In this document: positions 1 to 64,000 of the stretch, in pieces | Position numbering within the stretch: the stretch's first letter is position 1 | How the letters are laid out: each line of letters begins with the position of its first letter | Sequence record: OP168898.1 | Direction: 5' to 3' (one strand) | DNA length: 64,000 bases | Source: Escherichia phage ZCEC14 | Translations under genes and position numbers: made by a program | The notes under the pieces: model-generated | Told to the model about the DNA's origin: nothing | Database searches by the model: none | Seen by the model: only the letters and a program-made list of their open reading frames with translations

Positions 1-312
1 AAACCAAAGCATCACGCCTACGGAATGTTCCAAAATTATTTGCCTACTATGCGAGCAAGAGTTAAGGAACTTGGTTATAATATGACCGATGCTGAAATAA
101 AAAGAATGTTGAATAAACGATCCAATTCAGCTTCCTGGGCGTACATTGAACTTTCTTATTGGTTAAATATACATAAGGGCGATATAAGAAAAGCAATATC
201 CTCTTATAATTCGGGATGGAATGTTAAAGCAGGTTCTAAATATGCTTCTGAAGTCCTAGAAAAGGCTAATTACCTTAAAAATAATAAACTTTTGGAAATA
301 GTAAATGACTAA
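1..312 (+). CDS. hypothetical protein, C-terminal portion (5' end outside window)
   Basis: Frame open from base 1 to stop at 310-312; track ORF 25-312 is its internal-Met part; weak SYNSGW motif. Confidence 0.45.
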   Translation, partial: KPKHHAYGMFQNYLPTMRARVKELGYNMTDAEIKRMLNKRSNSASWAYIELSYWLNIHKGDIRKAISSYNSGWNVKAGSKYASEVLEKANYLKNNKLLEIVND

Positions 313-652
313 AATTTTGGTTTTATGTATAGGATTAATTTCATTTTCTGCTTCTGCGTCAGCAGATACATCATATACTGAAATTAGAGAATATGTAAAC
401 CGCACTGCGGCAGATTATTGTGGGAAAAATAAAGCATGCCAAGCTGAATTTGCACAGAAATTAATATATGCATATAAAGACGGAGAAAGAGATAAATCAA
501 GCAGATACAAAAACGATACATTATTAAAACGATATGCTAAAAAGTGGAATACTTTAGAATGTTCAGTTGCGGAGGAGAAAGATAAAGCCGCTTGTCATTC
601 AATGGTTGACCGTTTGGTAGATTCTTATAATCGAGGATTGAGTACTAGATGA
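305..652 (+). CDS. small secreted/periplasmic protein (N-terminal signal peptide)
   Basis: 115-aa ORF; N-terminus MTKILVLCIGLISFSASASA; start overlaps upstream stop; lies in the vs/tk.x block by synteny. Confidence 0.6.
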   Translation: MTKILVLCIGLISFSASASADTSYTEIREYVNRTAADYCGKNKACQAEFAQKLIYAYKDGERDKSSRYKNDTLLKRYAKKWNTLECSVAEEKDKAACHSMVDRLVDSYNRGLSTR

Positions 653-1116
653 TTGTAAAATATATCAAGGGCGATATTGTCGCCCTTTTCGCTGAAGGTA
701 AAAATATTGCGCATGGATGCAATTGTTTTCATACTATGGGTTCAGGCGTAGCGGGTCAATTAACCAAAGCTTTCCCTAAAATTTTGGAAGCTGATAAATT
801 ACAGACTGAATGGGGTGATGTAACTAAACTCGGTTCTTACTCAGTCTATGAAAAATACTTTAGGACTCATAAAGCGTATTGCTTCAACCTTTATACTCAA
901 TTTCAACCAGGGCCAAATTTTGAGTATTCCGCTTTAATGAATTGTATGTTAGAATTAAATGAGTTTGGTGAAAATAAACTGATTAAACCTACAATCTATA
1001 TGCCTAGGATTGGTGCAGGCATAGGTAAAGGGAACTGGGATATTATTGAGGGGATTTTAGATACGTATTCCTCTAAATTAGAAATTGTGATTGTTGATTG
1101 GGAACCGTTATTATGA
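649..1116 (+). CDS. macro-domain protein (ADP-ribose binding/processing family)
   Basis: 155-aa ORF; Gly-rich loops HGCNCFHTMGSGVAGQL and IGAGIGKGNW resemble macro-domain signature. Confidence 0.65.
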   Translation: MIVKYIKGDIVALFAEGKNIAHGCNCFHTMGSGVAGQLTKAFPKILEADKLQTEWGDVTKLGSYSVYEKYFRTHKAYCFNLYTQFQPGPNFEYSALMNCMLELNEFGENKLIKPTIYMPRIGAGIGKGNWDIIEGILDTYSSKLEIVIVDWEPLL

Positions 1117-1325
1117 ATATACATTATCCACATCCATATGACCCAAAGAATAAGGCAGTAATTATTCGTCAATGGGAACGCATTTGTCGTACTAAATGTC
1201 CAATTAATAGTCCACATGATGTAGATAAAGATTACATTGGAACATTCGTTGAATATACCTTTATTGATAAGAAAGGTCGTAAACAGCACGTAGAAGAATA
1301 CTGCTTAAAGGTGACATGGTTATGA
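1113..1325 (+). CDS. hypothetical protein
   Basis: 70 aa from in-frame ATG of track ORF 1098-1325; ATGA overlap with upstream stop. Confidence 0.5.
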   Translation: MNIHYPHPYDPKNKAVIIRQWERICRTKCPINSPHDVDKDYIGTFVEYTFIDKKGRKQHVEEYCLKVTWL

Positions 1326-1528
1326 GTCAAACTAGTATTCTTAAAAATGCCCACTGTGAAAAGTGTAAATGGCCGGTTGTTTTTGCTTTATGCAACGATG
1401 AAATGGCTTGTGATTTCGATTATTGGTGCTATTGTTCTAATAAAGGATGCATCAATCATAAAGGTGAAGGATTTTATTCGGGATTTTATCCTTATCCAGA
1501 ATTCGTTAAAGAAGGTAAACCGAAATGA
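1322..1528 (+). CDS. Cys-rich small protein (possible zinc binding)
   Basis: 68 aa; HCEKC...C...C..CYC..C pattern; SD-like aaaggtga upstream. Confidence 0.5.
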   Translation: MSQTSILKNAHCEKCKWPVVFALCNDEMACDFDYWCYCSNKGCINHKGEGFYSGFYPYPEFVKEGKPK

Positions 1529-1698
1529 ATAGTTCTGAGCTACAATATGAAGTGTCACGTGAACTTGATAATTTAATTGAACTCGCTGCTAATAAAGGTT
1601 TTGCCATTGGAATTGGTCAAAAAGATACTGATCATTTAACTATGGAAATATTTAAGCAAAAGCGAATTATTTTAAAACTTCTGGAAATTAATATATGA
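1525..1698 (+). CDS. hypothetical protein
   Basis: 57-aa ORF below track cutoff; ATGA overlaps at both ends suggest translational coupling. Confidence 0.4.
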   Translation: MNSSELQYEVSRELDNLIELAANKGFAIGIGQKDTDHLTMEIFKQKRIILKLLEINI

Positions 1699-1880
1699 GC
1701 CTAAGCAAAGAACAAAAAGACAAACTCTTTTCTCTTATCCACGAAGTTATGGATAAAAATAGTGAATTGGAAAAAGTTTGTAATGAATGCGGTCCTTTTA
1801 GCGCAAATGAATACGAAGAACTTTCCAAAGAATTTGATAATAAAGAACAAGAACTCATTAATTATATAAATTCCTTATGA
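1695..1880 (+). CDS. small helical protein (xEQxxK family)
   Basis: 61-aa ORF; N-terminal SKEQKDKLF motif shared with neighbouring small ORFs. Confidence 0.5.
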   Translation: MSLSKEQKDKLFSLIHEVMDKNSELEKVCNECGPFSANEYEELSKEFDNKEQELINYINSL

Positions 1881-2065
1881 TTACTCGCGAACAAAAGAAC
1901 GAAATATTATTTTTAGTTGGTGAAATTATTAGTTTAGAAAAGGATTTGTCTTTTGAATTATCTTCTGATTATGGAGATGCCGAAACATATTACGAATTAG
2001 TAAAATCTATCGATAAAGCTGAAAATGATTTAGAAACATATTTAGAAAATTTAACTAAGGACTAA
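1877..2065 (+). CDS. small helical protein (xEQxxK family)
   Basis: 62-aa ORF; TREQKNEILF motif; paralogue of 1695-1880. Confidence 0.5.
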   Translation: MITREQKNEILFLVGEIISLEKDLSFELSSDYGDAETYYELVKSIDKAENDLETYLENLTKD

Positions 2066-2066
2066 A

Positions 2067-2648
2067 ATGGCGAGTTTAATTTTTACTTATGCAGCAATGA
2101 ATGCTGGAAAATCTGCTTCTCTTTTGACTGCTGCACATAATTATAAAGAACGCGGAATGAGTGTATTAGTTCTTAAGCCTGCTATTGATACTCGCGACTC
2201 TGTCTGTGAAGTCGTTTCTCGCATTGGAATTAAGCAGGAAGCGAATATTATCACAGATGATATGGATATTTTCGAGTTCTATAAATGGGCTGAAGCACAA
2301 AAAGATATTCATTGTGTATTTGTAGATGAAGCTCAGTTTTTAAAAACTGAACAGGTGCATCAATTAAGCCGAATTGTTGATACATATAATGTTCCTGTTA
2401 TGGCTTATGGATTAAGGACTGATTTCGCTGGAAAATTATTTGAAGGTTCTAAAGAACTTTTAGCGATTGCAGATAAACTTATTGAACTAAAAGCAGTTTG
2501 TCATTGCGGTAAAAAAGCGATTATGACAGCTCGATTAATGGAAGATGGAACACCAGTTAAAGAAGGTAATCAAATCTGTATTGGTGATGAAATTTATGTT
2601 TCTTTGTGTAGAAAACATTGGAATGAATTAACTAAAAAGCTCGGTTAG
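2067..2648 (+). CDS. tk: thymidine kinase
   Basis: 193 aa; P-loop AAMNAGKS, VDEAQF, C-terminal Cys pairs; matches T4 Tk. Confidence 0.9.
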   Translation: MASLIFTYAAMNAGKSASLLTAAHNYKERGMSVLVLKPAIDTRDSVCEVVSRIGIKQEANIITDDMDIFEFYKWAEAQKDIHCVFVDEAQFLKTEQVHQLSRIVDTYNVPVMAYGLRTDFAGKLFEGSKELLAIADKLIELKAVCHCGKKAIMTARLMEDGTPVKEGNQICIGDEIYVSLCRKHWNELTKKLG

Positions 2649-2657
2649 TGCAAAAGT

Positions 2658-2665
2658 TATAAATA
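2658..2665 (+). promoter_or_regulatory. late-promoter consensus TATAAATA
   Basis: Exact TATAAATA 26 nt upstream of ATG 2691. Confidence 0.45.
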
Positions 2666-2690
2666 GGTTTATCTAACTAAAGGGGTATAT

Positions 2691-2903
2691 ATGTTACAAT
2701 TAACTGAAAAGCAACTTCGCAATCTTACTGTGCTTCAATTAGATGAAATTCGTAGGGAAGTTGGAAATATCATTTCAGCTTTGCGTCGAGAAGTATCACT
2801 CAACCAATCTCCGGCAGACTATACTAGATTGCGAAATTTTGAAAAATACCTTGATAAAGTTAAGGCCGTGCATCGGCACAAAGTAAATACAGGACAAAAA
2901 TGA
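2691..2903 (+). CDS. hypothetical protein (rI.-1 position)
   Basis: 70-aa ORF with SD aagggg; immediately upstream of rI. Confidence 0.55.
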
Positions 2904-2915
2904 TAGGAGGCCTTT

Positions 2916-3209
2916 ATGGCCTTAAAAGCAACGGCACTATTTGCCATGCTAGGATTGTCATTTGTTTTATCTCCATCGATTGAAGCGAATGTCGATCCTC
3001 ATTTTGATAAATTTATGGAATCTGGTATTAGGCACGTTTATACACTTTTTGAAAATAAAAGCGTAGAATCGTCTGAACAATTCTATAGTTTTATGAGAAC
3101 GACCTATAAAAATGACCCGTGCTCTTCTGATTTTGAATGTATAGAGCGAGGCGCGGAGATGGCACAATCATACGCTAGAATTATGAACATTAAATTGGAG
3201 ACTGAATGA
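2916..3209 (+). CDS. rI: lysis-inhibition regulator RI (signal-anchor-release protein)
   Basis: 97 aa; N-terminal hydrophobic anchor MALKATALFAMLGLSFVL; matches T4 RI in length and sequence as recalled; SD aggagg. Confidence 0.8.
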   Translation: MALKATALFAMLGLSFVLSPSIEANVDPHFDKFMESGIRHVYTLFENKSVESSEQFYSFMRTTYKNDPCSSDFECIERGAEMAQSYARIMNIKLETE

Positions 3210-3592
3210 AATTCAGCGACTTTTCACAAAGTGGAAAACCTTCGAAGGCAGATGAATACTTAGGTTTATTAATGGCTGCACAAGCTTATTTTCATTCTGC
3301 GCATTTTGAAACTAAAAATTATGCTAGACACAAAGCATACGATTTTATTTTCTCCGAGTTGCCAGATTTGATTGATAAATTTGGTGAACAATATTTGGGG
3401 TATTCTGGTAGAAAATACACACCTTCAATTCCAGATGCCAGTAAACTTCCTACCGACACAATTAAAATGATTGATCGCATATTAGACCAATCTAACAGCA
3501 TTTATAAAGAAATGCCTCCAGCCATCCAAAGCACGATAGATGATATTACTGGAATGTTTTACCAGAGTAAGTATCTTCTTTCCCTCGAATAA
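3206..3592 (+). CDS. hypothetical protein (rI.1 position)
   Basis: 128-aa ORF; ATGA overlap with rI stop. Confidence 0.55.
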
Positions 3593-3596
3593 CATT

Positions 3597-3619
3597 AGTC
3601 TCCTTCGGGAGACTTTTTT
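3597..3619 (+). terminator. intrinsic terminator (UUCG-loop hairpin plus T-run)
   Basis: agtctcc-ttcg-ggagact followed by tttttt. Confidence 0.75.
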
Positions 3620-3629
3620 CATTTTACCG

Positions 3630-3659
3630 GTTTACTTTCCGTTTGAGCTGTGGTATTAT
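3630..3659 (+). promoter_or_regulatory. early sigma70-type promoter
   Basis: -35 GTTTAC 3630-3635, 18-bp spacer, TGgTATTAT -10 at 3654-3659. Confidence 0.7.
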
Positions 3660-3687
3660 ACAACTATCGGATAAAGAGGAGAACATC

Positions 3688-3876
3688 ATGAAAATTGAAG
3701 CACTCAATCAAGAAGGAAATATCTACGTCATCATTAATGGTGATTTTTTCGTCGACATGGATGAAGTTACTAGTGAAGAACTTGTAGAAGTTCTTAAGAA
3801 ACGCTATAGTATGTGTGATGAAGCTGCAACTCATATGGCGTGTGCAATATTCTCTCTTTCATATGTGGTGGAATAA
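3688..3876 (+). CDS. hypothetical protein
   Basis: 62 aa from ATG with SD aagaggag; track ORF 3643 start lies inside the promoter. Confidence 0.5.
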
Positions 3877-4079
3877 TGATTAGTATTGAACAAGCAGATA
3901 AAATTAAAGAATTGGTAGCTTTAATTCGCAAAGCAGATGAGGAACTTAGTGACTTTGCTTGGTTTTCGGCAGGCATTGCAAATAAAGGTATTGAAGAATT
4001 TGAAGCTAAAGTTGATAATGCTGTAGAAGCTTTAGATATGTTTCTTGATGAAATTATCGATCACAATACGAGAGTTTAA
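3876..4079 (+). CDS. small helical protein (xEQxxK family)
   Basis: 67 aa from in-frame ATG; [13 protein letters not shown] motif. Confidence 0.5.
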   Translation: MISIEQADKIKELVALIRKADEELSDFAWFSAGIANKGIEEFEAKVDNAVEALDMFLDEIIDHNTRV

Positions 4080-4081
4080 GT

Positions 4082-4276
4082 ATGCTGACACACGAACAGT
4101 TTGAAAAAATCATTAAATTAGCACGTGATGTTGAAATAGATTCATATCAATTAGCAGTTGAGCATTGTGAAGGATATTCATACGAAGGTATAGCAGCAGC
4201 TAAAAGAGATTTGGATAAATCTAAAGCTAAGTTAGTTCAATATCTTGAAATGATTAGGTGGAATAATGAAAACTGA
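4082..4276 (+). CDS. small helical protein (xEQxxK family)
   Basis: 64-aa ORF; MLTHEQFEKIIKL motif. Confidence 0.5.
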   Translation: MLTHEQFEKIIKLARDVEIDSYQLAVEHCEGYSYEGIAAAKRDLDKSKAKLVQYLEMIRWNNEN

Positions 4277-4439
4277 AAAGCAGATGTTTTTAATGAAGCT
4301 AATTGAAGAATATGCTAATGCAGTTTCTGACTATGAGTGTTCTTCTAGGGAAAGAGGCATAGCTTTTGCAAAGGAAGAAATGAAAATCATGGTTGATGCT
4401 CACACAAAACTCCAGAATTTTATTGAAAACGTCATTTAA
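4266..4439 (+). CDS. hypothetical small protein
   Basis: 57-aa ORF below track cutoff, overlaps upstream stop; codon walk ends at taa 4437-4439. Confidence 0.4.
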   Translation: MKTEKQMFLMKLIEEYANAVSDYECSSRERGIAFAKEEMKIMVDAHTKLQNFIENVI

Positions 4440-4441
4440 TG

Positions 4442-4471
4442 GTTTACAAGTTGGCAAGGTTATGGTATAGT
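4442..4471 (+). promoter_or_regulatory. early sigma70-type promoter inside stem-loop (PeSL-like)
   Basis: -35 GTTTAC 4442-4447, -10 TATAGT 4466-4471; inverted repeat gttggcaag 4450-4458 / cttgccaac 4475-4483. Confidence 0.7.
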
Positions 4472-4499
4472 AATCTTGCCAACTGCCAAGGAGAAGAGA

Positions 4500-4604
4500 A
4501 TGAAAGTTTTGTTTGTTGTGTATGTGATGATTCAATATAATTACCCAATGTTTACTTATAATCTGGTGAACAACATTATTGATATTATTCAAAGGAGCAT
4601 GTAA
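4500..4604 (+). CDS. leader micro-ORF (34 aa)
   Basis: SD aaggag 7 nt upstream of ATG 4500; stop overlaps next ATG (TAATG). Confidence 0.3.
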   Translation: MKVLFVVYVMIQYNYPMFTYNLVNNIIDIIQRSM

Positions 4605-4789
4605 TGACAAGTGAGCAGGCTTTTAAATTAAGAGAATTAATTGAGATGTATAGTAAAGCTGTTCATGCATCAACAGTTATTGATGAATCAGCTTTCTCCG
4701 GACATGCTAATAAGATTAAATACAAAACTCTTATGGAAGAAGCTAAAGTAAATCTTGATTCTTATATTGAAACTTTAATTGGTGAATAA
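4604..4789 (+). CDS. small helical protein (xEQxxK family)
   Basis: 61-aa ORF; SD aaaggag. Confidence 0.5.
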   Translation: MTSEQAFKLRELIEMYSKAVHASTVIDESAFSGHANKIKYKTLMEEAKVNLDSYIETLIGE

Positions 4790-4790
4790 C

Positions 4791-5057
4791 ATGAGCTTTC
4801 CTAAATTAGAAGTAGGCGATTTAGTCTTAACAAAATTGTGGAATGATGCTCAATCAGTAGAAATCTGTCAATATCGTGGAGCAACAGGTAATTTGATGTA
4901 CACGATTTATAACCCAGAAATTTTGTTAGAGTGTCATTTGGAACGCTTTATAAAAGACACCGATAGTATGCCTTATAGTGTATCGATTGTACGTAAATCT
5001 GATACAAAGGAATACTCTAAAATTTTAGAACAAATTCATGCCAATAAAAAGGATTAA
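4791..5057 (+). CDS. hypothetical protein
   Basis: 88 aa from in-frame ATG directly after upstream stop. Confidence 0.5.
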   Translation: MSFPKLEVGDLVLTKLWNDAQSVEICQYRGATGNLMYTIYNPEILLECHLERFIKDTDSMPYSVSIVRKSDTKEYSKILEQIHANKKD

Positions 5058-5058
5058 T

Positions 5059-5589
5059 ATGAAACGATTAGTACTAGAAGTTAGTTCACTTTTTGGTGAA
5101 TTGGCTATAGAAAAAGTAAATAATATGTATCGTTTGACGCAAGAAGACGATATGCTATATTTTACGCCTAGCGAAATTATTCATTTAACCCAAATTGAAA
5201 AACCATACACTGATAAAATTGTAAGCATTAATGATGAGCATAAAATTCATTTTTATTCTTTATGCCCAGGATTTAATATTGAAAGCGAGTCAATATGCTT
5301 ATCAATTAATAATTGGGATAATTTTATAGCTAAGATTAAATATTTCTATTATTCTAATGAAAGAAAACATGGTTTAAAATGGTTTAAAAATTGCAATGCT
5401 ATTATTACTAACGCTTGTAATCAAAATTATGAAACTGTTTTAAATGTATCAAAATGCTATGAAGAGGGAGATGTCTTAACTATTCGTCAATCGGTAAATG
5501 ATGTTAATGTTGTTGTATTAAACAAAGAAGAAGCTGTTTTATTAAAGACTTATCTTGATTCTGTCATTCCAACTATGATTTCAAAGTGA
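5059..5589 (+). CDS. hypothetical protein (duplicated family, copy 1)
   Basis: 176 aa; shares GFNIE(S/D)E and C-terminal YL(D/T)xVxPxM motifs with next ORF. Confidence 0.55.
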   Translation: MKRLVLEVSSLFGELAIEKVNNMYRLTQEDDMLYFTPSEIIHLTQIEKPYTDKIVSINDEHKIHFYSLCPGFNIESESICLSINNWDNFIAKIKYFYYSNERKHGLKWFKNCNAIITNACNQNYETVLNVSKCYEEGDVLTIRQSVNDVNVVVLNKEEAVLLKTYLDSVIPTMISK

Positions 5590-5595
5590 GGAAAT

Positions 5596-6117
5596 ATGTT
5601 TATTTCAAGTGAAAGTGGTTTAATTCGTGTTGAATTTAAAAATGACATCTTCCTTATTCAAGGAGATGATAATATTAAAATGAGTTATGACGAAATTAAG
5701 AAAATTTGTCATGCTCTTGAAAGTCATGGAAAAGTAAATGCTACTATCGATATAGGCGATTTATGGGTGACACTTTATGAAGTATCCGAAGGATTTAACA
5801 TTGAAGATGAAAACAACATCTTAGCTATTGATAAAAGAAGTGATTTGTTTGATGTGTTAAAAGTTTATGAACAGTCAAACGGTGGAAGAAAAGCCGTATT
5901 AATTTATCAAAAACCGCATTCATGTGGAACTGCTTCAATCATTTCAAATATTGAAGATGAAACTGATACTTATATGTGTGTTTTGAAAGCTGGCCGTGAC
6001 CGTCATCCGGATTTTATTTCTATTCGTCAAAACAATGAAGAAATTTCATTATCAAAATCAGAAGCTGAAGCTATGATTAAGTATTTAACAACTGTTACAC
6101 CTTCAATGAAAGGATAA
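5596..6117 (+). CDS. hypothetical protein (duplicated family, copy 2)
   Basis: 173 aa; SD gtgagg; paralogue of 5059-5589. Confidence 0.55.
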   Translation: MFISSESGLIRVEFKNDIFLIQGDDNIKMSYDEIKKICHALESHGKVNATIDIGDLWVTLYEVSEGFNIEDENNILAIDKRSDLFDVLKVYEQSNGGRKAVLIYQKPHSCGTASIISNIEDETDTYMCVLKAGRDRHPDFISIRQNNEEISLSKSEAEAMIKYLTTVTPSMKG

Positions 6118-6119
6118 TT

Positions 6120-6581
6120 ATGATTATTAATGAAAGCTCTTGGCACTATAAATTATTCAAAATGTTTAATGATGAATGGAAACGGCCTAAGACACTATGC
6201 GCGTATTTTTGGTCTATTGTTATTCCTACATTTTTCGTTTCTTTTTTCGGATGTACTATACTCGCAGGTCTAACTATCATCTGTGCAGAAATCATACAGA
6301 AATGGTTTATTTTTGGTAGTTTATGGACTCTTATTCCATCAGCATTTGTACTTGCCATTTTGCTTGTTTTACTTATTATTGGTTCATTTGTTATTCCTGC
6401 ACAACTGCATGAAAAATATAAAGATTATAAATGGAAAAAGGATTATGCTTTACATGTAGAAAATATTGATAGGGCGTATAAAGGTTTACCTCCTATTCAA
6501 CCCAAGAAATCTATTATCGTCGAATTTTTAAAAGCTCGTAAAGCTAAAGTATGTCCTGTTATTGAATATAAGGCTGAATGA
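6120..6581 (+). CDS. membrane protein (about 3 predicted TM helices)
   Basis: 153 aa with long hydrophobic stretches. Confidence 0.55.
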   Translation: MIINESSWHYKLFKMFNDEWKRPKTLCAYFWSIVIPTFFVSFFGCTILAGLTIICAEIIQKWFIFGSLWTLIPSAFVLAILLVLLIIGSFVIPAQLHEKYKDYKWKKDYALHVENIDRAYKGLPPIQPKKSIIVEFLKARKAKVCPVIEYKAE

Positions 6582-7591
6582 TGAAAACAGTAATGAAAAG
6601 CTATTTTGGTAGTCATCTTTATGGAACTTCTACTCCAGAATCTGATGTAGATTTTAAAGAAATCTTTGTTCCTCCTGCTCGCGATATTCTTATCGGAAAT
6701 GTTAAAGAGCATATGAGTAAAAACACTAACAACACATCATCTAAAAACACTAAAGATGATATTGACCATGAACTATACAGTCTTAAGTATTTCTTTAAAT
6801 TAGCAGCAGACGGTGAAACTGTAGCATTGGATATGCTTCACACTCCGCCTGAACTAGTAGTTAAATCTGATTTGCCTGATGTATGGAAATTTATCCAAGA
6901 CAATCGTTCACGGTTTTATACAACTAACATGAAAGCCTATTTAGGATATGTGCGCAAGCAAGCTTCTAAATATGGTGTTAAGGGTTCTCGTTTGGCTGCA
7001 TTGCGTAATGTATTGAAAGTAGTTAATCAAATCCCCGATCAGTGGGTTGATTACCGAGAAGATGGAACACAAGGACAACGTCGTACTAAAATTGTAGATA
7101 TTAAACATCGGCTTCCTGAAAACGAGTTCTGTGAATGGGTATTCCATAACCACGAGAAAACAGGTCCTCAAACGTTCTATACTGTTCTTGGACGTAAGTA
7201 CCAAACCACCTTGTCTTTAATCGAGCTCAAGCAATCTCTGAATAAGCTCGATGCGGAATATGGTGAACGTGCTCGTAAGGCTGAAGCTAATGAAGGTATT
7301 GACTGGAAAGCTCTGAGTCATGCTTATCGCGCAGGGTATCAATTGATGGAAATCTACCAAACAGGTGATTTGGTGTTCCCATTGCGCGAAGCCTCTATCA
7401 TTAAGCTGATTAAAGCCGGTGAATTACCATTTAAAGAAGTTCAAGAACTTCTTGAAGATACTGTTGATTTGGTTGAAGTCCTAGCCATCCAGGCAGCTAA
7501 GAACGGTATGCCTGATAAGGTAGACATGAAGTTCTGGGACAAGTTCGTTGAAGAGGTATATCTTGAAAACCACCGAAGTTATTATAAATGA
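6578..7591 (+). CDS. Pol-beta-superfamily nucleotidyltransferase-like protein
   Basis: 337 aa; N-terminal GSHLYGTSTPESDVDF fits the hG[GS]x9-13Dh[DE]h signature. Confidence 0.6.
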   Translation: MMKTVMKSYFGSHLYGTSTPESDVDFKEIFVPPARDILIGNVKEHMSKNTNNTSSKNTKDDIDHELYSLKYFFKLAADGETVALDMLHTPPELVVKSDLPDVWKFIQDNRSRFYTTNMKAYLGYVRKQASKYGVKGSRLAALRNVLKVVNQIPDQWVDYREDGTQGQRRTKIVDIKHRLPENEFCEWVFHNHEKTGPQTFYTVLGRKYQTTLSLIELKQSLNKLDAEYGERARKAEANEGIDWKALSHAYRAGYQLMEIYQTGDLVFPLREASIIKLIKAGELPFKEVQELLEDTVDLVEVLAIQAAKNGMPDKVDMKFWDKFVEEVYLENHRSYYK

Positions 7592-7593
7592 TA

Positions 7594-7616
7594 GGGAGCC
7601 TTCGGTCTCCCTTTTT
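7594..7616 (+). terminator. intrinsic terminator
   Basis: gggagcc-ttcg-gtctccc hairpin followed by tttttg. Confidence 0.7.
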
Positions 7617-7639
7617 GTTTAAAATGACGTCACAAAGTT

Positions 7640-7669
7640 GTTTACAAGCATAAAGCTTTATGGTACTAT
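7640..7669 (+). promoter_or_regulatory. early sigma70-type promoter
   Basis: -35 GTTTAC 7640-7645, 18-bp spacer, TGgTACTAT -10 at 7664-7669. Confidence 0.7.
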
Positions 7670-7704
7670 ACAACTATCAACTGATGTGGATTTGGGGGAA
7701 TAAA

Positions 7705-7854
7705 ATGAAAACTACGTTAATTGAAGTAAAAAAGTTGATTGACACAGAAGAGATTTCAGCTTGTTTTGAAAATTTCTTAGAAGATGCAACTGAAGATAAC
7801 GCAGTTTATCTCGCTCAGAAAATTATAGAAACATATTTGGAGCAGAATCAATGA
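7705..7854 (+). CDS. small hypothetical protein
   Basis: 49 aa from ATG with leader ggatttgggggaataaaATG; track start 7660 lies in promoter. Confidence 0.4.
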   Translation: MKTTLIEVKKLIDTEEISACFENFLEDATEDNAVYLAQKIIETYLEQNQ

Positions 7855-8114
7855 CAGTTTACGTAGATGTTTTAATGAATCATGGATGGAAACTTCGCGG
7901 TCATCCAACTAAAAATTGTCATATGTTCACTGATGGAGATATTGAAGAGCTTCATGAAATGGCAGAAGCAATAGGAATGAAACGCTCTTGGTTTCAAGAT
8001 AAACGCATTAAACATTATGACTTACACGCGCGCCGCCGCCAAAAAGCCGTAGAACTTGGAGCTGTAGAAGTATCTCGTCGCGAAGCAGTAAAAATTTGGC
8101 GAACATTAAAATAA
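7851..8114 (+). CDS. hypothetical protein
   Basis: 87-aa ORF, ATGA overlap with upstream stop; His/Asp-rich (HPTKNCHMFTD...HYDLH). Confidence 0.5.
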   Translation: MTVYVDVLMNHGWKLRGHPTKNCHMFTDGDIEELHEMAEAIGMKRSWFQDKRIKHYDLHARRRQKAVELGAVEVSRREAVKIWRTLK

Positions 8115-8117
8115 ATT

Positions 8118-8147
8118 GTTTACAGTAGGGTAGTAGTGTGATACTAT
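8118..8147 (+). promoter_or_regulatory. early sigma70-type promoter inside stem-loop
   Basis: -35 GTTTAC, 18-bp spacer, TACTAT -10; flanking inverted repeat agggta/taccct. Confidence 0.65.
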
Positions 8148-8183
8148 TACCCTATCAAAACAAATGTGAAATTGGAGAATAAA

Positions 8184-9152
8184 ATGAAAACTGTAACTAT
8201 CAATAAGGGTATCTACTTCGGTAAAGAAATCTCTGGAACTTTTGAGCTCTTAGGCGAATGGTTCCCAGATAATGCTCCGGTAGATGCACAAGGAGATGGT
8301 AAAGTTTTTGTTGAAATTGACGGTAAACGTCGCGGTGTTTGGGTTTACAAATCAGATATTTCATATGATGGTGTAAAAGTTGAAGAAGTTAAAGAATCAT
8401 ATGAAGATATGAAAACCCGCATTAATAAAAGATTTAATGTTATGGGAATGATGACGAATGGTATTATTAATGGAAATATTCGTTCATTGATTATCTCTGG
8501 CGCAGCAGGTATTGGTAAAACGTATTCTTTAGATAAAGCTTTAAATAAAGCAAATGATAATGGATACATTGAATATAAAAGCATTAACGGTAAAATCTCT
8601 GGTATTGGTCTTTATGAACAGCTTTGGAATAATCGTGAAGAGAATTCTGTCCTTTTGATTGATGATGTGGATGTTTTCTCTGATATGGACATTCTTAATC
8701 TTCTAAAAGCTGCTCTGGACACTGGAGAGACCCGTAAAGTCTGCTGGAGCACTGCATCTTCTTACTTAGAAGAAAAAGGCATTGACCGTGAGTTTGAATT
8801 TAAAGGAACGATTGTTTTTATCACAAACGTTGACATTGACCGCGAATTAGACCGTGGTACTAAACTTGCTCCACATTTACAAGCATTAGTGTCCCGCTCA
8901 GTTTATTTAGATTTGGGTGTTCACACTAATGAAGAAATTATGGTCAGGGTTGAAGATGTTATTCTTTCAACTGACATGATGCAAAAGCGCGGTCTTTCTG
9001 ATGAAGAAACTTATAAAGCATTATCATGGATGAAAGTTAATGTTAATCGTTTACGCAATGTTTCACTGCGTACTGCTCTTTATCTTGCTGACTTTATTAT
9101 GACCGACAAAAACGGTTGGGAAGAAATTGCTGAGGTTACTCTTCTGAAATAA
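8184..9152 (+). CDS. AAA+ family ATPase
   Basis: 322 aa from ATG with SD ggaga; Walker A GAAGIGKT and Walker B LLIDDVD. Confidence 0.65.
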   Translation: MKTVTINKGIYFGKEISGTFELLGEWFPDNAPVDAQGDGKVFVEIDGKRRGVWVYKSDISYDGVKVEEVKESYEDMKTRINKRFNVMGMMTNGIINGNIRSLIISGAAGIGKTYSLDKALNKANDNGYIEYKSINGKISGIGLYEQLWNNREENSVLLIDDVDVFSDMDILNLLKAALDTGETRKVCWSTASSYLEEKGIDREFEFKGTIVFITNVDIDRELDRGTKLAPHLQALVSRSVYLDLGVHTNEEIMVRVEDVILSTDMMQKRGLSDEETYKALSWMKVNVNRLRNVSLRTALYLADFIMTDKNGWEEIAEVTLLK

Positions 9153-9241
9153 TTCATAAGAGGACTTCTATGACAAAAAGGCAGTTCAGAAATAGATTAT
9201 ATGGACTGCCATTAAAAAGATGACTAGAATTAAACTGGTGA

Positions 9242-9556
9242 ATGGAGGTAGTGATGTTATACTCAAAGGCTCGTGAAATTTACGAAACTAAAATTAAAGA
9301 AGCAGTATTTCAGTTCGCAACGACAATGCGATGGACAAATGACTGGGAGTATTCAAAAAATCATAAGAAGCCCATGGTGACAAGAAAGGCTCATATGTTG
9401 GTGTTAATAGACCGTGAGCAGATTAAAGCCCGAGAAGCCCTCCAGAATCATAAAAAGGCTGCCTTTGAATGGTTTATGGATAACACTGCTCCTGAGACTA
9501 AGAAAGCAGTAAGCGCATGGTTCAGTGGAAAAAATTGTGAAAGAAGTTTCTTTTAG
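9242..9556 (+). CDS. hypothetical protein
   Basis: 104-aa ORF; alternative ATG at 9254 preceded by ggagg. Confidence 0.45.
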   Translation: MEVVMLYSKAREIYETKIKEAVFQFATTMRWTNDWEYSKNHKKPMVTRKAHMLVLIDREQIKAREALQNHKKAAFEWFMDNTAPETKKAVSAWFSGKNCERSFF

Positions 9557-9558
9557 TG

Positions 9559-9588
9559 GTTTACAAGACTGTTCCTCTGTGGTACTAT
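9559..9588 (+). promoter_or_regulatory. early sigma70-type promoter with SD-complementary spacer
   Basis: -35 GTTTAC 9559-9564, -10 TACTAT 9583-9588; spacer ctgttcctc (9569-9577) complementary to gaggaacag (9605-9613) at the SD. Confidence 0.7.
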
Positions 9589-9616
9589 ACAACTATCAAC
9601 TACGGAGGAACAGAAA

Positions 9617-10144
9617 ATGAACGCTAAAGATATTTTCAACTTGGTAAATTACAACGATGGCAAATTTAAATCTGAAGCGCAAAGCAAGTTCTTTAACGAC
9701 ATCTCAATCGGAGGTGAAATCACTGTTGATGGAGGACAAATTTACAAATCCCGTTGGAATTGGATCGTTATTATTGATGAGATCGGTATTGTAGAAATTT
9801 ACAAGAATACGAATAAAAATCGTACATTACACTGGTCTCGTGATACTAACGAACAGTACAAAAAGGATAAAGCATCTAAAATGTCTCGTGTAACTCAAGA
9901 AGATATTGAGTTCATCAAGAAAGATATTTTAATGTATGATAACTTAATTGCTGAAGAGCAAGCTGTTATTGATAAATTTGACGAGATTAAAGCTTCTCGT
10001 GAAATTCCTGATTTTATGAAAGAATCAGTAAATGAACGATACTCTCTCATTTCAGAGCGTATTGAAACTTACAAAAAGCAAAGAGCTGAACGCCAAAATA
10101 CTCTTCGGAAGTTTGAAGAACGGTTAAAGACGGTACTCGCATAA
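9617..10144 (+). CDS. hypothetical protein
   Basis: 175-aa ORF directly downstream of promoter/leader cassette. Confidence 0.55.
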   Translation: MNAKDIFNLVNYNDGKFKSEAQSKFFNDISIGGEITVDGGQIYKSRWNWIVIIDEIGIVEIYKNTNKNRTLHWSRDTNEQYKKDKASKMSRVTQEDIEFIKKDILMYDNLIAEEQAVIDKFDEIKASREIPDFMKESVNERYSLISERIETYKKQRAERQNTLRKFEERLKTVLA

Positions 10145-10170
10145 CCGCTTTATACCAAGGATGGTATAAT
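10145..10170 (+). promoter_or_regulatory. putative promoter (extended -10 only)
   Basis: TGgTATAAT at 10162-10170; no clear -35. Confidence 0.35.
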
Positions 10171-10199
10171 GGTTCTAAGCCCTTTTAATTGAGATTATT

Positions 10200-10607
10200 A
10201 TGAAACGGTTGATAATTAAAAGATTGAATTTATTGATATGTTGTTTATGTATAGTAGTTGCATATGGTTATTACGCAATTAATGATTATATGCATTATAA
10301 AGATTATGATGTTACTGTAGTTAATACTATTACAGGAACTCAAGGAAAAGGGTCTAGTTTATCGTTTATTGCCGTATATGAACTCAAAGACGGTTATAGA
10401 TTTAGTGAATATATTTCCCCAGAGATGTATTCTTCAATAGAAAAAGGTGATAATATTACTGTAAGTTTACGTCCTTTCGACGTAAAACAGACACTGTTTG
10501 ATAATATTGTTTGGTTCTTTGGGATGGTATTAGTTCAATCCGTGTGTGGCGCTTATGTAGTTTGTTCAATCATATTCTGTGTATTTAGTAAAATTGAAAT
10601 TGAGTGA
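10200..10607 (+). CDS. membrane protein
   Basis: 135 aa with N- and C-terminal hydrophobic helices. Confidence 0.5.
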   Translation: MKRLIIKRLNLLICCLCIVVAYGYYAINDYMHYKDYDVTVVNTITGTQGKGSSLSFIAVYELKDGYRFSEYISPEMYSSIEKGDNITVSLRPFDVKQTLFDNIVWFFGMVLVQSVCGAYVVCSIIFCVFSKIEIE

Positions 10608-10614
10608 GGAAAAT

Positions 10615-11505
10615 ATGTCAGTAGTAATTAATAATGTCAATGCAGTAATTAAATCTTTAGTTAATAAAAAAATGATGAATGAATGGACTGTACTTCGTCG
10701 TGGAGAGCCAGATAAATTTTTTCATAGATTTAACCCAACTTTGGATTTGAATGTTATTGATAAAGATGTTCATGCCGAAATTTTAGATAAGTTTAAAGTT
10801 GATATTGGATTTGGATTAGAAAAACATTTACAGCGAACAAATGGATCTGGAATGAGTTTATCTAATCGCATTATGAAAGCCCTTAATAAAATTGGAGCAT
10901 TGTCTCGTATTAACGCGAGTGAAATCCTTCGTAATTATAATAAAGGATACGACCTTTATGGTCGACTAATGCCGAAATTATCATTTGACCAAATGATCGC
11001 AGATTTGTGGGAAAATCAACGACGATTATTAGCATTAGGCGCTCGATTAGCTAAAGGTCTAGATAAACAAATGATTTTTAAGACCAATAATACAGAAGAC
11101 CTTAAATGCTTTAAATTTAGTACTCGTGGAGATGATTATTACGTCAGAGCTCACTCTACAGATTATGTTAATATGGGGCATCATCTCTGTTTAGCTTTTG
11201 AAGTTTTAAAAGAAGCTGGAACATTAGAATATTCATCTGGTGCTAAATGTCCGATTGGTTCAAATTGCATTTTAATTTATCGCCCAGATGAATCCAGTTC
11301 ATCTAAATTACCTACAAAACCTGTACCAGTTCGTAGTAACGAAAAACATTCTGAACAAATTGCTTATTTTAATAAGCAGATTGAAGAGCTAAATATTTCT
11401 ATTCAGCAATATGATGATGAAATTTTCAGACTATCTGGATTGAGTAGTAAAGCTAAATCTGAGCGTGAAAAGTTAATTAAAATTGTCGATTTACTTAAAT
11501 CTTAA
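10615..11505 (+). CDS. coiled-coil-tailed paralogue family protein (copy 1)
   Basis: 296 aa from ATG with SD gagga; central RRLLALGARLAKG motif and C-terminal coiled-coil-like tail. Confidence 0.6.
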   Translation: MSVVINNVNAVIKSLVNKKMMNEWTVLRRGEPDKFFHRFNPTLDLNVIDKDVHAEILDKFKVDIGFGLEKHLQRTNGSGMSLSNRIMKALNKIGALSRINASEILRNYNKGYDLYGRLMPKLSFDQMIADLWENQRRLLALGARLAKGLDKQMIFKTNNTEDLKCFKFSTRGDDYYVRAHSTDYVNMGHHLCLAFEVLKEAGTLEYSSGAKCPIGSNCILIYRPDESSSSKLPTKPVPVRSNEKHSEQIAYFNKQIEELNISIQQYDDEIFRLSGLSSKAKSEREKLIKIVDLLKS

Positions 11506-11513
11506 GGAACACC

Positions 11514-12536
11514 ATGAAAACTCGTTCTCAAATTGAAGATATGGTTCGTAATGCCAGCTATACCCGTGATGTTATGACATTTTTGTGTGAAAATAATTTA
11601 GACCCTGATAAAGTTAATCGTGTTATTCATCACTTTAAGTATACGAATAGCAGTGAATGGGTGCGTAATTTTAGTAAAGCAGGGTATATTACACAAATGA
11701 CTGCTCGTGAACAGCTCACCGATTTCTGTAAAACTATTGATTATAAAAATCCTTTGATTGTTCAAGGCGTTGGTCAAAGTAAGGTCGATTTATCATCTGG
11801 ATTTTTCAATCCAAATCATTATCGTATTGAATGGAGATTTATTGCTCTGTTCCGTAGACAATTAAAGCAAATTTTGTCTACTGCTAGTCGATTAAAAGGC
11901 TCTGATATTAACTTAAAGAATCTGAAATTTGATGGTTATACTCTTCAGATGGAAGTAAGACCGTTAAAAGAAAATAATAGAACTGCGCGAATTAGCTTTA
12001 AACCTAATACAAAAAATTCTCTTTCAATTTGTGAATGCCTTAAATCGCAGTTGACAGAAGCATTTAAGTATATGGATGTTGTTGCTGCTGTTCAATCTAA
12101 GATTTTACCTCGTTTTGAGCGAAATTGGGAACATACAACAACATATGAACTTGATATGATCGTTTCATTTAAATACGATTTTTTGAGAAAGGACGAAGTC
12201 ACACAAGAGAAAAAGCAGGAAGTGCAAGATAACTTAAATTTATCCAATTACTCATCAAACGATCCTAAATTTTGGATGTATAGTTCAGGTAATAAAGATG
12301 CATGGAAATTCAATAAAGTGAATTTTCTTCCTATTGAAAATCCGAGTCTTAAACCTGTTGAAAAATGGCATGCAGATGCGATTGAGAAGTCTATCAAGGC
12401 AGTAGATGATGAACTCGTTGAAGCAACTAATGAAGTGTTAGAAGCTGAAAAGGTGTTAGAAAAAGCTCAAGAAAAAGTCAAAAATCTCACGAAGCAACGT
12501 TCTAAACTGAACAATGCACTAAATGCACTGAACTAG
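11514..12536 (+). CDS. coiled-coil-tailed paralogue family protein (copy 2)
   Basis: 340 aa; SD aagga; RRQLKQILSTASRLKGSD motif; Glu/Lys-rich heptad-like C-terminus. Confidence 0.6.
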   Translation: MKTRSQIEDMVRNASYTRDVMTFLCENNLDPDKVNRVIHHFKYTNSSEWVRNFSKAGYITQMTAREQLTDFCKTIDYKNPLIVQGVGQSKVDLSSGFFNPNHYRIEWRFIALFRRQLKQILSTASRLKGSDINLKNLKFDGYTLQMEVRPLKENNRTARISFKPNTKNSLSICECLKSQLTEAFKYMDVVAAVQSKILPRFERNWEHTTTYELDMIVSFKYDFLRKDEVTQEKKQEVQDNLNLSNYSSNDPKFWMYSSGNKDAWKFNKVNFLPIENPSLKPVEKWHADAIEKSIKAVDDELVEATNEVLEAEKVLEKAQEKVKNLTKQRSKLNNALNALN

Positions 12537-12565
12537 TTTACTTTACCACAAGGATGTGGTATAAT
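12536..12565 (+). promoter_or_regulatory. early sigma70-type promoter
   Basis: -35 GTTTAC 12536-12541, 18-bp spacer with ccaca/tgtgg repeat, -10 TATAAT 12560-12565; near-identical copy at 56227. Confidence 0.7.
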
Positions 12566-12593
12566 GTTCTTACTTTCTACTGAGGAGATTAAT

Positions 12594-13595
12594 ATGACTC
12601 GTAACGAATATATCAAATCATTTAATAGCGTTATTGATGATAAAGTTAAACCTATGTCTAGTCAGAATAACGTTATTTCCATTATCAATCAATGGCTCAA
12701 TAATATTGATGTAAGCATTGTTTCTTCCAGCAAATTTATTCATGAAGTTCATAAAATTTCTAGTCGCGAAGATAAAGGTGATATTAAGGAAACCTTTAAA
12801 GGTTCTCGTCTTCTTTCATATTTAGTTAATCAGGATATTCTTGGTAATTTTGGGAAAGAAATTAAACGAACCAAAGATGTAGTAGGATATAATTGGTTTG
12901 GTGATGTTAATTCTTATCATCTTAATAATAAAGAAGACCCTGAGAATATTTTTACTCGTCGTTGGATTAGTAATTTCAGACTTTTCAAAAAGCAAATTCT
13001 AAAATCAGCTTCTAAATTATGCTATGGTGATTATCGTCAAATTCATCCTTGGGCTTCTGACATGATTATCATAAAAGAATATGAACTTGATAAAAATAAA
13101 GCAGCTATTTTTGTGAATTATGGATTTTTTACACCAGAAGCTAATCAAAAGAACATTAATAAATTTTTCTCAATTGCTAGTGATATAACTCGTCAATTAG
13201 AGACTGCATTATTTTGTATGGAAACGGTAGAAAATATTCATACTTATCCTTTTAAGAATATGTGCGGCTGGGAAGGATATAAAATTGTAGTTAGTCTCCG
13301 TGAAGTAAAGTGCGCGTACTCACCGACTGATAAAGAAATTTACCAACAAAAATGTGATGAAATTGTGAATACTCCTAAAGAAGAAACTACCCTTGAGGAA
13401 CTAATGGAATGTCTTGATGATTCACTTGAACCGGTAGAAATTCGTCCAGAAGTTATTGCACTAGAAAAAGCTTATAAAGAAGTTCTAGAAATTTCTAATA
13501 AAGCACAGAAAGAATATGAGCAGGCTAAAAGGATTTGGGAAGAATCTGTTAATCGCCTGGATCGTCTTGAACAAGCTTTACAGTTAATTAAGTAA
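12594..13595 (+). CDS. coiled-coil-tailed paralogue family protein (copy 3)
   Basis: 333 aa from ATG with SD gaggag; KKQILKSASKLCYGD motif; coiled-coil-like tail. Confidence 0.6.
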   Translation: MTRNEYIKSFNSVIDDKVKPMSSQNNVISIINQWLNNIDVSIVSSSKFIHEVHKISSREDKGDIKETFKGSRLLSYLVNQDILGNFGKEIKRTKDVVGYNWFGDVNSYHLNNKEDPENIFTRRWISNFRLFKKQILKSASKLCYGDYRQIHPWASDMIIIKEYELDKNKAAIFVNYGFFTPEANQKNINKFFSIASDITRQLETALFCMETVENIHTYPFKNMCGWEGYKIVVSLREVKCAYSPTDKEIYQQKCDEIVNTPKEETTLEELMECLDDSLEPVEIRPEVIALEKAYKEVLEISNKAQKEYEQAKRIWEESVNRLDRLEQALQLIK

Positions 13596-13647
13596 TTTAA
13601 AGCCAAGGATGGCTCGGAGTATAAATCATTAACCAAGTGAGAAGAAC

Positions 13648-14577
13648 ATGAAAACTCGTAAACATTATATTGATTATTTTGATAGTCTTATTACTAAACA
13701 CCGTAATTATCAGATTGGGCACAGAGCAGTAATCAATAATATTCTTCGTGATTTCTTTCAATATGTTGGCCAGGAAAATCATATCTGTAAAGATACTCAA
13801 AACGCTTATTCTCATTCGTTAGGCAATTTGCTTGAATGGTTTAAACGTTCTCGTCTGTTATCTTCTACTGTAGCTAGTGATAACATTAAAAACTTTATGA
13901 AGCCGAGCTTCATTAAATCTGAGACATCTATAACCGATTTGGTTGAATTTACTATTGTTAACGATGTTAAAAAGACCCATTTGGCTGATTGGTTATCTAC
14001 CATTCCCGAAACTAAATTTGCTGATAAATTCGCTTGTCAATTCAATGACCAAGTGAATATGCTTTTTAAGCATGCTCGTAAACTATTTACCGCGGGCGAT
14101 GACCGTACAAATACAGTTCATGTTAAGGATTGGGTTATTGCTGATGAAGTAACACACAAGCCAGGTGGTTCATCAGTATTAATTAATATCCAGGTTCCTT
14201 ATTATTACTCACGTAATCTCGGCACCATGACAGCTAGAGAAATTAATAAGCACAACAAAATTATTCGTTCGTTGTCTTATAAACTCTGCACGATGGTGGA
14301 GATGATGGACGTAGTGGAAATGTATGACGAAACCGAAGATAATGGTTCAATGCTGTACAGTTCACGCATTCTAATTAAACTGAAGAACCCTAATACATAT
14401 AAGCAAGTTGTAAAAGAACCTAAAGTAGAAAAGGTTGATAACTTGAGCGAAGAACGTGAATATCTCAAATCTCGACTGGTTGAAGTTGAAGCCCAAATTG
14501 CAGAACACACCAAATTGTTAAAAGCTCTTAATGCAAAAGCAAATGGTTTACGTAATGCTATTGAGGTATTGAAATGA
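13648..14577 (+). CDS. coiled-coil-tailed paralogue family protein (copy 4)
   Basis: 309 aa; MLFKHARKLFTAGDD motif; C-terminal heptad-like tail ...[19 protein letters not shown]. Confidence 0.6.
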   Translation: MKTRKHYIDYFDSLITKHRNYQIGHRAVINNILRDFFQYVGQENHICKDTQNAYSHSLGNLLEWFKRSRLLSSTVASDNIKNFMKPSFIKSETSITDLVEFTIVNDVKKTHLADWLSTIPETKFADKFACQFNDQVNMLFKHARKLFTAGDDRTNTVHVKDWVIADEVTHKPGGSSVLINIQVPYYYSRNLGTMTAREINKHNKIIRSLSYKLCTMVEMMDVVEMYDETEDNGSMLYSSRILIKLKNPNTYKQVVKEPKVEKVDNLSEEREYLKSRLVEVEAQIAEHTKLLKALNAKANGLRNAIEVLK

Positions 14578-14888
14578 AAAAGCGTCTATTAGAAGACATT
14601 GCAGCTTCAAGTAATTCTAGTCTAATTAAAATTATTATGGCTGGTGAAGAAGACGATTTGGAAATGCGTGGAAAGATTCATGGTTGTGATGATTATAGCA
14701 GCCCTATTAATTGGGATTCTGTAATGGTCATGGTTGAACGCCGCGAACGTGCTTCTAAAAACGTTCCTAATTGCCCTGAATGTGGAACTGAACAGGTCCA
14801 ATTGATCCATTGGCAGACTAATAATCTTCGTTATAAATGTCGCCATTGTAAACACCGATTTGACCGAGAAGAAAATGACAAAGCGTAA
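14574..14888 (+). CDS. small protein with C-terminal zinc ribbon
   Basis: 104 aa; CPECG...(18)...CRHCKH pattern. Confidence 0.5.
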
Positions 14889-15117
14889 AGAATATATGGA
14901 AACTGCTGAAAAGGCAGTCCGTGAATTAGCAATAGCTTATTATAATGAACATGGTAAATTTCCTGATAGATACAGCGTGCTTAAATCTGCTTTAACTCGT
15001 TCATATAAAAATATGCTATCAGAAGTAAGTGATATTATATACAAACATAAAGAACAAACGGGCCAAAGTCTTGATTACGACGAGACTTTTAAACGAGTAC
15101 TAGGAATTAAGGAATAA
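14875..15117 (+). CDS. hypothetical protein
   Basis: 80 aa from in-frame ATG of track ORF 14860-15117. Confidence 0.45.
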
Positions 15118-15118
15118 T

Positions 15119-15382
15119 ATGTTTAAAGTATATGGTTATGATAGCAACATTCATAAATGCGTGTATTGTGATAATGCAAAACGTCTTTTGACCGTGAAGA
15201 AACAGCCGTTTGAATTTATCAACATTATGCCGGAAAAAGGTGTTTTTGATGATGAGAAAATTGCTGAGCTTCTGACGAAACTAGGTCGTGATACTCAAAT
15301 CGGTTTGACAATGCCACAAGTATTTGCTCCTGATGGAAGTCATATTGGTGGATTTGACCAATTACGGGAATACTTTAAATGA
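15119..15382 (+). CDS. nrdC: thioredoxin/glutaredoxin-like redoxin NrdC
   Basis: 87 aa; CVYC active site; matches T4 NrdC and synteny upstream of gene 49. Confidence 0.85.
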   Translation: MFKVYGYDSNIHKCVYCDNAKRLLTVKKQPFEFINIMPEKGVFDDEKIAELLTKLGRDTQIGLTMPQVFAPDGSHIGGFDQLREYFK

Positions 15383-15594
15383 TGCTCGAAGGAACTGATT
15401 ATATTCATGATTACCGCGGAAGCGCGGTATATGTAGGTGATGAGGTTGCAGTTTACTACGGGTATGGAACTTTGATGACAGCCAAGGTTATTCAAATTAA
15501 AAATAACCGTGCTAAACTTGAAGTTTATTATTCTAATGGTGAAAAGTCTATTTCTAAATGGAAATATGGCGATTGTATGGTCAAACTGGGGTAA
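15379..15594 (+). CDS. hypothetical protein
   Basis: 71-aa ORF, start overlaps nrdC stop. Confidence 0.45.
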   Translation: MMLEGTDYIHDYRGSAVYVGDEVAVYYGYGTLMTAKVIQIKNNRAKLEVYYSNGEKSISKWKYGDCMVKLG

Positions 15595-15596
15595 AT

Positions 15597-15767
15597 ATGA
15601 TTTACGATATTAGTGTATCAAGAACTCCATCAATGGTTACTATTCCAGCTGAAGAACTAGATCGTCTTCAGAAAATTGAAGAGCTTCTTTGGGAAATTGA
15701 ATCTGATTTGCCATCAGGATTAGAATCCTGGATTGATTATGAAGAACTTAATAAGCTTCGGGGTTAA
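15597..15767 (+). CDS. hypothetical small protein
   Basis: 56 aa from in-frame ATG of track ORF 15558-15767. Confidence 0.4.
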   Translation: MIYDISVSRTPSMVTIPAEELDRLQKIEELLWEIESDLPSGLESWIDYEELNKLRG

Positions 15768-15889
15768 ACCCTGGTGGGCGGCTAGATGGGAAACTGTAGA
15801 GCCAGAGCCGGAAGAACCGGTTTACACTGATGAAGAAACAGTATATAATGAACCAACGATAAATGACTTAATTGATATGGAGATGGGAC

Positions 15890-16336
15890 ATGATTACAGT
15901 AGATAAGTGGTTTAGAATTAATCGTGCTGATACAGGACTGTGTAATTACTGGCCGGAACTTAGTGCAGGTGCTGTCTTTAAAGTTCGTGAACTTGCAAAA
16001 GAATGTGAAGATGATATAGAGCCTGATACTGGAATTATTGAAATTGAACTTTCTGATGGAAAGATTATTAATATCTACGATAAGCCAATTACATATTGGT
16101 GTTTGTGGAATACTGAATCAGTCGAAAATGGCGAAATTGAAGAAGTTGTAGAGCGAACTAATCAAGTTGTTCAGAAGCCTAAAGCCGATTTTCAAGGTGA
16201 ACGTATTTCATACGCATTAGCTAAATTAGCTGCACAAGAAAATAACGATGGCTATGAAGGAAATTTAATGCAAGCTGCCGCAGAGTACATTGAATGGCTT
16301 GAAACTCAAAATTCTTTTTCTGACAGGGCATTTTAA
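15890..16336 (+). CDS. hypothetical protein (occupies pin position of T4)
   Basis: 148 aa from in-frame ATG; identity with Pin not verified. Confidence 0.45.
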   Translation: MITVDKWFRINRADTGLCNYWPELSAGAVFKVRELAKECEDDIEPDTGIIEIELSDGKIINIYDKPITYWCLWNTESVENGEIEEVVERTNQVVQKPKADFQGERISYALAKLAAQENNDGYEGNLMQAAAEYIEWLETQNSFSDRAF

Positions 16337-16512
16337 TGAAAACCGAATTGGTTTATACTGAAAAGTTAAATGGCGGTAAGGTTTGGAAACTTTTTATTAA
16401 AGGACATTCTACGGACCCTCATATGACTACTTGCGTAGGAATCTATTCTCGTCCTACTAAAAAGATGATTCGACAGTATAAACGATTGCATCGAATGTTT
16501 TACAATACTTGA
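16336..16512 (+). CDS. hypothetical small protein
   Basis: 58-aa ORF below track cutoff; overlaps upstream stop (TAATG). Confidence 0.4.
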   Translation: MKTELVYTEKLNGGKVWKLFIKGHSTDPHMTTCVGIYSRPTKKMIRQYKRLHRMFYNT

Positions 16513-16522
16513 AAATAATAAA

Positions 16523-16548
16523 TACCCTTATCTATTTAAGGTAAGGGT
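16523..16548 (+). other. stem-loop upstream of gene 49
   Basis: 7-bp stem accctta/taagggt with 11-nt loop, followed by ttatt and the gene 49 ATG. Confidence 0.35.
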
Positions 16549-16553
16549 TTATT

Positions 16554-17027
16554 ATGTTATTGACTGGCAAATTATATAAAGAAGAAAAACAGAAATTTTA
16601 TGATGCACAAAACGGTAAATGCTTAATTTGCCAACGAGAACTAAATCCTGATGTTCAAGCTAATCACCTCGACCATGACCATGAATTAAATGGACCAAAA
16701 GCAGGAAAGGTGCGTGGATTGCTTTGTAATCTCTGCAATGCCGCAGAAGGTCAAATGAAACATAAATTTAATCGTTCTGGCTTAAAGGGACAAGGGGTTG
16801 ATTATCTTGAATGGTTAGAAAATTTACTTACTTATTTAAAATCCGATTACACCCAAAATAATATTCACCCTAACTTTGTTGGAGATAAATCAAAGGAATT
16901 TTCTCGTTTAGGAAAAGAGGAAATGATGGCTGAGATGCTTCAAAGAGGATTTGAATATAATGAATCTGACACCAAAACACAGTTAATAGCTTCATTTAAG
17001 AAGCAGCTTAGAAAGAGTTTAAAATGA
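16554..17027 (+). CDS. 49: endonuclease VII (Holliday-junction resolvase)
   Basis: 157 aa; CLIC...HLDHDH...CNLCN motifs; matches T4 gp49. Confidence 0.9.
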   Translation: MLLTGKLYKEEKQKFYDAQNGKCLICQRELNPDVQANHLDHDHELNGPKAGKVRGLLCNLCNAAEGQMKHKFNRSGLKGQGVDYLEWLENLLTYLKSDYTQNNIHPNFVGDKSKEFSRLGKEEMMAEMLQRGFEYNESDTKTQLIASFKKQLRKSLK

Positions 17028-18841
17028 CAATTGAAAAAGAAATTGAAGGATTGATTCATAAAACTAATAAAGACCTTTTAAACGAGAATGCTAATAAAGA
17101 TTCTCGTGTTTTTCCAACTCAACGGGACCTTATGGCTGGTATTGTGTCTAAACACATTGCCAAAAATATGGTCCCGTCTTTTATTATGAAAGCGCATGAA
17201 AGCGGAATTATTCATTTCCACGATATTGATTATTCCCCTGCTCTTCCATTTACTAATTGCTGTTTAGTAGATTTAAAAGGAATGCTTGAGAACGGATTTA
17301 AGCTAGGTAATGCACAGATTGAAACTCCTAAATCAATTGGCGTTGCTACTGCAATTATGGCACAAATTACTGCACAGGTTGCTTCTCACCAATATGGCGG
17401 AACGACTTTTGCGAATGTAGATAAAGTACTTTCTCCTTATGTTAAACGCACCTATGCAAAACATATTGAGGATGCAGAAAAATGGCAAATCACTGATGCG
17501 TTGAATTATGCTCAATCTAAAACAGAAAAAGACGTATACGATGCATTCCAAGCTTATGAATATGAAGTAAATACTCTCTTTAGTTCAAACGGACAAACGC
17601 CTTTTGTAACAATTACATTTGGTACGGGAACTGACTGGACTGAACGAATGATTCAGAAAGCAATTCTGAAAAATCGTATTAAAGGTCTTGGTCGTGATGG
17701 GATAACTCCTATTTTCCCTAAGCTTGTTATGTTCGTTGAAGAAGGTGTTAATCTTTATAAAGACGATCCGAACTATGATATTAAGCAGCTTGCTCTAGAG
17801 TGTGCAAGCAAAAGGATGTATCCTGATATTATTTCAGCTAAGAACAATAAAGCTATCACTGGTTCATCTGTTCCTGTTTCTCCAATGGGTTGCCGTAGTT
17901 TCTTGAGCGTATGGAAAGATTCGACTGGCAATGAAATTCTTGATGGACGTAATAATCTTGGTGTTGTAACATTGAATCTTCCTCGCATCGCGTTAGATTC
18001 TTATATTGGAACACAGTTCAATGAACAGAAATTTGTTGAATTGTTCAATGAACGAATGGATTTATGTTTTGAAGCTTTGATGTGTAGAATTAGTTCCTTA
18101 AAAGGAGTTAAAGCTACTGTTGCTCCTATTCTTTACCAAGAAGGTGCATTCGGGGTTCGTCTTAAACCTGATGACGATATAATTGAGTTATTTAAAAACG
18201 GTAGAAGTTCAGTGTCTTTAGGATACATTGGTATTCACGAATTGAATATTCTTGTCGGTCGTGATATTGGACAGGAAATTTTAACTAAAATGAATGCTCA
18301 TCTTAAACAGTGGACTGAAAGAACCGGATTTGCTTTTAGTTTATATTCGACTCCTGCTGAAAACCTTTGTTATCGCTTCTGTAAACTTGATACAGAAAAA
18401 TATGGAAGCGTAAAAGATGTTACCGATAAAGGCTGGTACACTAACAGTTTCCATGTTTCAGTAGAAGAAAATATTACTCCGTTTGAAAAAATTTCTCGTG
18501 AAGCGCCATATCATTTCATTGCGACAGGTGGTCACATTTCTTATGTTGAACTTCCTGATATGAAAAACAATTTAAAAGGTCTTGAGGCTGTATGGGATTA
18601 TGCTGCACAACATTTAGATTATTTTGGTGTTAATATGCCAGTAGATAAATGTTTTACATGTGGAAGTACCCATGAAATGACTCCTACTGAAAACGGATTT
18701 GTTTGTTCTATTTGTGAAGAAACTGATCCTAAAAAGATGAATACTATAAGAAGAACATGTGGTTATTTGGGAAATCCGAACGAACGCGGATTTAATCTCG
18801 GTAAAAATAAAGAAATCATGCATAGGGTTAAGCACCAATGA
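17024..18841 (+). CDS. nrdD: anaerobic ribonucleoside-triphosphate reductase
   Basis: 605 aa; C-terminal glycyl-radical region RRTCGYLG and Cys cluster; one uninterrupted ORF. Confidence 0.9.
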   Translation: MTIEKEIEGLIHKTNKDLLNENANKDSRVFPTQRDLMAGIVSKHIAKNMVPSFIMKAHESGIIHFHDIDYSPALPFTNCCLVDLKGMLENGFKLGNAQIETPKSIGVATAIMAQITAQVASHQYGGTTFANVDKVLSPYVKRTYAKHIEDAEKWQITDALNYAQSKTEKDVYDAFQAYEYEVNTLFSSNGQTPFVTITFGTGTDWTERMIQKAILKNRIKGLGRDGITPIFPKLVMFVEEGVNLYKDDPNYDIKQLALECASKRMYPDIISAKNNKAITGSSVPVSPMGCRSFLSVWKDSTGNEILDGRNNLGVVTLNLPRIALDSYIGTQFNEQKFVELFNERMDLCFEALMCRISSLKGVKATVAPILYQEGAFGVRLKPDDDIIELFKNGRSSVSLGYIGIHELNILVGRDIGQEILTKMNAHLKQWTERTGFAFSLYSTPAENLCYRFCKLDTEKYGSVKDVTDKGWYTNSFHVSVEENITPFEKISREAPYHFIATGGHISYVELPDMKNNLKGLEAVWDYAAQHLDYFGVNMPVDKCFTCGSTHEMTPTENGFVCSICEETDPKKMNTIRRTCGYLGNPNERGFNLGKNKEIMHRVKHQ

Positions 18842-19308
18842 ATTATGATAGATTTTATCCTTGCGATTTTGTGAATGGCCCTGGTTGCAGGGTCGTTCTT
18901 TTCGTTACAGGTTGTTTGCATAAATGTGAAGGGTGTTATAATAAATCAACATGGAATGCTAGAAATGGTATTCCATTCACTGGTGAAACACTAGAACAAT
19001 TGATTGAATGTTTGAATAATGATTATATAGAAGGATTAACTATAACTGGAGGAGACCCTCTCTATCCTGACAATCGAGATGTTATTCATTGCATTGTTCA
19101 AACAGTAAAAAATCTTTATCCCAATAAAAGCATTTGGTTGTGGACAGGATATAAGTTTGAAGATATTAAACAACTAGAAATGCTTAAATATGTTGATGTT
19201 ATTATTGATGGGAAGTATGAGAAAAATCTTCCGACTAAAAAGCTGTGGCGAGGATCAGATAATCAGCGACTTTGGTCAAATACCGATGGGGTGTGGAAAC
19301 ATGATTAA
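18838..19308 (+). CDS. nrdG: anaerobic RNR activating enzyme (radical SAM)
   Basis: 156 aa; N-terminal Cys-rich motif; directly after nrdD. Confidence 0.85.
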   Translation: MNYDRFYPCDFVNGPGCRVVLFVTGCLHKCEGCYNKSTWNARNGIPFTGETLEQLIECLNNDYIEGLTITGGDPLYPDNRDVIHCIVQTVKNLYPNKSIWLWTGYKFEDIKQLEMLKYVDVIIDGKYEKNLPTKKLWRGSDNQRLWSNTDGVWKHD

Positions 19309-19426
19309 ATTGAATTATATTATGGATACTATAAATGATATGATTTTTCATTTTGGTCCAGAATTTTATTCGCAGTATAGTTTAGTGCTTATCAATGCTT
19401 GGTTAATTAATTAAAGGTAAAGGTAA

Positions 19427-19642
19427 ATGTATAAATTTCGTAAAGGTTTAGCTGATTTTCTTACAACTGTAACATTCTTTCTGTTTATGGCAGTTGGAGC
19501 TATTTTCCTTATTCCTTTTATTGCTATATTTTTCGTGATTAGTTTGATTTCTCCAGAAAAGGGCTTATCTTCTAGTGAATTCAATGAGCGTCTGGATAAA
19601 ATTACTAACAAGCTGAATGCTGTTCTTGATAAAAAGGCTTAA
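19427..19642 (+). CDS. small membrane protein
   Basis: 71 aa; central hydrophobic helix. Confidence 0.45.
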   Translation: MYKFRKGLADFLTTVTFFLFMAVGAIFLIPFIAIFFVISLISPEKGLSSSEFNERLDKITNKLNAVLDKKA

Positions 19643-19644
19643 TT

Positions 19645-19956
19645 ATGATTAGTTTTGAGCGGTATGTGGTAGAGAGTTGGAATGGTTTTGATATGTTCGG
19701 TAATGACTATTATTTCTATGAATGTAGTCTAAATCCTAGTTTTTGGGCCGGACGTGAACGAGAACTCGAAGAAATTAATAATCGTGCTGAATTGTTAGGT
19801 GAATTACCTACGGTTTATTTTACCTTTGATGCATCTGGATTTGTTATCCAGGTTTATTTTCCTGAAGAAAATTCTGGCGATGATTCTGTTAACCCGCCAT
19901 ATTGGGCTTATCAAGGAATTATTTCTCGTGGAACAAAACTCGAACTTAAAGAATAA
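19645..19956 (+). CDS. hypothetical protein
   Basis: 103-aa ORF. Confidence 0.5.
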   Translation: MISFERYVVESWNGFDMFGNDYYFYECSLNPSFWAGRERELEEINNRAELLGELPTVYFTFDASGFVIQVYFPEENSGDDSVNPPYWAYQGIISRGTKLELKE

Positions 19957-20251
19957 GATTGAAGTCTATGGAATTCCAGATGAAGTAGGTCGTTGTCCTG
20001 GATGTCAATCAGTTACAAAACTTCTAAAGGAGCTCAATGCTCCTTTTACTTTCTATAAAGTTCTTACAAATAATGGTAAGATTGAGTATGATCGTCCACT
20101 GATTGTATCTCTTGCTAAACGCGCTGGATTCACATCTCTTAGTATTCGTTATCCAGTCATTTTCATCAATGATTCTAGACAAAAGAACATTAAACACTTC
20201 AAAGAAACTCTCATTTCACTTGGATATGATAGAGATATCATAGAAGATTAA
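19928..20251 (+). CDS. glutaredoxin-like protein (NrdH position)
   Basis: CPGC redox motif; no in-frame ATG near N-terminus; GTG at 19928 sits 10 nt after aagga; true start uncertain. Confidence 0.5.
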   Translation: MEQNSNLKNKIEVYGIPDEVGRCPGCQSVTKLLKELNAPFTFYKVLTNNGKIEYDRPLIVSLAKRAGFTSLSIRYPVIFINDSRQKNIKHFKETLISLGYDRDIIED

Positions 20252-20254
20252 GAC

Positions 20255-20278
20255 GGGCCCTCTGGGCCTTTCTTTCTC
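20255..20278 (+). terminator. intrinsic terminator
   Basis: gggccc-tct-gggcc hairpin followed by tttctttct. Confidence 0.6.
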
Positions 20279-20349
20279 ACATTCTGTATATTACCATTCT
20301 AAGCTATCGTTCCTTTCTTATCATTCCCTAAAATATTTTTCACAAAGTT

Positions 20350-20379
20350 GTTTACAACAAGTTCAAACCGTGGTATTAT
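20350..20379 (+). promoter_or_regulatory. early sigma70-type promoter
   Basis: -35 GTTTAC 20350-20355, 18-bp spacer, TGgTATTAT -10 at 20374-20379. Confidence 0.7.
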
Positions 20380-20409
20380 TAACATATGAATTACCTTTGA
20401 GGAATTGAT

Positions 20410-20586
20410 ATGGTTGATAAAGAGATTAAAATTGACCAGTATTATCGTGTTAACGGACATATCGTTATTGTTACAGCAGTCGATGATTTAGATGTTCATT
20501 ATACTGCGATTAAATGGAACAAACGTATGATTTGTGATCGTGCTGTATTTAGTTCAGTTGCTAAGGAAATTAAACTCCATGGGTAA
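20410..20586 (+). CDS. hypothetical small protein
   Basis: 58-aa ORF below track cutoff; codon walk from ATG 20410 ends at taa 20584-20586. Confidence 0.4.
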   Translation: MVDKEIKIDQYYRVNGHIVIVTAVDDLDVHYTAIKWNKRMICDRAVFSSVAKEIKLHG

Positions 20587-20872
20587 AACGTATCGTCGTA
20601 AAGACTTAAAAGTGCGTGATTATGACTATTTCGGAAAGCGTAAAGCTCCTGATGGTGTAAGTCATAAAGATATGGTTGAAAACATTTTTCGCTCAGATAA
20701 ATGGCGTAGAATGAAAGGCATTGATTCAGAAGTTAAAGATGAGTTAAATCGTCAATTACGCGGTGAAGTAAGAAAGTTGAAAAAATCAGTTTACATTGAC
20801 GATGATTTTGATTATAATACTTCTCAACGAGTTGCTAAACGTAAATCAAACGAGTGTTATCGTTACAGCTGA
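20579..20872 (+). CDS. hypothetical basic protein
   Basis: 97 aa from in-frame ATG of track ORF 20534-20872; Lys/Arg-rich. Confidence 0.45.
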   Translation: MGKTYRRKDLKVRDYDYFGKRKAPDGVSHKDMVENIFRSDKWRRMKGIDSEVKDELNRQLRGEVRKLKKSVYIDDDFDYNTSQRVAKRKSNECYRYS

Positions 20873-20879
20873 GGAAAAT

Positions 20880-21014
20880 ATGAATATCAAACGAATGCTT
20901 TTTAAGCAAGGGCTATACACTTTAAATGTTACTCCAAAAGGCGATACAACTAAGTGGTCAGTAAATGACTGGATTAAATTTATTGATGAAAATGGCAATT
21001 GGTGGGAAATTTAA
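20880..21014 (+). CDS. hypothetical small protein
   Basis: 44 aa; SD gaggaaaat before ATG. Confidence 0.3.
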   Translation: MNIKRMLFKQGLYTLNVTPKGDTTKWSVNDWIKFIDENGNWWEI

Positions 21015-21215
21015 ATGAATCCTGAATCTAAATTATCGCAGCGAATTGCCGAAGCTCGTCGTCAGTTCTTTGAAAATATGATAGCCCAAGGTATTGATGA
21101 TGAAGTTTTTCTGAACTGGTTTTGGAATCACAAATATTCAAGTTGCTCAGGAGCAATATTAATATCAGCCGCAATGATGTATGAAGGCTGGAAGGGTGCC
21201 AAAAAGTTTAGCTAA
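21015..21215 (+). CDS. hypothetical protein
   Basis: 66-aa ORF, ATG abuts upstream stop. Confidence 0.45.
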   Translation: MNPESKLSQRIAEARRQFFENMIAQGIDDEVFLNWFWNHKYSSCSGAILISAAMMYEGWKGAKKFS

Positions 21216-21232
21216 GGGCTTCGGCCCTTTTT
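21214..21232 (+). terminator. intrinsic terminator
   Basis: aagggc-ttcg-gccctt followed by ttt. Confidence 0.7.
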
Positions 21233-21267
21233 GGATAATAAAATTTTAACGTAATTGAGGATAATGT

Positions 21268-21594
21268 ATGACTATTCAAATTAAAAACGCCATCAATTCT
21301 TACGCATATGATAAAGTAGTTTCTTTGCTAGAAAAAGGCGATATTGTAACTCCTCAAATTTTGGATAAATGGGAAAAAGAGCTTCATCAGACGATGAAAC
21401 AGAATGATCAGAAGATTGGACGTAATACTGTCCGTGAATTGCTGGTTCAGTATATCTTGTCAGAATTTGATGTTAAAGCTTTTGGTGTAGAATCTAAAGC
21501 TTATCAAAAGCATGAAATTTCCGATAAGACTATTCGTCGCATGAAAAATCAACGCAAGAAAAAATTTGCAGACCTGAAAATTACTAAGGTATAA
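21268..21594 (+). CDS. hypothetical protein
   Basis: 108-aa ORF; SD gagga. Confidence 0.5.
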   Translation: MTIQIKNAINSYAYDKVVSLLEKGDIVTPQILDKWEKELHQTMKQNDQKIGRNTVRELLVQYILSEFDVKAFGVESKAYQKHEISDKTIRRMKNQRKKKFADLKITKV

Positions 21595-21596
21595 TT

Positions 21597-21812
21597 ATGA
21601 ACGAAGCTCTTATTAACGATTTGCGTCTTGCTGGATATGAAGTAAATACAAATGGCATTGGTTTAACTCAAATTGAAGGAAATGGATTCATCCTTGAGTA
21701 TGAATTTAGCCAATGGTGGTTATATGCTAATTACGGCGAATTGATTGAATATGTTGACCAATTTGATTCACTAGATGCAGCTCTCGAAGCGGCTAAGTTG
21801 ATGAATGTATGA
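21597..21812 (+). CDS. hypothetical protein
   Basis: 71-aa ORF. Confidence 0.45.
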   Translation: MNEALINDLRLAGYEVNTNGIGLTQIEGNGFILEYEFSQWWLYANYGELIEYVDQFDSLDAALEAAKLMNV

Positions 21813-22078
21813 AATTTATTAATATTTCTATTACTATTGAAAATTATGGCATTTTCTATGTTGACCAATACATGAAAATTTCATTTTTCCCAAATAAGAC
21901 TGGTGTTGGATATTGGGAAAGTCATGTTTCTGAATTAAATGAAAGTGAATATGTTAGCACACATGAAAAGTTTTTAGACTTTTTATATCATGCTGATTTA
22001 ACTAGTCATTATATAGATATTCATGAATTTAAAAAGATGATGGAGAAAGTGTTCCAAGCATACTGCTTACTTAGATAA
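21809..22078 (+). CDS. hypothetical protein
   Basis: 89-aa ORF, ATGA overlap. Confidence 0.45.
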   Translation: MKFINISITIENYGIFYVDQYMKISFFPNKTGVGYWESHVSELNESEYVSTHEKFLDFLYHADLTSHYIDIHEFKKMMEKVFQAYCLLR

Positions 22079-22158
22079 CTGATTCATCCTCTATGCTTTA
22101 AGATAGATCTTCAAATATTATGATATAATAGATCTATGAATTGAGCTAAGAGGTGAAA

Positions 22159-22716
22159 ATGTCAGAAACTAAGCCTAAATATAATTACGTAAACAATAAA
22201 GAGCTTTTACAAGCTATTATTGATTGGAAAACAGAATTAGCAAATAATAAAGACCCAAATAAAGTAGTTCGTCAGAATGATACTATCGGATTAGCCATTA
22301 TGCTTATTGCAGAAGGCTTATCTAAACGTTTCAACTTTTCAGGATACACCCAATCCTGGAAACAAGAAATGATTGCAGATGGTATAGAAGCTTCTATTAA
22401 GGGGCTTCACAATTTTGATGAAACGAAATATAAAAACCCACATGCGTATATAACTCAAGCTTGTTTTAATGCATTCGTCCAACGTATTAAAAAAGAACGT
22501 AAGGAAGTTGCAAAGAAATATAGTTACTTCGTTCACAATGTCTATGACAGTCGTGACGACGATATGGTTGCGTTAGTAGATGAAACTTTTATTCAAGACA
22601 TCTATGATAAAATGACGCATTACGAAGAATCAACCTATAGAACACCGGGGGCTGAAAAGAAAAGTGTTGTAGACGATTCTCCTAGTTTGGATTTTTTATA
22701 TGAGGCTAACGATTAA
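22159..22716 (+). CDS. 55: late-transcription sigma factor gp55
   Basis: 185 aa from ATG ([10 protein letters not shown]...); matches T4 gp55; SD aagaggtg. Confidence 0.9.
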
Positions 22717-22918
22717 CCTCTCCGGATTCTTGGAAGAAATACCTGAAGTTGAAGCTATTCCCTATTTACTTAAAATGTATCTCAGGGAAGTTTTAGCTCT
22801 TGACATTGATATTGATCCAGAAAATCCGTATGATACCGCTTTTAAATCTAATGGTGTAGAATTAAACTATCGGTATCATTTAACAGATGATGATTTTTAT
22901 TTTATATTAGAGAAATAA
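22700..22918 (+). CDS. hypothetical protein
   Basis: 72-aa ORF overlapping 3' end of gene 55. Confidence 0.45.
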
Positions 22919-22919
22919 T

Positions 22920-23237
22920 ATGACTGATAAACCCGAAATTAATGATGAAGTGGAAAAGCTTATTTCTTCTATTGAAGAAAAGAACCGTCTTGAAGCAGAA
23001 AGAAAAGCAAATAAGTTATTGTCTAAAAACAAACGCGAACTGAACCGTCTTTATAAGCACGCTCAGATTGCAGCTGAAAACAATAATTTCGCTCAATACG
23101 AATATGCTATCAAGAAAAGTCGGGATATTCTAAAACAGCCATATAACGATGAACTCATTAGTATTCTTTGGAAGACTACTAGATCGCAGATTGAGGATAT
23201 GATTGATGCTTACACGCGTAAAATTCAAGCGTCTTAA
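22920..23237 (+). CDS. hypothetical protein
   Basis: 105-aa ORF. Confidence 0.5.
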   Translation: MTDKPEINDEVEKLISSIEEKNRLEAERKANKLLSKNKRELNRLYKHAQIAAENNNFAQYEYAIKKSRDILKQPYNDELISILWKTTRSQIEDMIDAYTRKIQAS

Positions 23238-23409
23238 AATTAATGCAGGATTTACTGAATCTTTGAATGGTCATCTTTGCGTGAAAATTTCTGAAAAAGA
23301 ATACCATGATAGTTCAATTAAAGAAGTTAATCCTCCTATTGTAAGAGCAGACCCTAATATGAAAGTGTGGGTTGATTCTTATCAAGTCAAAAAATGGTGG
23401 CAACTGTGA
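23206..23409 (+). CDS. hypothetical protein
   Basis: 67 aa from in-frame ATG of track ORF 23203-23409. Confidence 0.4.
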   Translation: MLTRVKFKRLKINAGFTESLNGHLCVKISEKEYHDSSIKEVNPPIVRADPNMKVWVDSYQVKKWWQL

Positions 23410-23412
23410 AAG

Positions 23413-23586
23413 ATGAACACCCAGACTTCTGAAATAGATTATAATAAAATTCGTTCCTCTAAAGTAGAAATGATGAGACGCTTTAAAGAGTCTCATGATA
23501 AAGCTAAAGCAGAAGGAACTATAACATATAAGCGTATAAAATTTAGAAGCTCTAATGAGCCTCTGTATGGCGTATTATGCGGATAG
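23413..23586 (+). CDS. hypothetical small protein
   Basis: 57-aa ORF below track cutoff. Confidence 0.35.
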   Translation: MNTQTSEIDYNKIRSSKVEMMRRFKESHDKAKAEGTITYKRIKFRSSNEPLYGVLCG

Positions 23587-23610
23587 GAGCTTCGGCTCCT
23601 ATATTGCTTT
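23586..23610 (+). terminator. putative terminator hairpin
   Basis: ggagc-ttcg-gctcc hairpin; weak T-tract. Confidence 0.45.
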
Positions 23611-23652
23611 ATAAATTTTTGGTAAAATAAACCAAAACAATGAGGATATTAA

Positions 23653-24855
23653 ATGAAAGTATGTATTTTTATGGCTCGAGGTCTTGAAGGTTGCGGTGTA
23701 ACTAAATTTTCTCTTGAGCAACGTGATTGGTTTATTAAAAATGGTCATGAAGTAACTTTGGTTTATGCTAAAGATAAATCATTTACTCGTAATTGCGCAC
23801 ATGATTATAAGTCATTTTCAATTCCGGTTTTATTGGCAAAAGAATACGATAAAACACTTAAACTGGTAAATGATTGCGATATTTTAATTATCAATTCAGT
23901 TCCTGCTACTTCAGTAGAAGAAGACACCATTAATAACTATAAAAAAATTATTGATAACATTAAACCTTCGGTTCGTGTTGTAGTTTATCAGCATGACCAT
24001 TCTTCTCTTTCTTTGCGTCGAAATTTGGGATTAGAAGAAACTGTTCGTCGAGCTGATGTTATTTTTAGCCATTCTGATAATGGTGACTTTAATAAAGTTT
24101 TGATGAAAGAATGGTATCCGGAAACTGTTTCTCTGTTTGATGATATTGAAGAAGCACCGACCGTATATAACTTTCAGCCTCCTATGGATATTGCGAAGGT
24201 TCGATCAACCTACTGGAAAGATGTTTCTGAAATTAACATGAATATCAACCGTTGGATTGGTCGTACTACTACATGGAAAGGCTTTTATCAGATGTTTGAT
24301 TTTCATGAAAAACATCTTAAACCTGCAGGACTAAGTACTATTATGGAAGGTCTGGAACGTTCTCCAGCATTCATTCCTATTAAAGAAAAAGGAATTCCAT
24401 ACGAGTATTATCGTCTTCATCAAGTAGACCAAATTAAAATTGCTCCTAATTTGCCAACGCAAATTCTCGACCGTTATGTAAATAGCGAAATGCTTGAACG
24501 CATGAGTAAATCCGGATTTGGTTATCAGCTGAGTAAGTTGGACAAAAAATATCTACAGCGTTCTTTAGAATACACTCATCTCGAGCTTGGTGCATGTGGA
24601 ACAATTCCAGTATTTTGGAAATCTACTGGCGAAAATTTAAAATTCCGTGTTGATAATACTCCATTAATTTCACATGATAGCGGTATCGTTTGGTTTGATG
24701 AAAATGACATGGAATCAACATTTGAACGTATTAAAGAACTGTCATCTGACCGAGCTCTTTATGATCGCGAACGCGAAAAAGCTTATGAATTTTTGTATCA
24801 GCATCAAGATTCAAGCTTCTGCTTTAAAGAACAGTTTGACATTATTACAAAATAA
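23653..24855 (+). CDS. agt: DNA alpha-glucosyltransferase
   Basis: 400 aa; N-terminus MKVCIFMARGLEGCGVTKF; matches T4 a-gt and synteny between 55 and 47. Confidence 0.85.
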   Translation: MKVCIFMARGLEGCGVTKFSLEQRDWFIKNGHEVTLVYAKDKSFTRNCAHDYKSFSIPVLLAKEYDKTLKLVNDCDILIINSVPATSVEEDTINNYKKIIDNIKPSVRVVVYQHDHSSLSLRRNLGLEETVRRADVIFSHSDNGDFNKVLMKEWYPETVSLFDDIEEAPTVYNFQPPMDIAKVRSTYWKDVSEINMNINRWIGRTTTWKGFYQMFDFHEKHLKPAGLSTIMEGLERSPAFIPIKEKGIPYEYYRLHQVDQIKIAPNLPTQILDRYVNSEMLERMSKSGFGYQLSKLDKKYLQRSLEYTHLELGACGTIPVFWKSTGENLKFRVDNTPLISHDSGIVWFDENDMESTFERIKELSSDRALYDREREKAYEFLYQHQDSSFCFKEQFDIITK

Positions 24856-24878
24856 AGGGCTTCGGCCCTTTAGCTTTA
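24855..24878 (+). terminator. intrinsic terminator
   Basis: aagggc-ttcg-gccctt followed by tagcttta. Confidence 0.65.
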
Positions 24879-24894
24879 TACGGAGTTTGATATA

Positions 24895-25035
24895 ATGATA
24901 TTTCTTGGATATGTGATACTTTTTCTAGCGTTTTATCTATTCACTAGAGCATGTTGGATTGGATTCTTTAGTACTCCAGATGGATTTATTTCAATAATTT
25001 TATTTTGCATTTCAATGACGGTTCTTGATATATGA
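24895..25035 (+). CDS. small hydrophobic protein
   Basis: 46-aa ORF; stop overlaps gene 47 ATG. Confidence 0.35.
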   Translation: MIFLGYVILFLAFYLFTRACWIGFFSTPDGFISIILFCISMTVLDI

Positions 25036-26051
25036 AAATTTTAAATTTAGGTGATTGGCATTTAGGTGTTAAAGCCGATGATGAGTGGGTTCAATCCATT
25101 CAGTTGGATGGAATTAAACAAGCAATAGAATATTCTAAGAAAAATGGAATTACTACATGGATTCAATATGGCGATATTTTTGATGTGCGAAAAGCAATCA
25201 CACATAAAACTATGGAGTTCGCTCGTGAAATAGTTCAAATGCTTGATGATGCTGGTATTACCCTACATACTGTTGTAGGAAACCATGATATGCACTTTAA
25301 AAATACTTTAACTCCAAATGCTTCTACTGAACTTTTGGCTAAATATCCTAATGTTAAAGTATATGATAAGCCTACTACAGTAGATTTTGACGGATGTTTG
25401 ATTGATTTAATTCCTTGGATGTGTGAAGAAAATACTGGTGAAATTCTTGAACACATCAAAACTTCATCTGCTTCTTTTTGTGTTGGCCACTGGGAGCTGA
25501 ATGGATTTTATTTTTATAAAGGAATGAAATCTCACGGTCTTGAACCCGATTTCCTTAAGACTTATAAAGAGGTGTGGTCTGGTCACTTCCATACTATCTC
25601 TGAGGCTGCTAACGTCAGATATATTGGGACACCATGGACACTAACTGCAGGTGACGAGAATGACCCTCGTGGGTTCTGGATGTTTGATACAGAAACAGAA
25701 CGAATGGAATTTATTCCAAACAATACTACCTGGCATCGTAGAATTCATTATCCATTTAAAGGAAAAATTGACTATAAAGATTTTACAAATCTATCAGTAC
25801 GTGTTATAGTAACTGAAGTAGACAAAAATCTGACGAAGTTCGAATCTGAACTAGAAAAAGTTGTGCATTCATTACGAGTTGTGTCAAAGATTGATAACTC
25901 TGTCGAGTCAGATGACAGTGAAGAAGTTGAAGTTCAATCGCTTCAGACGTTGATGGAAGAATACATTAATGCAATTCCAGACATCACTGATTCTGATCGT
26001 GAAGCACTTATTCAATATGCAAATCAGCTATATGTAGAGGCAACACAATGA
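25032..26051 (+). CDS. 47: recombination endonuclease subunit gp47 (Mre11-like)
   Basis: 339 aa; phosphoesterase motifs GDWHLG, GNHD, GHWE/GHFH. Confidence 0.9.
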   Translation: MKILNLGDWHLGVKADDEWVQSIQLDGIKQAIEYSKKNGITTWIQYGDIFDVRKAITHKTMEFAREIVQMLDDAGITLHTVVGNHDMHFKNTLTPNASTELLAKYPNVKVYDKPTTVDFDGCLIDLIPWMCEENTGEILEHIKTSSASFCVGHWELNGFYFYKGMKSHGLEPDFLKTYKEVWSGHFHTISEAANVRYIGTPWTLTAGDENDPRGFWMFDTETERMEFIPNNTTWHRRIHYPFKGKIDYKDFTNLSVRVIVTEVDKNLTKFESELEKVVHSLRVVSKIDNSVESDDSEEVEVQSLQTLMEEYINAIPDITDSDREALIQYANQLYVEATQ

Positions 26052-26311
26052 CTTTTGATGAATTTAAAAATGTTATGATGAGTCAGCATTTTGAATGCGA
26101 AGTGAAAGATGATATTGGGCATAAAGAAATTATTGAATATTGGTTTGAACCGCTAGAGGTTGAAGATAATCGTATTAAAAAGGTTACGGTCTGCACTGAT
26201 TGGGCCGTATCTTTTAACTTCAACATTTTAGATAATGACACACCTAAATCATTACAAGATATGGCTGTATCTTGTATTAAGGATGCATACTGTGAAGTTT
26301 TCGACATTTGA
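26048..26311 (+). CDS. hypothetical protein (46.1 position)
   Basis: 87-aa ORF, ATGA overlap with gene 47 stop. Confidence 0.5.
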   Translation: MTFDEFKNVMMSQHFECEVKDDIGHKEIIEYWFEPLEVEDNRIKKVTVCTDWAVSFNFNILDNDTPKSLQDMAVSCIKDAYCEVFDI

Positions 26312-26498
26312 CATTAACGATGAATTCATAGCAAATATTGATTACACCGAAGAAGATTCTAGATATGTTGGAATAATTTATATCACATCAAAAGCAGCAC
26401 AAGGTGTTGTTTGCATGGCTGAATTTGATGAATACTTTTTAGATTATGATGATATGATAGAATGGTCTAAAAGATACATTAAAAGGAATCTTTTGTGA
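26235..26498 (+). CDS. hypothetical protein (46.2 position)
   Basis: 87-aa ORF overlapping previous one; alternative in-frame ATG at 26283. Confidence 0.4.
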   Translation: MTHLNHYKIWLYLVLRMHTVKFSTFDINDEFIANIDYTEEDSRYVGIIYITSKAAQGVVCMAEFDEYFLDYDDMIEWSKRYIKRNLL

Positions 26499-28177
26499 AG
26501 AATTTTAAACTAAACCGAGTTAGGTATCAAAATATAATGTCAGTAGGTGGAAATCCTATTGACATTCAATTAGATAAGGTTCAAAAAACTCTTATTACTG
26601 GACGAAATGGTGGTGGTAAGTCTACTATGTTAGAAGCCATCACATTTGGGCTTTTTGGCAAGCCATTCCGTGATGTAAAGAAAGGCCAATTAATAAACAG
26701 CACAAATAAGAAAGAGCTTTTAGTTGAACTGTGGATGGAATATGATGAGAAAAAGTACTATATCAAAAGAGGACAAAAACCAAATGTTTTCGAAATCACC
26801 GTTAACGGTACACGTCTTAATGAATCTGCCAGCAGTAAAGATTTCCAAGCAGAATTTGAACAGCTTATCGGAATGTCATACGCCAGTTTCAAACAGATCG
26901 TCGTACTCGGCACGGCTGGATATACCCCTTTCATGGGCCTATCCACTCCTGCAAGAAGAAAACTCGTCGAAGACCTGCTCGAGGTAGGAACATTAGCTGA
27001 AATGGATAAGCTTAATAAAGCACTAATACGTGAATTAAATTCACAAAACCAAGTGCTTGATGTTAAAAAAGATAGTATTATCCAACAAATTAAAATATAT
27101 AATGATAACGTTGAACGCCAGAAAAAATTAACTGGCGACAACCTTACTCGTCTGCAAAATATGTATGATGATTTGGCAAAAGAAGCTAGAACGCTAAAAT
27201 CGGAAATAGAAGAAGCTAATGAAAGATTAGTTAATATTGTTTTAGATGAAGACCCGACTGATGCATTTAATAAAATTGGTCAAGAAGCAGTTTTAATTAA
27301 ATCAAAAATTGACTCATATAATAAAGTCATTAATATGTATCACGAAGGTGGATTATGTCCAACCTGCTTGTCACAATTAAGTTCCGGTGATAAAGTTGTT
27401 TCTAAAATTAAAGATAAAGTTTCTGAATGCACGCATTCGTTTGAACAGCTTTCAACACATCGTGATAATTTAAAAGTTCTTGTTGATGAATACCGAGATA
27501 ATATTAAAACCCAGCAGACGTTGGCGAATGATATTCGCAATAAAAAGCAATCCTTAATCACGACGGTAGATAAAGCTAAAAAGGTTAAAGCGGCTATAGA
27601 AAAAGCATCATCCGAGTTTATTGACCATGCTGATGAAATAGCACTGCTTCAAGAAGAACTTGATAAAATTGTTAAGACGAAAACTAATTTAGTAATGGAA
27701 AAATACCACAGAGGAATTTTGACTGACATGCTCAAAGATTCTGGTATTAAAGGTGCTATTATTAAAAAGTACATTCCATTATTTAATAAGCAGATTAACC
27801 ATTATCTTAAAATAATGGAAGCGGATTATGTGTTTACATTAGATGAAGAATTTAATGAGACAATTAAATCCCGTGGTCGCGAAGATTTTAGTTATGCTTC
27901 ATTTAGTGAAGGTGAAAAAGCACGAATTGATATTGCTCTTTTATTTACTTGGCGTGATATTGCTTCTATCGTATCTGGTGTTAGTATTAGTACATTAATT
28001 CTTGATGAAGTATTTGATGGGTCATTTGATGCCGAAGGTATTAAAGGCGTAGCTAATATTATAAATTCAATGAAAAATACTAATGTTTTTATAATTTCGC
28101 ATAAAGACCATGACCCGCAAGAATATGGTCAGCATCTTCAAATGAAGAAAGTCGGTCGATTTACTGTAATGGTTTAA
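26495..28177 (+). CDS. 46: recombination endonuclease subunit gp46 (Rad50-like ATPase)
   Basis: 560 aa; Walker A GRNGGGKST, zinc-hook CPTC, Walker B LILDEVFD; GTG start. Confidence 0.9.
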   Translation: MKNFKLNRVRYQNIMSVGGNPIDIQLDKVQKTLITGRNGGGKSTMLEAITFGLFGKPFRDVKKGQLINSTNKKELLVELWMEYDEKKYYIKRGQKPNVFEITVNGTRLNESASSKDFQAEFEQLIGMSYASFKQIVVLGTAGYTPFMGLSTPARRKLVEDLLEVGTLAEMDKLNKALIRELNSQNQVLDVKKDSIIQQIKIYNDNVERQKKLTGDNLTRLQNMYDDLAKEARTLKSEIEEANERLVNIVLDEDPTDAFNKIGQEAVLIKSKIDSYNKVINMYHEGGLCPTCLSQLSSGDKVVSKIKDKVSECTHSFEQLSTHRDNLKVLVDEYRDNIKTQQTLANDIRNKKQSLITTVDKAKKVKAAIEKASSEFIDHADEIALLQEELDKIVKTKTNLVMEKYHRGILTDMLKDSGIKGAIIKKYIPLFNKQINHYLKIMEADYVFTLDEEFNETIKSRGREDFSYASFSEGEKARIDIALLFTWRDIASIVSGVSISTLILDEVFDGSFDAEGIKGVANIINSMKNTNVFIISHKDHDPQEYGQHLQMKKVGRFTVMV

Positions 28178-28183
28178 TTTATA

Positions 28184-28219
28184 AGAGATTATGCTTTAAT
28201 TTATTAGAGTATAATCTCT
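28184..28219 (+). promoter_or_regulatory. putative MotA-dependent middle promoter inside stem-loop
   Basis: MotA-box-like TGCTTTA 28192-28198, 11-bp spacer, -10 TATAAT 28210-28215; inverted repeat agagattat/ataatctct. Confidence 0.45.
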
Positions 28220-28232
28220 ACGGAGGAAAAAC

Positions 28233-28421
28233 ATGGAATATTCAACTGGACAGCATCTATTAACTATTCCTGAAATAAAACGATATATTCTGAGAAATAA
28301 TTTTTCTAATGAAGAGCATATAGTTACTGAATCTATGCTTAAGAATGCATTTAAATCAGAATATACGAAAATAATGTCCAACAGGAATGAAGCTTGGACT
28401 GTTACTGATTATTATGACTAA
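28233..28421 (+). CDS. hypothetical protein (45.2 position)
   Basis: 62-aa ORF; SD ggagg. Confidence 0.5.
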   Translation: MEYSTGQHLLTIPEIKRYILRNNFSNEEHIVTESMLKNAFKSEYTKIMSNRNEAWTVTDYYD

Positions 28422-28430
28422 AGGTGTATT

Positions 28431-28820
28431 ATGACTAAAATTACTGTGAATTATACTGTTGATGTAAAAGATATTCAGCCAAAACACGTGCGTTCTGAAT
28501 CAAATCCGCAAAACCAAAATAAAATTCGTCGAGCATGGGTTTTGTCTCTTTCTGATAACGCGATGGAAGTTATTCAGAACAAAATTAAATCTGCACCTGC
28601 TCGTCATGCGTATTATGAAGCTATCGATCGTGAAGTGAGTGATAAATGGATTGAACTGATGCGCAAACATACGGCAGAATCTCTAAATGCTGGTGCTAAA
28701 TTTATTATGACTTCATGTGGTGAACGCCTTGAAGACGATTATTGTGGTAATGCAGATGAACGTCTAATTGTTGCTGCTCAAATTGTTGCGGAAACAATTG
28801 CTGCTGATTTTAATCGTTAA
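28431..28820 (+). CDS. rpbA: RNA polymerase-binding protein RpbA
   Basis: 129 aa; position upstream of gene 45 and sequence as recalled for T4 RpbA. Confidence 0.75.
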
Positions 28821-28846
28821 TTGCTTTATTAAATTAGTTATAAAAT
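28821..28846 (+). promoter_or_regulatory. putative MotA-dependent middle promoter of gene 45
   Basis: TTGCTTTA 28821-28828, 12-bp spacer, TAAAAT 28841-28846. Confidence 0.55.
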
Positions 28847-28875
28847 TAAATCTCATTTGAATTGAAGGAAATTAC

Positions 28876-29562
28876 ATGAAACTGTCTAAAGATACTACTG
28901 CTCTGCTTAAAAATTTCGCTACTATTAACTCTGGCATTATGCTTAAATCTGGTCAATTTATTATGACTCGTGCAGTTAATGGTACAACTTATGCGGAAGC
29001 AAATATTTCTGACGTTATTGATTTTGATGTAGCAATTTACGATTTGAACGGTTTTCTCGGTATTCTGTCTCTAGTTAATGATGATGCAGAAATTTCCCAG
29101 TCAGAAGATGGTAATATTAAAATTGCTGATGCCCGTTCAACAATTTTTTGGCCGGCAGCCGATCCGAGTACAGTAGTTGCTCCTAATAAACCAATTCCAT
29201 TCCCGGTAGCATCTGTTGTTACTGAAATTAAAGCTGAAGACCTTCAACAGCTGTTGCGTGTATCTCGTGGTCTGCAGATTGATACAATTGCTATCACAGT
29301 AAAAGAAGGTAAAATCGTAATTAACGGTTTTAATAAAGTAGAAGATTCCGCTTTGACCCGTGTTAAATATTCTTTGACTCTTGGTGATTATGATGGTGAA
29401 AATACATTTAATTTCATTATCAATATGGCAAATATGAAAATGCAACCAGGAAATTATAAACTTCTGCTCTGGGCAAAAGGTAAACAAGGCGCTGCTAAAT
29501 TTGAAGGTGAACACGCGAATTATGTAGTAGCTCTTGAAGCTGATTCTACCCACGACTTTTAA
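28876..29562 (+). CDS. 45: sliding clamp gp45
   Basis: 228 aa; matches T4 gp45. Confidence 0.9.
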   Translation: MKLSKDTTALLKNFATINSGIMLKSGQFIMTRAVNGTTYAEANISDVIDFDVAIYDLNGFLGILSLVNDDAEISQSEDGNIKIADARSTIFWPAADPSTVVAPNKPIPFPVASVVTEIKAEDLQQLLRVSRGLQIDTIAITVKEGKIVINGFNKVEDSALTRVKYSLTLGDYDGENTFNFIINMANMKMQPGNYKLLLWAKGKQGAAKFEGEHANYVVALEADSTHDF

Positions 29563-29564
29563 TA

Positions 29565-29588
29565 GAGGGCTTCGGCCCTTTATAATTT
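29565..29588 (+). terminator. intrinsic terminator
   Basis: agggc-ttcg-gccct followed by ttataattt. Confidence 0.65.
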
Positions 29589-29613
29589 GCACTAAAACTT
29601 GAATGAGGAAATT

Positions 29614-30573
29614 ATGATTACTGTAAATGAAAAAGAACACATTCTTGAACAGAAATATCGTCCATCTACTATCGATGAATGTATTCTTCCCTCCTTTGAT
29701 AAAGAAACCTTTAAATCTATTACAAGTAAAGGTAAGATTCCACATATTATTCTTCATTCTCCTTCTCCAGGAACAGGTAAAACAACCGTAGCAAAAGCAT
29801 TGTGTCATGATGTAAATGCTGATATGATGTTTGTGAATGGGTCAGATTGTAAAATTGATTTCGTTCGTGGTCCTTTGACTAATTTTGCTAGTGCAGCTTC
29901 ATTTGATGGTCGTCAAAAAGTAATCGTCATTGATGAATTTGACCGTTCAGGATTAGCAGAGTCTCAGCGACATCTTCGTTCCTTTATGGAAGCTTATAGT
30001 TCAAACTGTAGTATTATTATTACTGCTAACAATATTGATGGTATTATTAAACCGCTTCAGTCACGCTGCCGAGTTATTACGTTCGGTCAACCGACCGATG
30101 AAGATAAAATTGAAATGATGAAGCAGATGATTCGTCGATTGACTGAAATCTGTAAGCGTGAAGGAATTGCTATAGCTGATATGAAAGTTGTAGCAGCTTT
30201 GGTTAAAAAGAATTTTCCTGATTTTCGTAAAACTATCGGCGAGCTCGATAGTTATTCATCTAAAGGTGTTTTGGATGCTGGTATTTTATCACTGGTTACT
30301 AACGATCGTGGTGCTATTGATGATGTTCTTGAGTCTCTCAAAAATAAAGATGTTAAACAACTCAGAGCTTTAGCACCAAAATATGCGGCTGATTATTCGT
30401 GGTTCGTAGGTAAACTTGCCGAAGAAATTTATACACGCGTAACTCCGCAAAGTATTATTCGTATGTATGAAATTGTTGGTGAAAATAACCAGTATCATGG
30501 AATTGCGGCTAATACGGAATTACATTTAGCATATCTTTTCATTCAATTGGCATGCGAAATGCAGTGGAAGTGA
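29614..30573 (+). CDS. 44: clamp-loader large subunit gp44
   Basis: 319 aa from ATG ([17 protein letters not shown]...); Walker [15 protein letters not shown]; SD gagga. Confidence 0.9.
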
Positions 30574-30574
30574 T

Positions 30575-31138
30575 ATGAGCTTATTTGAAGATGATATTCA
30601 ATTAAACGAGCATCAAGTTGCTTGGTATTCAAAAGATTGGACAGCTGTCCAATCTGCTGCTGATTCTTTTAAAGAAAAAGCTGAAAATGAGTTTTTTGAA
30701 ATAATTGGAGCTATTAATAATAAAACTAAATGCTCTATTGCTCAAAAAGATTATTCAAAATACATGGTTGAGAATGCATTATCACAATTTCCGGAGTGCA
30801 TGCCAGCTGTATATGCTATGAATTTAATTGGATCAGGTTTAAGCGATGAAGCCCATTTTAATTATCTGATGGCTGCTGTTCCTCGTGGTAAAAGATATGG
30901 TAAATGGGCAAAACTGGTTGAAGATTCTACCGAAGTATTGATTATTAAGTTACTTGCTAAGCGGTATCAAGTTAATACAAATGATGCAATTAACTATAAA
31001 TCAATTCTTACTAAAAATGGAAAACTTCCTTTAGTATTAAAAGAACTAAAAGGTTTAGTCACGGATGATTTTTTGAAAGAAGTGACTAAGAACGTAAAAG
31101 AACAGAAACAACTCAAAAAACTAGCATTGGAATGGTAA
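30575..31138 (+). CDS. 62: clamp-loader small subunit gp62
   Basis: 187 aa; follows gene 44 as in T4. Confidence 0.85.
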
Positions 31139-31139
31139 A

Positions 31140-31508
31140 ATGATTGAAATTACTCTTAAAAAACCTGAAGATTTTCTGAAAGTAAAAGAAACTTTGACTC
31201 GTATGGGAATTGCTAATAATAAAGATAAAGTTCTGTATCAGTCCTGTCATATTCTTCAGAAAAAAGGACTATACTATATCGTTCATTTTAAAGAAATGCT
31301 TCGTATGGATGGTCGCCAAGTTGAAATGACAGAAGAAGATGAAGTTCGTCGTGATTCGATTGCATGGTTGTTAGAAGATTGGGGACTGATTGAAATCGTT
31401 CCTGGTCAAAGAACTTTTATGAAAGATTTAACTAATAATTTCCGAGTTATTTCTTTTAAACAAAAACATGAATGGAAACTCGTTCCTAAATATACGATTG
31501 GTAATTAA
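31140..31508 (+). CDS. regA: translational repressor RegA
   Basis: 122 aa; between 62 and 43 as in T4. Confidence 0.85.
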   Translation: MIEITLKKPEDFLKVKETLTRMGIANNKDKVLYQSCHILQKKGLYYIVHFKEMLRMDGRQVEMTEEDEVRRDSIAWLLEDWGLIEIVPGQRTFMKDLTNNFRVISFKQKHEWKLVPKYTIGN

Positions 31509-31511
31509 GCA

Positions 31512-31531
31512 AGGGGCTTCGGCCCCTTAAT
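31512..31531 (+). terminator. hairpin/terminator after regA
   Basis: aggggc-ttcg-gcccct; weak T-tract. Confidence 0.5.
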
Positions 31532-31586
31532 TGGAGTATAATATATCAAGAGCCTAATAACTCGGGCTATAAACTAAGGAATATCT

Positions 31587-34283
31587 ATGAAAGAATTTTA
31601 TATCTCTATCGAAACAGTCGGAAATAACATTATTGAACGTTATATTGATGAAAACGGAAAGGAACGTACTCGTGAAGTAGAATATCTTCCAACTATGTTT
31701 AGGCATTGTAAGGAAGAGTCAAAATATAAAGACATCTATGGTAAAAACTGCGCTCCTCAAAAATTTCCATCAATGAAAGATGCTCGAGATTGGATGAAGC
31801 GAATGGAAGACATCGGTCTCGAAGCTCTCGGTATGAACGATTTTAAACTCGCTTATATCAGTGATACGTATGGTTCAGAAATTGTTTATGACCGAAAATT
31901 TGTTCGTGTAGCTAACTGTGACATTGAGGTTACTGGTGATAAATTTCCTGACCCAATGAAAGCAGAATATGAAATTGATGCTATCACTCATTATGATTCA
32001 ATTGATGATCGTTTTTATGTTTTCGACCTTTTGAATTCAATGTATGGTTCAGTATCAAAATGGGATGCAAAGTTAGCTGCTAAGCTTGACTGTGAAGGTG
32101 GTGATGAAGTTCCTCAAGAAATTCTTGACCGAGTAATTTATATGCCATTTGACAATGAGCGTGATATGCTCATGGAATATATCAATCTCTGGGAACAGAA
32201 ACGACCTGCTATTTTTACTGGTTGGAATATTGAGGGGTTTGACGTTCCGTATATCATGAATCGCGTTAAAATGGTTCTCGGCGAACGCAGTATGAAACGC
32301 TTCTCTCCAATCGGTCGAGTAAAATCTAAACTAATTCAAAATATGTACGGTAGCAAAGAAATTTATTCTATTGATGGCGTATCTATTCTTGATTATTTAG
32401 ATTTGTACAAGAAATTCGCATTTACTAATTTGCCATCGTTCTCTTTGGAATCAGTTGCTCAGCATGAAACCAAAAAAGGTAAATTACCATACGACGGTCC
32501 TATTAATAAACTTCGTGAGACTAATCATCAACGATACATTAGTTATAACATCATTGACGTAGAATCAGTTCAAGCAATTGATAAAATTCGTGGGTTTATC
32601 GATCTAGTTTTAAGTATGTCTTATTACGCTAAAATGCCTTTTTCTGGTGTAATGAGTCCTATTAAAACTTGGGATGCTATTATTTTTAACTCATTGAAAG
32701 GTGAACATAAGGTTATTCCTCAACAAGGTTCGCACGTTAAACAGAGTTTTCCGGGTGCATTTGTGTTTGAACCTAAACCAATTGCTCGTCGATATATTAT
32801 GAGTTTTGACTTGACGTCTCTGTATCCTAGCATTATTCGTCAGGTTAACATTAGTCCTGAAACTATTCGTGGTCAGTTCAAAGTTCATCCAATTCATGAA
32901 TATATCGCAGGAACAGCTCCTAAACCGAGTGATGAATATTCTTGTTCTCCGAATGGATGGATGTATGATAAGCATCAAGAAGGTATCATTCCAAAGGAAA
33001 TCGCTAAAGTATTTTTCCAGCGTAAAGATTGGAAAAAGAAAATGTTCGCGGAAGAAATGAATGCCGAAGCTATTAAAAAGATTATTATGAAAGGAGCAGG
33101 GTCTTGTTCAACTAAACCAGAAGTTGAACGATATGTTAAGTTCAATGATGATTTCTTAAACGAATTATCGAATTACACCGAATCTGTTCTTAATAGTCTG
33201 ATTGAAGAATGTGAAAAAGCAGCTACACTTGCTAACACAAATCAGCTGAACCGTAAAATTCTCATTAACAGTCTTTATGGTGCTCTTGGTAATATTCATT
33301 TCCGTTACTATGATTTGCGAAATGCTACTGCTATCACAATTTTTGGTCAAGTCGGTATTCAGTGGATTGCTCGTAAAATTAATGAATATCTGAATAAAGT
33401 ATGCGGAACTAATGATGAAGATTTCATTGCAGCAGGTGATACTGATTCGGTATATGTTTGCGTAGATAAAGTAATTGAAAAAGTAGGTCTTGACCGCTTT
33501 AAAGAACAAAATGATTTAGTTGAATTCATGAATCAGTTTGGTAAGAAAAAGATGGAACCTATGATTGATGTTGCATATCGTGAGTTATGTGATTATATGA
33601 ATAACCGCGAGCATCTGATGCATATGGACCGTGAAGCTATTTCTTGCCCTCCGCTTGGTTCAAAGGGTGTCGGTGGATTTTGGAAAGCGAAAAAACGTTA
33701 TGCTCTGAACGTTTATGATATGGAAGATAAGCGATTTGCTGAACCGCATCTAAAAATCATGGGCATGGAAACTCAGCAGAGTTCAACACCAAAAGCAGTA
33801 CAAGAAGCTCTCGAAGAAAGTATTCGTCGTATTCTCCAGGAAGGTGAAGAGTCTGTCCAAGAATATTACAAGAACTTCGAGAAAGAATATCGTCAACTTG
33901 ACTATAAAGTTATTGCTGAAGTAAAAACTGCGAACGATATAGCGAAATATGATGATAAAGGTTGGCCAGGATTTAAATGCCCGTTCCATATTCGTGGTGT
34001 GCTAACTTATCGTCGAGCTGTTAGTGGTCTAGGTGTAGCTCCAATTTTGGATGGAAATAAAGTAATGGTTCTTCCATTACGTGAAGGAAATCCATTTGGT
34101 GACAAGTGTATTGCTTGGCCGTCGGGCACAGAACTTCCAAAAGAAATTCGTTCTGACGTACTGTCTTGGATTGACTACTCAACCTTGTTCCAAAAATCGT
34201 TTGTTAAACCGCTTGCGGGTATGTGTGAATCGGCAGGTATGGACTATGAAGAAAAAGCTTCGTTAGACTTCCTGTTTGGCTGA
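31587..34283 (+). CDS. 43: DNA polymerase gp43 (family B)
   Basis: 898 aa; exo motifs FDIE, YNIIDV; polymerase motifs DLTSLYPS, SLYG, GDTDS. Confidence 0.95.
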   Translation: MKEFYISIETVGNNIIERYIDENGKERTREVEYLPTMFRHCKEESKYKDIYGKNCAPQKFPSMKDARDWMKRMEDIGLEALGMNDFKLAYISDTYGSEIVYDRKFVRVANCDIEVTGDKFPDPMKAEYEIDAITHYDSIDDRFYVFDLLNSMYGSVSKWDAKLAAKLDCEGGDEVPQEILDRVIYMPFDNERDMLMEYINLWEQKRPAIFTGWNIEGFDVPYIMNRVKMVLGERSMKRFSPIGRVKSKLIQNMYGSKEIYSIDGVSILDYLDLYKKFAFTNLPSFSLESVAQHETKKGKLPYDGPINKLRETNHQRYISYNIIDVESVQAIDKIRGFIDLVLSMSYYAKMPFSGVMSPIKTWDAIIFNSLKGEHKVIPQQGSHVKQSFPGAFVFEPKPIARRYIMSFDLTSLYPSIIRQVNISPETIRGQFKVHPIHEYIAGTAPKPSDEYSCSPNGWMYDKHQEGIIPKEIAKVFFQRKDWKKKMFAEEMNAEAIKKIIMKGAGSCSTKPEVERYVKFNDDFLNELSNYTESVLNSLIEECEKAATLANTNQLNRKILINSLYGALGNIHFRYYDLRNATAITIFGQVGIQWIARKINEYLNKVCGTNDEDFIAAGDTDSVYVCVDKVIEKVGLDRFKEQNDLVEFMNQFGKKKMEPMIDVAYRELCDYMNNREHLMHMDREAISCPPLGSKGVGGFWKAKKRYALNVYDMEDKRFAEPHLKIMGMETQQSSTPKAVQEALEESIRRILQEGEESVQEYYKNFEKEYRQLDYKVIAEVKTANDIAKYDDKGWPGFKCPFHIRGVLTYRRAVSGLGVAPILDGNKVMVLPLREGNPFGDKCIAWPSGTELPKEIRSDVLSWIDYSTLFQKSFVKPLAGMCESAGMDYEEKASLDFLFG

Positions 34284-34296
34284 TAGAATAAATCTA

Positions 34297-34317
34297 GGGA
34301 CCTCCGGGTCCCTTTTT
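34297..34317 (+). terminator. intrinsic terminator
   Basis: gggacc-tccg-ggtccc followed by ttttt. Confidence 0.8.
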
Positions 34318-34400
34318 CATACAAGTAATATAAATCTATACTTAGGAAAAATAGATGATTCTAGGTCCTGTAAATTTATTAAAAATTTTTTCACAAAACT

Positions 34401-34430
34401 GTTTACATCCCTGTTCTTCCATGGTACTAT
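34401..34430 (+). promoter_or_regulatory. early sigma70-type promoter with SD-complementary spacer
   Basis: -35 GTTTAC 34401-34406, -10 TACTAT 34425-34430; spacer ctgttcttcc pairs with ggaggaacac (34446-34455). Confidence 0.7.
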
Positions 34431-34458
34431 ACAACTATCAACTACGGAGGAACACAAA

Positions 34459-34710
34459 ATGAAAAACATTCAAACTAATTTTATTCAAAATTTAAAAGTT
34501 GTTAATGCAGAAAAAGCTAATAAATTCTTTAAAGTTAAAGAATTCGAAAATGAAGGTAATACTTATGGTATTATAGAACAAAATGGAATGGTGACTGGAT
34601 TAGAAATTTATAATGGCAAAGGAAAATTTCAGTCACAGCCAATTTCTGTTATGGGTGTAAGAAAAGGAATTAAAACTGAAGATGCTTTAAAATTATTTGT
34701 TAAGTTTTAA
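34459..34710 (+). CDS. hypothetical protein
   Basis: 84 aa from ATG after promoter/leader cassette; track start 34276 is an alternative-codon extension across the terminator. Confidence 0.5.
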   Translation: MKNIQTNFIQNLKVVNAEKANKFFKVKEFENEGNTYGIIEQNGMVTGLEIYNGKGKFQSQPISVMGVRKGIKTEDALKLFVKF

Positions 34711-34722
34711 GAGGAAATTGTT

Positions 34723-35103
34723 ATGAAAATCGCTATTTTGGTTATTGCATTAGGTCTTACTGGTTGTGTAGCTCAAGGACCGGTAGTAAATCAGTCTGAT
34801 GTAGGAAAAATTGTAAACTGTTCAAGCAAATTTTATAATCCTAATGTCAAGTGTTATAAAGAAGCTCCAAAGCAAACAGTAGAACAAATGCAGGCGAATT
34901 TTGACGAAGCTATTCGTCCAGATGAATCTGCTCAAGCATATCGTAATTCGGATGTAATTACACGCGAAGAAAAAATTGAAAATTACTGTGCCGTGCTTTG
35001 GGCAAATTGGGCTAATAATTACCAGTGGCGTACAGGTAAAAATGCTCCGATGGAGTATGTAGTGAATTCTTATAATTCATGCGTAAAAAATTTGACTAAG
35101 TGA
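34723..35103 (+). CDS. putative lipoprotein
   Basis: 126 aa; signal peptide with lipobox LTGC. Confidence 0.5.
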   Translation: MKIAILVIALGLTGCVAQGPVVNQSDVGKIVNCSSKFYNPNVKCYKEAPKQTVEQMQANFDEAIRPDESAQAYRNSDVITREEKIENYCAVLWANWANNYQWRTGKNAPMEYVVNSYNSCVKNLTK

Positions 35104-35110
35104 GGAAAAC

Positions 35111-35362
35111 ATGGAAACTTTAGTAGCGGGTTCAATTTTTATGGTTTTAGTTTCAGGCGTGTTGGCTATTATTATATACATGCTTCCGTGGTTCATCGCC
35201 TTGATGCGTGGGTCAAAATCGACAGTAGGAATCTTTTTCACGTCTTTACTGTTTAACTGGTCAATTATTGGTTGGTTTATTACATTTATTTGGTCAATTG
35301 CTGGTGAAACTAAAAAGTCTGCGCAGCCAAATCAGGTAATTATCATCAGAGAGAAGGAATGA
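35111..35362 (+). CDS. imm: superinfection immunity membrane protein
   Basis: 83 aa, two hydrophobic helices; position between 43 and 42 and length match T4 Imm. Confidence 0.75.
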   Translation: METLVAGSIFMVLVSGVLAIIIYMLPWFIALMRGSKSTVGIFFTSLLFNWSIIGWFITFIWSIAGETKKSAQPNQVIIIREKE

Positions 35363-35508
35363 AAAGCAAAATTATAGCAGCATTGCTTTTAATCTTGATG
35401 ATTATAATAAGTATATACTATAGTGTAACGGTTCCTCTTATGATTCCAACTATTATTTTAGGTTGGAGTTTATTACTGTTACAAGTTAAATATGAATGTA
35501 TCAATTGA
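35359..35508 (+). CDS. small membrane protein
   Basis: 49-aa hydrophobic ORF below track cutoff, ATGA overlap with imm stop. Confidence 0.4.
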   Translation: MKSKIIAALLLILMIIISIYYSVTVPLMIPTIILGWSLLLLQVKYECIN

Positions 35509-35515
35509 GGTTTAA

Positions 35516-36256
35516 ATGATTAGTGACTCTATGACAGTTGAAGAAATCCGTCTTCATTTGGGGCTTGCATTAAAAGAAAAAGATTTCGTAGTTGATAAAA
35601 CTGGTGTCAAAACTATTGAAATTATTGGCGCATCATTTGTAGCAGATGAACCGTTTATTTTTGGCGCTCTTAATGATGAATACATTCAGCGTGAACTTGA
35701 ATGGTATAAATCTAAAAGCTTGTTCGTTAAAGATATTCCGGGTGAAACACCGAAGATTTGGCAACAAGTAGCATCTTCTAAAGGTGAAATTAACTCGAAT
35801 TATGGTTGGGCTATCTGGTCAGAAGATAACTATGCCCAGTATGATATGTGTTTAGCTGAACTTGGTCAAAATCCTGATTCTCGGCGCGGTATCATGATTT
35901 ATACTCGTCCATCTATGCAGTTTGACTACAATAAAGATGGTATGTCAGATTTCATGTGTACTAATACAGTACAGTACTTGATTCGTGATAAGAAAGTCAA
36001 TGCAGTAGTAAGCATGCGCTCAAATGACGTGGTCTTCGGATTCCGTAATGATTATGCATGGCAAAAATACGTATTAGATAAATTAGTATCTGATTTGAAT
36101 GCAGGCGATTCAACTCGTCAGTATAAAGCAGGTTCTATTATATGGAATGTTGGAAGTCTTCATGTATATTCTCGTCATTTTTACTTGGTTGATCATTGGT
36201 GGAATACTGGCGAAACTCATATTGTGAAAAAAGACTATAAAGGTGAGTGGAAATGA
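35516..36256 (+). CDS. 42: dCMP hydroxymethylase gp42
   Basis: 246 aa; thymidylate-synthase-like fold; matches T4 gp42. Confidence 0.9.
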   Translation: MISDSMTVEEIRLHLGLALKEKDFVVDKTGVKTIEIIGASFVADEPFIFGALNDEYIQRELEWYKSKSLFVKDIPGETPKIWQQVASSKGEINSNYGWAIWSEDNYAQYDMCLAELGQNPDSRRGIMIYTRPSMQFDYNKDGMSDFMCTNTVQYLIRDKKVNAVVSMRSNDVVFGFRNDYAWQKYVLDKLVSDLNAGDSTRQYKAGSIIWNVGSLHVYSRHFYLVDHWWNTGETHIVKKDYKGEWK

Positions 36257-37095
36257 TTCAATTCGTAATTCCGAGCTATCAACGTGTAGGGGCAGTTTCT
36301 GCCCTTGATATGTTTCCGACTGATTATGAACCGCATATTGTAGTACGTGAACATGAAGAAAAAGCTTATTACGATGCCTATGGGTCTAGAGCTAAAATTA
36401 TAACTATTCCTGATGATGTAAATGGAATTGCTGGAACTCGTAAAGCAATTACTGATATGTATGCAGGTCAACGAATCTGGATGATTGACGATGATACTAC
36501 TATTCGTATGAGTTCAATGCGAAAAAGAGATGATCGTCGTTGCGTAGATAAAGTCAATCAATTGACTCGTGAACAGTTCTATGAATTGATTCAATATGTT
36601 GAGGATGCCATGGATTGCGGGTATTATCATGGCCATGCTCGTCTACCTATTTTTAAAATTACTTCATCTTGGGGTAATTATCGTGAAAATTCATATGGAT
36701 TCACGAATACATGGTATGACCTCGGAAAACTTACGACAGAACAAATTGGGTATGGAAAAATTGATTTATGTGAAGATATGTATGCATTTCTCAATTTAAT
36801 TAATCAAGGTTATCCGCATTTGGCCTTGTTCAAATATCTAGTTGTATCTGGAAAAGCACAAGCTCCTGGCGGATGCAGTTCAATTCGTAGTAATTCTAAA
36901 CATAATAGAGCGCTTGAGCAAATCAATAGAGAGTTTCCAGATCAAGCTCGTTGGAAAACTTCTAATATTGAAAAACGAAAATCGTTGGGTGAAGAAGATG
37001 AACCACTAAAGGTTCTTCGTATGTGTGTTTCGCGTAAAGAAAAATCAGAAGCATTTCATAAGTTTAATGCTATTCATCCAATAGCAGTTGATTAA
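36253..37095 (+). CDS. GT-A-fold glycosyltransferase at the beta-gt locus
   Basis: 280 aa from ATG (ATGA overlap with gene 42); IPSYQR N-terminus and DXD-type motif IWMIDDDTTI; not the T4 beta-gt sequence. Confidence 0.65.
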   Translation: MIQFVIPSYQRVGAVSALDMFPTDYEPHIVVREHEEKAYYDAYGSRAKIITIPDDVNGIAGTRKAITDMYAGQRIWMIDDDTTIRMSSMRKRDDRRCVDKVNQLTREQFYELIQYVEDAMDCGYYHGHARLPIFKITSSWGNYRENSYGFTNTWYDLGKLTTEQIGYGKIDLCEDMYAFLNLINQGYPHLALFKYLVVSGKAQAPGGCSSIRSNSKHNRALEQINREFPDQARWKTSNIEKRKSLGEEDEPLKVLRMCVSRKEKSEAFHKFNAIHPIAVD

Positions 37096-37172
37096 TGCCT
37101 AAATTTATTGTGTTATAATTACTCTATCTTTAACCAGTGAGGAAAATATAATGATGCCTATGGAAAAAATGA

Positions 37173-38354
37173 ATGTCTATTGCAGATTTAAAATCCCGTT
37201 TGATTAAAGCTTCCACTTCTAAAATGACTGCTGAACTGACTACATCTAAATTCTTTAATGAAAAGGATGTAATCCGTACAAAAATCCCAATGCTTAATAT
37301 CGCTATTTCTGGTGCGATTGATGGCGGTATGCAGTCTGGTTTAACTATTTTCGCAGGGCCTTCTAAACACTTTAAATCAAATATGTCTTTGACTATGGTT
37401 GCGGCGTATTTGAACAAATATCCTGACGCGGTTTGTCTATTCTATGATAGCGAATTTGGTATTACTCCTGCTTATTTGCGATCCATGGGAGTTGACCCGG
37501 AACGAGTAATTCATACACCAATTCAGTCAGTTGAACAGCTGAAAATTGATATGGTGAATCAGCTTGAAGCTATTGAGCGTGGTGAAAAAGTTATTGTATT
37601 CATCGACTCAATCGGTAATATGGCTTCTAAGAAAGAAACTGAAGATGCCTTGAATGAAAAATCTGTGGCAGATATGACTCGTGCTAAATCGCTGAAGTCA
37701 TTATTTCGTATTGTTACTCCTTATTTTAGTATTAAAAACATTCCGTGCGTTGCGGTTAACCATACAATTGAAACAATTGAAATGTTTAGTAAAACCGTGA
37801 TGACAGGTGGTACAGGCGTAATGTATTCGGCTGATACTGTATTCATTATCGGTAAGCGCCAGATTAAAGATGGTTCTGATCTTCAGGGGTATCAATTTGT
37901 TCTAAATGTAGAAAAATCTCGTACCGTTAAAGAAAAAAGTAAATTCTTTATTGATGTTAAATTTGACGGTGGTATCGATCCTTATTCTGGATTGTTAGAT
38001 ATGGCTCTAGAATTAGGATTTGTAGTAAAACCTAAGAATGGTTGGTATGCTCGTGAATTTCTTGACGAAGAAACCGGCGAGATGATTCGCGAAGAAAAAT
38101 CTTGGCGTGCAAAAGATACCAACTGCACTACATTCTGGGGTCCTTTATTTAAGCATCAACCATTCCGAGATGCTATTAAACGCGCTTATCAGTTAGGTGC
38201 TATTGATAGTAATGAAATTGTTGAAGCTGAAGTTGATGAATTGATTAACTCAAAGGTTGAAAAATTTAAATCTCCAGAAAGTAAAAGTAAATCAGCATCT
38301 GATTTAGAAACTGACCTCGAACAGTTAAGTGATATGGAAGAATTTAATGAATAA
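37173..38354 (+). CDS. uvsX: recombinase UvsX (RecA-like)
   Basis: 393 aa; Walker A GPSKHFKS; matches T4 UvsX. Confidence 0.9.
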   Translation: MSIADLKSRLIKASTSKMTAELTTSKFFNEKDVIRTKIPMLNIAISGAIDGGMQSGLTIFAGPSKHFKSNMSLTMVAAYLNKYPDAVCLFYDSEFGITPAYLRSMGVDPERVIHTPIQSVEQLKIDMVNQLEAIERGEKVIVFIDSIGNMASKKETEDALNEKSVADMTRAKSLKSLFRIVTPYFSIKNIPCVAVNHTIETIEMFSKTVMTGGTGVMYSADTVFIIGKRQIKDGSDLQGYQFVLNVEKSRTVKEKSKFFIDVKFDGGIDPYSGLLDMALELGFVVKPKNGWYAREFLDEETGEMIREEKSWRAKDTNCTTFWGPLFKHQPFRDAIKRAYQLGAIDSNEIVEAEVDELINSKVEKFKSPESKSKSASDLETDLEQLSDMEEFNE

Positions 38355-38691
38355 AGATGATTTAGATTTAGATCTAGAAATTATCGATGAATCCCCCTCT
38401 TCGGAGGGGGAAGAAGAAAGAAAAGAACGTCTTTTTAATGAGTCTCTTAAGATAATTAAATCCGCTATGGAAAATGTTATCCAGGAGATTGTCATTAAAC
38501 TAGAAGATGGTTCTACACACATTGTGTATGTGACAAAATTAGATTGGGTTGATGGAAAAGTCGTAATGGACTTTGCTGTTCTTGACCAAGAAAGAAAAGC
38601 TGAGTTAGCTCCTCATGTAGAAAAATGTATTACAATGCAACTACAAGATGCATTTAATAAAAGGTCAAAGAAAAAATTTAAATTCTTTTAA
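38347..38691 (+). CDS. 40: gp40 (head vertex assembly factor)
   Basis: 114 aa from in-frame ATG overlapping uvsX stop; position between uvsX and 41. Confidence 0.65.
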   Translation: MNKDDLDLDLEIIDESPSSEGEEERKERLFNESLKIIKSAMENVIQEIVIKLEDGSTHIVYVTKLDWVDGKVVMDFAVLDQERKAELAPHVEKCITMQLQDAFNKRSKKKFKFF

Positions 38692-38700
38692 GGAGTAAGT

Positions 38701-40128
38701 GTGGTAGAAATTATTCTTTCTCATCTCATATTTGATCAAGCTTATTTTTCAAAAGTTTGGCCATATATGGATTCAGAATATTTTGAAAGTGGTCCAGCTA
38801 AAAATACATTCAAATTAATTAAATCTCATGTCAATGAGTATCATAGCGTTCCATCTATTAATGCGTTAAATGTTGCATTAGAAAATAGTTCATTTACTGA
38901 AACAGAATATTCTGGTGTAAAAACACTTATTTCAAAACTAGCTGATTCTCCGGAAGACCACAGTTGGTTAATAAAAGAAACAGAAAAATATGTTCAGCAA
39001 AGGGCGATGTTTAATGCTACGTCTAAAATAATCGAAATTCAAACTAATGCTGAGCTTCCTCCGGAAAAACGAAATAAGAAAATGCCGGATGTTGGTGCTA
39101 TTCCTGACATCATGCGTCAAGCATTATCAATTTCATTTGATAGTTACGTTGGTCATGATTGGATGGATGACTACGAAGCACGTTGGCTATCTTATATGAA
39201 TAAAGCGCGTAAGGTTCCATTTAAACTCAAAATTCTAAACAAAATTACTAAAGGCGGAGCTGAAACTGGAACACTGAATGTTTTAATGGCTGGTGTTAAC
39301 GTTGGTAAGTCATTAGGATTGTGTTCATTAGCAGCAGATTATTTGCAGCTCGGACATAATGTTCTTTACATTTCCATGGAAATGGCAGAAGAAGTCTGTG
39401 CTAAACGTATTGACGCTAATATGCTTGATGTTTCTCTTGATGACATTGATGATGGGCATATTTCTTACGCTGAGTATAAAGGAAAAATGGAAAAATGGCG
39501 TGAGAAATCTACTCTCGGTCGTTTAATCGTTAAACAGTATCCTACTGGCGGAGCAGATGCTAATACATTTCGATCACTTTTAAACGAATTGAAGCTCAAA
39601 AAGAATTTTGTTCCAACAATCATTATTGTCGACTATCTAGGTATTTGTAAATCTTGCCGCATCAGAGTTTATTCAGAAAATAGTTACACAACTGTTAAAG
39701 CTATTGCAGAGGAATTGCGTGCTTTGGCTGTTGAAACCGAAACTGTTCTTTGGACTGCAGCACAGGTTGGTAAACAAGCTTGGGACTCTTCCGATGTTAA
39801 CATGAGCGATATTGCAGAATCTGCCGGTCTTCCAGCAACAGCCGATTTTATGCTTGCAGTCATTGAAACCGAGGAGTTAGCAGCTGCTGAACAACAACTC
39901 ATTAAGCAAATCAAATCACGATATGGCGATAAGAACAAATGGAATAAGTTTTTGATGGGTGTTCAAAAAGGAAATCAGAAATGGGTAGAAATTGAACAAG
40001 ATTCTACTCCAACTGAAGTGAGTGAAGTAGCAGGTTCACAACAGATTCAGGCTGAGCAGAATCGCTATCAAAGAAATGAATCCACTCGAGCTCAGTTAGA
40101 TGCTTTGGCAAATGAATTAAAATTTTAG
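38701..40128 (+). CDS. 41: replicative DNA helicase gp41
   Basis: 475 aa; DnaB-family motifs; GTG start after SD aaggag. Confidence 0.9.
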   Translation: MVEIILSHLIFDQAYFSKVWPYMDSEYFESGPAKNTFKLIKSHVNEYHSVPSINALNVALENSSFTETEYSGVKTLISKLADSPEDHSWLIKETEKYVQQRAMFNATSKIIEIQTNAELPPEKRNKKMPDVGAIPDIMRQALSISFDSYVGHDWMDDYEARWLSYMNKARKVPFKLKILNKITKGGAETGTLNVLMAGVNVGKSLGLCSLAADYLQLGHNVLYISMEMAEEVCAKRIDANMLDVSLDDIDDGHISYAEYKGKMEKWREKSTLGRLIVKQYPTGGADANTFRSLLNELKLKKNFVPTIIIVDYLGICKSCRIRVYSENSYTTVKAIAEELRALAVETETVLWTAAQVGKQAWDSSDVNMSDIAESAGLPATADFMLAVIETEELAAAEQQLIKQIKSRYGDKNKWNKFLMGVQKGNQKWVEIEQDSTPTEVSEVAGSQQIQAEQNRYQRNESTRAQLDALANELKF

Positions 40129-40157
40129 TTTACAAGCTGACAAGACTATGGTATAGT
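40128..40157 (+). promoter_or_regulatory. early sigma70-type promoter inside stem-loop
   Basis: -35 GTTTAC 40128-40133, -10 TATAGT 40152-40157; inverted repeat caagacta/tagtcttg. Confidence 0.7.
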
Positions 40158-40186
40158 AGTCTTGTTGGTTAAATGAGGAGATTGTT

Positions 40187-40369
40187 ATGGAATTGGTAAA
40201 GGTAGTTTTTATGGGGTGGTTTAAGAACGAAAGCATGTTTACTAAAGAAATCACAATGATGAAAGATGACGTTCAATGGGCTACTACTCAATATGCTGAA
40301 GTTAATAAAGCATTAGTTAAAGCTTTCATTGATGACAAGAAAGTATGTGAAGTAGATTGCCGAGGATAA
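40187..40369 (+). CDS. dmd: Dmd, antitoxin against host RnlA/LsoA
   Basis: 60 aa; sequence and position (first ORF after gene 41) match T4 Dmd as recalled. Confidence 0.8.
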   Translation: MELVKVVFMGWFKNESMFTKEITMMKDDVQWATTQYAEVNKALVKAFIDDKKVCEVDCRG

Positions 40370-40370
40370 T

Positions 40371-40613
40371 ATGCATATTGTTTTATTTAAACCTACTCCG
40401 TATAACGTCAGGAAAAATACACAATTCAAAGCACTTATTGCAGATACGTGGGAATTGGTGCTAGATATTCCAGCAGAAGAAAGTCCTCCATTTGGTCGAG
40501 TGGAATTTATTAAGTTTGCTGTGCGCCCTACGAAGCGACAGATTCGCCAATGCAAAAGATACTTTCGTAAAATCGTCAAATTAGAGAAACAGTTATTGAT
40601 GCTAGTAAAATAG
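40371..40613 (+). CDS. hypothetical protein (61.4 position)
   Basis: 80-aa ORF. Confidence 0.5.
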   Translation: MHIVLFKPTPYNVRKNTQFKALIADTWELVLDIPAEESPPFGRVEFIKFAVRPTKRQIRQCKRYFRKIVKLEKQLLMLVK

Positions 40614-40615
40614 TA

Positions 40616-40645
40616 GTTTACAAGCTGATAGAGTTGTGTTATAGT
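40616..40645 (+). promoter_or_regulatory. early sigma70-type promoter inside stem-loop
   Basis: -35 GTTTAC 40616-40621, -10 TATAGT 40640-40645; inverted repeat gctgataga/tctatcagc. Confidence 0.7.
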
Positions 40646-40676
40646 AATTCTATCAGCTAATCGCGGAGAAAAGAAA

Positions 40677-40931
40677 ATGATGCTAGTTAATAGAGAATAT
40701 CAGTTTAAATCAGAAGAAGATTTGGAAAAATTCGCAAGTGGTTGTGAACTGAATAGACGCACAGCTAAAGTCATAGGATTAAAACCCTTTACAGTTCTAG
40801 ATTGTGAAGTTTCTAAATTCCGCAGAGGGTGTTCTATTAGCGGTCATGCTCTGGTTGATGGGAACACATTTTTCTTTGTTTTTAGCGTCAGAGAACTTTT
40901 ATTGATTAACGAACTTGAGGAAATAAAATAG
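40677..40931 (+). CDS. hypothetical protein
   Basis: 84-aa ORF. Confidence 0.5.
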   Translation: MMLVNREYQFKSEEDLEKFASGCELNRRTAKVIGLKPFTVLDCEVSKFRRGCSISGHALVDGNTFFFVFSVRELLLINELEEIK

Positions 40932-40960
40932 TTTACTTTTGTTGGAAATTGAGATACTAT
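40931..40960 (+). promoter_or_regulatory. early sigma70-type promoter
   Basis: -35 GTTTAC 40931-40936, 18-bp spacer, -10 TACTAT 40955-40960. Confidence 0.65.
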
Positions 40961-40988
40961 ATAAACATAAACTACTGAGGAGATTATC

Positions 40989-41282
40989 ATGAAAAAATTT
41001 ATCTTTGCTACAATTTTTGCTTTAGCTTCTTGCGCTGCTCAGCCTGCTATGGCAGGTTATGATAAAGATTTGTGCGAATGGTCTATGACTGCGGATCAGA
41101 CTGAGGTTGAAACCCAAATTGAAGCAGATATTATGAATATCGTTGAGCGTGATCGTCCTGAAATGAAAGATGAAGTACAAAAACAACTTAAGTCTGGCGG
41201 TGTAATGCAGTATAATTATGTTCTGTATTGCGATAAAAACTTTAATAATAAAAATATCATCGCTGAAGTGGTAGGTGAATAA
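40989..41282 (+). CDS. sp: Spackle, periplasmic superinfection-exclusion protein
   Basis: 97 aa with signal peptide MKKFIFATIFALASCAAQPAMA; matches T4 Sp as recalled. Confidence 0.8.
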   Translation: MKKFIFATIFALASCAAQPAMAGYDKDLCEWSMTADQTEVETQIEADIMNIVERDRPEMKDEVQKQLKSGGVMQYNYVLYCDKNFNNKNIIAEVVGE

Positions 41283-41294
41283 TTAGAGGTTGAT

Positions 41295-41651
41295 ATGTAT
41301 AGTTCTGAATTTTCATATTTAAAAATGGAAAAAATTTCATACGATTTTATAGATGAAAAGGTTTATTACAGTTTCCATGAACCACGTTTTAATAGTGAGG
41401 TTGGGTTTATTGTAGTAAAAGACAATTTCATTTTAAAAATATATTCGGCATTAAAGGATTTTCACTACGAAAATATTAACCTAAAATTTAATAAAGAAAA
41501 CGTTCGTAATTGCGCAGTAACAATTACAGGAAATAAAGGTACATGTGTTATGCTATCTGATGAAATTAATGATTTGCTAAATGATGCAGAAAATATTACT
41601 GCACCATCTATTGATGACCAAATTTTTAACGCTTTTATGAATAGAGGTTAA
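41295..41651 (+). CDS. hypothetical protein (61.2 position)
   Basis: 118-aa ORF. Confidence 0.5.
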   Translation: MYSSEFSYLKMEKISYDFIDEKVYYSFHEPRFNSEVGFIVVKDNFILKIYSALKDFHYENINLKFNKENVRNCAVTITGNKGTCVMLSDEINDLLNDAENITAPSIDDQIFNAFMNRG

Positions 41652-41652
41652 T

Positions 41653-41817
41653 ATGAAAACATATAAAGAATTTATCAAAGAAGATATGGTTGCTGGAGAT
41701 TCAGGTGGTAATCCTGAAAATATCTCTACTGGAACAACATCAGGTGCTGCAGTAAATAAAGGTCCTGAACAGATTCCTAAAAAGAAAAAAGAGGAATCTA
41801 AAGAAAAAGAAGAGTAA
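41653..41817 (+). CDS. hypothetical small acidic/lysine-rich protein (61.1 position)
   Basis: 54-aa ORF below track cutoff. Confidence 0.4.
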   Translation: MKTYKEFIKEDMVAGDSGGNPENISTGTTSGAAVNKGPEQIPKKKKEESKEKEE

Positions 41818-41819
41818 AA

Positions 41820-42848
41820 ATGTCATCAATACCTTGGATTGATAATGAGTTTGCGTATCGTGCATTAGCTCATTTACCTAAATTTACACAAGTAAATAAT
41901 AGTTCAACTTTTAAATTACGGTTTAGATGCCCTGTTTGTGGAGATTCAAAAACCGACCAGAATAAAGCTCGTGGATGGTATTATGGTGATAATAATGAAG
42001 GAAATATTCATTGTTATAACTGTAACTATCATGCACCAATCGGAATATATTTAAAGGAGTTTGAACCTGATTTATATCGTGAGTATATCTTTGAAATAAG
42101 AAAAGAAAAAGGTAAAAGTCGTCCAGTAGAAAAACCTAAAGAACTTCCTAAACAACCTGAGAAGAAAATAATTAAATCTCTTCCGTCATGTATTAGATTA
42201 GATAAACTGGTGGAAGACCATCCAATTATAAAATATGTAAAAGCTCGTTGTATTCCAAAGGATAAATGGAAATATCTTTGGTTTACAACCGAATGGCCTA
42301 AATTAGTTAATAGCATAGCACCGGGAACATATAAAAAGGAAATACCTGAGCCTCGTCTTGTTATTCCAATTTATAATGCTAATGGAAAAGCTGAGTCTTT
42401 TCAAGGACGTGCATTAAAGAAAGATGCTCCTCAAAAATATATCACCATCAAAGCTTATCCTGAGGCAACAAAAATCTATGGAGTCGAACGAGTTAAAGAT
42501 GGTGATGTATATGTTCTAGAAGGACCTATAGATTCACTTTTTATTGAAAATGGTATAGCTATTACGGGTGGTCAATTAGACCTAGAAGTTGTTCCATTTA
42601 AAGATAGACGCGTGTGGGTCTTAGATAATGAACCTCGTCACCCTGACACTATCAAACGAATGACTAAATTAGTTGATGCAGGAGAAAGGGTTATGTTTTG
42701 GGATAAATCTCCCTGGAAATCAAAAGATGTTAATGATATGATTAGAAAGGAAGGTGCAACCCCTGAACAAATTATGGAATATATGAAAAATAATATTGCC
42801 CAGGGGTTAATGGCTAAAATGCGGTTATCTAAATATGCTAAGATTTAA
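41820..42848 (+). CDS. 61: DNA primase gp61
   Basis: 342 aa; N-terminal zinc ribbon CPVCGDS...CYNCNYH; Toprim-like EGPIDSLF. Confidence 0.9.
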   Translation: MSSIPWIDNEFAYRALAHLPKFTQVNNSSTFKLRFRCPVCGDSKTDQNKARGWYYGDNNEGNIHCYNCNYHAPIGIYLKEFEPDLYREYIFEIRKEKGKSRPVEKPKELPKQPEKKIIKSLPSCIRLDKLVEDHPIIKYVKARCIPKDKWKYLWFTTEWPKLVNSIAPGTYKKEIPEPRLVIPIYNANGKAESFQGRALKKDAPQKYITIKAYPEATKIYGVERVKDGDVYVLEGPIDSLFIENGIAITGGQLDLEVVPFKDRRVWVLDNEPRHPDTIKRMTKLVDAGERVMFWDKSPWKSKDVNDMIRKEGATPEQIMEYMKNNIAQGLMAKMRLSKYAKI

Positions 42849-43045
42849 ATTAACCCAACTAAAGCAAATGCTAAATCTACAAATGTATCAAGAGTAACTA
42901 CTGGAATATTAACACCATGAGCAATAGCAATTGGTGATAAAACAAAATTCCAGAGTAAAATTCCTACCATAGCAGAAATAGTAAAAGCTATACGCTTTTT
43001 ATTACCTTTGATGGCATTAACAAGTGCCATTAATTTTTGTACCAT
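42845..43045 (-). CDS. small membrane protein, convergently transcribed
   Basis: 66 aa, two hydrophobic helices; SD aaggagg 4 nt before ATG; lies in the 61-56 intergenic space, stop overlaps gene 61 stop. Confidence 0.5.
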   Translation of the reverse strand: MVQKLMALVNAIKGNKKRIAFTISAMVGILLWNFVLSPIAIAHGVNIPVVTLDTFVDLAFALVGLI

Positions 43046-43116
43046 ATGTCCTCCTTATTGCTTTATATATTTATTGTATAATTAATCTACTAACCCATGA
43101 ATTGAAAGGAAAAATA

Positions 43117-43635
43117 ATGGCATACTTTAACGAATGTAGTCAACTGATTGAAGGCGCTGATAAAGCTCAAAATGAATATTGGGATATTCTTGGTGATGAA
43201 AAAGACCCGCTGCAGGTTATGCTTGATATGCAGAAATCTCTACAGGTTCGTTTAGCTAAAGATAAACCTGAATATAATCGTCATCCTGATGACTTGGCTA
43301 CTGCAGGCGAAGTTGTTGATTGGCTGCGCAATCAGAAAGATTATATTGATGATGAATTCCGTGAACTTCTGACTTCTCTTGGTGGTATGAGCAATGGTGA
43401 AAAAGATGCATCTGCTGTATGGAAGCCTTGGAAGTCGCAACATGGTGAACGTCGTGAAACTCTAATTACTGATTTGTCTCCGCAAGATCAATTGGAAATT
43501 AAATTTGAAATGATTGATATTCTCCATTTCGTTCTGAACATGTTCCAAGGTCTTGGTCTTACAGCAGAAGAAATCTTTAAACTTTATTATCTGAAAAATG
43601 CTGAAAACTTTGCTCGTCAAGACCGAGGTTATTAA
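43117..43635 (+). CDS. 56: dCTPase/dCDPase gp56
   Basis: 172 aa from ATG (MAYFNECSQLIEG...); matches T4 gp56; track start 43024 is a spurious extension. Confidence 0.85.
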   Translation: MAYFNECSQLIEGADKAQNEYWDILGDEKDPLQVMLDMQKSLQVRLAKDKPEYNRHPDDLATAGEVVDWLRNQKDYIDDEFRELLTSLGGMSNGEKDASAVWKPWKSQHGERRETLITDLSPQDQLEIKFEMIDILHFVLNMFQGLGLTAEEIFKLYYLKNAENFARQDRGY

Positions 43636-43665
43636 CAGCTCGTCTTAAAAGCCGCGAGAATTTAT

Positions 43666-43673
43666 TATAAATA
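43666..43673 (+). promoter_or_regulatory. late-promoter consensus TATAAATA (soc)
   Basis: Exact TATAAATA 31 nt upstream of soc ATG. Confidence 0.6.
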
Positions 43674-43703
43674 ATCATGTAATTTAAATAAAAGGAGAAT
43701 TAC

Positions 43704-43949
43704 ATGGCTAGTACTCGCGGTTATGTTAATATCAAAACATTTGAGCAGAAATTAGATGGAAATAAGAAAATTGAAGGAAAGGAAATTTCAGTAGCTTTCC
43801 CTCTTTATTCTGACGTTCACAAAATTTCTGGTGCTCATTACCAGACGTTCCCTTCAGAAAAAGCAGCATATACTACTGTATATGAAGAAAATCAGCGTAC
43901 TGAATGGATTGCTGCAAACGAAGATTTGTGGAAAGTAACTGGTGGTTAA
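43704..43949 (+). CDS. soc: small outer capsid protein Soc
   Basis: 81-aa ORF; sequence matches T4 Soc as recalled; SD aaggag; late promoter upstream. Confidence 0.85.
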   Translation: MASTRGYVNIKTFEQKLDGNKKIEGKEISVAFPLYSDVHKISGAHYQTFPSEKAAYTTVYEENQRTEWIAANEDLWKVTGG

Positions 43950-43957
43950 TAATTCAA

Positions 43958-43981
43958 GGACTCCTTCGGGAGTCCTTTTTT
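43958..43981 (+). terminator. intrinsic terminator
   Basis: ggactcc-ttcg-ggagtcc followed by tttttt. Confidence 0.8.
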
Positions 43982-43991
43982 CATTTAAACG

Positions 43992-44021
43992 GTTTACTTT
44001 CCAAAATGAGTATGGTATAAT
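43992..44021 (+). promoter_or_regulatory. early sigma70-type promoter
   Basis: -35 GTTTAC 43992-43997, 18-bp spacer, TGgTATAAT -10 at 44016-44021. Confidence 0.7.
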
Positions 44022-44047
44022 AGATTTATCTTATAGAGGAGAGCACT

Positions 44048-44260
44048 ATGTTAAATCGCTGGATTAAACCAAATGAAGACCTCCAGAAGGTTCTTGATAA
44101 AGCTATCTCTGATAAATGGGGTATGAAAAGCTGGGATTGTGATGTCGTCACGCATTCATTCATGATGCATGCAGATGGTTCAGTCGAGTTCAATGCTGAA
44201 ATGCGATACACTGACTGGGGTGGATTTCAAAGAGTCGAATTTCAAAGAGGCTTTTTATAA
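44048..44260 (+). CDS. hypothetical protein
   Basis: 70-aa ORF; SD aggagag. Confidence 0.5.
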   Translation: MLNRWIKPNEDLQKVLDKAISDKWGMKSWDCDVVTHSFMMHADGSVEFNAEMRYTDWGGFQRVEFQRGFL

Positions 44261-44601
44261 TGTTTATCTTTAATTGGTTTAAAAGTTTCTTTACGGATTT
44301 TTTCTCTACAACTCCCGGAGAAGGTGTAGTTCCTATTTCAAACGATTACCTTCCTTTAACTGTAGTTGAATATGTTTATATGGGAGATGGAACAGTAGAA
44401 GCAGTTACTATGACTTATGAAGAAGCCCAAGAATATTATAAAAATCCTTGGCGCTGGTCAGTACCTACTACATCATCTAACACACAGAATACACAGTCTA
44501 GTTCTGATTCATATGATACTAATGTTCCTGTTCATGTATGGACGGGCGATTCATGTGGAAGTTCTTGTGATTCTAGTTGTTCATCTACATCTTGTGATTG
44601 A
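44260..44601 (+). CDS. hypothetical protein with Cys/Ser-rich C-terminal tail
   Basis: 113 aa; tail [17 protein letters not shown]; SD aagagg. Confidence 0.5.
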
Positions 44602-44609
44602 GGAAAATT

Positions 44610-45095
44610 ATGGAAGCGATTTTGTTTGAAATGTATATTAGCAGTAATAGTATGTCGTTTGCTAAAGATGTTCCAATTACCGTAGCAGTAATGATTGATA
44701 AGGGTTATTGTGACCCAATGTATCTCGTAGAAAATTTCGTTTCAATGCCAGTTCCAGAAGATGCTGAAATAAAACTTAAAAAGATTGGTATTATTGAAAC
44801 TGTACCAAATATTCCGTTTAGAGCAATTGAAGCATTTACTAAATCCGAATACATTAATGTTAGCGCAGAACAATATAATGATAAACCATTATCTTTTTAT
44901 TCGTACGATTCAGTATATAGTTGGAAAATAGATAAAGGAAATAAATTTATAATTGCAAGTGAAGATGCTTTATCATACTTTATTTCTTCTGTGTGGAATA
45001 GTTTACATCCAAATTTGCTAAAAATTCATGAATTTGATGATGCTCCTACTGTTGTTTTAGGTAAAACAAATGAAAGTTCTGAAGAAGATGCTTGA
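44610..45095 (+). CDS. hypothetical protein (mrh position; 161 aa)
   Basis: From in-frame ATG after SD gaggaaaat; length and position match T4 mrh but sequence identity not verified. Confidence 0.5.
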
Positions 45096-45273
45096 ATGGT
45101 TCAATAGACCAAACTCAATGTATATTGACGATGGTTGGGTTGAACAAGCAAATAAAGAAATGCAGAACGAATCAGAAGAATGGATGAAATCAATGATTAG
45201 TGCTGAGAAAGAAAAGAAATTAGAACGCTCAGCGCTTAAATTGATGAGAGACATCTATGGGGATAAATCGTGA
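45070..45273 (+). CDS. hypothetical protein
   Basis: 67-aa ORF; alternative ATG at 45088 after gaagaag. Confidence 0.4.
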
Positions 45274-45281
45274 ACAGAGAT

Positions 45282-45434
45282 ATGACATTAGAAGAGGCTA
45301 AAGCTAAAGCAAATGAAGCCTTAGATTTGCTTCTTAAAATCGGTAGTAAAATGATGGAAGAAAATGAGAAATATATCCAGGAAAACAAAATTCCTGACGG
45401 TCCGTTAGTAGGCAAGAGGAAATCGCATGATTGA
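45282..45434 (+). CDS. hypothetical small protein
   Basis: 50-aa ORF below track cutoff (in-frame GTG at 45270). Confidence 0.3.
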
Positions 45435-45897
45435 AGTAGCAAAACATTATTCAATAGAATTTATGTCTAAAGAAGGTAAATCAGTAAATACACTTGATAA
45501 AAAGTGCTCATTAATTATTCCTTTAGCAGAAAATCCGGATATTTTAATTAAAGATATAAAAGAAAGAAAATATCCAGAAAATGTTATTCTAATTATAAAG
45601 CATACTGAAGATATTTTGCAGAATACTGATTCACCGTTTTCTTCTTCTGAAGCTTTAACTATTAAAGGCTATAAAAGAGCTCATGAATATGGTCTTTTTG
45701 ACCTGTTTGAAGACGATAAAGTTAAATTAGCTAGTCAACCTTATAAAAGTAAAACATTCATTATTGAAGATATTAAAGATATAAATGCATTTGTTAAGAT
45801 GGTCTGGGCTCATTTTGATGTTGGACTACGCTGGAGAATGTCCGAAGAAGAAAGAAAGATTATTGAAGCTAATCGTCAATTTGGTTTTTATCGCTAG
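45427..45897 (+). CDS. hypothetical protein
   Basis: 156-aa ORF. Confidence 0.5.
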
Positions 45898-45905
45898 GAA
45901 TTAAT

Positions 45906-46088
45906 ATGGATTTATTTGAGATGTTAGAAGATAATCATTCTACGAATATCCAGAATGATTCTAGTGATTATAAGAAAGAGTACCGTATAGTATTACAGAA
46001 TTATGGAATTGAAGCCCCAGATGCTCTTCTAGAAGAACTAGCTTCATACCACCTTGACCCTCCGCCTTGGGCTCCCTGGGCAAAATAA
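45906..46088 (+). CDS. hypothetical protein
   Basis: 60-aa ORF. Confidence 0.4.
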   Translation: MDLFEMLEDNHSTNIQNDSSDYKKEYRIVLQNYGIEAPDALLEELASYHLDPPPWAPWAK

Positions 46089-46099
46089 TTCAAAAAGTT

Positions 46100-46129
46100 G
46101 TTTACTTTCCTTCCTAACGATGATATGAT
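46100..46129 (+). promoter_or_regulatory. early sigma70-type promoter
   Basis: -35 GTTTAC 46100-46105, 18-bp spacer, TGaTATGAT -10 at 46124-46129. Confidence 0.55.
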
Positions 46130-46155
46130 AGCTTCTGAAGTATACGGAGGCTATC

Positions 46156-46779
46156 ATGATTATTAATCTTGTAGATGTTGAACAGTTATCTATAAAAGCT
46201 GAAAGTGTTGATTTTCAATATGATATGTATAAAAAGGTCTGTGAAAAATTTACTGACTTTGAACAGTCAATTCTTTGGCAATGTATGGAAGCCAAAAAGA
46301 ATGAAGCTCTTCATCAGCAGTTGAATAAAATCATTAAAAAGCATTTAACTAAATCACCTTATCAGCTATATCGTGGTATATCAAAATCGACAAAAGAACT
46401 CATTAAAGATTTACAAGTCGGAGAAGTGTTTTCAACGAACAGGGTAGATTCATTTACTACTAGTTTGCATACAGCGTGTTCTTTTTCTTATGCCGAATAT
46501 TTCACTGACACAATACTTCGCTTAAAAACTGATAAAGCTTTTAATTACTCTGACCATATCAGCGATATTATACTTTCTTCTCCTAATACTGAGTTTAAGT
46601 ACACGTATGAAGATACTGATGGATTAGATTCAGAACGTACTGATAACTTAATGATGATTGTACGTGAACAAGAATGGATGATTCCAATTGGAAAGTATAG
46701 AATAACTTCTATTTCAAAAGAAAAATTACACGATTCATTTGGAACATTTAAAGTTTATGATATTGAGGTAGTTGAATGA
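46156..46779 (+). CDS. modB: ADP-ribosyltransferase ModB
   Basis: 207 aa; R-S-E ART motifs YRG, STN and EQEWMIP. Confidence 0.75.
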   Translation: MIINLVDVEQLSIKAESVDFQYDMYKKVCEKFTDFEQSILWQCMEAKKNEALHQQLNKIIKKHLTKSPYQLYRGISKSTKELIKDLQVGEVFSTNRVDSFTTSLHTACSFSYAEYFTDTILRLKTDKAFNYSDHISDIILSSPNTEFKYTYEDTDGLDSERTDNLMMIVREQEWMIPIGKYRITSISKEKLHDSFGTFKVYDIEVVE

Positions 46780-47378
46780 AATACTCAGTAATGCAATTAA
46801 AAGATTTTAAAATCAAATCAATGGATGCATCGGTGCGTGCTTCTATTCGTGAGGAATTGCTTTCTGAAGGGTTTAATTTATCTGAAATTGAACTTTTAAT
46901 TCATTGTATTACCAACAAACCAGATGACCATACTTGGTTAAATGAAATAATCAAATCTCGTTTGGTTCCAAACGATAAACCTCTTTGGAGAGGTGTTCCA
47001 GCTGAGACTAAACAAGTATTAAATCAAGGAATTGATATTATTACATTTGATAAAGTCGTATCAGCTTCATATGATAAAAATATAGCTCTACATTTTGCTT
47101 CCGGTTTAGAATATAACACACAAGTTATTTTTGAATTCAAAGCTCCTATGGTATTCAATTTCCAGGAGTATGCTATAAAAGCTCTACGCTGTAAAGAATA
47201 CAATCCAAACTTTAAGTTTCCGGATAGTCATCGTTATCGTAATATGGAATTAGTTTCAGATGAACAAGAAGTAATGATACCAGCTGGAAGTGTATTTAGA
47301 ATTGCGGATAGATATGAGTATAAAAAGTATTCAACATACACTATCTATACTCTTGATTTTGAAGGATTTAATCTATAA
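46776..47378 (+). CDS. modA: ADP-ribosyltransferase ModA
   Basis: 200 aa; ART motifs WRG, SAS and EQEVMIP; paralogue of modB. Confidence 0.75.
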   Translation: MKYSVMQLKDFKIKSMDASVRASIREELLSEGFNLSEIELLIHCITNKPDDHTWLNEIIKSRLVPNDKPLWRGVPAETKQVLNQGIDIITFDKVVSASYDKNIALHFASGLEYNTQVIFEFKAPMVFNFQEYAIKALRCKEYNPNFKFPDSHRYRNMELVSDEQEVMIPAGSVFRIADRYEYKKYSTYTIYTLDFEGFNL

Positions 47379-47434
47379 TGGAAGGACTTAGATTCATTAT
47401 ACCACGAAAGTTTTAAAGCATTTTTCATAAAGTT

Positions 47435-47464
47435 GTTTACAAACTGAAGTAAAAATGTTATAGT
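47435..47464 (+). promoter_or_regulatory. early sigma70-type promoter
   Basis: -35 GTTTAC 47435-47440, 18-bp spacer, TGtTATAGT -10 at 47459-47464. Confidence 0.65.
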
Positions 47465-47494
47465 ATAAGTAGTTAACCCGTCCGTGAGAAAAAT

Positions 47495-48241
47495 ATGAAA
47501 CTGTCTAAAAATCAAATTCGTAAAATTACACGTCGTCTAGAGCATACTCAGGCATCTGCAAAAAGACGTTCTAAAGATTTTAACTTAGACTTCAATTACA
47601 TTAAGAACATTTTAGATCAAAAAGTTTGCGCTTACTCGGGAGAACCTTTTGATAATCGTATTGAAGGAGAGAAATTATCATTAGAACGTTTTGATAATAA
47701 CGTTGGATACATTAAAGGGAACGTTATTGCAGTAAAGAAAAAGTATAATACATTTCGCTCTGATTATACTTTAGAGGAGTTAATTGAAAAACGTGATTTG
47801 TTTGCTTTGCGAATTGGTCGTTCATCTGCGAAAAAAGTTCATAAACTAAATTTAGATGAAAAGAAATGGGCTAAAATCAAAAAGACTTATAATCAAATTA
47901 AAGCTATACAGAAAAAACGTGAAAACCGAATTGAACACATTTCTCAGCTTTCTAAATCAAAACAGACCTCTGACATTAAGCTAACGATTATAGCGCTTAA
48001 AGCTCGTATTGATGGTTCTCGTATAGCAGAAGGCGCTGAAGTTGTTAAACTGAACGTTCTTCTTAAAGGCTCGGATTGGAAAACCGTGAAAAAGTTGTCA
48101 GAAGCAGAAATGCAATATGATATGTGTGATAAAATTATTCAAGGTGTAGAGCGGTATCAAAACTTGTCTTTTATTGATAAACTTAAACTGAAAAGAGGAT
48201 ACCCGCTAAATTGCTCAATTTTTAAACTTATCCGAGGATAA
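47495..48241 (+). CDS. srd: Srd (sigma-related early protein)
   Basis: 248 aa; position between modA and dda as in T4; sequence identity not verified. Confidence 0.65.
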   Translation: MKLSKNQIRKITRRLEHTQASAKRRSKDFNLDFNYIKNILDQKVCAYSGEPFDNRIEGEKLSLERFDNNVGYIKGNVIAVKKKYNTFRSDYTLEELIEKRDLFALRIGRSSAKKVHKLNLDEKKWAKIKKTYNQIKAIQKKRENRIEHISQLSKSKQTSDIKLTIIALKARIDGSRIAEGAEVVKLNVLLKGSDWKTVKKLSEAEMQYDMCDKIIQGVERYQNLSFIDKLKLKRGYPLNCSIFKLIRG

Positions 48242-48242
48242 T

Positions 48243-48554
48243 ATGGTTTATGTATACGCGATAGTTTACCGAGACAAAGACGGATTTACGGCGCCAGTTC
48301 CGCTTGATGAACATCGTCCTGCTGTATTTTTTGAATGGAAGATTGCTGATAAAGTATTTACCACTCTTAAAGAGCAGTATCAACTAGCTTTAGGTAAGGG
48401 AATTCCAAGATTAGTTGAGACTCCACGTAAATTTTGGTTTAATAAAATAGAAGTTAAACATGTTAAGCCTGACGTAGACACACAAAGATTATATCAGCGA
48501 ATTTTAGATACTGGGCGTATTGTTAGTATACCAATTGCAGGGAATTTACGATGA
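48243..48554 (+). CDS. hypothetical protein (dda.1 position)
   Basis: 103-aa ORF; SD gagga. Confidence 0.5.
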   Translation: MVYVYAIVYRDKDGFTAPVPLDEHRPAVFFEWKIADKVFTTLKEQYQLALGKGIPRLVETPRKFWFNKIEVKHVKPDVDTQRLYQRILDTGRIVSIPIAGNLR

Positions 48555-49870
48555 CATTTGATGATTTGACAGAAGGCCAGAAAAATGCCTTTAACATTGT
48601 TATGAAGGCTATTAAAGAAAAGAAACATCATGTAACTATTAATGGACCTGCTGGTACTGGTAAGACTACTCTTACCAAGTTCATTATTGAAGCCCTAATA
48701 TCTACAGGTGAAACTGGTATTATTTTAGCAGCTCCTACACATGCAGCTAAAAAGATTCTTTCAAAACTGTCAGGGAAAGAAGCGAGTACTATTCACAGTA
48801 TTCTCAAAATTAACCCGGTAACATATGAAGAAAATGTTCTTTTTGAACAAAAAGAAGTACCAGATTTAGCTAAATGCAGGGTATTAATCTGTGATGAAGT
48901 GTCAATGTATGATAGAAAGCTATTTAAAATTCTGCTTTCAACTATCCCGCCGTGGTGTACTATAATTGGAATAGGGGATAATAAGCAAATTAGACCTGTT
49001 GATCCAGGAGAAAATACTGCTTATATCAGTCCATTCTTTACGCATAAAGATTTTTATCAGTGCGAACTCACTGAAGTTAAACGCAGTAATGCTCCTATTA
49101 TTGATGTAGCTACTGATGTTCGTAACGGTAAGTGGATTTATGATAAAATTGTTGACGGGCATGGAGTACGTGGATTTACAGGTGATACCGCTTTACGCGA
49201 TTTTATGGTAAATTATTTTTCAATCGTAAAATCACTAGATGATTTGTTTGAAAATCGCGTAATGGCATTTACGAATAAATCTGTTGATAAGTTAAATAGC
49301 ATTATTCGCAAAAAGATTTTTGAAACTGATAAAGATTTTATCGTTGGTGAAATTATCGTAATGCAGGAACCATTAATTAAAACATACAAAATTGATGGAA
49401 AGCCTGTGTCAGAAATTATTTTTAATAACGGACAATTAGTTCGTATTATAGAAGCAGAGTATACATCAACGTTTGTTAAAGCTCGTGGTGTTCCCGGAGA
49501 ATATCTAATTCGTCATTGGGATTTAACAGTAGAAACTTACGGCGATGATGAATATTATCGTGAAAAGATTAAAATAATTTCGTCTGATGAAGAGCTATAT
49601 AAGTTTAACCTATTTTTAGGTAAAACGGCAGAAACGTATAAAAATTGGAACAAAGGCGGAAAAGCTCCGTGGAGTGATTTTTGGGATGCTAAATCACAGT
49701 TTAGTAAAGTGAAAGCACTTCCTGCATCAACATTCCATAAAGCTCAGGGCATGTCTGTAGATCGTGCTTTCATCTATACACCTTGTATTCATTATGCAGA
49801 TGCTGAATTGGCTCAACAGCTTCTTTATGTTGGTGTTACCCGTGGTCGTTATGATGTATTTTATGTATGA
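48551..49870 (+). CDS. dda: Dda DNA helicase (SF1B)
   Basis: 439 aa; Walker A GPAGTGKT; Walker B LICDEVSM; matches T4 Dda. Confidence 0.9.
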   Translation: MTFDDLTEGQKNAFNIVMKAIKEKKHHVTINGPAGTGKTTLTKFIIEALISTGETGIILAAPTHAAKKILSKLSGKEASTIHSILKINPVTYEENVLFEQKEVPDLAKCRVLICDEVSMYDRKLFKILLSTIPPWCTIIGIGDNKQIRPVDPGENTAYISPFFTHKDFYQCELTEVKRSNAPIIDVATDVRNGKWIYDKIVDGHGVRGFTGDTALRDFMVNYFSIVKSLDDLFENRVMAFTNKSVDKLNSIIRKKIFETDKDFIVGEIIVMQEPLIKTYKIDGKPVSEIIFNNGQLVRIIEAEYTSTFVKARGVPGEYLIRHWDLTVETYGDDEYYREKIKIISSDEELYKFNLFLGKTAETYKNWNKGGKAPWSDFWDAKSQFSKVKALPASTFHKAQGMSVDRAFIYTPCIHYADAELAQQLLYVGVTRGRYDVFYV

Positions 49871-49891
49871 TTAAATTTGAGGAAGCTATTC

Positions 49892-50137
49892 GTGGAAATA
49901 ACTAAAGATCAGTTTTATCTTCTTCAAGATAAAGTAAGCGAAATTTATGAAATAGCTTATAGCAAAAATCGCAAAAATGTGAAAACTGAATCAGGCAAGT
50001 TAATGCTTCAATTAGAAGAAATTGAACGAGATTTGATTGCGTTAGAATTCTTTTGTGGTGAAGTGAAAACTGTTACAATCAGTGATTACATTTTAGGTGA
50101 AATTAGCCATCTTTATAAGGCGGTTATTAATGATTGA
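49892..50137 (+). CDS. hypothetical protein (dexA-upstream family, copy 1)
   Basis: Track ORF 49877-50137 begins at TTG; GTG at 49892 follows SD gagga. Confidence 0.45.
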   Translation: MEITKDQFYLLQDKVSEIYEIAYSKNRKNVKTESGKLMLQLEEIERDLIALEFFCGEVKTVTISDYILGEISHLYKAVIND

Positions 50138-50372
50138 ATTAAGTTGGTGTCAGTTTAAATCTCTTATGACAAATGTTAAAGCTGTCATTGAGAAAAATTC
50201 TGGTCCTGAAAATATTACTATTCGCGAAAAAGCTTTAAAGGTAATATACAGTCTTGAAGAGATGCAAAAAGATATTGAATCTATGGCAAAATTTATTGAT
50301 GAACCTATTAATAAAGTTTATATTCAAGACTATACTGTAGGCCAAATTTGCGATTTAGCGAGGAAAGTTTAA
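50130..50372 (+). CDS. hypothetical protein (dexA-upstream family, copy 2)
   Basis: In-frame ATG of track ORF 50097-50372; shares DY(T/I)(L/V)G(E/Q)I(S/C)xL motif with previous ORF. Confidence 0.45.
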   Translation: MIELSWCQFKSLMTNVKAVIEKNSGPENITIREKALKVIYSLEEMQKDIESMAKFIDEPINKVYIQDYTVGQICDLARKV

Positions 50373-51055
50373 TGTTTGATTTTATTATAGATTTTGAAAC
50401 AATGGGAAGTGGTGAAAAAGCAGCTGTTATTGATTTGGCTGTAATTGCTTTTGACCCTAATCCAGAAGTCGTTGAAACGTTTGATGAATTAGTTTCACGT
50501 GGCATTAAAATCAAATTTGATTTAAAAAGCCAAAAAGGACATCGTCTTTTTACTAAAAGCACTATCGAATGGTGGAAAAATCAATCTCCTGAAGCTCGAA
50601 AAAATATTGCACCATCCGATGAAGATGTAAGCACTATTGATGGTATTGCAAAATTTAATGATTACATCAATGCGCATAATATCGATCCTTGGAAATCTCA
50701 AGGCTGGTGCCGCGGAATGTCGTTTGATTTTCCAATTTTAGTCGATCTCATTCGTGATATTCAACGTCTTAATGGCGTTTCTGAGAATGAGCTTGACACA
50801 TTTAAGTTAGAACCGTGTAAATTCTGGAATCAGCGTGATATTCGTACTAGAATTGAAGCACTTCTGCTTGTTCGTGATATGACCACATGTCCTCTTCCAA
50901 AGGGAACTTTAGATGGATTCGTTGCGCATGATTCTATTCATGACTGTGCAAAAGACATCCTGATGATGAAGTATGCTTTGCGATATGCTATGGGTCTTGA
51001 AGATGCTCCGTCAGAGGAAGAGTGCGATCCTCTATCTCTTCCAACAAAACGATAA
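50372..51055 (+). CDS. dexA: exonuclease A (DnaQ-like 3'-5' exonuclease)
   Basis: 227 aa from ATG (MFDFIIDFETMGSGEK...); DEDD-type motifs. Confidence 0.85.
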   Translation: MFDFIIDFETMGSGEKAAVIDLAVIAFDPNPEVVETFDELVSRGIKIKFDLKSQKGHRLFTKSTIEWWKNQSPEARKNIAPSDEDVSTIDGIAKFNDYINAHNIDPWKSQGWCRGMSFDFPILVDLIRDIQRLNGVSENELDTFKLEPCKFWNQRDIRTRIEALLLVRDMTTCPLPKGTLDGFVAHDSIHDCAKDILMMKYALRYAMGLEDAPSEEECDPLSLPTKR

Positions 51056-51061
51056 AAAGTT

Positions 51062-51091
51062 GTTTACTTCCTCGGTTAGTTGTGGTATTAT
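51062..51091 (+). promoter_or_regulatory. early sigma70-type promoter
   Basis: -35 GTTTAC 51062-51067, 18-bp spacer, TGgTATTAT -10 at 51086-51091. Confidence 0.7.
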
Positions 51092-51118
51092 AACACCATA
51101 GCTACTGAGGATAATAAA

Positions 51119-51619
51119 ATGAAAATTTATCGTGTTGAATCATCGTTTAGTATTCTTGATTATGAAGATGCTATAACAATACGTCGAAATCTTTGTGTTC
51201 AAATAACGCCGTACAGGAGTATAATAGATTCATGGAGCGAAGAGTGGCTATTACACGTAGGTTATGACAGACCTAATTTTATGCATCATAGCGATAATAA
51301 TAAAAGAATTCCTTTACCACACGAAGATAAACTATTAGTTAAAAACGCTAATATAGTAATTAATACTAAGTTCAAGAAAGATTATGTTGGAGTAGAATAT
51401 CATATTCCAGGATGGTTTATAGCTCTTTATCATTTTGCTTTCGCTAGCGAATATGATATGATGAGATGGTTCACACGAGAAGAGCGGGAAGAATTATCTT
51501 CTAAAGGATTTTATCTCGCTGTATACGAAGTTCCTGAAGATGAAGTTATCATTGGTGGGCACCAAGTAATGTTCCGCAAATCGCATGCTGAACTCGTAGA
51601 TTTTATTGAAATGAGATAA
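51119..51619 (+). CDS. hypothetical protein (motB position)
   Basis: 166 aa from in-frame ATG; first ORF after dexA as motB is in T4; identity not verified. Confidence 0.5.
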   Translation: MKIYRVESSFSILDYEDAITIRRNLCVQITPYRSIIDSWSEEWLLHVGYDRPNFMHHSDNNKRIPLPHEDKLLVKNANIVINTKFKKDYVGVEYHIPGWFIALYHFAFASEYDMMRWFTREEREELSSKGFYLAVYEVPEDEVIIGGHQVMFRKSHAELVDFIEMR

Positions 51620-51621
51620 TT

Positions 51622-52155
51622 ATGAAATTTAATTATAATCCTGAATACATACCAAATCCGGTAGCTAAACTGATTGATTTTGATGTTGTAAGCACTTATG
51701 TATGCCCTGTTAAACCACTGGAAATTAAGGAACCTACTATGACTACCGCTATTGAAATCGGCAAAACCTACAAATTGGTTGAACCTGAAATTAAAACTAA
51801 TGCCTTGATTTCTGGCCATAAAACTCTGACTGATGTTTTTGGCGAAGGTGAATTTATTGTTGAAGATTTTGAAAAAAGTAAATGGTTTACTAAATCTTAT
51901 ATTGTCCACGGTCGTCGTTTAGACAATAACAAAATAGAGAAAATCCTGGTTTATGAAGCAGAGTTCATCCTCTTTCAAGAATGCGATCCTACTGACCTTC
52001 TAACTCATGCGGTAGCTATTAAGACCCCATTTATTTCGGTCTGTGGTTGGGTAACAGATCAGTGGATTGAAGATGGTGTTGAACTTCTGAACGTTGTTCA
52101 TGCAGGTGATTTTAGCGTAGTACCTCGTAGTGCAGTGGTAGCTATTTTGAATTAA
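51622..52155 (+). CDS. hypothetical protein (TDQWxEDGV family, copy 1)
   Basis: 177 aa; C-terminal CGWVTDQWIEDGVELLNVV motif. Confidence 0.5.
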   Translation: MKFNYNPEYIPNPVAKLIDFDVVSTYVCPVKPLEIKEPTMTTAIEIGKTYKLVEPEIKTNALISGHKTLTDVFGEGEFIVEDFEKSKWFTKSYIVHGRRLDNNKIEKILVYEAEFILFQECDPTDLLTHAVAIKTPFISVCGWVTDQWIEDGVELLNVVHAGDFSVVPRSAVVAILN

Positions 52156-52157
52156 TA

Positions 52158-52187
52158 GTTTACAAACTCTTGGGACCAGAGTATAAT
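52158..52187 (+). promoter_or_regulatory. early sigma70-type promoter inside stem-loop
   Basis: -35 GTTTAC 52158-52163, -10 TATAAT 52182-52187 flanked by gggacc/ggtccc. Confidence 0.7.
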
Positions 52188-52231
52188 GGTCCCGTGGAGT
52201 ATAAAATCTTTTTAACAAGTGAGAGATAACT

Positions 52232-52729
52232 ATGATTATTAATATTGGTGAAATTGCTCGTGTATCTGATAAATCCCGTTCTAAAGCAGCAGGAAAATTG
52301 GTTGAAATTGTAAGCATTCAGCTTAAACATGGTGTTAAAGATGAAGATTCTGAAGTAAAAGTGCGTATCATTCCTAAAGATGGAAAGTCTAAACCTCAGT
52401 TTGGTTATGTTCGTGCGAAATTTCTTGAATCTGCGTTTTTGAAAGCTGTTCCTGCTAAAGGAATTGAAACGATTGATACTTCACATGTAGGCGTAGACTT
52501 TAAGTGGAAACTCGGTCAAGCTATTAAGTTCGTCGCTCCTTATGAATTTGAATTTACCGAAGACGAAGAAGGGGTTGTTCAAAAACATCGTACTCGCGCT
52601 ATGTGTGCATACATTACCGATCAATGGGTAGAAGATGGCGTTAAGTTGTACAACGCGGTATTTTTAGGAACATACAAAGTCATTCCTGAAAGTTGGATTA
52701 AACATTATAGCAAAGCTCGCTGTGCATAA
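52232..52729 (+). CDS. hypothetical protein (TDQWxEDGV family, copy 2)
   Basis: 165 aa; C-terminal CAYITDQWVEDGVKLYNAV motif. Confidence 0.5.
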   Translation: MIINIGEIARVSDKSRSKAAGKLVEIVSIQLKHGVKDEDSEVKVRIIPKDGKSKPQFGYVRAKFLESAFLKAVPAKGIETIDTSHVGVDFKWKLGQAIKFVAPYEFEFTEDEEGVVQKHRTRAMCAYITDQWVEDGVKLYNAVFLGTYKVIPESWIKHYSKARCA

Positions 52730-52759
52730 AGTTTAAAATTTTTTCATAAAACTATATAC

Positions 52760-52802
52760 ATCAGTAGTTGATTATGGTACTATATTAATATCAACTACTG
52801 AT
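52760..52802 (+). promoter_or_regulatory. 13-bp perfect inverted repeat enclosing an extended -10 (promoter-like stem-loop)
   Basis: atcagtagttgat (52760-52772) / atcaactactgat (52790-52802) around TGgTACTAT; followed by leader ttggagaataaaATG. Confidence 0.5.
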
Positions 52803-52901
52803 ATAGAAAATAACTTGGAGAATAAAATGGAAAATTTGCCAAAGGTGCTGCTACTCTTCTGAAACGCATCGCTCCAATGTTCAATTAATGAGGAAATTGT
52901 A

Positions 52902-53117
52902 ATGAAACGCAAAATTGTTCAGAACTGCACTAATGACGAATTTGAAGACGTGTTATTCGATCCAGATTTGGTAGTAGTTCAAAAGGAACACACTGCTAAG
53001 TTTACTCACTTGACTTCGGTTTATGTGTATGAAAAGGTTGGTGATAAACAACCGATTTATGGTGTATTCCGTGAAATCACTGAAGACGGTACAACTTACT
53101 GGAAGGAAATTTATTAA
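52902..53117 (+). CDS. hypothetical protein (cef position; 71 aa)
   Basis: 71-aa ORF; SD gaggaaa; length and position match T4 cef, identity not verified. Confidence 0.5.
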
Positions 53118-53521
53118 TGGCTATTAGATTTGAAGTTAATAAATGGTATCAATTTAAAAATAAACAAGCTCAAGAAAATTTTATTAAAGACCATACTGAT
53201 AACGGAATCTATGCACGACGTTTAGGTATGGAACCTTTTAAAATTTTAGATGCTGATTATCTTGGGCGTCCTACTAAAATTGTGACATCCACAGGTGTAC
53301 TCAAACGTTGTGCCGGCGCTGATATCCTTGACGAAAACTTTATCTGGCTCTCTACTAACGAAGCTGGGTTCTTTGATGAAGTGGAAAATCCATACCAAGC
53401 TTCTGAAGAGCAAGAACAAATAGAAGATTTCACAGAATTCCCTGTCATGAAAGTTACTATTGAAAATAATGAACAGGCATGGTCCTTGTATCAGATGTTG
53501 AAAGCACACTTTAAGGAATAA
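53117..53521 (+). CDS. hypothetical protein (goF position)
   Basis: 134-aa ORF, start overlaps upstream stop. Confidence 0.5.
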
Positions 53522-53523
53522 TT

Positions 53524-53700
53524 ATGCCAATGTATGATTATAAATGCCAATCTGAAGATTGCGGGCATGAATATGAAAAAATTAAAAAGATTTCTGAACG
53601 AGAAAATGATGTTTGCCCTAAATGTCATCGTTTGTCTACTCGTCGGCCTTCTGCTCCTAAGCATGTGAATGGTGGATTTTACGACTTACTTAAAGGGTGA
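53524..53700 (+). CDS. small zinc-ribbon protein
   Basis: 58-aa ORF below track cutoff; CQSEDCGH...(22)...CPKCH pattern. Confidence 0.45.
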   Translation: MPMYDYKCQSEDCGHEYEKIKKISERENDVCPKCHRLSTRRPSAPKHVNGGFYDLLKG

Positions 53701-53702
53701 TT

Positions 53703-54074
53703 ATGTTTAAAATCGGTAAGAAATATCGTGTTCGCGAAGGTGAAGAAAAGAAATATCTACTTTCTTCTATTTATAGGAATGGTTCTATTAATGCCGTAAT
53801 ATCTTCAAGCGAATTTATCGTTGAAGATATGAAAGGCCATAATGTTACAATGATTAGTACAGCATCTGGAAATGATGGAAAAATTCTTCACAGTTTTCAG
53901 AGTAATGTTCTAATTTATGATGAAGAATTTGACTTCTTCGAAGAAGTTCCTGAAGATTTTGATTTTGAATGCACTATCACTATGAAATCTGGCGACCCTA
54001 TTTCTTTTACAGTTAAAGATGAAAGAAGTCGCTTGAGAATTATTAGTCTTCTTCAAGCCATTAAATTTAAGTGA
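53703..54074 (+). CDS. hypothetical protein
   Basis: 123 aa from in-frame ATG of track ORF 53697-54074. Confidence 0.5.
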   Translation: MFKIGKKYRVREGEEKKYLLSSIYRNGSINAVISSSEFIVEDMKGHNVTMISTASGNDGKILHSFQSNVLIYDEEFDFFEEVPEDFDFECTITMKSGDPISFTVKDERSRLRIISLLQAIKFK

Positions 54075-54079
54075 AAATT

Positions 54080-54340
54080 ATGAAATATGTTAATCGTTCT
54101 ATCGCGGCATTAGTATTAGCAGTATCTTTAGTAGGATGTACTGATGCTGATAATGCAACTAAAGTTTTGTCTTCAAGTGGTTTTACTAATATTGAAATCA
54201 CTGGATATAACTGGTTCGGTTGCTCTGAAAATGATTTCCAACATACTGGATTTCGTGCTATTGGACCTACTGGGCAGAAAGTAGAAGGAACGGTATGTTC
54301 TGGTCTATTCTTCAAGGATTCGACTATCCGTTTTAAATAA
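54080..54340 (+). CDS. putative lipoprotein
   Basis: 86 aa from ATG; signal peptide with lipobox LVGC. Confidence 0.5.
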   Translation: MKYVNRSIAALVLAVSLVGCTDADNATKVLSSSGFTNIEITGYNWFGCSENDFQHTGFRAIGPTGQKVEGTVCSGLFFKDSTIRFK

Positions 54341-54363
54341 AAGGCCTTCGGGCCTTTAGCTTT
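54341..54363 (+). terminator. intrinsic terminator
   Basis: aaggcc-ttcg-ggcctt followed by tagcttta. Confidence 0.6.
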
Positions 54364-54409
54364 ATGATTGCCGGAGTATAATATTCCCGAAACCAAACGA
54401 GGATAAGTG

Positions 54410-56227
54410 ATGATTAAGAATGAAATTAAAATTCTGAGCGATATTGAACATATCAAAAAGCGTAGCGGCATGTACATTGGCTCTTCAGCTAATGAAATGC
54501 ATGAGCGCTTTCTGTTTGGTAAATGGGAAAGTGTTCAGTATGTACCTGGTCTTGTTAAGCTTATTGATGAAATTATCGATAACTCAGTAGATGAAGGTAT
54601 TCGTACTAAGTTTAAATTCGCAAATAAAATTAATGTTACTATCAAAAACAATCAAGTAACAGTTGAAGATAACGGTCGTGGTATTCCACAAGCGATGGTT
54701 AAAACACCTACCGGTGAAGAAATTCCTGGTCCTGTTGCTGCGTGGACTATTCCAAAAGCAGGTGGTAACTTTGGTGATGATAAAGAACGCGTCACTGGCG
54801 GTATGAATGGTGTTGGTTCTAGTTTGACAAACATTTTTTCTGTGATGTTTGTTGGTGAAACTGGCGACGGTGAAAATAATATTGTAGTTCGTTGTTCAAA
54901 TGGCATGGAAAATAAATCATGGGAAGATATTCCTGGAAAATGGAAAGGAACCCGTGTTACTTTCATTCCTGATTTTATGTCATTTGAAACTAATGAGCTG
55001 TCCCAAGTTTATCTTGACATTACACTAGATCGTCTCCAGACACTTGCTGTTGTTTATCCTGATATTCAATTTACCTTTAATGGTAAAAAGGTTCAGGGCA
55101 ATTTTAAGAAATATGCACGCCAATATGATGAGCATGCTATCGTTCAAGAACAAGAAAATTGTTCTATTGCGGTTGGTCGTTCACCGGATGGTTTTCGTCA
55201 ATTAACATACGTGAATAACATTCATACTAAGAATGGTGGCCATCACATTGACTGCGTTATGGATGATATTTGTGAAGACCTTATTCCACAAATCAAACGT
55301 AAGTTCAAAATTGATGTAACTAAAGCACGCGTTAAAGAATGTTTGACTATCGTTATGTTTGTTCGTGATATGAAAAACATGCGATTTGATTCTCAAACTA
55401 AAGAGCGTTTGACTTCTCCATTTGGCGAAATTCGTAGTCATATTCAACTTGATGCTAAAAAGATTTCACGTGCTATTCTAAATAATGAAGCGATTTTGAT
55501 GCCGATTATTGAAGCTGCTTTGGCTCGTAAATTGGCGGCAGAAAAAGCAGCAGAAACTAAAGCAGCTAAAAAGGCTTCTAAAGCTAAGGTTCATAAACAT
55601 ATTAAAGCGAATCTTTGTGGTAAAGATGCTGATACTACTCTTTTCTTGACTGAGGGTGATTCTGCTATCGGATATCTTATTGATGTTCGTGATAAAGAAC
55701 TTCACGGTGGTTATCCATTGCGTGGTAAAGTTCTTAATAGCTGGGGTATGTCTTATGCCGATATGCTTAAAAACAAAGAACTGTTTGATATTTGCGCAAT
55801 CACTGGATTAGTTCTTGGTGAAAAAGCCGAAAACTTGAATTATCATAATATTGCAATTATGACTGATGCTGACCATGATGGTCTAGGAAGCATTTATCCT
55901 TCTCTGCTCGGATTTTTTAGTAATTGGCCAGAACTGTTTGAACAAGGAAGAATTCGTTTTGTCAAAACTCCTGTAATCATCGCTCAGGTCGGTAAAAAAC
56001 AAGAATGGTTTTATACAGTCGCTGAATATGAGAGTGCCAAAGATGCTCTACCTAAACATAGCATCCGTTATATTAAGGGACTTGGCTCTTTGGAAAAATC
56101 TGAATATCGTGAGATGATTCAAAACCCAGTATATGATGTTGTTAAACTTCCTGAGAACTGGAAAGAGCTTTTTGAAATGCTCATGGGAGATAATGCTGAC
56201 CTTCGTAAAGAATGGATGAGCCAGTAG
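54410..56227 (+). CDS. 39: DNA topoisomerase II large subunit gp39, uninterrupted
   Basis: 605 aa from ATG; GyrB-like ATPase and Toprim motifs in one continuous ORF. Confidence 0.9.
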   Translation: MIKNEIKILSDIEHIKKRSGMYIGSSANEMHERFLFGKWESVQYVPGLVKLIDEIIDNSVDEGIRTKFKFANKINVTIKNNQVTVEDNGRGIPQAMVKTPTGEEIPGPVAAWTIPKAGGNFGDDKERVTGGMNGVGSSLTNIFSVMFVGETGDGENNIVVRCSNGMENKSWEDIPGKWKGTRVTFIPDFMSFETNELSQVYLDITLDRLQTLAVVYPDIQFTFNGKKVQGNFKKYARQYDEHAIVQEQENCSIAVGRSPDGFRQLTYVNNIHTKNGGHHIDCVMDDICEDLIPQIKRKFKIDVTKARVKECLTIVMFVRDMKNMRFDSQTKERLTSPFGEIRSHIQLDAKKISRAILNNEAILMPIIEAALARKLAAEKAAETKAAKKASKAKVHKHIKANLCGKDADTTLFLTEGDSAIGYLIDVRDKELHGGYPLRGKVLNSWGMSYADMLKNKELFDICAITGLVLGEKAENLNYHNIAIMTDADHDGLGSIYPSLLGFFSNWPELFEQGRIRFVKTPVIIAQVGKKQEWFYTVAEYESAKDALPKHSIRYIKGLGSLEKSEYREMIQNPVYDVVKLPENWKELFEMLMGDNADLRKEWMSQ

Positions 56228-56256
56228 TTTACTTTACCACAAGGATGTGGTAAAAT
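56227..56256 (+). promoter_or_regulatory. early sigma70-type promoter
   Basis: -35 GTTTAC 56227-56232, 18-bp spacer, -10 TAAAAT 56251-56256; near-identical to promoter at 12536. Confidence 0.65.
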
Positions 56257-56281
56257 TAATTGGGCAAATGAGGATATTGAA

Positions 56282-56485
56282 ATGAAATCATACAAAGTAA
56301 ATTTAGAACTTTTTGATAAAGCAGTTCATCGAGAATATAGAATCATTCAACGCTTTTTCGATATGGGAGAAGCCGAAGAGTTTAAAAACCGCTTTAAGGA
56401 TATTAGAGATAAAATTCAATCCGATACCGCAACTAAAGATGAACTACTAGAAGTTGCTGAAGTTATTAAACGCAATATGAATTAA
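56282..56485 (+). CDS. hypothetical protein (rIIA.1 position)
   Basis: 67-aa ORF; SD gagga. Confidence 0.5.
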
Positions 56486-56495
56486 TGAGGAAATT

Positions 56496-58673
56496 ATGAT
56501 TATCACCACTGAAAAAGAAACAATTCTTGGTAATGGTTCTAAATCAAAAGCATTTAGCATCACAGCATCTCCTAAAGTATTCAAAATTCTGTCATCTGAT
56601 TTGTATACAAACAAGATTCGCGCAGTAGTCCGTGAATTGATTACTAACATGATTGATGCCCATGCTCTCAATGGAAATCCTGAAAAATTTATCATTCAAG
56701 TTCCAGGACGATTAGATCCTCGATTTGTTTGTCGAGATTTTGGTCCAGGTATGAGCGATTTTGATATTCAGGGTGATGATAATTCTCCTGGGTTGTATAA
56801 TTCATACTTTAGTTCATCTAAGGCTGAATCTAACGATTTCATTGGTGGATTTGGTTTAGGTTCTAAATCTCCGTTTAGTTATACTGATACATTTAGTATT
56901 ACTTCATATCATAAAGGCGAAATTCGTGGTTATGTAGCTTACATGGATGGTGATGGCCCACAGATTAAACCTACATTCGTAAAAGAAATGGGTCCAGATG
57001 ATAAAACTGGTATTGAAATCGTAGTTCCAGTTGAAGAAAAAGACTTTAGAAACTTTGCTTATGAAGTTTCTTATATCATGCGGCCGTTCAAAGATTTGGC
57101 TATCATTAATGGTCTTGACCGCGAAATTGATTATTTTCCGGATTTCGATGACTATTACGGCGTAAATCCAGAAAGATACTGGCCTGATCGTGGTGGATTA
57201 TATGCTATCTATGGCGGTATTGTTTATCCTATTGATGGTGTTATTAGAGACCGTAACTGGTTAAGCATTCGCAATGAAGTGAATTATATTAAGTTTCCAA
57301 TGGGTTCACTTGATATTGCTCCATCACGTGAAGCTCTTTCATTAGATGATCGTACTCGTAAAAATATTATTGAGCGTGTTAAAGAACTCAGTGAGAAGGC
57401 ATTCAATGAAGATGTAAAACGATTTAAAGAATCTACATCTCCTCGTCATACATACCGTGAATTGATGAAGATGGGATATTCTGCTCGAGATTATATGATT
57501 AGTAATTCAGTCAAATTTACGACTAAAAATCTGTCATATAAGAAGATGCAAAGCATGTTTGAACCTGACAGTAAGTTATGCAATGCAGGGGTTGTATATG
57601 AAGTAAATCTTGACCCTCGGCTGAAACGCATTAAGCAAAGCCATGAAACTTCAGCCGTTGCATCAAGTTATCGTCTGTTTGGTATTAATACAACAAAAAT
57701 TAATATCGTTATTGATGATATTAAAAATCGTGTTAATATTGTTCGTGGATTAGCACATGCGTTAGATGATAGTGAATTTAATAACACTTTGAATATTCAT
57801 CACAATGAGCGTCTTCTGTTTATTAATCCAGAAGTAGAATCGCAGATTGATTTACTCCCTGATATTATGGCGATGTTTGAAAGTGATGAAGTTAACATTC
57901 ATTATTTGTCAGAAATTGAAGCTTTAGTTAAAAGCTATATTCCAAAGGTAGTTAAAAGTAAAGCTCCTCGTCCTAAAGCTGCTACAGCATTTAAGTTTGA
58001 AATTAAAGACGGGCGGTGGGAAAAAGAGGAATTATTTACGCTCACATCAGAAGCAGATGAAATTACTGGGTATGTAGCGTATATGCATCGTTCTGATATT
58101 TTCTCTATGGATGGTACTACATCTCTTTGTCATCCATCTATGAATATTTTGATTCGTATGGCTAATCTTATTGGCATTAATGAATTTTATGTTATTCGTC
58201 CGCTTTTACAGAAAAAGGTAAAAGAACTCGGTCAGTGCCAATGTATTTTTGAAGCTTTGCGTGATTTATATGTAGATGCTTTTGATGATGTAGATTATGA
58301 TAAGTATGTAGGTTATTCAAGTTCAGCTAAACGATATATTGATAAAATTATCAAGTATCCTGAGTTAGATTTTATGATGAAGTACTTCAGTGTAGATGAA
58401 GTTTCTGAAGAATATACACGACTTGCTAATATGGTTAGTTCATTACAGGGTGTATATTTTAATGGTGGAAAAGATACCATCGGTCATGACATCTGGACAG
58501 TAACTAATCTTTTTGATGTATTATCAAATAATGCTTCAAAAAACAGTGATAAAATGGTTGCTGAGTTTACCAAGAAATTCCGTATTGTTTCCGACTTCAT
58601 CGGTTATCGCAACTCTTTAAGTGATGATGAAGTTTCCCAAATCGCTAAAACTATGAAGGCTCTTGCGGCCTAA
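56496..58673 (+). CDS. rIIA: rIIA protein
   Basis: 725 aa; N-terminal GHKL-type ATPase motifs; matches T4 rIIA. Confidence 0.9.
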
Positions 58674-58684
58674 TAAGGAAAATT

Positions 58685-59623
58685 ATGTACAATATTAAAT
58701 GCTTGACCAAAAACGAACAAGCTGAAATTGTTAAACTGTATTCAAGTGGTAATTACACCCAACAGGAATTGGCTGATTGGCAAGGTGTATCGGTTGACAC
58801 AATCCGTCGTGTTTTGAAAAATGCTGAAGAAGCTAAACGCTCTAAAGTTACTATTAGCGGTGATATTACAGTTAAAGTTAATAGCGATGCAGTTATTGCT
58901 CCAGTTGCTAAATCTGACATTATTTGGAATGCATCTAAAAAATTCATTTCAATTACTGTTGACGGTGTAACTTATAACGCAACTCCTAATACTCATTCAA
59001 ACTTCCAGGAAATTCTTAATCTGCTTGTAGCAGATAAGCTGGAAGAAGCTGCACAAAAAATTAATGTTCGTCGCGCTGTTGAAAAATATATTTCCGGCGA
59101 TGTTCGAATTGAAGGTGGAAGCTTGTTCTATCAAAATATTGAATTGCGGTCTGGTTTGGTTGATCGTATTCTTGACTCGATGGAAAAAGGCGAAAACTTT
59201 GAATTTTATTTTCCGTTCTTGGAAAATCTGCTGGAAAACCCAAGCCAAAAAGCGGTATCTCGACTCTTTGATTTCTTGGTAGCAAACGATATTGAAATTA
59301 CAGAAGATGGTTACTTCTATGCTTGGAAAGTAGTTCGTAGCAATTACTTTGACTGTCACTCAAATACCTTTGATAACAGTCCTGGTAAAGTAGTTAAAAT
59401 GCCACGTACTCGTGTGAACGACGATGATACACAAACTTGTTCTCGTGGTCTGCATGTGTGTTCTAAATCTTATATTCGTCACTTTGGTAGTTCAACCAGC
59501 CGAGTTGTAAAAGTTAAAGTACATCCTCGCGATGTAGTATCAATTCCGATTGATTACAACGATGCTAAAATGCGTACCTGCCAATACGAAGTAGTTGAAG
59601 ACGTTACTGAACAATTTAAATAA
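58685..59623 (+). CDS. rIIB: rIIB protein
   Basis: 312 aa; matches T4 rIIB and follows rIIA. Confidence 0.9.
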   Translation: MYNIKCLTKNEQAEIVKLYSSGNYTQQELADWQGVSVDTIRRVLKNAEEAKRSKVTISGDITVKVNSDAVIAPVAKSDIIWNASKKFISITVDGVTYNATPNTHSNFQEILNLLVADKLEEAAQKINVRRAVEKYISGDVRIEGGSLFYQNIELRSGLVDRILDSMEKGENFEFYFPFLENLLENPSQKAVSRLFDFLVANDIEITEDGYFYAWKVVRSNYFDCHSNTFDNSPGKVVKMPRTRVNDDDTQTCSRGLHVCSKSYIRHFGSSTSRVVKVKVHPRDVVSIPIDYNDAKMRTCQYEVVEDVTEQFK

Positions 59624-59637
59624 GGGCTTCGGCCCTT
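59622..59637 (+). other. UUCG-loop hairpin without T-tract
   Basis: aagggc-ttcg-gccctt overlapping rIIB stop; no downstream U-run. Confidence 0.4.
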
Positions 59638-59651
59638 AACTAAGGAAAATT

Positions 59652-59846
59652 ATGTTAGGTTATCAAGCACGAGTAAAAGAAGAATACGATCAATTAATGC
59701 TCAAAATTAATGCACTGAGTAAATTTTTAGAAAGCGCAAAGTTTCTAACAGTTAGTGCAGTTGAGCAAGAACTGTTACTTTCACAGTTCATCTCAATGAA
59801 ATCTTACGCTGAATGTCTAGAGAAAAGAATTGCACAATTCAAATAA
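59652..59846 (+). CDS. small helical protein
   Basis: 64-aa ORF; SD aaggaaaat. Confidence 0.5.
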   Translation: MLGYQARVKEEYDQLMLKINALSKFLESAKFLTVSAVEQELLLSQFISMKSYAECLEKRIAQFK

Positions 59847-59849
59847 AAT

Positions 59850-59872
59850 AAGGGCTTCGGCCCTTTTGTTTT
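59850..59872 (+). terminator. intrinsic terminator
   Basis: aagggc-ttcg-gccctt followed by ttgtttt. Confidence 0.8.
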
Positions 59873-59928
59873 AAGAGAAATTATGATTTATATGAATACC
59901 AGTGATTCCGACATAAAGGAAAGTTTAA

Positions 59929-60486
59929 ATGCAGAAAACGAATCCGGGTTTGCAGAGACTATTTCAGATTCCGTCATTTACCCTATCGAATAGTGACTTG
60001 ACTAGTGAAATGAAGGTCAAAATTGCTGATACAGCGAGATACTCTTTAAAACAAAATCCAAATCAGGATAAGGCAGAAGTTATTGAAAGATGCCGTATAG
60101 CCGTGTACGCAGAGTTTTTTGTGGCAGATTGGCTAAGCGGATATGTCAATAAAGGCCAAGAAAATGTCGATGATCCGTACACATATGCATGGGATGTTTT
60201 GGCACATCCAAAATACTGTGGGCTTCGTGTAGAAGTTAAGACACATCAAACTGACTCACGTTGGATTTCGGTAACAACAGGATGCAGCGGAGAGTATCCA
60301 TATGGTTCTGGAATAAATCTAGGGCCCATTCTGAATCACCAAGTCGCTGACTGTATAATTATATTCAACACTAAAGAAATTCACCCAGGTGTCATCCAGT
60401 ACACTCCGAAGTTCATCGGTGACAGAGAAGACCTTCGCAAGGTTGTAAGAAAAAGCAACTACAATGGATGGTATCTTTCCATTTAA
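59929..60486 (+). CDS. denB: endonuclease IV (DenB)
   Basis: 185 aa; position after rIIB and sequence as recalled for T4 DenB. Confidence 0.8.
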   Translation: MQKTNPGLQRLFQIPSFTLSNSDLTSEMKVKIADTARYSLKQNPNQDKAEVIERCRIAVYAEFFVADWLSGYVNKGQENVDDPYTYAWDVLAHPKYCGLRVEVKTHQTDSRWISVTTGCSGEYPYGSGINLGPILNHQVADCIIIFNTKEIHPGVIQYTPKFIGDREDLRKVVRKSNYNGWYLSI

Positions 60487-60503
60487 AAAAATTTCACAAA
60501 ACA

Positions 60504-60533
60504 GTTTACATACCACAAGGACCGTGGTACTAT
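60504..60533 (+). promoter_or_regulatory. early sigma70-type promoter
   Basis: -35 GTTTAC 60504-60509, 18-bp spacer with ccac/gtgg repeat, TGgTACTAT -10 at 60528-60533. Confidence 0.7.
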
Positions 60534-60567
60534 ATAACTATCAACTGATACGGATTTGGAGAATAAA

Positions 60568-60774
60568 ATGTTTACTACAGCTGAATTAAAACGAGCAAAA
60601 GCTAAGAAAGGGCAAGGGAAATATAAATCTGAATTAGTTAAAGAACTTCAGTTTGCTGAGGCTGAATTGAATTCAATGATTATTCAAAATGCTCCAGAAA
60701 CTGAAATTGCCCTTAAACGTATTGCGAATAAGTGTCTTCGTGATGCAATCGTTGATCTTTTAGCGGATTATTGA
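60568..60774 (+). CDS. hypothetical protein
   Basis: 68 aa from ATG after leader ggatttggagaataaaATG. Confidence 0.45.
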   Translation: MFTTAELKRAKAKKGQGKYKSELVKELQFAEAELNSMIIQNAPETEIALKRIANKCLRDAIVDLLADY

Positions 60775-60991
60775 GTAAAATGAAAATCGTTGAGATTGAA
60801 CTATGAGTTCACTATGGTGGTGTTTTGTTTGGTTAATTAGTATTCCATTAATTTGTTTAACATTTACTTTTGTTATGAGGTTATTATGAAAATTTTTAAT
60901 TCTGTACTTATTGCTTGTGCGTGGTGGGTTGCACAAGTTTCGGCAGTGGTGATTGGTATTCACATTTATTACGAATATTTTTAAAAAAGTT

Positions 60992-61021
60992 GTTTACAAG
61001 ACTGTTCCTCTGTGGTATTAT
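60992..61021 (+). promoter_or_regulatory. early sigma70-type promoter with SD-complementary spacer
   Basis: -35 GTTTAC 60992-60997, -10 TATTAT 61016-61021; spacer ctgttcctc (61002-61010) complementary to gaggaacag (61038-61046). Confidence 0.7.
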
Positions 61022-61049
61022 TACCCTATCAACTACGGAGGAACAGAAA

Positions 61050-61163
61050 ATGAAAAAGATTATTAAAGCTATATGGAATGTAGTTATAATACTAGTAGTT
61101 TTGAGTATATTCCCAATCGTTTTAATGATTGATGTATTAAACGTTTACTTTGGATTTATGTGA
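61050..61163 (+). CDS. hydrophobic micro-protein (37 aa)
   Basis: ATG after promoter/leader cassette; single predicted TM helix. Confidence 0.35.
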   Translation: MKKIIKAIWNVVIILVVLSIFPIVLMIDVLNVYFGFM

Positions 61164-61170
61164 GGAAAAT

Positions 61171-61368
61171 ATGAAGCGTAAACGCAGTGCTTTTACATTT
61201 ATTGAATGGTTTTTCGATAATATTTTTCCGGCTTTATTCATTTTCATGCTGATTTTTGCCTTAGGTTCAGTTGTAGTTGGAATCTATTTGATGACAGTAG
61301 TCGGAATTGATATTCATCAAAACGGTTTAAAATCCGTGATTGAAACAATTTGGAATGGTGTAAAATGA
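61171..61368 (+). CDS. small membrane protein
   Basis: 65 aa from ATG with SD gtgaggaaaat; hydrophobic core. Confidence 0.45.
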   Translation: MKRKRSAFTFIEWFFDNIFPALFIFMLIFALGSVVVGIYLMTVVGIDIHQNGLKSVIETIWNGVK

Positions 61369-61482
61369 TGAATTTGTTGAGCGGTTGGTTTTATATTCTT
61401 GTATTTTACATTGGCGCAAATTTCCCATACTGGATGGGATGGTCAACAACTGCATTCGGATTTTATACTCCTGAGGTGAATT

Positions 61483-61698
61483 ATGAAAAGTTTTAAAGAT
61501 GTAAAAGTTGGTGAAATTTTTTGTTTAGATAACGGCGATCAGTTAATTCGTATTTCACCTCTTAAGAGCACCAGCGAGAAAATGACAGTTAACGCTACTT
61601 TAGCAAATAACAGTAATGAACGTTTCTGTATTGAAAATGATACTGAAACTTATACCGTAGAAGAGTTTTGGGAATTGAGCGTCGACTGCGACGATTAA
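61483..61698 (+). CDS. hypothetical protein
   Basis: 71-aa ORF; SD gaggtga. Confidence 0.45.
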   Translation: MKSFKDVKVGEIFCLDNGDQLIRISPLKSTSEKMTVNATLANNSNERFCIENDTETYTVEEFWELSVDCDD

Positions 61699-61758
61699 TT
61701 TAATGGCCGTGTGTATTCATGCGGCCTTGGAGTAGAAAATAATTTAGAGGAAATTAAT

Positions 61759-62217
61759 ATGAAATATATGACTGTTACTGATCTGAATAATGCAGGCGCT
61801 ACTGTTATTGGTACAATCAAAGGCGGTGAGTGGTTTTTGGGAACTCCGCATAAAGATATTTTATCTAAACCTGGATTTTACTTTTTAGTGAGTAAATTAG
61901 ATGGTCGTCCATTTAGTAATCCGTGCGTGTCTGCACGATTTTATGTAGGTAATCAGCGTTCTAAGCAAGGATTCAGTGCGGTTCTAAGTCATATTCGTCA
62001 GCGTCGGTCTCAGCTTGCGCGTACTATTGCAAATAACAATGTTCCATACACAGTATTTTATCTGCCTGCTTCTAAGATGAAACCTCTGACGACGGGATTT
62101 GGAAAAGGACAGTTAGCTTTAGCGTTTACTCGTAATCATCATTCTGAGTATCAAACACTTGAAGAAATGAACCGTATGTTGGTTGATAATTTTAAATTCG
62201 TTTTGCAGGCATATTAA
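61759..62217 (+). CDS. ndd: nucleoid disruption protein Ndd
   Basis: 152 aa from ATG ([15 protein letters not shown]...); sequence as recalled for T4 Ndd; SD gaggaaatt. Confidence 0.8.
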
Positions 62218-62304
62218 TGAGTAATTTCCACAACGAACACGTGATGCAGTTCTATCGTAATAATCTTAAAACTAAAGGCGTCTTCGGACGCCAGTGAGGA
62301 AAAT

Positions 62305-62463
62305 ATGAATATTGCAAAATTATTAGGAGTTATTTCATTTATTTGTTGGATAGTAGCATGTGTTTTAACTATCTGTATTGATGCCAGCAGTGTGTTTTCG
62401 CAAGCTTTAGCTCAGGGTATGTGTGCATATTTAACATTTGTGTTGTTATCTACTAATGATTAA
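62305..62463 (+). CDS. small membrane protein
   Basis: 52-aa hydrophobic ORF with SD gtgaggaaaat. Confidence 0.35.
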   Translation: MNIAKLLGVISFICWIVACVLTICIDASSVFSQALAQGMCAYLTFVLLSTND

Positions 62464-62600
62464 GAAAATCTTGGGCTATTCATTAGCCCTTGCTACTTTA
62501 TTGGTAGCACTATATTATGGAGTAATGTTCGGATTAATTCAAGTCGTGCTTTTCATTTCTGATGTTATTATGGCACTACATTCACTAGTATGGTAAATTT

Positions 62601-63929
62601 ATGCAACTGAATAATCGCGATTTAAAAAGTATCATTGATAATGAAGCATTGGCTTATGCTATGTACACGGTTGAAAATCGTGCTATCCCAAATATGATTG
62701 ATGGATTTAAGCCAGTTCAACGATTTGTTATTGCTCGAGCTCTTGATTTGGCACGAGGGAATAAAGATAAGTTTCACAAACTCGCTTCTATTGCAGGTGG
62801 TGTAGCGGACCTTGGATATCATCATGGTGAAAACTCTGCGCAAGATGCAGGTGCTTTGATGGCTAATACTTGGAATAATAACTTCCCTTTGTTAGATGGC
62901 CAAGGAAACTTCGGTTCTCGTACTGTTCAAAAAGCAGCAGCAAGTCGTTATATTTTTGCTCGTGTAAGTAAAAATTTCTATAACGTATATAAAGATACTG
63001 AATATGCTCCGGTACATCAAGATAAAGAACACATTCCGCCTGCTTTCTATTTGCCTATTATTCCTACTGTTCTTCTTAATGGCGTTTCCGGTATTGCAAC
63101 TGGTTATGCAACTTACATTCTTCCTCATAGTGTTTCTTCTGTCAAGAAAGCTGTATTACAAGCTCTTCAAGGAAAGAAAGTAACTAAACCGAAGGTAGAA
63201 TTCCCAGAATTTCGCGGTGAAGTCGTTGAGATTGACGGGCAATATGAAATTCGTGGAACGTACAAGTTTACTTCACGAACCCAAATGCATATCACTGAGA
63301 TTCCGTATAAGTATGATCGTGAAACTTATGTAAGTAAAATCTTAGACCCGCTTGAAGATAAAGGCTTCATTACATGGGATGATGCTTGTGGTGAGCATGG
63401 CTTTGGCTTTAAAGTTAAATTCCGCAAAGAATATTCTTTGAGCGATAACGAAGAAGAACGCCATGCAAAAATTATGAAAGACTTCGGGTTGATTGAGCGC
63501 CGTTCCCAGAATATTACCGTCATTAATGAAAAAGGAAAGCTGCAAGTTTACGATAACGTAGTTGATTTAATTAAAGACTTTGTTGAAGTTCGTAAAACTT
63601 ATGTCCAAAAACGAATTGATAACAAAATCAAAGAAACTGAATCAGCATTTCGTTTAGCCTTTGCCAAGGCGCATTTCATTAAGAAAGTAATTTCAGGTGA
63701 AATCGTTGTACAGGGTAAAACTCGTAAAGAACTGACTGAAGAACTTTCTAAAATTGATATGTATTTTTCTTATGTTGATAAACTAGTTGGAATGAATATT
63801 TTTCATATGACTTCCGATGAAGCAAAGAAACTTGCAGAAGAAGCTAAAGCTAAAAAAGAAGAAAACGAATATTGGAAAACTACTGATGTAGTTACTGAAT
63901 ACACTAAAGATTTAGAGGAAATCAAATGA
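62601..63929 (+). CDS. 52: DNA topoisomerase II medium subunit gp52
   Basis: 442 aa; GyrA-like region; matches T4 gp52. Confidence 0.9.
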   Translation: MQLNNRDLKSIIDNEALAYAMYTVENRAIPNMIDGFKPVQRFVIARALDLARGNKDKFHKLASIAGGVADLGYHHGENSAQDAGALMANTWNNNFPLLDGQGNFGSRTVQKAAASRYIFARVSKNFYNVYKDTEYAPVHQDKEHIPPAFYLPIIPTVLLNGVSGIATGYATYILPHSVSSVKKAVLQALQGKKVTKPKVEFPEFRGEVVEIDGQYEIRGTYKFTSRTQMHITEIPYKYDRETYVSKILDPLEDKGFITWDDACGEHGFGFKVKFRKEYSLSDNEEERHAKIMKDFGLIERRSQNITVINEKGKLQVYDNVVDLIKDFVEVRKTYVQKRIDNKIKETESAFRLAFAKAHFIKKVISGEIVVQGKTRKELTEELSKIDMYFSYVDKLVGMNIFHMTSDEAKKLAEEAKAKKEENEYWKTTDVVTEYTKDLEEIK

Positions 63930-64000
63930 GTCCATTTATAGGTATTACAAGCGCGGCATTAGTATCTGGTGGTATTTTACTGGCGGGTTTAGGTGTTGTT
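63926..64000 (+). CDS. hypothetical membrane protein, N-terminal fragment (3' end outside window)
   Basis: ATG overlapping gene 52 stop; hydrophobic MSPFIGITSAALVSGGILLAGLGVV; runs off the window. Confidence 0.4.
   Translation, partial: MSPFIGITSAALVSGGILLAGLGVV

What the first reader, a model, noticed from the sequence alone, without database searches (positions are those of the whole stretch)
649..1116. Macro-domain protein in a genome that also encodes ADP-ribosyltransferases
The 155-aa ORF has macro-domain-like Gly-rich loops (GSGVAGQL, IGAGIGKG). The same window encodes the ART paralogues ModB and ModA at 46156-47378. A phage macro domain could reverse or read ADP-ribosylation, either the phage's own modification of host proteins or a host ADP-ribosylating defence.
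Basis: partly seen in the sequence, partly recalled or inferred. Interest (0 to 1): 0.55.

Follow-up and report, generated by a model that had tools for sequence, protein, structure and literature searches.

The report
T4 tk.4 (adfM) anti-DarTG2 macrodomain
This is the T-even phage gene tk.4, a small ADP-ribose-removing (macrodomain) enzyme already shown in T4 to protect the phage from the bacterial DarTG2 defence, so the finding is correct but already known.

Summary

A 2025 preprint (HIDEN-SEQ) found tk.4 to be the only T4 gene needed on a DarTG2 host. A clean knockout became sensitive, and the gene was named adfM (anti-DarT factor Macrodomain). The suggested link to ModA/ModB has no support.

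What I add is that Tk.4 is not a DarG-type enzyme. The catalytic lysine of DarG (K80) and TARG1 (K84) is an invariant glutamine here (Q84, 119 of 119 relatives), as in Streptomyces SCO6735, which cleaves thymidine-linked ADP-ribose using Gln85. The biochemically characterised PhiKZ AdfM is lysine-type and only about 18% identical, so phages recruited two different macrodomain lineages.

Tk.4 has no DarT-binding domain and no DarT neighbour. The enzymatic step in T4 is inferred, not shown. Verdict: already known, low interest.

The parts
649..1116 (+). tk.4 / adfM coding sequence (155 aa, single macrodomain; the end includes the TGA stop)
633..642 (+). Shine-Dalgarno-like purine stretch (GAGGA 633-637, GAG 640-642) upstream of the ATG
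   Evidence: Read directly from the sequence. This is an inference, not tested.
649..652 (+). ATGA overlap: the tk.4 start codon overlaps the vs stop codon (vs ORF 305-652)
   Evidence: Suggests co-transcription and translational coupling (inferred).
712..723 (+). Codons H22-G23-C24-N25 at the end of strand beta-2. N25 corresponds to SCO6735 Asn27, which locks the catalytic Gln. H22 corresponds to SCO6735 His24 and Poa1p His23.
   Evidence: In the family, N25 is 118/119, H22 114/119 and G23 118/119. Alignments A2/A4. SCO6735 mutagenesis in PMC9411070.
739..762 (+). Gly-rich loop 1, GSGVAGQL (aa 31-38), a substrate/ADP-ribose-binding loop
   Evidence: G33 and A35 are invariant.
898..900 (+). 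Codon Q84 (CAA), the position of catalytic Lys80 of DarG and Lys84 of TARG1, and equivalent to Gln85 of SCO6735
   Evidence: Q in 119/119 family members. K in TARG1, Taq and Mtb DarG and PhiKZ gp104. Q in SCO6735 and BT1257.
1009..1032 (+). Gly-rich loop 2, IGAGIGKG (aa 121-128), the diphosphate-binding loop. G122 and G124 correspond to SCO6735 G126 and G128. G126 occupies the position of TARG1 Asp125.
   Evidence: I121, G122 and G124 are invariant.
1113..1116 (+). ATGA overlap: the tk.4 stop overlaps the likely ATG start of tk.3 (DUF7202)
   Evidence: The Pfam DUF7202 match begins at residue 6 of the listed ORF, which is the Met at 1113.
41325..41648 (+). Context only: gene 61.2 (adfA), a second anti-DarT factor locus in the same window, here as a short allele
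   Evidence: tblastn with T2 gp61.2 gives 99% identity. Pfam AdfA PF23813 scores 32.1 bits but covers only profile positions 126-211 of 211. adfA = gene 61.2 according to PMC9391042.
46156..47378 (+). Verified as present, but no functional link to tk.4 was found.

Best explanation
The ORF is tk.4 (adfM), an orphan, single-domain macrodomain made by T-even phages as a counter-defence against the bacterial DarTG2 toxin-antitoxin system. On infection, the host toxin DarT2 puts ADP-ribose on thymidine N3 in single-stranded phage DNA and stalls replication. Tk.4 most likely binds the ADP-ribose in its cleft between the two Gly-rich loops and hydrolyses the ribose-thymine bond, which restores normal DNA. 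It works as an antitoxin without a toxin. Its active site is of the glutamine type described for Streptomyces SCO6735 (Gln84 held by Asn25, water-mediated catalysis), not the lysine type of DarG and TARG1. Shown: the gene identity, the macrodomain fold, the active-site residues, and (from the literature) the genetic requirement for tk.4 on DarTG2 hosts. Inferred: that protection is by enzymatic de-ADP-ribosylation of DNA, and that the chemistry follows SCO6735.
Against: No biochemistry exists for T4 Tk.4. The preprint only says enzymatic removal 'seems likely', and it is a preprint. Tk.4 lacks the DarG/TARG1 catalytic lysine. It also lacks the 5-residue-longer 'mobile loop' with Lys89/Lys93 that PMC9411070 links to the high DNA activity of SCO6735, so transfer of that mechanism is not guaranteed. 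Catalytically dead SCO6735 can also inhibit DarT by binding, so protection by binding is not excluded. Databases mostly annotate the family as 'phosphatase'.
Confidence: 0.8

Rival explanations
1. Tk.4 protects against DarTG2 without catalysis, either by binding and inhibiting DarT2 directly (interaction-inhibition) or by shielding ADP-ribosylated sites.
For: Catalytically inactive SCO6735 (Q85A), DarG (K80A) and TARG1 (K84A) all inhibit DarT in vitro, and SCO6735 does so most strongly (PMC9411070). Tk.4 lacks the canonical catalytic lysine. No enzymology exists for Tk.4.
Against: Q84, N25, G122 and G124, the residues needed for SCO6735 catalysis, are invariant or nearly so over 119 diverse relatives. 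That is expected for an enzyme rather than a binder of one variable toxin. Tk.4 has no counterpart of the C-terminal DarT-binding domain of DarG: 155 aa against 346 aa in a true DarG.
Confidence: 0.08
2. Tk.4 erases or reads the phage's own ADP-ribosylation of host proteins by Alt, ModA and ModB.
For: modB and modA are in the same window. The Gln-type relative SCO6735 also has some protein de-ADP-ribosylating activity, on PARP1-type acidic-residue marks.
Against: The distributions do not match. There are 2,846 phage records with a Tk.4 homologue across many genera, against 1,071 with a ModB homologue, all enterobacterial T4-likes. tk.4 lies 45 kb from modA/modB in a different gene run. The T4 ARTs make arginine N-glycosidic linkages, which ALC1/TARG1-class macrodomains are not known to hydrolyse (established knowledge, not tested here). 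The only reported phenotype is on DarTG2.
Confidence: 0.03
3. Tk.4 is mainly a small-molecule enzyme, as the database label 'phosphatase' implies. It would be a Poa1p-like ADP-ribose-1''-phosphate phosphatase or O-acetyl-ADP-ribose deacetylase that processes NAD-derived metabolites.
Against: The label is transferred from yeast Poa1p and was never tested in phages. T4's own RNA repair (PNK plus Rnl1) does not generate ADP-ribose-1''-phosphate (established knowledge). This function does not explain the DarTG2-specific requirement. Poa1p has Ser, not the invariant Gln, at position 84.
Confidence: 0.05

Closest known systems
T4 Tk.4 = AdfM (anti-DarT factor Macrodomain), bioRxiv 10.1101/2025.11.20.689424
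   Same: The protein is identical over 155/155 residues. The locus is the same, between vs and tk.
   Different: Nothing differs at the protein level. The window comes from a T2/RB18-like relative rather than T4 itself: flanking DNA is 98.5% identical to T2, ModB is at most 98.6% identical to any record, and adfA is a short allele.
SCO6735 (PDB 5E3B) and BT1257 (2FG1/2AFC): Gln-type ALC1-like macrodomains. SCO6735 cleaves thymidine-linked ADP-ribose on DNA (PMC9411070).
   Different: Identity is only about 20-30%. Tk.4 lacks the 5-residue-longer mobile loop carrying Lys89 and Lys93, and the position of Lys34 is Ser32. Tk.4 is phage-borne rather than a chromosomal, DNA-damage-induced gene.
DarG, the antitoxin of DarTG2 (Thermus aquaticus 5M31/5M3E, M. 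tuberculosis 5M3I, Thermosipho 7OMU)
   Different: The catalytic Lys80 is replaced by Gln84. There is no C-terminal DarT-binding domain (155 aa against about 346 aa) and no adjacent DarT/DUF4433 gene. The NCBIfam DarG equivalog scores 30 bits against a cut-off of 250.
Chimallivirus AdfM (PhiKZ gp104), Cell Rep 2026, PMC13309987
   Same: It has the same name and the same role: a phage-encoded orphan macrodomain that counters DarTG2. Removal of ADPr from a TNTC oligonucleotide was shown biochemically for gp104.
   Different: It belongs to a different lineage. gp104 carries the DarG motif FPTK (Lys-type) and is about 18% identical to Tk.4. Pairwise BLASTP finds only a 23-residue match (E 0.005). 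A tblastn search with Taq DarG finds chimalliviruses and Kuravirus-type phages among the listed hits and no T-even phage.
Human TARG1/OARD1 and yeast Poa1p
   Same: Both belong to the same ALC1/TARG1/Poa1p-like macrodomain class. TARG1 also reverses dT-ADPr and U-ADPr.
   Different: The TARG1 catalytic dyad Lys84/Asp125 is Gln84/Gly126 in Tk.4. Poa1p has Ser at position 84 and acts on a metabolite.

Membership tests
Macrodomain superfamily (Pfam PF01661) | Profile match above the curated threshold | tested here: met
   27.7 bits against a cut-off of 22, E 2.9e-6, profile positions 2-113 of 118.
Macrodomain superfamily (Pfam PF01661) | Alpha/beta/alpha macro fold | tested here: met
Macrodomain superfamily (Pfam PF01661) | Two Gly-rich ADP-ribose/diphosphate-binding loops and the conserved Asn after strand beta-2 | tested here: met
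   GSGVAGQL (aa 31-38), IGAGIGKG (aa 121-128) and N25 are present. G33, G122 and G124 are invariant and N25 is 118/119.
ALC1/TARG1-like macrodomain class | Closest structural and sequence relatives fall in this class rather than in MacroD, PARG or macroH2A | tested here: met
DarG (antitoxin of DarTG2) | Catalytic lysine (Taq/Mtb DarG Lys80) | tested here: not met
   The position is Gln84, in 119/119 family members.
DarG (antitoxin of DarTG2) | C-terminal DarT-binding domain (protein of about 330-350 aa) | tested here: not met
   Tk.4 is 155 aa, all macrodomain. A true DarG next to DUF4433 is 346 aa. The NCBIfam DarG equivalog scores 30.3 bits against a cut-off of 250, matching profile positions 2-146 of 338 only.
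DarG (antitoxin of DarTG2) | Encoded next to a DarT (DUF4433) toxin gene | tested here: not met
   The neighbours are vs, tk.3 (DUF7202) and tk.2 (zinc-binding domain). Homologues on other contigs also lack a DarT neighbour.
SCO6735/BT1257 subclass (Gln-type dT-ADPr hydrolases) | Gln at the catalytic position, held by the conserved Asn | tested here: met
   Q84 aligns with Q85 and N25 with N27. The roles of these residues come from PMC9411070.
SCO6735/BT1257 subclass (Gln-type dT-ADPr hydrolases) | Mobile loop five residues longer than in DarG/TARG1, with Lys89/Lys93 | tested here: not met
   The Tk.4 loop after Q84 has the short DarG/TARG1 length and no lysines (QFQPGPNFEY).
AdfM of T4 (anti-DarTG2 factor) | Orthology to T4 tk.4 | tested here: met
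   100% protein identity to T4 ORF 60.5 and the same synteny.
AdfM of T4 (anti-DarTG2 factor) | Needed for phage growth on a DarTG2 host; removes ADP-ribose from DarT2-modified DNA | not testable with these tools
   The genetic requirement is reported in the preprint. Enzymatic removal has not been reported for Tk.4, only for PhiKZ gp104 and SCO6735.
Poa1p-like ADP-ribose-1''-phosphate phosphatase (source of the 'phosphatase' label) | Poa1p residues His23 and Ser30 (the residues mutated in PDB entries 6LFS and 6LFT; treating them as active-site residues is my inference), and phosphatase activity | tested here: inconclusive
   H22 aligns with His23. Ser30 aligns with T29, which is Thr in only 74/119 relatives. 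Activity cannot be tested here.

The most novel reading that the evidence does not exclude
The Tk.4 clade, found in about 2,800 phage genomes, would be a third, essentially phage-specific subclass of ALC1-like macrodomains. It combines SCO6735-type glutamine chemistry with a short DarG-type loop and was recruited independently of the lysine-type AdfM of chimalliviruses. Because Gln-type SCO6735 also cleaves uracil-linked RNA ADP-ribose and acidic-residue protein ADP-ribose, Tk.4 could be a broad-spectrum eraser. It might protect T-even phages against further, still unknown nucleic-acid or protein ADP-ribosylating defences, and not only DarTG2.
Probability: 0.3. Interest if true: 0.4.

Novelty: already known. 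Interest (0 to 1): 0.15.

Why it matters
The gene fills a gap left by earlier work: T4 lacking adfA and adfN stayed resistant to DarTG2, and tk.4/adfM explains that. For a genome scan this means the finding is a correct re-discovery, not a lead. The useful residue is mechanistic. The T-even AdfM has a glutamine where DarG, TARG1 and PhiKZ AdfM have their catalytic lysine, so calling it a 'DarG homologue' hides a different active site and an independent recruitment. That bears on how to design catalytic-dead controls (Q84A or N25A, not a lysine mutant). It also bears on predicting which of the many phage macrodomains labelled 'phosphatase' are anti-DarT factors.

Tried and rejected
1. The sigma-70 promoter and terminator scan of 1-2800 found 15 promoter-like sites against 13.4 expected from shuffles, so it says nothing about the transcription of tk.4.
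2. A perfect 8-9 bp hairpin at 667-687, just inside the tk.4 coding region, looked like a possible regulatory element. The fold energy of 630-700 is not unusual (z -0.64; 46 of 200 shuffles fold as well), so I dropped it.
3. Pfam gave no hit for ModA or ModB. I used PHROGs and annotated relatives instead.
4. Homologues labelled as coming from bacterial MAGs (P0072, P0118) were checked for a DarT neighbour or a chromosomal context. Both contigs are T4-like phage DNA carrying Rnl1, a Dda-like helicase, PNKP and dCMP deaminase, so they give no evidence of a bacterial source.
5. The plasmid search gave few hits (35 records) and no close homologue apart from one 137-kb E. coli record at 39% identity. 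It was useful only for fetching a true DarTG locus and a SCO6735 relative.
6. LeRoux et al. 2022 (PMC9250638) is not held. The statement that adfA = gene 61.2 was taken from PMC9391042 instead.
7. I considered and rejected filing Tk.4 as a DarG family member, because three defining features failed. I also rejected filing it as a full SCO6735-subclass member, because the mobile loop is absent.
8. No residue-level check on the 3D model was possible, because model coordinates are not exposed. Active-site equivalences therefore rest on sequence and profile alignments that agree across five independent alignments.

Full report
**1. What is there**

The window is a T-even (Tequatrovirus) genome segment. 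Bases 1-3000 are 98.5-98.6% identical to phages RB18 and T2. Annotated relatives have the gene order vs.1, vs, tk.4, tk.3, tk.2, tk.1, tk.

The ORF at 649-1116 (+) is 155 aa (17.5 kDa, pI 5.9). Its G+C content of 35.5% is like the window's 34.4%. Its ATG overlaps the stop of vs (ATGA at 649-652). Its stop overlaps the probable start of tk.3 (ATGA at 1113-1116). It therefore sits in a tightly packed, co-directional gene run.

The protein is 100% identical to T4 ORF 60.5, which is Tk.4.

**2. Is it a macrodomain?**

Yes, by every test.
- Pfam Macro scores 27.7 bits against a cut-off of 22, E 2.9e-6, nearly full length.
- The PADLOC DarG model gives E 1.3e-9.
- phmmer against PDB sequences finds BT1257 (1.3e-9), Poa1p, SCO6735, DarG and TARG1. 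A profile of 46 relatives raises these to between 1e-17 and 6e-11.
- An AlphaFold2 model built on that alignment is confident (pLDDT 94.8, pTM 0.90).

Tk.4 therefore belongs to the ALC1/TARG1/DarG/Poa1p-like class.

**3. What is already known**

The literature search found that this gene has been characterised genetically.
- Johannesman et al. [quoted passage not shown]
- The HIDEN-SEQ preprint (10.1101/2025.11.20.689424) screened a T4 transposon library on a DarTG2 host. It found tk.4 as the single significant hit and showed that a clean knockout is sensitised. It noted structural similarity to Mtb DarG and named the gene adfM, 'anti-DarT factor Macrodomain'. It states only that enzymatic removal of ADP-ribose from DNA 'seems likely'.
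- Independently, a Cell Reports 2026 paper (PMC13309987) gave the same name to PhiKZ gp104. It showed biochemically that gp104 removes ADP-ribose from a DarT2-modified TNTC oligonucleotide and rescues DarT2 toxicity.

**4. What the sequence adds: a glutamine-type active site**

I obtained the sequences of Taq and Mtb DarG, TARG1, BT1257 and SCO6735 from PDB alignments. I also fetched a true DarTG2 locus (DUF4433 plus a 346-aa macro protein) and PhiKZ gp104 itself.

Five alignments built in different ways place Tk.4 Gln84 at the position of the catalytic lysine: DarG Lys80, TARG1 Lys84, and the Lys of the FPTK motif in gp104 and in phage SU10. TARG1 Asp125 corresponds to Gly126.

Conservation across 119 Tk.4 relatives is as follows:

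| Residue | Conservation |
|---|---|
| Q84 | 119/119 |
| N25 | 118/119 |
| G23 | 118/119 |
| H22 | 114/119 |
| G122 | invariant |
| G124 | invariant |

The same Gln is found in SCO6735 (Gln85) and BT1257. According to PMC9411070, SCO6735:
- lacks the TARG1/DarG catalytic residues;
- cleaves thymidine-linked but not guanine-linked ADP-ribose on DNA, faster than DarG or TARG1;
- rescues E. coli from DarT;
- is killed by Q85A or Q85E, nearly killed by N27S, and weakened by G128E.

The mechanism proposed there has a water molecule positioned by the Val25 backbone, with Gln85 (locked by Asn27) positioning the substrate. Tk.4 keeps the equivalents of all of these: G23, N25, Q84 and G124.

Tk.4 does not have the feature that the same paper uses to define the SCO6735/BT1257 subclass. 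That feature is a mobile loop five residues longer, with Lys89 and Lys93. The Tk.4 loop has the short DarG/TARG1 length and no lysines.

Tk.4 thus combines a SCO6735-like catalytic centre with a DarG-like loop. By profile score it is roughly equidistant from BT1257 (67 bits), TARG1 (57), SCO6735 (54), Poa1p (54) and DarG (46-52).

**5. Two phage 'AdfM' lineages**

PhiKZ gp104 is lysine-type and about 18% identical to Tk.4. BLASTP finds only a 23-residue match, E 0.005.

A tblastn search with Taq DarG finds 298 phage records. The listed hits are chimalliviruses, Kuravirus/SU10-like phages, a Thermus phage and others, and no T-even phage appears among them.

A tblastn search with Tk.4 finds 2,846 records: Tevenvirinae and other Straboviridae, Vequintavirinae, Felix-O1-like phages, Pakpunavirus, and Campylobacter, Vibrio, Acinetobacter and Aeromonas phages.

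The same counter-defence job therefore appears to have been filled twice, from different branches of the macrodomain class. This is an inference from sequence, not a formal phylogeny.

**6. Membership**

Tk.4 is a macrodomain of the ALC1/TARG1-like class and is T4 AdfM by identity. It is not a DarG. It has no catalytic Lys, no C-terminal DarT-binding domain and no DarT neighbour, and it scores 30 bits against the 250-bit NCBIfam DarG cut-off. It 'works like' DarG only in the sense of the presumed substrate. It is not a full member of the SCO6735 subclass either, because the loop is missing.

**7. The ModA/ModB link**

modB (46156-46779) and modA (46776-47378) are present, but nothing ties them to tk.4.
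- They lie 45 kb away.
- ModB homologues are confined to 1,071 records of enterobacterial T4-likes. At least about 1,800 of the 2,846 macro-bearing records therefore have no ModB homologue at E 1e-3 or better.
- Their arginine-linked product is not a known substrate of this macrodomain class. That last point is established knowledge and was not tested here.

**8. Most likely mechanism, and how sure**

The most likely sequence of events is:
1. DarT2 ADP-ribosylates thymidine in phage ssDNA.
2. Tk.4 binds the ADP-ribose between loop 1 (aa 31-38) and loop 2 (aa 121-128).
3. Gln84, held by Asn25, positions the ribose-thymine bond for water-mediated hydrolysis.
4. ADP-ribose is released and replication resumes.

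My confidence levels are:
- about 0.95 that the gene is adfM and a macrodomain;
- about 0.85 for the anti-DarTG2 role, which rests on one preprint;
- about 0.75-0.8 that protection is catalytic and SCO6735-like.

Rivals are inhibition of DarT2 by binding (0.08), a metabolite phosphatase or deacetylase role (0.05), and erasure of the phage's own marks (0.03).

**9. Verdict**

Novelty: already known. Interest is low (0.15). The only new element is the Gln-type, short-loop active site and the independence from the PhiKZ-type AdfM, which is a refinement worth a sentence in a paper rather than a discovery.

Noticed in passing
window 41295-41651 (+), core 41325-41648: Gene 61.2 (adfA, the anti-DarT1 factor) is present only as a short allele of 108-118 aa. 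It is 99% identical to T2 gp61.2 and matches only positions 126-211 of the 211-position Pfam AdfA model. It follows the spackle (sp) gene directly. This phage, like T2, probably lacks a full-length AdfA.
   Followed up: partly
window 305-1528 (+): vs, tk.4, tk.3 and tk.2 form a chain of start/stop overlaps of the ATGA type, at 649-652, 1113-1116 and probably 1322-1325. This suggests one translationally coupled unit. tk.3 is DUF7202 and tk.2 is a 'phage zinc binding domain', and both are of unknown function.
   Followed up: partly
window 667-687 (+), inside tk.4 codons 7-13: A perfect 8-9 bp GC-rich hairpin (AAGGGCGA-TATTG-TCGCCCTT) lies 18 nt downstream of the tk.4 start codon. The terminator scan flags it on the minus strand. 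The fold energy of the region is not unusual against shuffles (z -0.64), so it is probably chance.
   Followed up: yes
phage records H38 (Acinetobacter phage B09_Aci02-2) and H46 (Vibrio phage Gary): In some non-T-even phages the Tk.4-type macrodomain lies next to nicotinamide phosphoribosyltransferase or ribose-phosphate pyrophosphokinase genes, which are NAD+ salvage or reconstitution genes. This hints at a link between ADP-ribose erasure and NAD+ recycling in those phages.
   Followed up: no
plasmid records H69-H78 (Bacillus thuringiensis and relatives): Weak Tk.4 matches (about 27% identity) fall in proteins annotated 'SLOG family protein' on 235-kb Bacillus plasmids. These may be macro-SLOG fusions of the Thoeris ThsA type.
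   Followed up: no
L006 (GCA_051648945.1 contig) and L007 (GCA_051660865.1 contig): Two contigs filed under bacterial MAGs (Bacilli, Culicoidibacterales) that carry Tk.4 homologues are really T4-like phage DNA, with T4 Rnl1, a Dda-like helicase, PNKP, dCMP deaminase and a spanin. They are presumably phages binned with their hosts.
   Followed up: partly
window 47495-48241 (+): A 248-aa ORF lies just downstream of modA and has no Pfam match at E 0.01 or better. I did not identify it.
   Followed up: no
plasmid record CP057073.1 (E. coli, 137.6 kb), hit H56: This is the only close non-phage-database hit to Tk.4 (39% identity, 98% coverage), on a 137-kb 'plasmid'. It may be a phage-plasmid or a mis-filed phage genome.
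   Followed up: no

What the first reader, a model, noticed from the sequence alone, without database searches (positions are those of the whole stretch)
1695..4789. Family of about 60-aa helical mini-proteins repeated at least six times
ORFs at 1695, 1877, 3876, 4082, 4604 (and probably 4266 and 7705) share a short N-terminal motif ([ST]xEQxxK[IL]xxL, for example SKEQKDKLF, TREQKNEILF, SIEQADKIKEL, THEQFEKIIKL, TSEQAFKLREL) and a Y[LI]Exx ending. Most are coupled by ATGA/TAATG overlaps. Such expanded mini-protein families in early regions are plausible modulators of host proteins; none has a known function.
Basis: seen in the sequence. Interest (0 to 1): 0.45.

Follow-up and report, generated by a model that had tools for sequence, protein, structure and literature searches.

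The report
Six-copy T-even phage mini-protein family (DUF7438)
Six small early genes of this T4-like phage really are relatives of one another, each predicted to fold into a 7-kDa two-helix hairpin, but the family is already catalogued (Pfam DUF7438; T4 genes tk.1, tk.2, mobD.2a, mobD.3, mobD.4) and nobody knows what it does.

Summary
ORFs 1695, 1877, 3876, 4082, 4266 and 4604 all match Pfam PF24219 (DUF7438) over its full length, at 52-69 bits against a cut-off of 25. A leave-one-out test beats all 500 shuffles and every other ORF in the window. ORF 7705 is not a member.

The window is a T-even (Tequatrovirus) early region. The genes correspond to tk.2, tk.1, mobD.4, mobD.3, mobD.2a and RB14ncORF101c.

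AlphaFold2 predicts an antiparallel two-helix hairpin (pLDDT 92 and 87) with a clean heptad core. The proteins are acidic.

In published T4 data the orthologues are transcribed early, four are detected as protein, and knock-down has no fitness cost on laboratory E. coli. Pooled pN/pS is 0.13, so they are under purifying selection.

Copy number is 6 in the window, T6 and RB14, and 2-4 intact copies in the other five loci scanned. The tk.2/tk.1 slot is swapped as a cassette between near-identical phages. Single copies also occur in N4-like phages and a Stenotrophomonas phage.

No sequence or fold match points to a function. My best guess, which is inferred and not shown, is that they are small early protein binders of host or defence proteins. 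The family is already known and of modest interest.

The parts
1695..1880 (+). tk.2 orthologue, DUF7438 member, 61 aa, pI 4.5
   Evidence: Pfam PF24219 at 69.2 bits. Synteny with RB14 and T4 tk.2. AF2 hairpin with helices 5-30 and 37-60, pLDDT 91.9. ATGA overlap with the upstream ORF.
1877..2065 (+). tk.1 orthologue, DUF7438 member, 62 aa, pI 4.15
   Evidence: Pfam 56.2 bits. Synteny. ATGA overlap with tk.2 and no Shine-Dalgarno sequence of its own. 100% identical to T2 tk.1.
3876..4079 (+). mobD.4 orthologue (long-loop variant), DUF7438 member, 67 aa
   Evidence: Pfam 61.6 bits. Synteny. TAATG overlap with mobD.5. The T4 copy has a 7-residue shorter loop.
4082..4276 (+). mobD.3 orthologue, DUF7438 member, 64 aa
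   Evidence: Pfam 56.8 bits. Synteny.
4266..4439 (+). mobD.2a orthologue (intact here, frameshifted in T4), DUF7438 member, 57 aa
   Evidence: Pfam 52.4 bits. phrog_2758. In T4 the two halves lie in different frames.
4604..4789 (+). RB14ncORF101c orthologue (no T4 counterpart), DUF7438 member, 61 aa
   Evidence: Pfam 55.9 bits. phrog_4859, labelled 'helicase loader' without support. AF2 hairpin with helices 3-28 and 33-59, pLDDT 86.9. Present in 192 phage records.
3597..3614 (+). terminator-like hairpin after rI.-1, closing the upstream transcription unit
   Evidence: 7-bp stem plus T run.
3631..3659 (+). early-type (extended -10) promoter-like site ahead of mobD.5, mobD.4, mobD.3 and mobD.2a
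   Evidence: TTTACT-17-TATTAT with TG. This is a consensus match only. T4 orthologues are classed as early RNA.
4443..4471 (+). early-type promoter-like site ahead of mobD.2 and ORF 4604
   Evidence: TTTACA-17-TATAGT with TG, 10/12. This is a consensus match only.

Best explanation
What it is (about 0.95 confidence): the six ORFs are real, expressed paralogous genes of the phage-specific family Pfam DUF7438. They are the T-even genes tk.2, tk.1, mobD.4, mobD.3 and mobD.2a, plus a sixth copy that T4 lacks. Each encodes a ~7-kDa acidic protein predicted to be one antiparallel two-helix coiled-coil hairpin. The N-terminus of helix 1 ([ST]xEQxxK[IL]xxL) and the C-terminus of helix 2 (LxxY[LI]E) pack against each other at the conserved open end. 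The connecting loop is variable.

How it most likely works (inferred, about 0.4 confidence): they are dispensable early accessory proteins. They act stoichiometrically as small protein-binding modules. Each either docks its hydrophobic stripe and conserved open end onto a host target (host take-over or counter-defence), or first pairs into a four-helix bundle that does so. Duplication, cassette replacement and loop and surface divergence would give each paralogue or allele a different target or target variant.

Shown: family membership, fold prediction, early expression and protein detection of T4 orthologues, dispensability on laboratory hosts, purifying selection, and copy-number and allele polymorphism.

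Inferred: any binding partner, oligomeric state and benefit to the phage.
For: - Membership and non-chance similarity.
- Fold: AF2 pLDDT 91.9 and 86.9, both two long helices. Hydrophobic residues fall at a/d heptad positions 11, 14, 18, 21, 25, 28 and 40, 43, 47, 50, 54, 57, 61. Two extra invariably hydrophobic 'e' positions (15 and 58) widen the stripe.
- The nearest PDB folds are all oligomerising hairpins (FrmR/CsoR, ZraP, Rop, designed homo-oligomers), though none is significant.
- Acidic: pI 4.15-5.3, net charge -2 to -10.
- Real proteins: in T4, MobD.3 and MobD.4 are early RNA and early protein, and Tk.1 and Tk.2 are early RNA and middle protein (PMC9697503 supplement). Pooled pN/pS is 0.13 against T6, RB14 and T4.
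- Accessory: T4 knock-downs of tk.1, tk.2, mobD.2a, mobD.3 and mobD.4 are all 'Not Fit' (PMC11879866 supplement). A T4 deletion spanning nrdC.11-mobD.3 is viable (PMC9825161).
- Polymorphic: 6 copies in the window, T6 and RB14; 4 plus a frameshifted one in T4; 4 in PYps5T; 3 each in RB69 and STML-198; 2 in Moon.
- Cassette swap: tk.2 is 56% identical between two Tequatroviruses whose flanking genes are 93-100% identical, and tk.1 is absent from one of them.
- Record counts among 50,697 phage records: tk.2-type 741 (168 at 80% identity or more), tk.1 190, mobD.4 504, ORF 4604 192.
- Natural tk.2/tk.1 chimeras exist.
- Spread to other phage types: single copies occur in N4-like Gamaleyavirus, in the left-end early region next to the gp1 homologue, and in a Stenotrophomonas siphophage.
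- The conservation is at protein level. Synonymous codons differ among the paralogues in the motif.
Against: - No partner, target or phenotype is known for any member.
- No similarity to any characterised inhibitor, anti-defence protein or defence component: PDB sequence profile, Foldseek against PDB and BFVD, NCBIfam and PADLOC all gave nothing.
- The conserved polar residues T4 and Q7 fall at core a/d heptad positions. They may simply fix helix register and capping and need not form a binding site.
- A pN/pS of 0.13 means purifying selection, not overt diversifying selection. The polymorphism is by cassette exchange.
- The oligomeric state was not modelled.
Confidence: 0.45

Rival explanations
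1. The hairpins work on the phage's own machinery. They form homo- or hetero-dimeric four-helix bundles that act as adaptors or regulators of phage proteins encoded nearby (nucleotide metabolism such as tk, lysis inhibition such as rI), and not on host proteins.
For: - Two syntenic slots, immediately upstream of tk and downstream of rI.-1, are kept in four Tevenvirinae genera.
- Adjacent paralogues are translationally coupled, and tk.1 lacks its own Shine-Dalgarno sequence. That pattern is typical of subunits made in fixed ratios.
- The a/d/e hydrophobic stripe and the oligomeric nearest folds also fit.
Against: - Copies come and go without loss of tk or rI.
- N4-like phages and DLP_3 carry a single copy with no tk or rI nearby.
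- Knock-downs have no fitness effect.
- Tight packing is general in this gene block.
Confidence: 0.15
2. They are small nucleic-acid-binding regulators, like Rop (RNA kissing loops) or CsoR/FrmR (DNA), which share the helical-hairpin shape.
For: The Foldseek top hits include FrmR, CsoR and Rop, with TM 0.81-0.87 normalised to the query.
Against: - All these hits have E of 0.86 or more, and a two-helix hairpin is a generic shape.
- The proteins are acidic (pI 4.15-5.3, net charge -2 to -10), and there is no conserved basic patch in the column table.
- There is no sequence relationship to any PDB chain.
Confidence: 0.05
3. ORF 4604 and its orthologues are a 'helicase loader', as phrog_4859 and several RefSeq records say.
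For: ORF 4604 matches phrog_4859 at 128.6 bits, and that PHROG carries the label. RefSeq repeats the label for RB69 'tk.1', RB14ncORF101c and others.
Against: - It is a 61-aa two-helix hairpin in the same Pfam family as five paralogues of unknown function.
- It has no Pfam, NCBIfam or PDB match to any helicase-loader family.
- It is missing from T4 itself and is found in only 192 phage records, against 741 for the tk.2 type and 504 for mobD.4.
- The label looks like a propagated annotation. The same records also carry the plainly wrong 'molybdopterin-guanine dinucleotide biosynthesis protein MobD'.
Confidence: 0.02
4. The similarity is chance among AT-rich helical peptides, or the ORFs are non-functional filler.
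For: Pairwise identity among the paralogues is only 21-41%, and individual knock-downs have no phenotype.
Against: - Leave-one-out HMM: 0 of 500 shuffles reach the real score, and each left-out member ranks first among 706 ORFs.
- Pfam scores are 2-3 times the curated threshold.
- pN/pS is 0.13.
- Proteins are detected in T4.
- The family is conserved across genera and phage families.
Confidence: 0.02

Closest known systems
Pfam PF24219 (DUF7438); PHROGs 653, 2758, 4859; T4 genes tk.1, tk.2, mobD.3, mobD.4, mobD.2a
   Same: All six ORFs are full-length members above the curated threshold. They have the same length, the same motifs and the same genomic slots as the T4, T6 and RB14 genes. For the four I searched (tk.2, tk.1, mobD.4, ORF 4604), 100%-identical proteins are already in GenBank phage records.
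   Different: Nothing essential differs. This phage carries the full set of six, with mobD.2a intact and with the sixth copy (4604) that T4 lacks. PHROGs splits the family into three groups that Pfam unites.
Rop (ColE1 repressor of primer) and other helical-hairpin oligomers (CsoR/FrmR, ZraP, designed hairpin bundles)
   Same: They share a ~60-residue antiparallel two-helix hairpin with a heptad core. TM-score is 0.81-0.87 normalised to the query.
   Different: There is no significant fold or sequence score: E is 0.86 or more and nothing appears in a PDB profile search. The proteins are acidic, not basic. Oligomeric state is unknown. I make no homology claim.
Small early phage inhibitors of host proteins or host defences (from general knowledge, for example T4 Dmd, T7 Gp2, lambda Kil, small anti-CRISPR and anti-defence proteins)
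   Same: They are similar in size (50-70 aa), early expression, dispensability on laboratory hosts, and patchy distribution among close relatives.
   Different: No sequence or structural relationship was found. No target is known. This is an analogy of lifestyle only, recalled from knowledge and not tested here.

Membership tests
Pfam DUF7438 (PF24219) | Whole-protein score above the curated gathering threshold (25 bits) | tested here: met
   The six ORFs score 69.2, 56.2, 61.6, 56.8, 52.4 and 55.9 bits. ORF 7705 has no hit.
Pfam DUF7438 (PF24219) | Match covers the whole 57-position model in a single-domain protein of about 57-67 aa | tested here: met
   Model positions 1-57 (1-56 for ORF 4266) are matched in all six.
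Pfam DUF7438 (PF24219) | Similarity among the copies exceeds composition-matched chance | tested here: met
   In the leave-one-out HMM test, 0 of 500 shuffles reach the real score, and each left-out copy is the top non-training ORF of 706.
Pfam DUF7438 (PF24219) | Two-helix hairpin fold | tested here: met
   AF2 models of tk.2 (pLDDT 91.9) and ORF 4604 (pLDDT 86.9) both show two long helices. The other four were not modelled, but they align without breaks in the helices.
Pfam DUF7438 (PF24219) | Seventh candidate (ORF 7705) belongs to the family | tested here: not met
   No Pfam hit. It falls in phrog_6888, scores 2.6 bits on the family HMM and has 4% hhalign probability.
Helicase loader (label of phrog_4859) | Sequence or structural relationship to a characterised helicase-loading protein | tested here: not met
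   The only Pfam family above threshold is DUF7438. NCBIfam and the PDB sequence profile gave nothing. The Foldseek hits are generic hairpins.
Helicase loader (label of phrog_4859) | Binds and loads a replicative helicase | not testable with these tools
   This needs biochemistry. ORF 4604 has no counterpart in T4.
Rop-like four-helix-bundle RNA binders | Significant structural or sequence match, and a basic RNA-binding face | tested here: not met
   The Rop hits have E of 3.8-4.3. The proteins have pI 4.15-5.3.
Known anti-phage defence or counter-defence protein families | Match to a catalogued model | tested here: not met
   The best PADLOC E-value is 0.048, at 11 bits. PADLOC holds defence proteins, not anti-defence proteins, so this is only a partial test.

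The most novel reading that the evidence does not exclude
The DUF7438 hairpins are a diversifying array of counter-defence or host-take-over binders. Each paralogue or allele would neutralise a different host protein or variant, possibly as combinatorial hetero-dimeric four-helix bundles. The tk.2/tk.1 cassette swap and the 2-to-6 copy-number range would then be the footprint of an arms race, and the same module would have been passed horizontally to N4-like phages and siphophages.
Probability: 0.2. Interest if true: 0.6.

Novelty: already known. Interest (0 to 1): 0.25.

Why it matters
T4 is the best-studied virulent phage, yet many of its genes, including all of these, have no known function. 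This family is a compact, tractable example. It has six expressed 7-kDa paralogues in one genome and a confident predicted fold. It is dispensable on laboratory hosts and strongly polymorphic among near-identical phages, and it has a footprint in unrelated phage families. If a target were found, it would explain a recurrent block of T-even 'dark matter' and might add a new class of minimal helical inhibitors. As it stands, the finding confirms a catalogued domain of unknown function and adds no new biology by itself.

Tried and rejected
- ORF 7705, rI.1 (2691) and RB32ORF110c (1525) as extra members: rejected by Pfam, HMM and hhalign.
- ORFs 53515 and 45061, which scored weakly in one leave-one-out model: they belong to other PHROGs, an FmdB-like zinc-ribbon group and the sigma-32 decoy.
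- An RNA-level explanation of the conserved N-terminal motif: rejected, because synonymous codons differ among the paralogues.
- The 'helicase loader' and 'molybdopterin ... MobD' names: rejected as annotation artefacts.
- PDB sequence profile, Foldseek against PDB and BFVD, NCBIfam and PADLOC: no informative match.
- Literature: no paper holds 'DUF7438'. Searches for the gene names found only a deletion list, a RegB target list and omics or CRISPRi tables. The 2003 T4 genome review is not held.
- The search for related loci with the family alignment failed, because no stretch was conserved enough.
- Escherichia phage Av-05 as an independent non-T4 host of the family: rejected. Its copy sits in an RB69-like regB-vs-tk.4-tk-rI block, so that region of the record is T4-like.
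- In one search I mistyped the first four residues of IME11_78; the true start is MSLNPKQ. The IME11 column of that identity matrix is therefore approximate and is not used.
Full report
**Where we are.** The window is an early-gene region of a T-even phage (Tequatrovirus), read in the direction of early transcription. Bases 1500-5100 match phage T6 at 97.4% over their full length, and 493 phage records match at 95-99%. By synteny with RB14 and T4 the gene order is:
- vs (305), tk.4 (649), tk.3 (1113), RB32ORF111c (1316), RB32ORF110c (1525)
- tk.2 (1695), tk.1 (1877), tk (2067), rI.1 (2691), rI (2916), rI.-1 (3206)
- mobD.5 (3688), mobD.4 (3876), mobD.3 (4082), mobD.2a (4266), mobD.2 (4500)
- RB14ncORF101c (4604), RB14ncORF100c (4791), two mobD.1-like genes (5059, 5596), RB32ORF096c (6120), nrdC.11 (6578), nrdC.10 (8166)

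- ORFs 1695, 1877, 3876, 4082, 4266 and 4604 (57-67 aa) each match Pfam PF24219 (DUF7438) over the whole 57-position model. E-values run from 4e-19 to 7e-14, and scores are 52-69 bits against a curated cut-off of 25.
With an HMM built from five members, the sixth scored 12.6-23.0 bits. The best of 500 shuffles scored 8-10 bits. The left-out gene was always the best non-training ORF among 706 ORFs in the window.
- A deeper 69-sequence HMM finds exactly six members in the 64 kb (58-92 bits), and the next ORF scores 6 bits.
- The overlaps are as described: ATGA twice, TAATG twice, and one 11-nt overlap. The unrelated neighbouring genes are packed the same way.
- ORF 7705 is not a member. Neither are the other small helical neighbours rI.1 and RB32ORF110c.

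**What the proteins look like.**
- AlphaFold2 with the family alignment gives confident two-helix hairpins. For tk.2 the pLDDT is 91.9, with helices 5-30 and 37-60. For ORF 4604 the pLDDT is 86.9, with helices 3-28 and 33-59.
- Invariably hydrophobic columns fall on a 3-4 spacing: 11, 14, 18, 21, 25, 28 in helix 1 and 40, 43, 47, 50, 54, 57, 61 in helix 2. This is an antiparallel coiled-coil core. Two extra always-hydrophobic 'e' positions (15 and 58) widen the stripe.
- The conserved N-terminal motif and the conserved C-terminal motif therefore sit side by side at the open end of the hairpin.
- The loop is the variable part. For example, mobD.4 exists with a 7-residue longer or shorter loop.
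- The proteins are acidic, with pI 4.15-5.3 and net charge -2 to -10.
- The conservation is at protein level. Synonymous codons differ between paralogues within the motif.

**Are they real genes?**
- Pooled pN/pS of the six genes against T6, RB14 and T4 is 0.13. Eight neighbouring genes give 0.05.
- In T4 itself, published time-resolved omics class mobD.3 and mobD.4 as early RNA and early protein, and tk.1 and tk.2 as early RNA and middle protein (PMC9697503 supplement).
- Promoter-like extended -10 sites at 3631-3659 and 4443-4471 and a terminator-like hairpin at 3597-3614 fit early transcription units. These are consensus matches only.

**Are they needed?** Not on laboratory hosts.
- Genome-wide dCas13d knock-down of T4 scored tk.1, tk.2, mobD.2a, mobD.3 and mobD.4 as 'Not Fit' (PMC11879866 supplement).
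- A viable T4 deletion spans nrdC.11 to mobD.3 (PMC9825161).

**Distribution and dynamics.**
- The family is small and found only in phages. A profile search of 1.84 billion representative proteins gives 29 hits. Two of them are giant multi-stretch proteins that look spurious, and the rest are about 40-76 aa. A word-indexed search gives 111 clusters, 108 carrying PF24219. They are mostly from T-even phages, or from bacterial assemblies on contigs of 165-170 kb, the size of a T-even genome.
- Copy number differs between phages:

| Phage | Copies |
|---|---|
| Window, T6, RB14 | 6 |
| T4 | 4 intact, plus mobD.2a split by a frameshift; lacks the ORF-4604 type |
| Tequatrovirus PYps5T | 4 |
| RB69 (Mosigvirus) | 3 |
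| STML-198 (Gelderlandvirus) | 3 |
| Moon (Moonvirus) | 2 |

- Two slots are kept across these four genera. One is immediately upstream of tk and the other is downstream of rI.-1.
- Paralogues are 21-41% identical to each other. Tequatrovirus-Mosigvirus orthologues are 37-50% identical. So at least three lineages predate that split.
- The tk.2/tk.1 slot behaves as a cassette. Between the window and PYps5T the flanking genes are 93-100% identical in protein, but tk.2 is 56% identical (67% in DNA) and tk.1 is missing.
- Across 50,697 phage records the tk.2 type occurs in 741, of which only 168 are at least 80% identical to this allele. tk.1 occurs in 190, mobD.4 in 504 and ORF 4604 in 192.
- Natural chimeras join the N-terminal half of tk.2 to the C-terminal half of tk.1 (P0002, P0091). 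This shows recombination between the tandem copies.
- Outside the T4-like phages, single copies occur in N4-like Gamaleyavirus phages. IME11_78 scores 51 bits and sits in the left-end early region next to the gp1 homologue. Another copy is in Stenotrophomonas siphophage DLP_3 at 27.3 bits.

**What do they do?** Nothing here or in the searchable literature says.
- The PDB sequence profile gave nothing.
- Foldseek against the PDB gave no hit below E = 0.86. The top hits are generic oligomerising hairpins: FrmR/CsoR, ZraP, Rop and designed bundles.
- Foldseek against BFVD gave only uncharacterised phage proteins.
- NCBIfam and PADLOC gave nothing.
- 'DUF7438' occurs in no held paper.
- The 'helicase loader' label on phrog_4859 and in some RefSeq records has no support.
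- The name 'molybdopterin-guanine dinucleotide biosynthesis protein MobD', given to mobD.4 in RefSeq T4, is a gene-name collision.

**Best explanation.** It has two layers.
- Identity (about 0.95): these are six real paralogues of DUF7438, encoding acidic antiparallel coiled-coil hairpins made early in infection.
- Mechanism (about 0.4, inferred): they are stoichiometric protein binders of host proteins, for take-over or counter-defence. They may act after pairing into four-helix bundles, and duplication and cassette exchange would supply different specificities.
- Evidence that fits: early timing, dispensability on laboratory strains, patchy and allelic distribution among near-identical phages, horizontal presence in other virulent phages, acidity (which argues against nucleic-acid binding), and a hydrophobic stripe wider than a monomeric hairpin needs.
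- Evidence that weakens it: no partner is known. The conserved T4 and Q7 sit at core heptad positions and may be purely structural. Selection on orthologues is purifying.

**Rivals.**
- Adaptors for the phage's own proteins: 0.15.
- Rop- or CsoR-like nucleic-acid binders: 0.05.
- Helicase loader: 0.02.
- Chance similarity or junk ORFs: 0.02, and already refuted.

**Verdict.** The family is already catalogued and named, and 100%-identical proteins are already in GenBank phage records for the four ORFs I searched. Novelty is 'already known' and interest is modest (0.25). The family remains a good, cheap target for partner and anti-defence screens.

Noticed in passing
window 1695-2065, compared with L008 (Yersinia phage PYps5T) 4501-4686: The tk.2/tk.1 slot is exchanged as a cassette between otherwise near-identical Tequatroviruses. 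Flanking genes are 93-100% identical in protein, tk.2 is only 56% identical (67% in DNA), and tk.1 is absent. Only 168 of 741 phage records with a tk.2-type gene carry this allele.
   Followed up: partly
window 5059-5589 and 5596-6117: This is a second tandem paralogue pair. Both ORFs carry Pfam T4_y05I_N plus T4_y05I_C ('y05I-like putative transcription factor', mobD.1-like).
   Followed up: no
window 7593-8114: The gap between nrdC.11 and nrdC.10 is 574 bp here, against 114 bp in both RB14 and T4. The extra DNA holds a terminator-like hairpin (7593-7612), a promoter-like site (7641-7669), ORF 7705 (phrog_6888) and ORF 7851-8114 (Pfam DUF4031, 77.7 bits).
   Followed up: partly
L007 (T4 NC_000866) 2697-2878, the orthologue of window 4266-4439: T4 mobD.2a, annotated as 38 aa, is split by a frameshift. 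The N-terminal and C-terminal halves hit the family HMM in different reading frames. The gene is intact in the window, T6, RB14 and PYps5T.
   Followed up: yes
proteins P0002, P0091, P0110, P0129 (relatives from other phages): Natural chimeras exist. One type joins the tk.2 N-terminal half to the tk.1 C-terminal half (UFV-AREG1 and another). Another joins the mobD.3 N-terminal half to the C-terminus of nrdC.11, which is the product of a deletion between the two genes.
   Followed up: partly
public annotations of orthologues (T4 NC_000866 mobD.4; RB69 'tk.1'; RB14ncORF101c; T6 AP018814): There are propagated misannotations. mobD.4 is called 'molybdopterin-guanine dinucleotide biosynthesis protein MobD' (a gene-name collision). 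The ORF-4604 type is called 'helicase loader'. In one T6 record, small ORFs of this block are called 'kilA anti-repressor', 'rI antiholin', 'tail assembly protein' and similar.
   Followed up: partly
L005 (Escherichia phage Av-05, NC_025830) 1-6180: This record is classified in Vequintavirinae (120.9 kb). It carries an RB69-like regB-vs-tk.4-tk.2-tk-rI block next to a major capsid gene on the other strand. It looks like a chimeric assembly or a mis-classified record.
   Followed up: no
window 3670-3687 and 4590-4603: The Shine-Dalgarno regions of mobD.5 (GAGGAG) and of ORF 4604 (AAGGAG) contain GGAG, the RegB endoribonuclease cleavage motif. A paper on RegB targets mentions mobD.5.
   Followed up: no
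window 649-1116, 4791-5057, 6578-7591: Neighbouring genes have suggestive domains: tk.4 has a Macro domain, RB14ncORF100c has a 'Phage tudor domain', and nrdC.11 has an RlaP-type nucleotidyltransferase domain.
   Followed up: no

Follow-up and report, generated by a model that had tools for sequence, protein, structure and literature searches.

Early promoters of phage T4 are of the UP/-35/TGn/-10 type and early transcripts extend into downstream genes (PMC2988021), and the consensus of the T4 early -35 is GTTTAC (PMC1524935). For the hyperplastic regions of T4-type phages, composite early-promoter/stem-loop elements (PeSLs) have been published (Arbiol 2010, PMC2839356), and in the commonest subclasses of phi1/RB49 the stem-loop lies between -35 and -10 or overlaps the -10 (PMC2839356). 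PeSLs were extended to the T4/PST pair with a promoter consensus of TTTACW-N17-TAYWAT (Comeau 2014, PMC4122927), and according to the T4/PST figure legend the stem-loops are situated 'just upstream of the promoter' and follow the consensus AGNA-loop-TCNT (PMC4122927). Hairpins are also known from the T4 genes e, soc, 49 and I-TevI, where SD and/or AUG are held in a helix with a promoter in its 5' strand, so that long read-through transcripts are untranslatable and transcripts begun inside the helix are translated (PMC3014915). The embedded promoter is in these cases a late one (gp55, TATAAATA), which delays translation until late in infection. Finally, CT-rich anti-SD motifs inside sigma-54 promoters have been described as translational insulators (Levy et al., bioRxiv 10.1101/086108); there, a pyrimidine-rich promoter segment pairs with the downstream SD and silences read-through expression, as demonstrated by experiment.

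We compared these systems with a stretch of 64,000 nucleotides from Escherichia phage ZCEC14 (OP168898.1), called the window in the following. It represents a Tequatrovirus early region with 98.5% identity to phage BMB16, is ~94% identical to many Tequatrovirus genomes and about 94-96% identical to T4, with which it is colinear. Searching the window for GTTTAC-N18-TANNNT gave 21 matches, all on the + strand, which is the coding strand, and none on the opposite strand; dinucleotide shuffles led to an expected mean of 0.80 and a maximum of 4 matches, which establishes the motif. The homologous T4 region contains 22 strict motif matches, likewise with none on the opposite strand, and 19 of the 21 promoters have T4 orthologs on the same strand, where orthology means correspondence of strict-motif sites, the T4 GenBank record carrying no promoter or terminator features. 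All 21 sites also fit the TTTACW-N17-TAYWAT consensus. A preliminary description of this DNA had counted at least 19 promoters with GTTTAC, an 18-bp spacer and a TGn-extended -10; hexamers and spacing could be confirmed for 21, but TG at -15/-14 is found in only 17 of them. A generic sigma-70 scan was not discriminating in this AT-rich genome (72 matches vs 63 in shuffles), and the T4-specific GTTTAC pattern is the only discriminating promoter pattern here.

The sites are positioned 5' of early genes in the tk-nrdC-43-41-dda-39-rII-52 region, with an upstream stop codon -1 to 74 nt before the -35 and an SD-ATG downstream, the exceptions being the intragenic sites 15820 and 20789. The SD-ATG follows 25-44 nt 3' of the -10 in 20 of the 21 cases and 61 nt at 20789. 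Neither of these two has TGn, and with their location within coding sequence they may be minor promoters or chance matches. The 25 nt upstream of the -35 have a mean A+T of 0.72 compared to 0.656 +/- 0.089 for random 25-mers, a modest shift. Consensus, strand and orthologous positions are all shared with canonical T4 early promoters and the promoter part shows no difference, whereas the reviews (PMC2988021, PMC1524935) are silent on overlapping hairpins. We consider it probable (about 0.7), as one explanation together with the read-through roles proposed below, that the 21 sites are early promoters of the canonical sigma-70 type in a T4-like (Tequatrovirus) phage and that roughly half of them are overlapped by PeSL-type RNA hairpins. 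Because early promoters and PeSLs have already been described for this phage group, the main value of the analysis is the annotation of the 21 promoters and their hairpins.

Two kinds of overlapping hairpin were distinguished. Class A (4442, 8118, 40128, 40616 and 52158) comprises hairpins of 13-15 bp centred on the -10, and in class B (9559, 60992, 34401, 51062 and 46100) an anti-SD segment lies in the spacer or the -10. The 21 sites, all on the + strand, are as follows.

3630..3659, +: early promoter, T4 P58780 ortholog, upstream of mobD.5; no overlapping hairpin; preceded by a canonical terminator (3596-3619).
4442..4484, +: early promoter (4442-4471) with class A hairpin centred on the -10 (arms 4449-4463 / 4470-4484, 15 bp, -24.5 kcal/mol); T4 P57990 ortholog, upstream of mobD.2.
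7640..7669, +: early promoter, T4 P55384 ortholog, driving two ORFs (about 7705-8114) absent from T4; terminator upstream (7594-7616).
8118..8155, +: early promoter (8118-8147) with class A hairpin (arms 8125-8138 / 8142-8155, 14 bp, -20.9 kcal/mol), the -10 lying within the 3' arm; no T4 counterpart; right end of a 458-bp insertion before nrdC.10.
9559..9613, +: early promoter (9559-9588) with class B hairpin (-27.6 kcal/mol), in which the spacer CTGTTCCTCTGTGGT (9569-9583) pairs with ACTACGGAGGAACAG (9599-9613), containing the nrdC.8 SD.
12536..12565, +: early promoter upstream of nrdC.4; stop codon TAG overlaps the -35; mini-hairpin CCACA-AGGA-TGTGG inside the spacer.
15820..15849, +: motif match without TGn in the T4 49.1 coding sequence, upstream of pin; doubtful or minor promoter.
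20350..20379, +: early promoter, T4 P41706 ortholog, located before 55.6, without a strong hairpin.
20789..20818, +: motif match without TGn in the T4 55.5 coding sequence; doubtful or minor promoter.
34401..34454, +: early promoter (34401-34430) with imperfect class B hairpin (34412-34425 / 34441-34454, 13 bp, -16.2 kcal/mol), which takes in the SD of an ORF of 84 aa that T4 lacks; the counterpart T4 P27080 keeps the 5' arm and has a different leader.
40128..40170, +: early promoter (40128-40157) with class A hairpin (40135-40149 / 40156-40170, 15 bp, -18.9 kcal/mol), upstream of dmd; the gene 41 stop codon overlaps the -35.
40616..40658, +: early promoter (40616-40645) with class A hairpin (40623-40636 / 40645-40658, 14 bp, -18.3 kcal/mol), in a 329-bp promoter-plus-ORF insertion absent from T4.
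40931..40960, +: early promoter, T4 P20109 ortholog, upstream of sp; no hairpin; borders the 40594-40924 insertion on its right side.
43992..44021, +: early promoter upstream of mrh.2; no overlapping hairpin; preceded by a canonical terminator (43956-43981).
46100..46164, +: early promoter (46100-46129) with class B hairpin (19 bp, -20.8 kcal/mol), in which the -10 region (46119-46137) pairs with SD and AUG of modB (46145-46164).
47435..47464, +: early promoter upstream of srd; no hairpin.
51062..51111, +: early promoter (51062-51091), T4 P8218 ortholog, with class B hairpin (51069-51086 / 51095-51111, 17 bp, -23.7 kcal/mol) that includes the motB.2 SD GAGGA.
52158..52200, +: early promoter (52158-52187), located before motB, with class A hairpin (52166-52178 / 52187-52200, 13 bp, -23.7 kcal/mol).
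56227..56256, +: early promoter upstream of rIIA.1; -35 and spacer identical to 12536, -10 different at one position.
60504..60533, +: early promoter, T4 P167086 ortholog, after denB; no strong hairpin; an ORF insertion of 202 bp comes next, with its junction at ggagaataaaatg.
60992..61046, +: early promoter (60992-61021) with class B hairpin (61002-61016 / 61032-61046, 15 bp, -23.2 kcal/mol), upstream of ndd.4; paralogous copy of the 9559 cassette.

The four inverted repeats quoted in the preliminary description, 4442-4483 (GTTGGCAAG/CTTGCCAAC), 40141-40164 (CAAGACTA/TAGTCTTG), 40624-40657 (GCTGATAGA/TCTATCAGC) and 52172-52193 (GGGACC/GGTCCC), are all present where it had placed them. Its generalization that many -10 regions are bracketed by such repeats applies to the five short-loop repeats among the 21 promoters; in a further five, it is the SD or AUG of the next gene to which the spacer or -10 is paired, but 11 have no such hairpin, so that a hairpin is unnecessary for promoter function. 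The enrichment itself withstood comparison with shuffled sequence, the test on which the preliminary description had made its claim depend. The longest stretch of the 18-nt spacer with a perfect complement in the 45 nt 3' of the -10 had a mean length of 5.81 compared to 4.45 +/- 0.20 for spacer shuffles, 4.44 when the spacer of one promoter was paired with the downstream region of another, and 4.65 at random positions. Arms of at least 8 nt were found at five promoters (0.14 expected; maximum 2 in 2000 shuffles), and hairpin z-scores relative to dinucleotide shuffles were below -2.5 in 10 of the 21. An MFE of -18 kcal/mol or lower was reached by nine promoters (43%) compared with 5.1% of random windows and 1.6% (1/61) of the other SD-ATG gene starts (Fisher p = 8.5e-6 vs promoters). 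Among 87 non-redundant promoters from all T4-like loci collected, 28% fold at <= -18, with many unrelated arm sequences.

That the pairing is maintained by selection is indicated by a class A alignment, in which 98% of the cells are paired and both sides have changed in 8 of 15 pairs; its score was reached by none of 500 shuffles, and slid controls were paired in 26-64% of cells. The loci were collected with DNA patterns in which the arms were given as N and from diverged phage genomes, and the alignment takes in paralogs noticed because they fold, which introduces an ascertainment bias. A protein-guided Dmd search of viral contigs returned only 5 near-identical loci, uninformative for covariation. 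At the 4442 orthologs a pair series of G-C, G-U and A-U was observed, with a compensatory G-C to A-T change relative to T4. The hairpins are moreover asymmetric between the strands, as established by a mean sense-minus-antisense MFE of -7.1 kcal/mol against a background of -2.1 +/- 4.05, and the stems of the hairpin promoters contain 2-5 G-U pairs each. Within the 5' arm of class B, the variation consists of C/T opposite G. None of the 10 hairpins is followed by a U-tract (0-2 T in 8 nt; 4 at 46100), and a terminator scanner flagged only 46124-46158 among them, yet detected the nearby canonical terminators. Compensated sense-strand RNA structures lacking a U-tract go slightly beyond what the literature searched describes for these elements.

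From sigma-70 geometry, transcription would be expected to start ~7 nt 3' of the -10. The 5' arm of the hairpin would then lie upstream of the start, and the hairpin would form only in transcripts reading through from an upstream promoter. Class A hairpins are located directly 3' of the upstream stop codon and leave the next SD free; SD and AUG are not paired in the helix, and the predicted probability of both being unpaired is 0.57 in read-through RNA and 0.55 in the promoter's own transcript. The upstream stop is at most 11 nt away at 9 of the 10 hairpin promoters compared with 3 of the 11 others (p = 0.0075), and the three promoters preceded by a canonical terminator (3630, 7640 and 43992) all lack an overlapping hairpin; 8 of the 21 have neither (10 hairpin, 3 terminator). 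Class A may therefore be an intercistronic RNA element, either a stabilizer of the upstream 3' end or an attenuator of read-through, that would take the place of the canonical terminator where intergenic room is smaller. As a U-tract is missing, this presumed role is the weakest step of the proposed explanation.

In class B the 5' arms also sit upstream of the assumed +1, and here SD and AUG are affected: their predicted probability of being unpaired is 0.14 in read-through RNA vs 0.45 in the promoter's own transcript, with the exception of 9559, where the prediction gives the SD no better access in the promoter's own transcript (0.18 vs 0.18). Duplexes of a spacer with its own TIR at <= -12 kcal/mol were found for 7 of 34 promoters compared with 2.9% of non-paralogous cross-pairs (p = 5e-5), a conservative result because two strong Mosigvirus class B sites were left out, and spacer-shuffle z-scores in three genera were -2.7, -6.6 and -3.5. 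The design recurs across genera with unrelated arms, namely in Mosigvirus (L066: 20707, 33605 and 27579) and Jiaodavirus (L067: 37813, 37513 and 20483), and every occurrence of the leader GGAGGAACA is accompanied by a complementary spacer. The core helix at modB (46100) is conserved in Mosigvirus and Jiaodavirus; no covarying pair was detected in the cross-genus alignment, which consequently adds conservation only. The imm.1 locus of T4 and of several metagenomic relatives combines a retained 5' arm with a leader that is not complementary to it, so the class B hairpin is dispensable there. Weaker class B spacers pair about equally well with the TIRs of other genes, and the class B signal is in part a generic one, CT-rich spacers being complementary to SD sequences in general.

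The class B geometry is that of the hairpins at T4 e, soc, 49 and I-TevI, except that the promoter inside the 5' arm is an early instead of a late one. The next gene would be poorly translated from read-through RNA, which would tie its synthesis to its own early promoter and hence to the immediate-early period, as opposed to the delay until late infection in the T4 cases. Since the embedded promoters are sigma-70 early promoters, class B is at most a variant of the e/soc/49 type of translational gating, and such a relationship is possible; nrdC.8, ndd.4, motB.2 and modB are not among the known hairpin-gated T4 genes in the literature searched. The sigma-54 insulators share the principle of a promoter segment pairing with the downstream SD but belong to another organism and sigma factor, consist of 3-5 nt motifs compared with the helices of 13-19 bp reaching beyond the SD here, and were demonstrated experimentally, whereas the evidence for class B comes from sequence. 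By analogy, the anti-SD/anti-AUG arm might form a promoter-embedded translational insulator that folds away the next RBS, so that only RNA from the local promoter is translated, a tentative proposal to which we give less than an even chance. If it is true, synthesis of modB, motB.2, nrdC.8 and ndd.4 would be limited to the first minutes of infection despite continued read-through transcription of these genes. A functional anti-SD arm would then explain how immediate-early proteins, toxic ADP-ribosyltransferases included, cease to be made while read-through goes on, and would provide compact promoter/insulator parts for synthetic biology. No description of SD occlusion at early promoters was found in the T4 reviews and PeSL papers searched, and a search for maps of T4 transcription starts or terminators was likewise negative; the hairpins may already be described in older print literature. 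An anti-SD arm encoded by ~1/4 of the promoters goes slightly beyond the literature searched.

Pairing might also be a mere by-product of promoter consensus and composition, with conserved TGTGG/TACTAT segments and CT-rich spacers meeting purine-rich SDs. Such an origin would agree with the behaviour of the weaker class B spacers, with the only slightly weaker average pairing of spacers with foreign TIRs (-6.07 vs -6.69) and with a G-rich plus strand that favours G-U pairing, as seen in the background asymmetry of -2.1. Nevertheless, the composition-keeping cross-pairing and spacer-shuffle nulls are still exceeded, 8 of the 15 class A pairs show double compensatory changes, pairing collapses in the slid controls, the arms reach 5-9 nt past the SD core and differ among loci and genera, and such a hairpin is formed at just one of the 61 SD-ATG gene starts elsewhere in the genome. 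This reading is largely refuted and very improbable. We regard as equally remote an action at the DNA level, be it a cruciform or single-stranded hairpin aiding melting (cf. N4 virion-RNAP), an endonuclease VII target or a palindromic operator through which a dimeric repressor would shut off early promoters. The repeats do bracket or include the -10, which is the melting region, and how early promoters are shut off is, according to PMC3014915, incompletely understood. The 2-5 sense-strand G-T pairs, however, become A-C mismatches on the other strand, and the antisense folding, weaker by 7.1 kcal/mol, disfavours a symmetric cruciform. As arm sequences differ completely between promoters while pairing is kept, the repeats share no operator sequence; loops that are 15-33 nt long and reach to the SD, as in class B, would make no sense for melting or an operator, and half of the equally strong-looking promoters have no repeat at all. 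Cruciform, hairpin-promoter and operator were thus rejected on strand asymmetry and the lack of an arm sequence in common.

The published PeSL model, in which the stem-loops are terminators or attenuators and the cassette is primarily a mobile recombination module shuffling ORFs, including via mini-circles, deserves more weight than either of these, but we still consider it rather unlikely as an account of the overlapping hairpins. In its favour, termination at one RB49 stem-loop was about as efficient as at rrnB T1 and PeSL mini-circles were detected (Arbiol 2010, PMC2839356), PeSLs were found near T4/PST indels including the ndd.4/.5 locus, which lies in this window (Comeau 2014, PMC4122927), and the hairpins directly 3' of stop codons are where a terminator is expected. 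With no U-tract in any of the ten and one flagged by the scanner, their sequence led us to reject the overlapping hairpins as intrinsic terminators, and as sense-strand RNA hairpins without a U-tract they call into question the label 'terminator' for T4-type elements. Nor does the model account for the fact that in three genera it is specifically the SD or AUG that the 3' arms of class B cover. As for mobility, segments of 30-100 bp comprising promoter and leader have matches of 77-100% identity at other loci (for example the 9559/60992 cassette, the 12536/56227 spacer and the leader ACAACTATCAACT), near-identical ones are separated by as much as 51 kb, and arms have been uncoupled by crossovers in the conserved loop. 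These segments may be the short homologies at which some gene cassettes were gained or lost. The comparison of cassette junctions with T4 proposed in the preliminary description gave two insertions flanked by promoters on both sides (7713-8172 and 40594-40924) and three further events with one junction each in a promoter cassette, yet the link is modest: 5 of 21 indel or replacement events touch a promoter (junction within about 75 bp), and a promoter interval from -30 to +80 takes in 4 events compared with 1.35 expected (marginal p = 0.045, against a uniform null). Of the events away from promoters, eight are homing-endonuclease or intron differences. By a rough estimate this is no more than expected at gene boundaries, ~1/4 of which carry a promoter. 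Junctions lie in SD-ATG/leader microhomology, in 'TTATTGAT' or in the hairpin loop, sparing the stems, and events are no more frequent at hairpin promoters than at hairpin-less ones.

Taken as an identification of the elements themselves, the PeSL interpretation is essentially right, and the observation was largely already known. The match claimed in the preliminary description is borne out by motif, hairpin enrichment, selection on pairing, AT-rich upstream sequence and placement, but falls short in that fewer than half of the promoters carry a hairpin. Like PeSLs, the sites combine a strong sigma-70-like promoter, AT-rich upstream sequence and an SD-ATG between genes, in a subset also a stem-loop, are concentrated in variable regions and in a few cases adjoin indels, and the ndd region of the window is one of the published T4/PST examples. 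The T4/PST legend fits the canonical terminators before 3630, 7640 and 43992 but not the hairpins bracketing the -10 or covering the SD; the missing U-tract, the 11 promoters lacking an overlapping hairpin and the occlusion of SD or AUG, absent from the published description, are further differences. The modules also resemble lambdoid morons as small, independently promoted gene cassettes between conserved genes; morons, however, have no flanking conserved regulatory repeats and often a divergent G+C, whereas the cassettes here have promoters and leaders in common and do not deviate in composition from the remaining genome.

The window is the classic T4 early/middle region, transcribed from the + strand. 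Bases 3000-12000 share 98.5% identity with Escherichia phage vB_EcoM_BMB16 and about 94% with hundreds of Tequatrovirus genomes, and T4 is colinear with the whole window in reverse orientation, the genes running from vs/tk, rI, nrdC, 49, nrdD and 55 through 47-46-45-44-62-regA-43, 42, uvsX, 41, 61, dda, 39, rIIA and rIIB up to gene 52. The preliminary description of at least 19 promoters with GTTTAC, an 18-bp spacer and an extended TGn was borne out by a scan with GTTTAC-N18-TANNNT, which gave 21 matches (named here by the first base of the -35), all on the + strand (0.80 expected; shuffle maximum 4), 17 of them with TG at -15/-14. An SD-ATG follows 25-44 nt beyond the -10 in 20 of the 21 and after 61 nt at 20789. 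Sites 15820 and 20789, both intragenic and without TGn, are doubtful. Strict matches in the homologous T4 region number 22, all on that same strand (0 on the other), and T4 orthologs exist for 19 of the window promoters. With GTTTAC as the T4 early -35 consensus (PMC1524935) and UP/-35/TGn/-10 as the early promoter type (PMC2988021), the promoter part is a canonical T4 early promoter.

Inverted repeats at these promoters, for which a comparison with shuffled sequence had been proposed, are indeed enriched. With 5' arms allowed only in the 18-nt spacer and 3' arms only in the 45 nt beyond the -10, the longest perfect complement averaged 5.81 over the 21 promoters, compared with 4.45 ± 0.20 for spacer shuffles, 4.44 for spacers cross-paired with other promoters' downstream sequence and 4.65 at random positions; arms of ≥8 nt occurred at five promoters (0.14 expected). 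Folding of 75-nt RNAs gave z < -2.5 against dinucleotide shuffles at 10 of 21 promoters, and nine fold at ≤ -18 kcal/mol, compared with 5.1% of random windows and 1 of 61 other SD-ATG gene starts of the window (Fisher p = 8.5e-6). The hairpins either bracket the -10 (class A) or pair the spacer/-10 with the SD or AUG of the next gene (class B):

4442, 8118, 40128, 40616, 52158; + strand; class A hairpins of 13-15 bp, centred on the -10
9559, 60992, 34401, 51062, 46100; + strand; class B hairpins, 5' arm in the spacer or -10 region
3630, 7640, 43992; + strand; canonical GC-rich terminator with T-run upstream, no overlapping hairpin

The class A 3' arm ends about 12 nt beyond the -10 and leaves the SD free; that of class B lies over the next gene's SD, and at 46100 over SD and AUG. 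The remaining eight promoters have weak or no structure. All four inverted repeats quoted in the preliminary description lie exactly where it placed them and belong to class A; its statement that many -10s are bracketed needs qualifying, as it holds for the five class A promoters, while five more are of class B and eleven have no such hairpin.

Both designs recur, with unrelated arms, in a Mosigvirus and a Klebsiella Jiaodavirus, in whose homologous regions strict promoters lie on the coding strand without exception (arm pairs over the SD are, for example, TTCTCCAGTAGTTG/CAACTACTGGAGAA and TTCTCCTCTGGTT/AACCAGAGGAGAA). Duplexes between spacer and translation initiation region are stronger than with spacer shuffles in the three genera (z -2.7, -6.6 and -3.5), and 7 of 34 own pairs reach ≤ -12 kcal/mol, compared with 2.9% of non-paralogous cross-pairs (p = 5e-5). 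Pooling of all fetched loci gave 87 non-redundant promoters, of which 28% fold at ≤ -18, about 15 being class A-like and 13 class B-like.

A single family of paralogous hairpin promoters, 4442, 40128 and 40616, was aligned together with the T4 orthologs and relatives from metagenomes, the relatives having been retrieved with a pattern that placed no constraint on the arms. In this alignment, some paralogs of which had been noticed by their folding, the 15-bp helix is 98% paired with 8 of 15 pairs altered on both sides; the observed covariation was reached by 0 of 500 shuffles, and slid partners are 26-64% paired. A single pair runs through G-C, G-U and A-U among the 4442 orthologs alone. Stems contain 2-5 G-U pairs each, the mean stability advantage of sense over antisense RNA is 7.1 kcal/mol (genome background 2.1 ± 4.05), and in the class B family C/T variation in the 5' arm faces G, all of which points to sense-strand RNA elements. 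A DNA cruciform or operator is disfavoured by the G-U pairs, the strand asymmetry and arm sequences that have nothing in common between promoters. A U-tract after the stem was sought at the ten hairpins and found at none, and a terminator scanner that detects the true terminators nearby flags only 46124-46158 among the overlapping hairpins.

What these RNA hairpins may do we infer throughout from sequence. If transcription starts about 7 nt beyond the -10, as assumed from sigma-70 geometry, a promoter's own transcript would lack the 5' arm, and the hairpin would form only in RNA reading through from upstream; early T4 transcripts do extend into downstream genes (PMC2988021). Consistent with a read-through role, the hairpin is absent at the terminator-shielded promoters 3630, 7640 and 43992, and an upstream stop lies ≤11 nt away at 9 of 10 hairpin promoters compared with 3 of 11 others (p = 0.0075). 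In class B, SD and AUG are predicted to be unpaired with a probability of 0.14 on read-through RNA and of 0.45 on the own transcript, except at 9559 (0.18 in both); because of this lower predicted accessibility, class B hairpins may keep the next gene from being translated when it is carried on read-through RNA. Experiments have established the same logic for T4 e, soc, 49 and I-TevI, whose 5' strand holds a late promoter (PMC3014915), and it applies to the CT-rich anti-SD insulators of sigma-54 promoters (bioRxiv 10.1101/086108). Class A shows no such difference (0.57 and 0.55) and would more likely serve as intercistronic punctuation, as a 3'-end stabiliser or attenuator, which is the most tentative of these suggestions.

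The interpretation as promoter-early stem-loops (PeSL) proved essentially right. As in PeSL (Arbiol 2010, PMC2839356; Comeau 2014, PMC4122927), an AT-rich upstream region, promoter and SD-ATG are combined, at ten of the promoters also with a stem-loop between -35 and -10 or over the -10; copies are conserved, some near indels, and are concentrated in variable regions, with none in the conserved replication cluster at 20.8-34.4 kb. T4/PST stem-loops are described as immediately preceding the promoter and having the consensus AGNA-loop-TCNT (Comeau 2014, PMC4122927), which is matched here by the canonical terminators, e.g. AGGActcc-ttcg-ggagTCCT before 43992; unlike them, the overlapping hairpins lack terminator features. 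The element belongs to a kind already on record for this phage group, which has been studied very thoroughly. Only the anti-SD class may be new: SD occlusion is not mentioned in the published PeSL description, and no account of it was found in the T4/PeSL literature searched, although older T4 literature may contain one.

Compared with T4, the window shows 21 indel or replacement events, and in five of these a junction is about 75 bp or less from an early promoter. Two are insertions with promoters on both flanks:

7713-8172; insertion with two ORFs
40594-40924; insertion with one ORF

Joins fall in short shared sequences (ggagaataaaATGAAAACT at 7640/8118, ggagaataaaatg at 60504, TTATTGAT at 40616); that at 34401 lies inside the conserved loop ACAACTATCAACT and therefore left an orphan 5' arm in T4. 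Arms are uncoupled in the metagenomic set as well: CTGTTCYTCY spacers precede one of three different leaders, while every GGAGGAACA leader comes with a complementary spacer. Junctions in promoter cassettes are marginally enriched (4 events where a uniform null predicts 1.35, p = 0.045), by a rough estimate no more than would follow from indels falling at gene boundaries, about 1/4 of which have a promoter. Promoters thus supply recombination homologies in some events, but a special mobility of cassettes in the proposed mosaic is no more than a possibility, favoured by the flanked insertions and weakened by the marginal enrichment. In six further insertions of 140-445 bp, small ORFs near tk, mobD, 49/pin, nrdH, 55 and 39.1/goF, neither junction carries a strict early promoter, so small-ORF turnover also proceeds without promoter cassettes:

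1327-1694, 4615-5061, 16324-16465, 19627-19952, 21823-22077, 53705-54078; insertions relative to T4
17559-17562, 18838-18858, 23637-23662, 43056-43077, 43635-43666, 36238-37185, 5614-6577; homing-endonuclease or intron-type differences

The latter type accounts for eight of the 21 events and is unrelated to early promoters: the nrdD intron with I-TevII (1035 bp), mobC (601 bp), mobB (861 bp), an 899-bp dam-gene 61 segment and segF (659 bp) are absent, and the segA/beta-gt and mobD regions hold different sequence. Also absent are 1117 bp at gene 39 (mobA, gene 60.1 and the 39/60 split with its 50-nt translational bypass; junction ~55827-55892), so that gene 39 is unsplit and the topoisomerase large subunit is a single 606-aa ORF (54407-56227).

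Packing of gene ends and promoters is extreme. At four promoters the TAG stop of the upstream gene, gene 41 in one case, reaches into the first base of the -35 (TAGTTTAC); the stop ends 2 nt before the -35 at 4442, 9559, 40616 and 52158 and 3 nt before it at 8118. A leader, (A/T)(C/A)(A/C)(A/C)CTATCAACT, directly 3' of the -10 and initially transcribed, is common to at least six promoters; its conservation exceeds known promoter needs by far, and it is the segment of arm exchange between cassettes.

12534-12541, 40126-40133, 40929-40936, 56225-56232; stop/-35 overlaps
7670-7690, 9589-9605, 34431-34447, 60534-60550, 61022-61038; + strand; shared CTATCAACT leader

Two loci 44 kb apart, 12536-12565 before nrdC.4 and 56227-56256 before rIIA.1, have the same -35 and spacer, GTTTAC-TTTACCACAAGGATGTGG. 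This spacer, which holds the mini-hairpin CCACA-AGGA-TGTGG, recurs at two loci of the Jiaodavirus (14647 and 29229 in that sequence), one copy with a single change, and as a variant at 60504 of the window. Of the 61 control gene starts only one has a strong hairpin (28183-28219, 16 bp, AAGAGATTATGCTTTA / TTAGAGTATAATCTCT, -19.4 kcal/mol). This hairpin encloses a MotA-box middle-promoter-like site, TTATGCTTTA-N11-TATAAT at 28189-28217, stops 2 nt short of the gene 45.2 ortholog's SD, ACGGAGG, and is similar to the promoter-middle stem-loop (PmSL), reported only from Vibrio phage nt-1 (Comeau 2014, PMC4122927).
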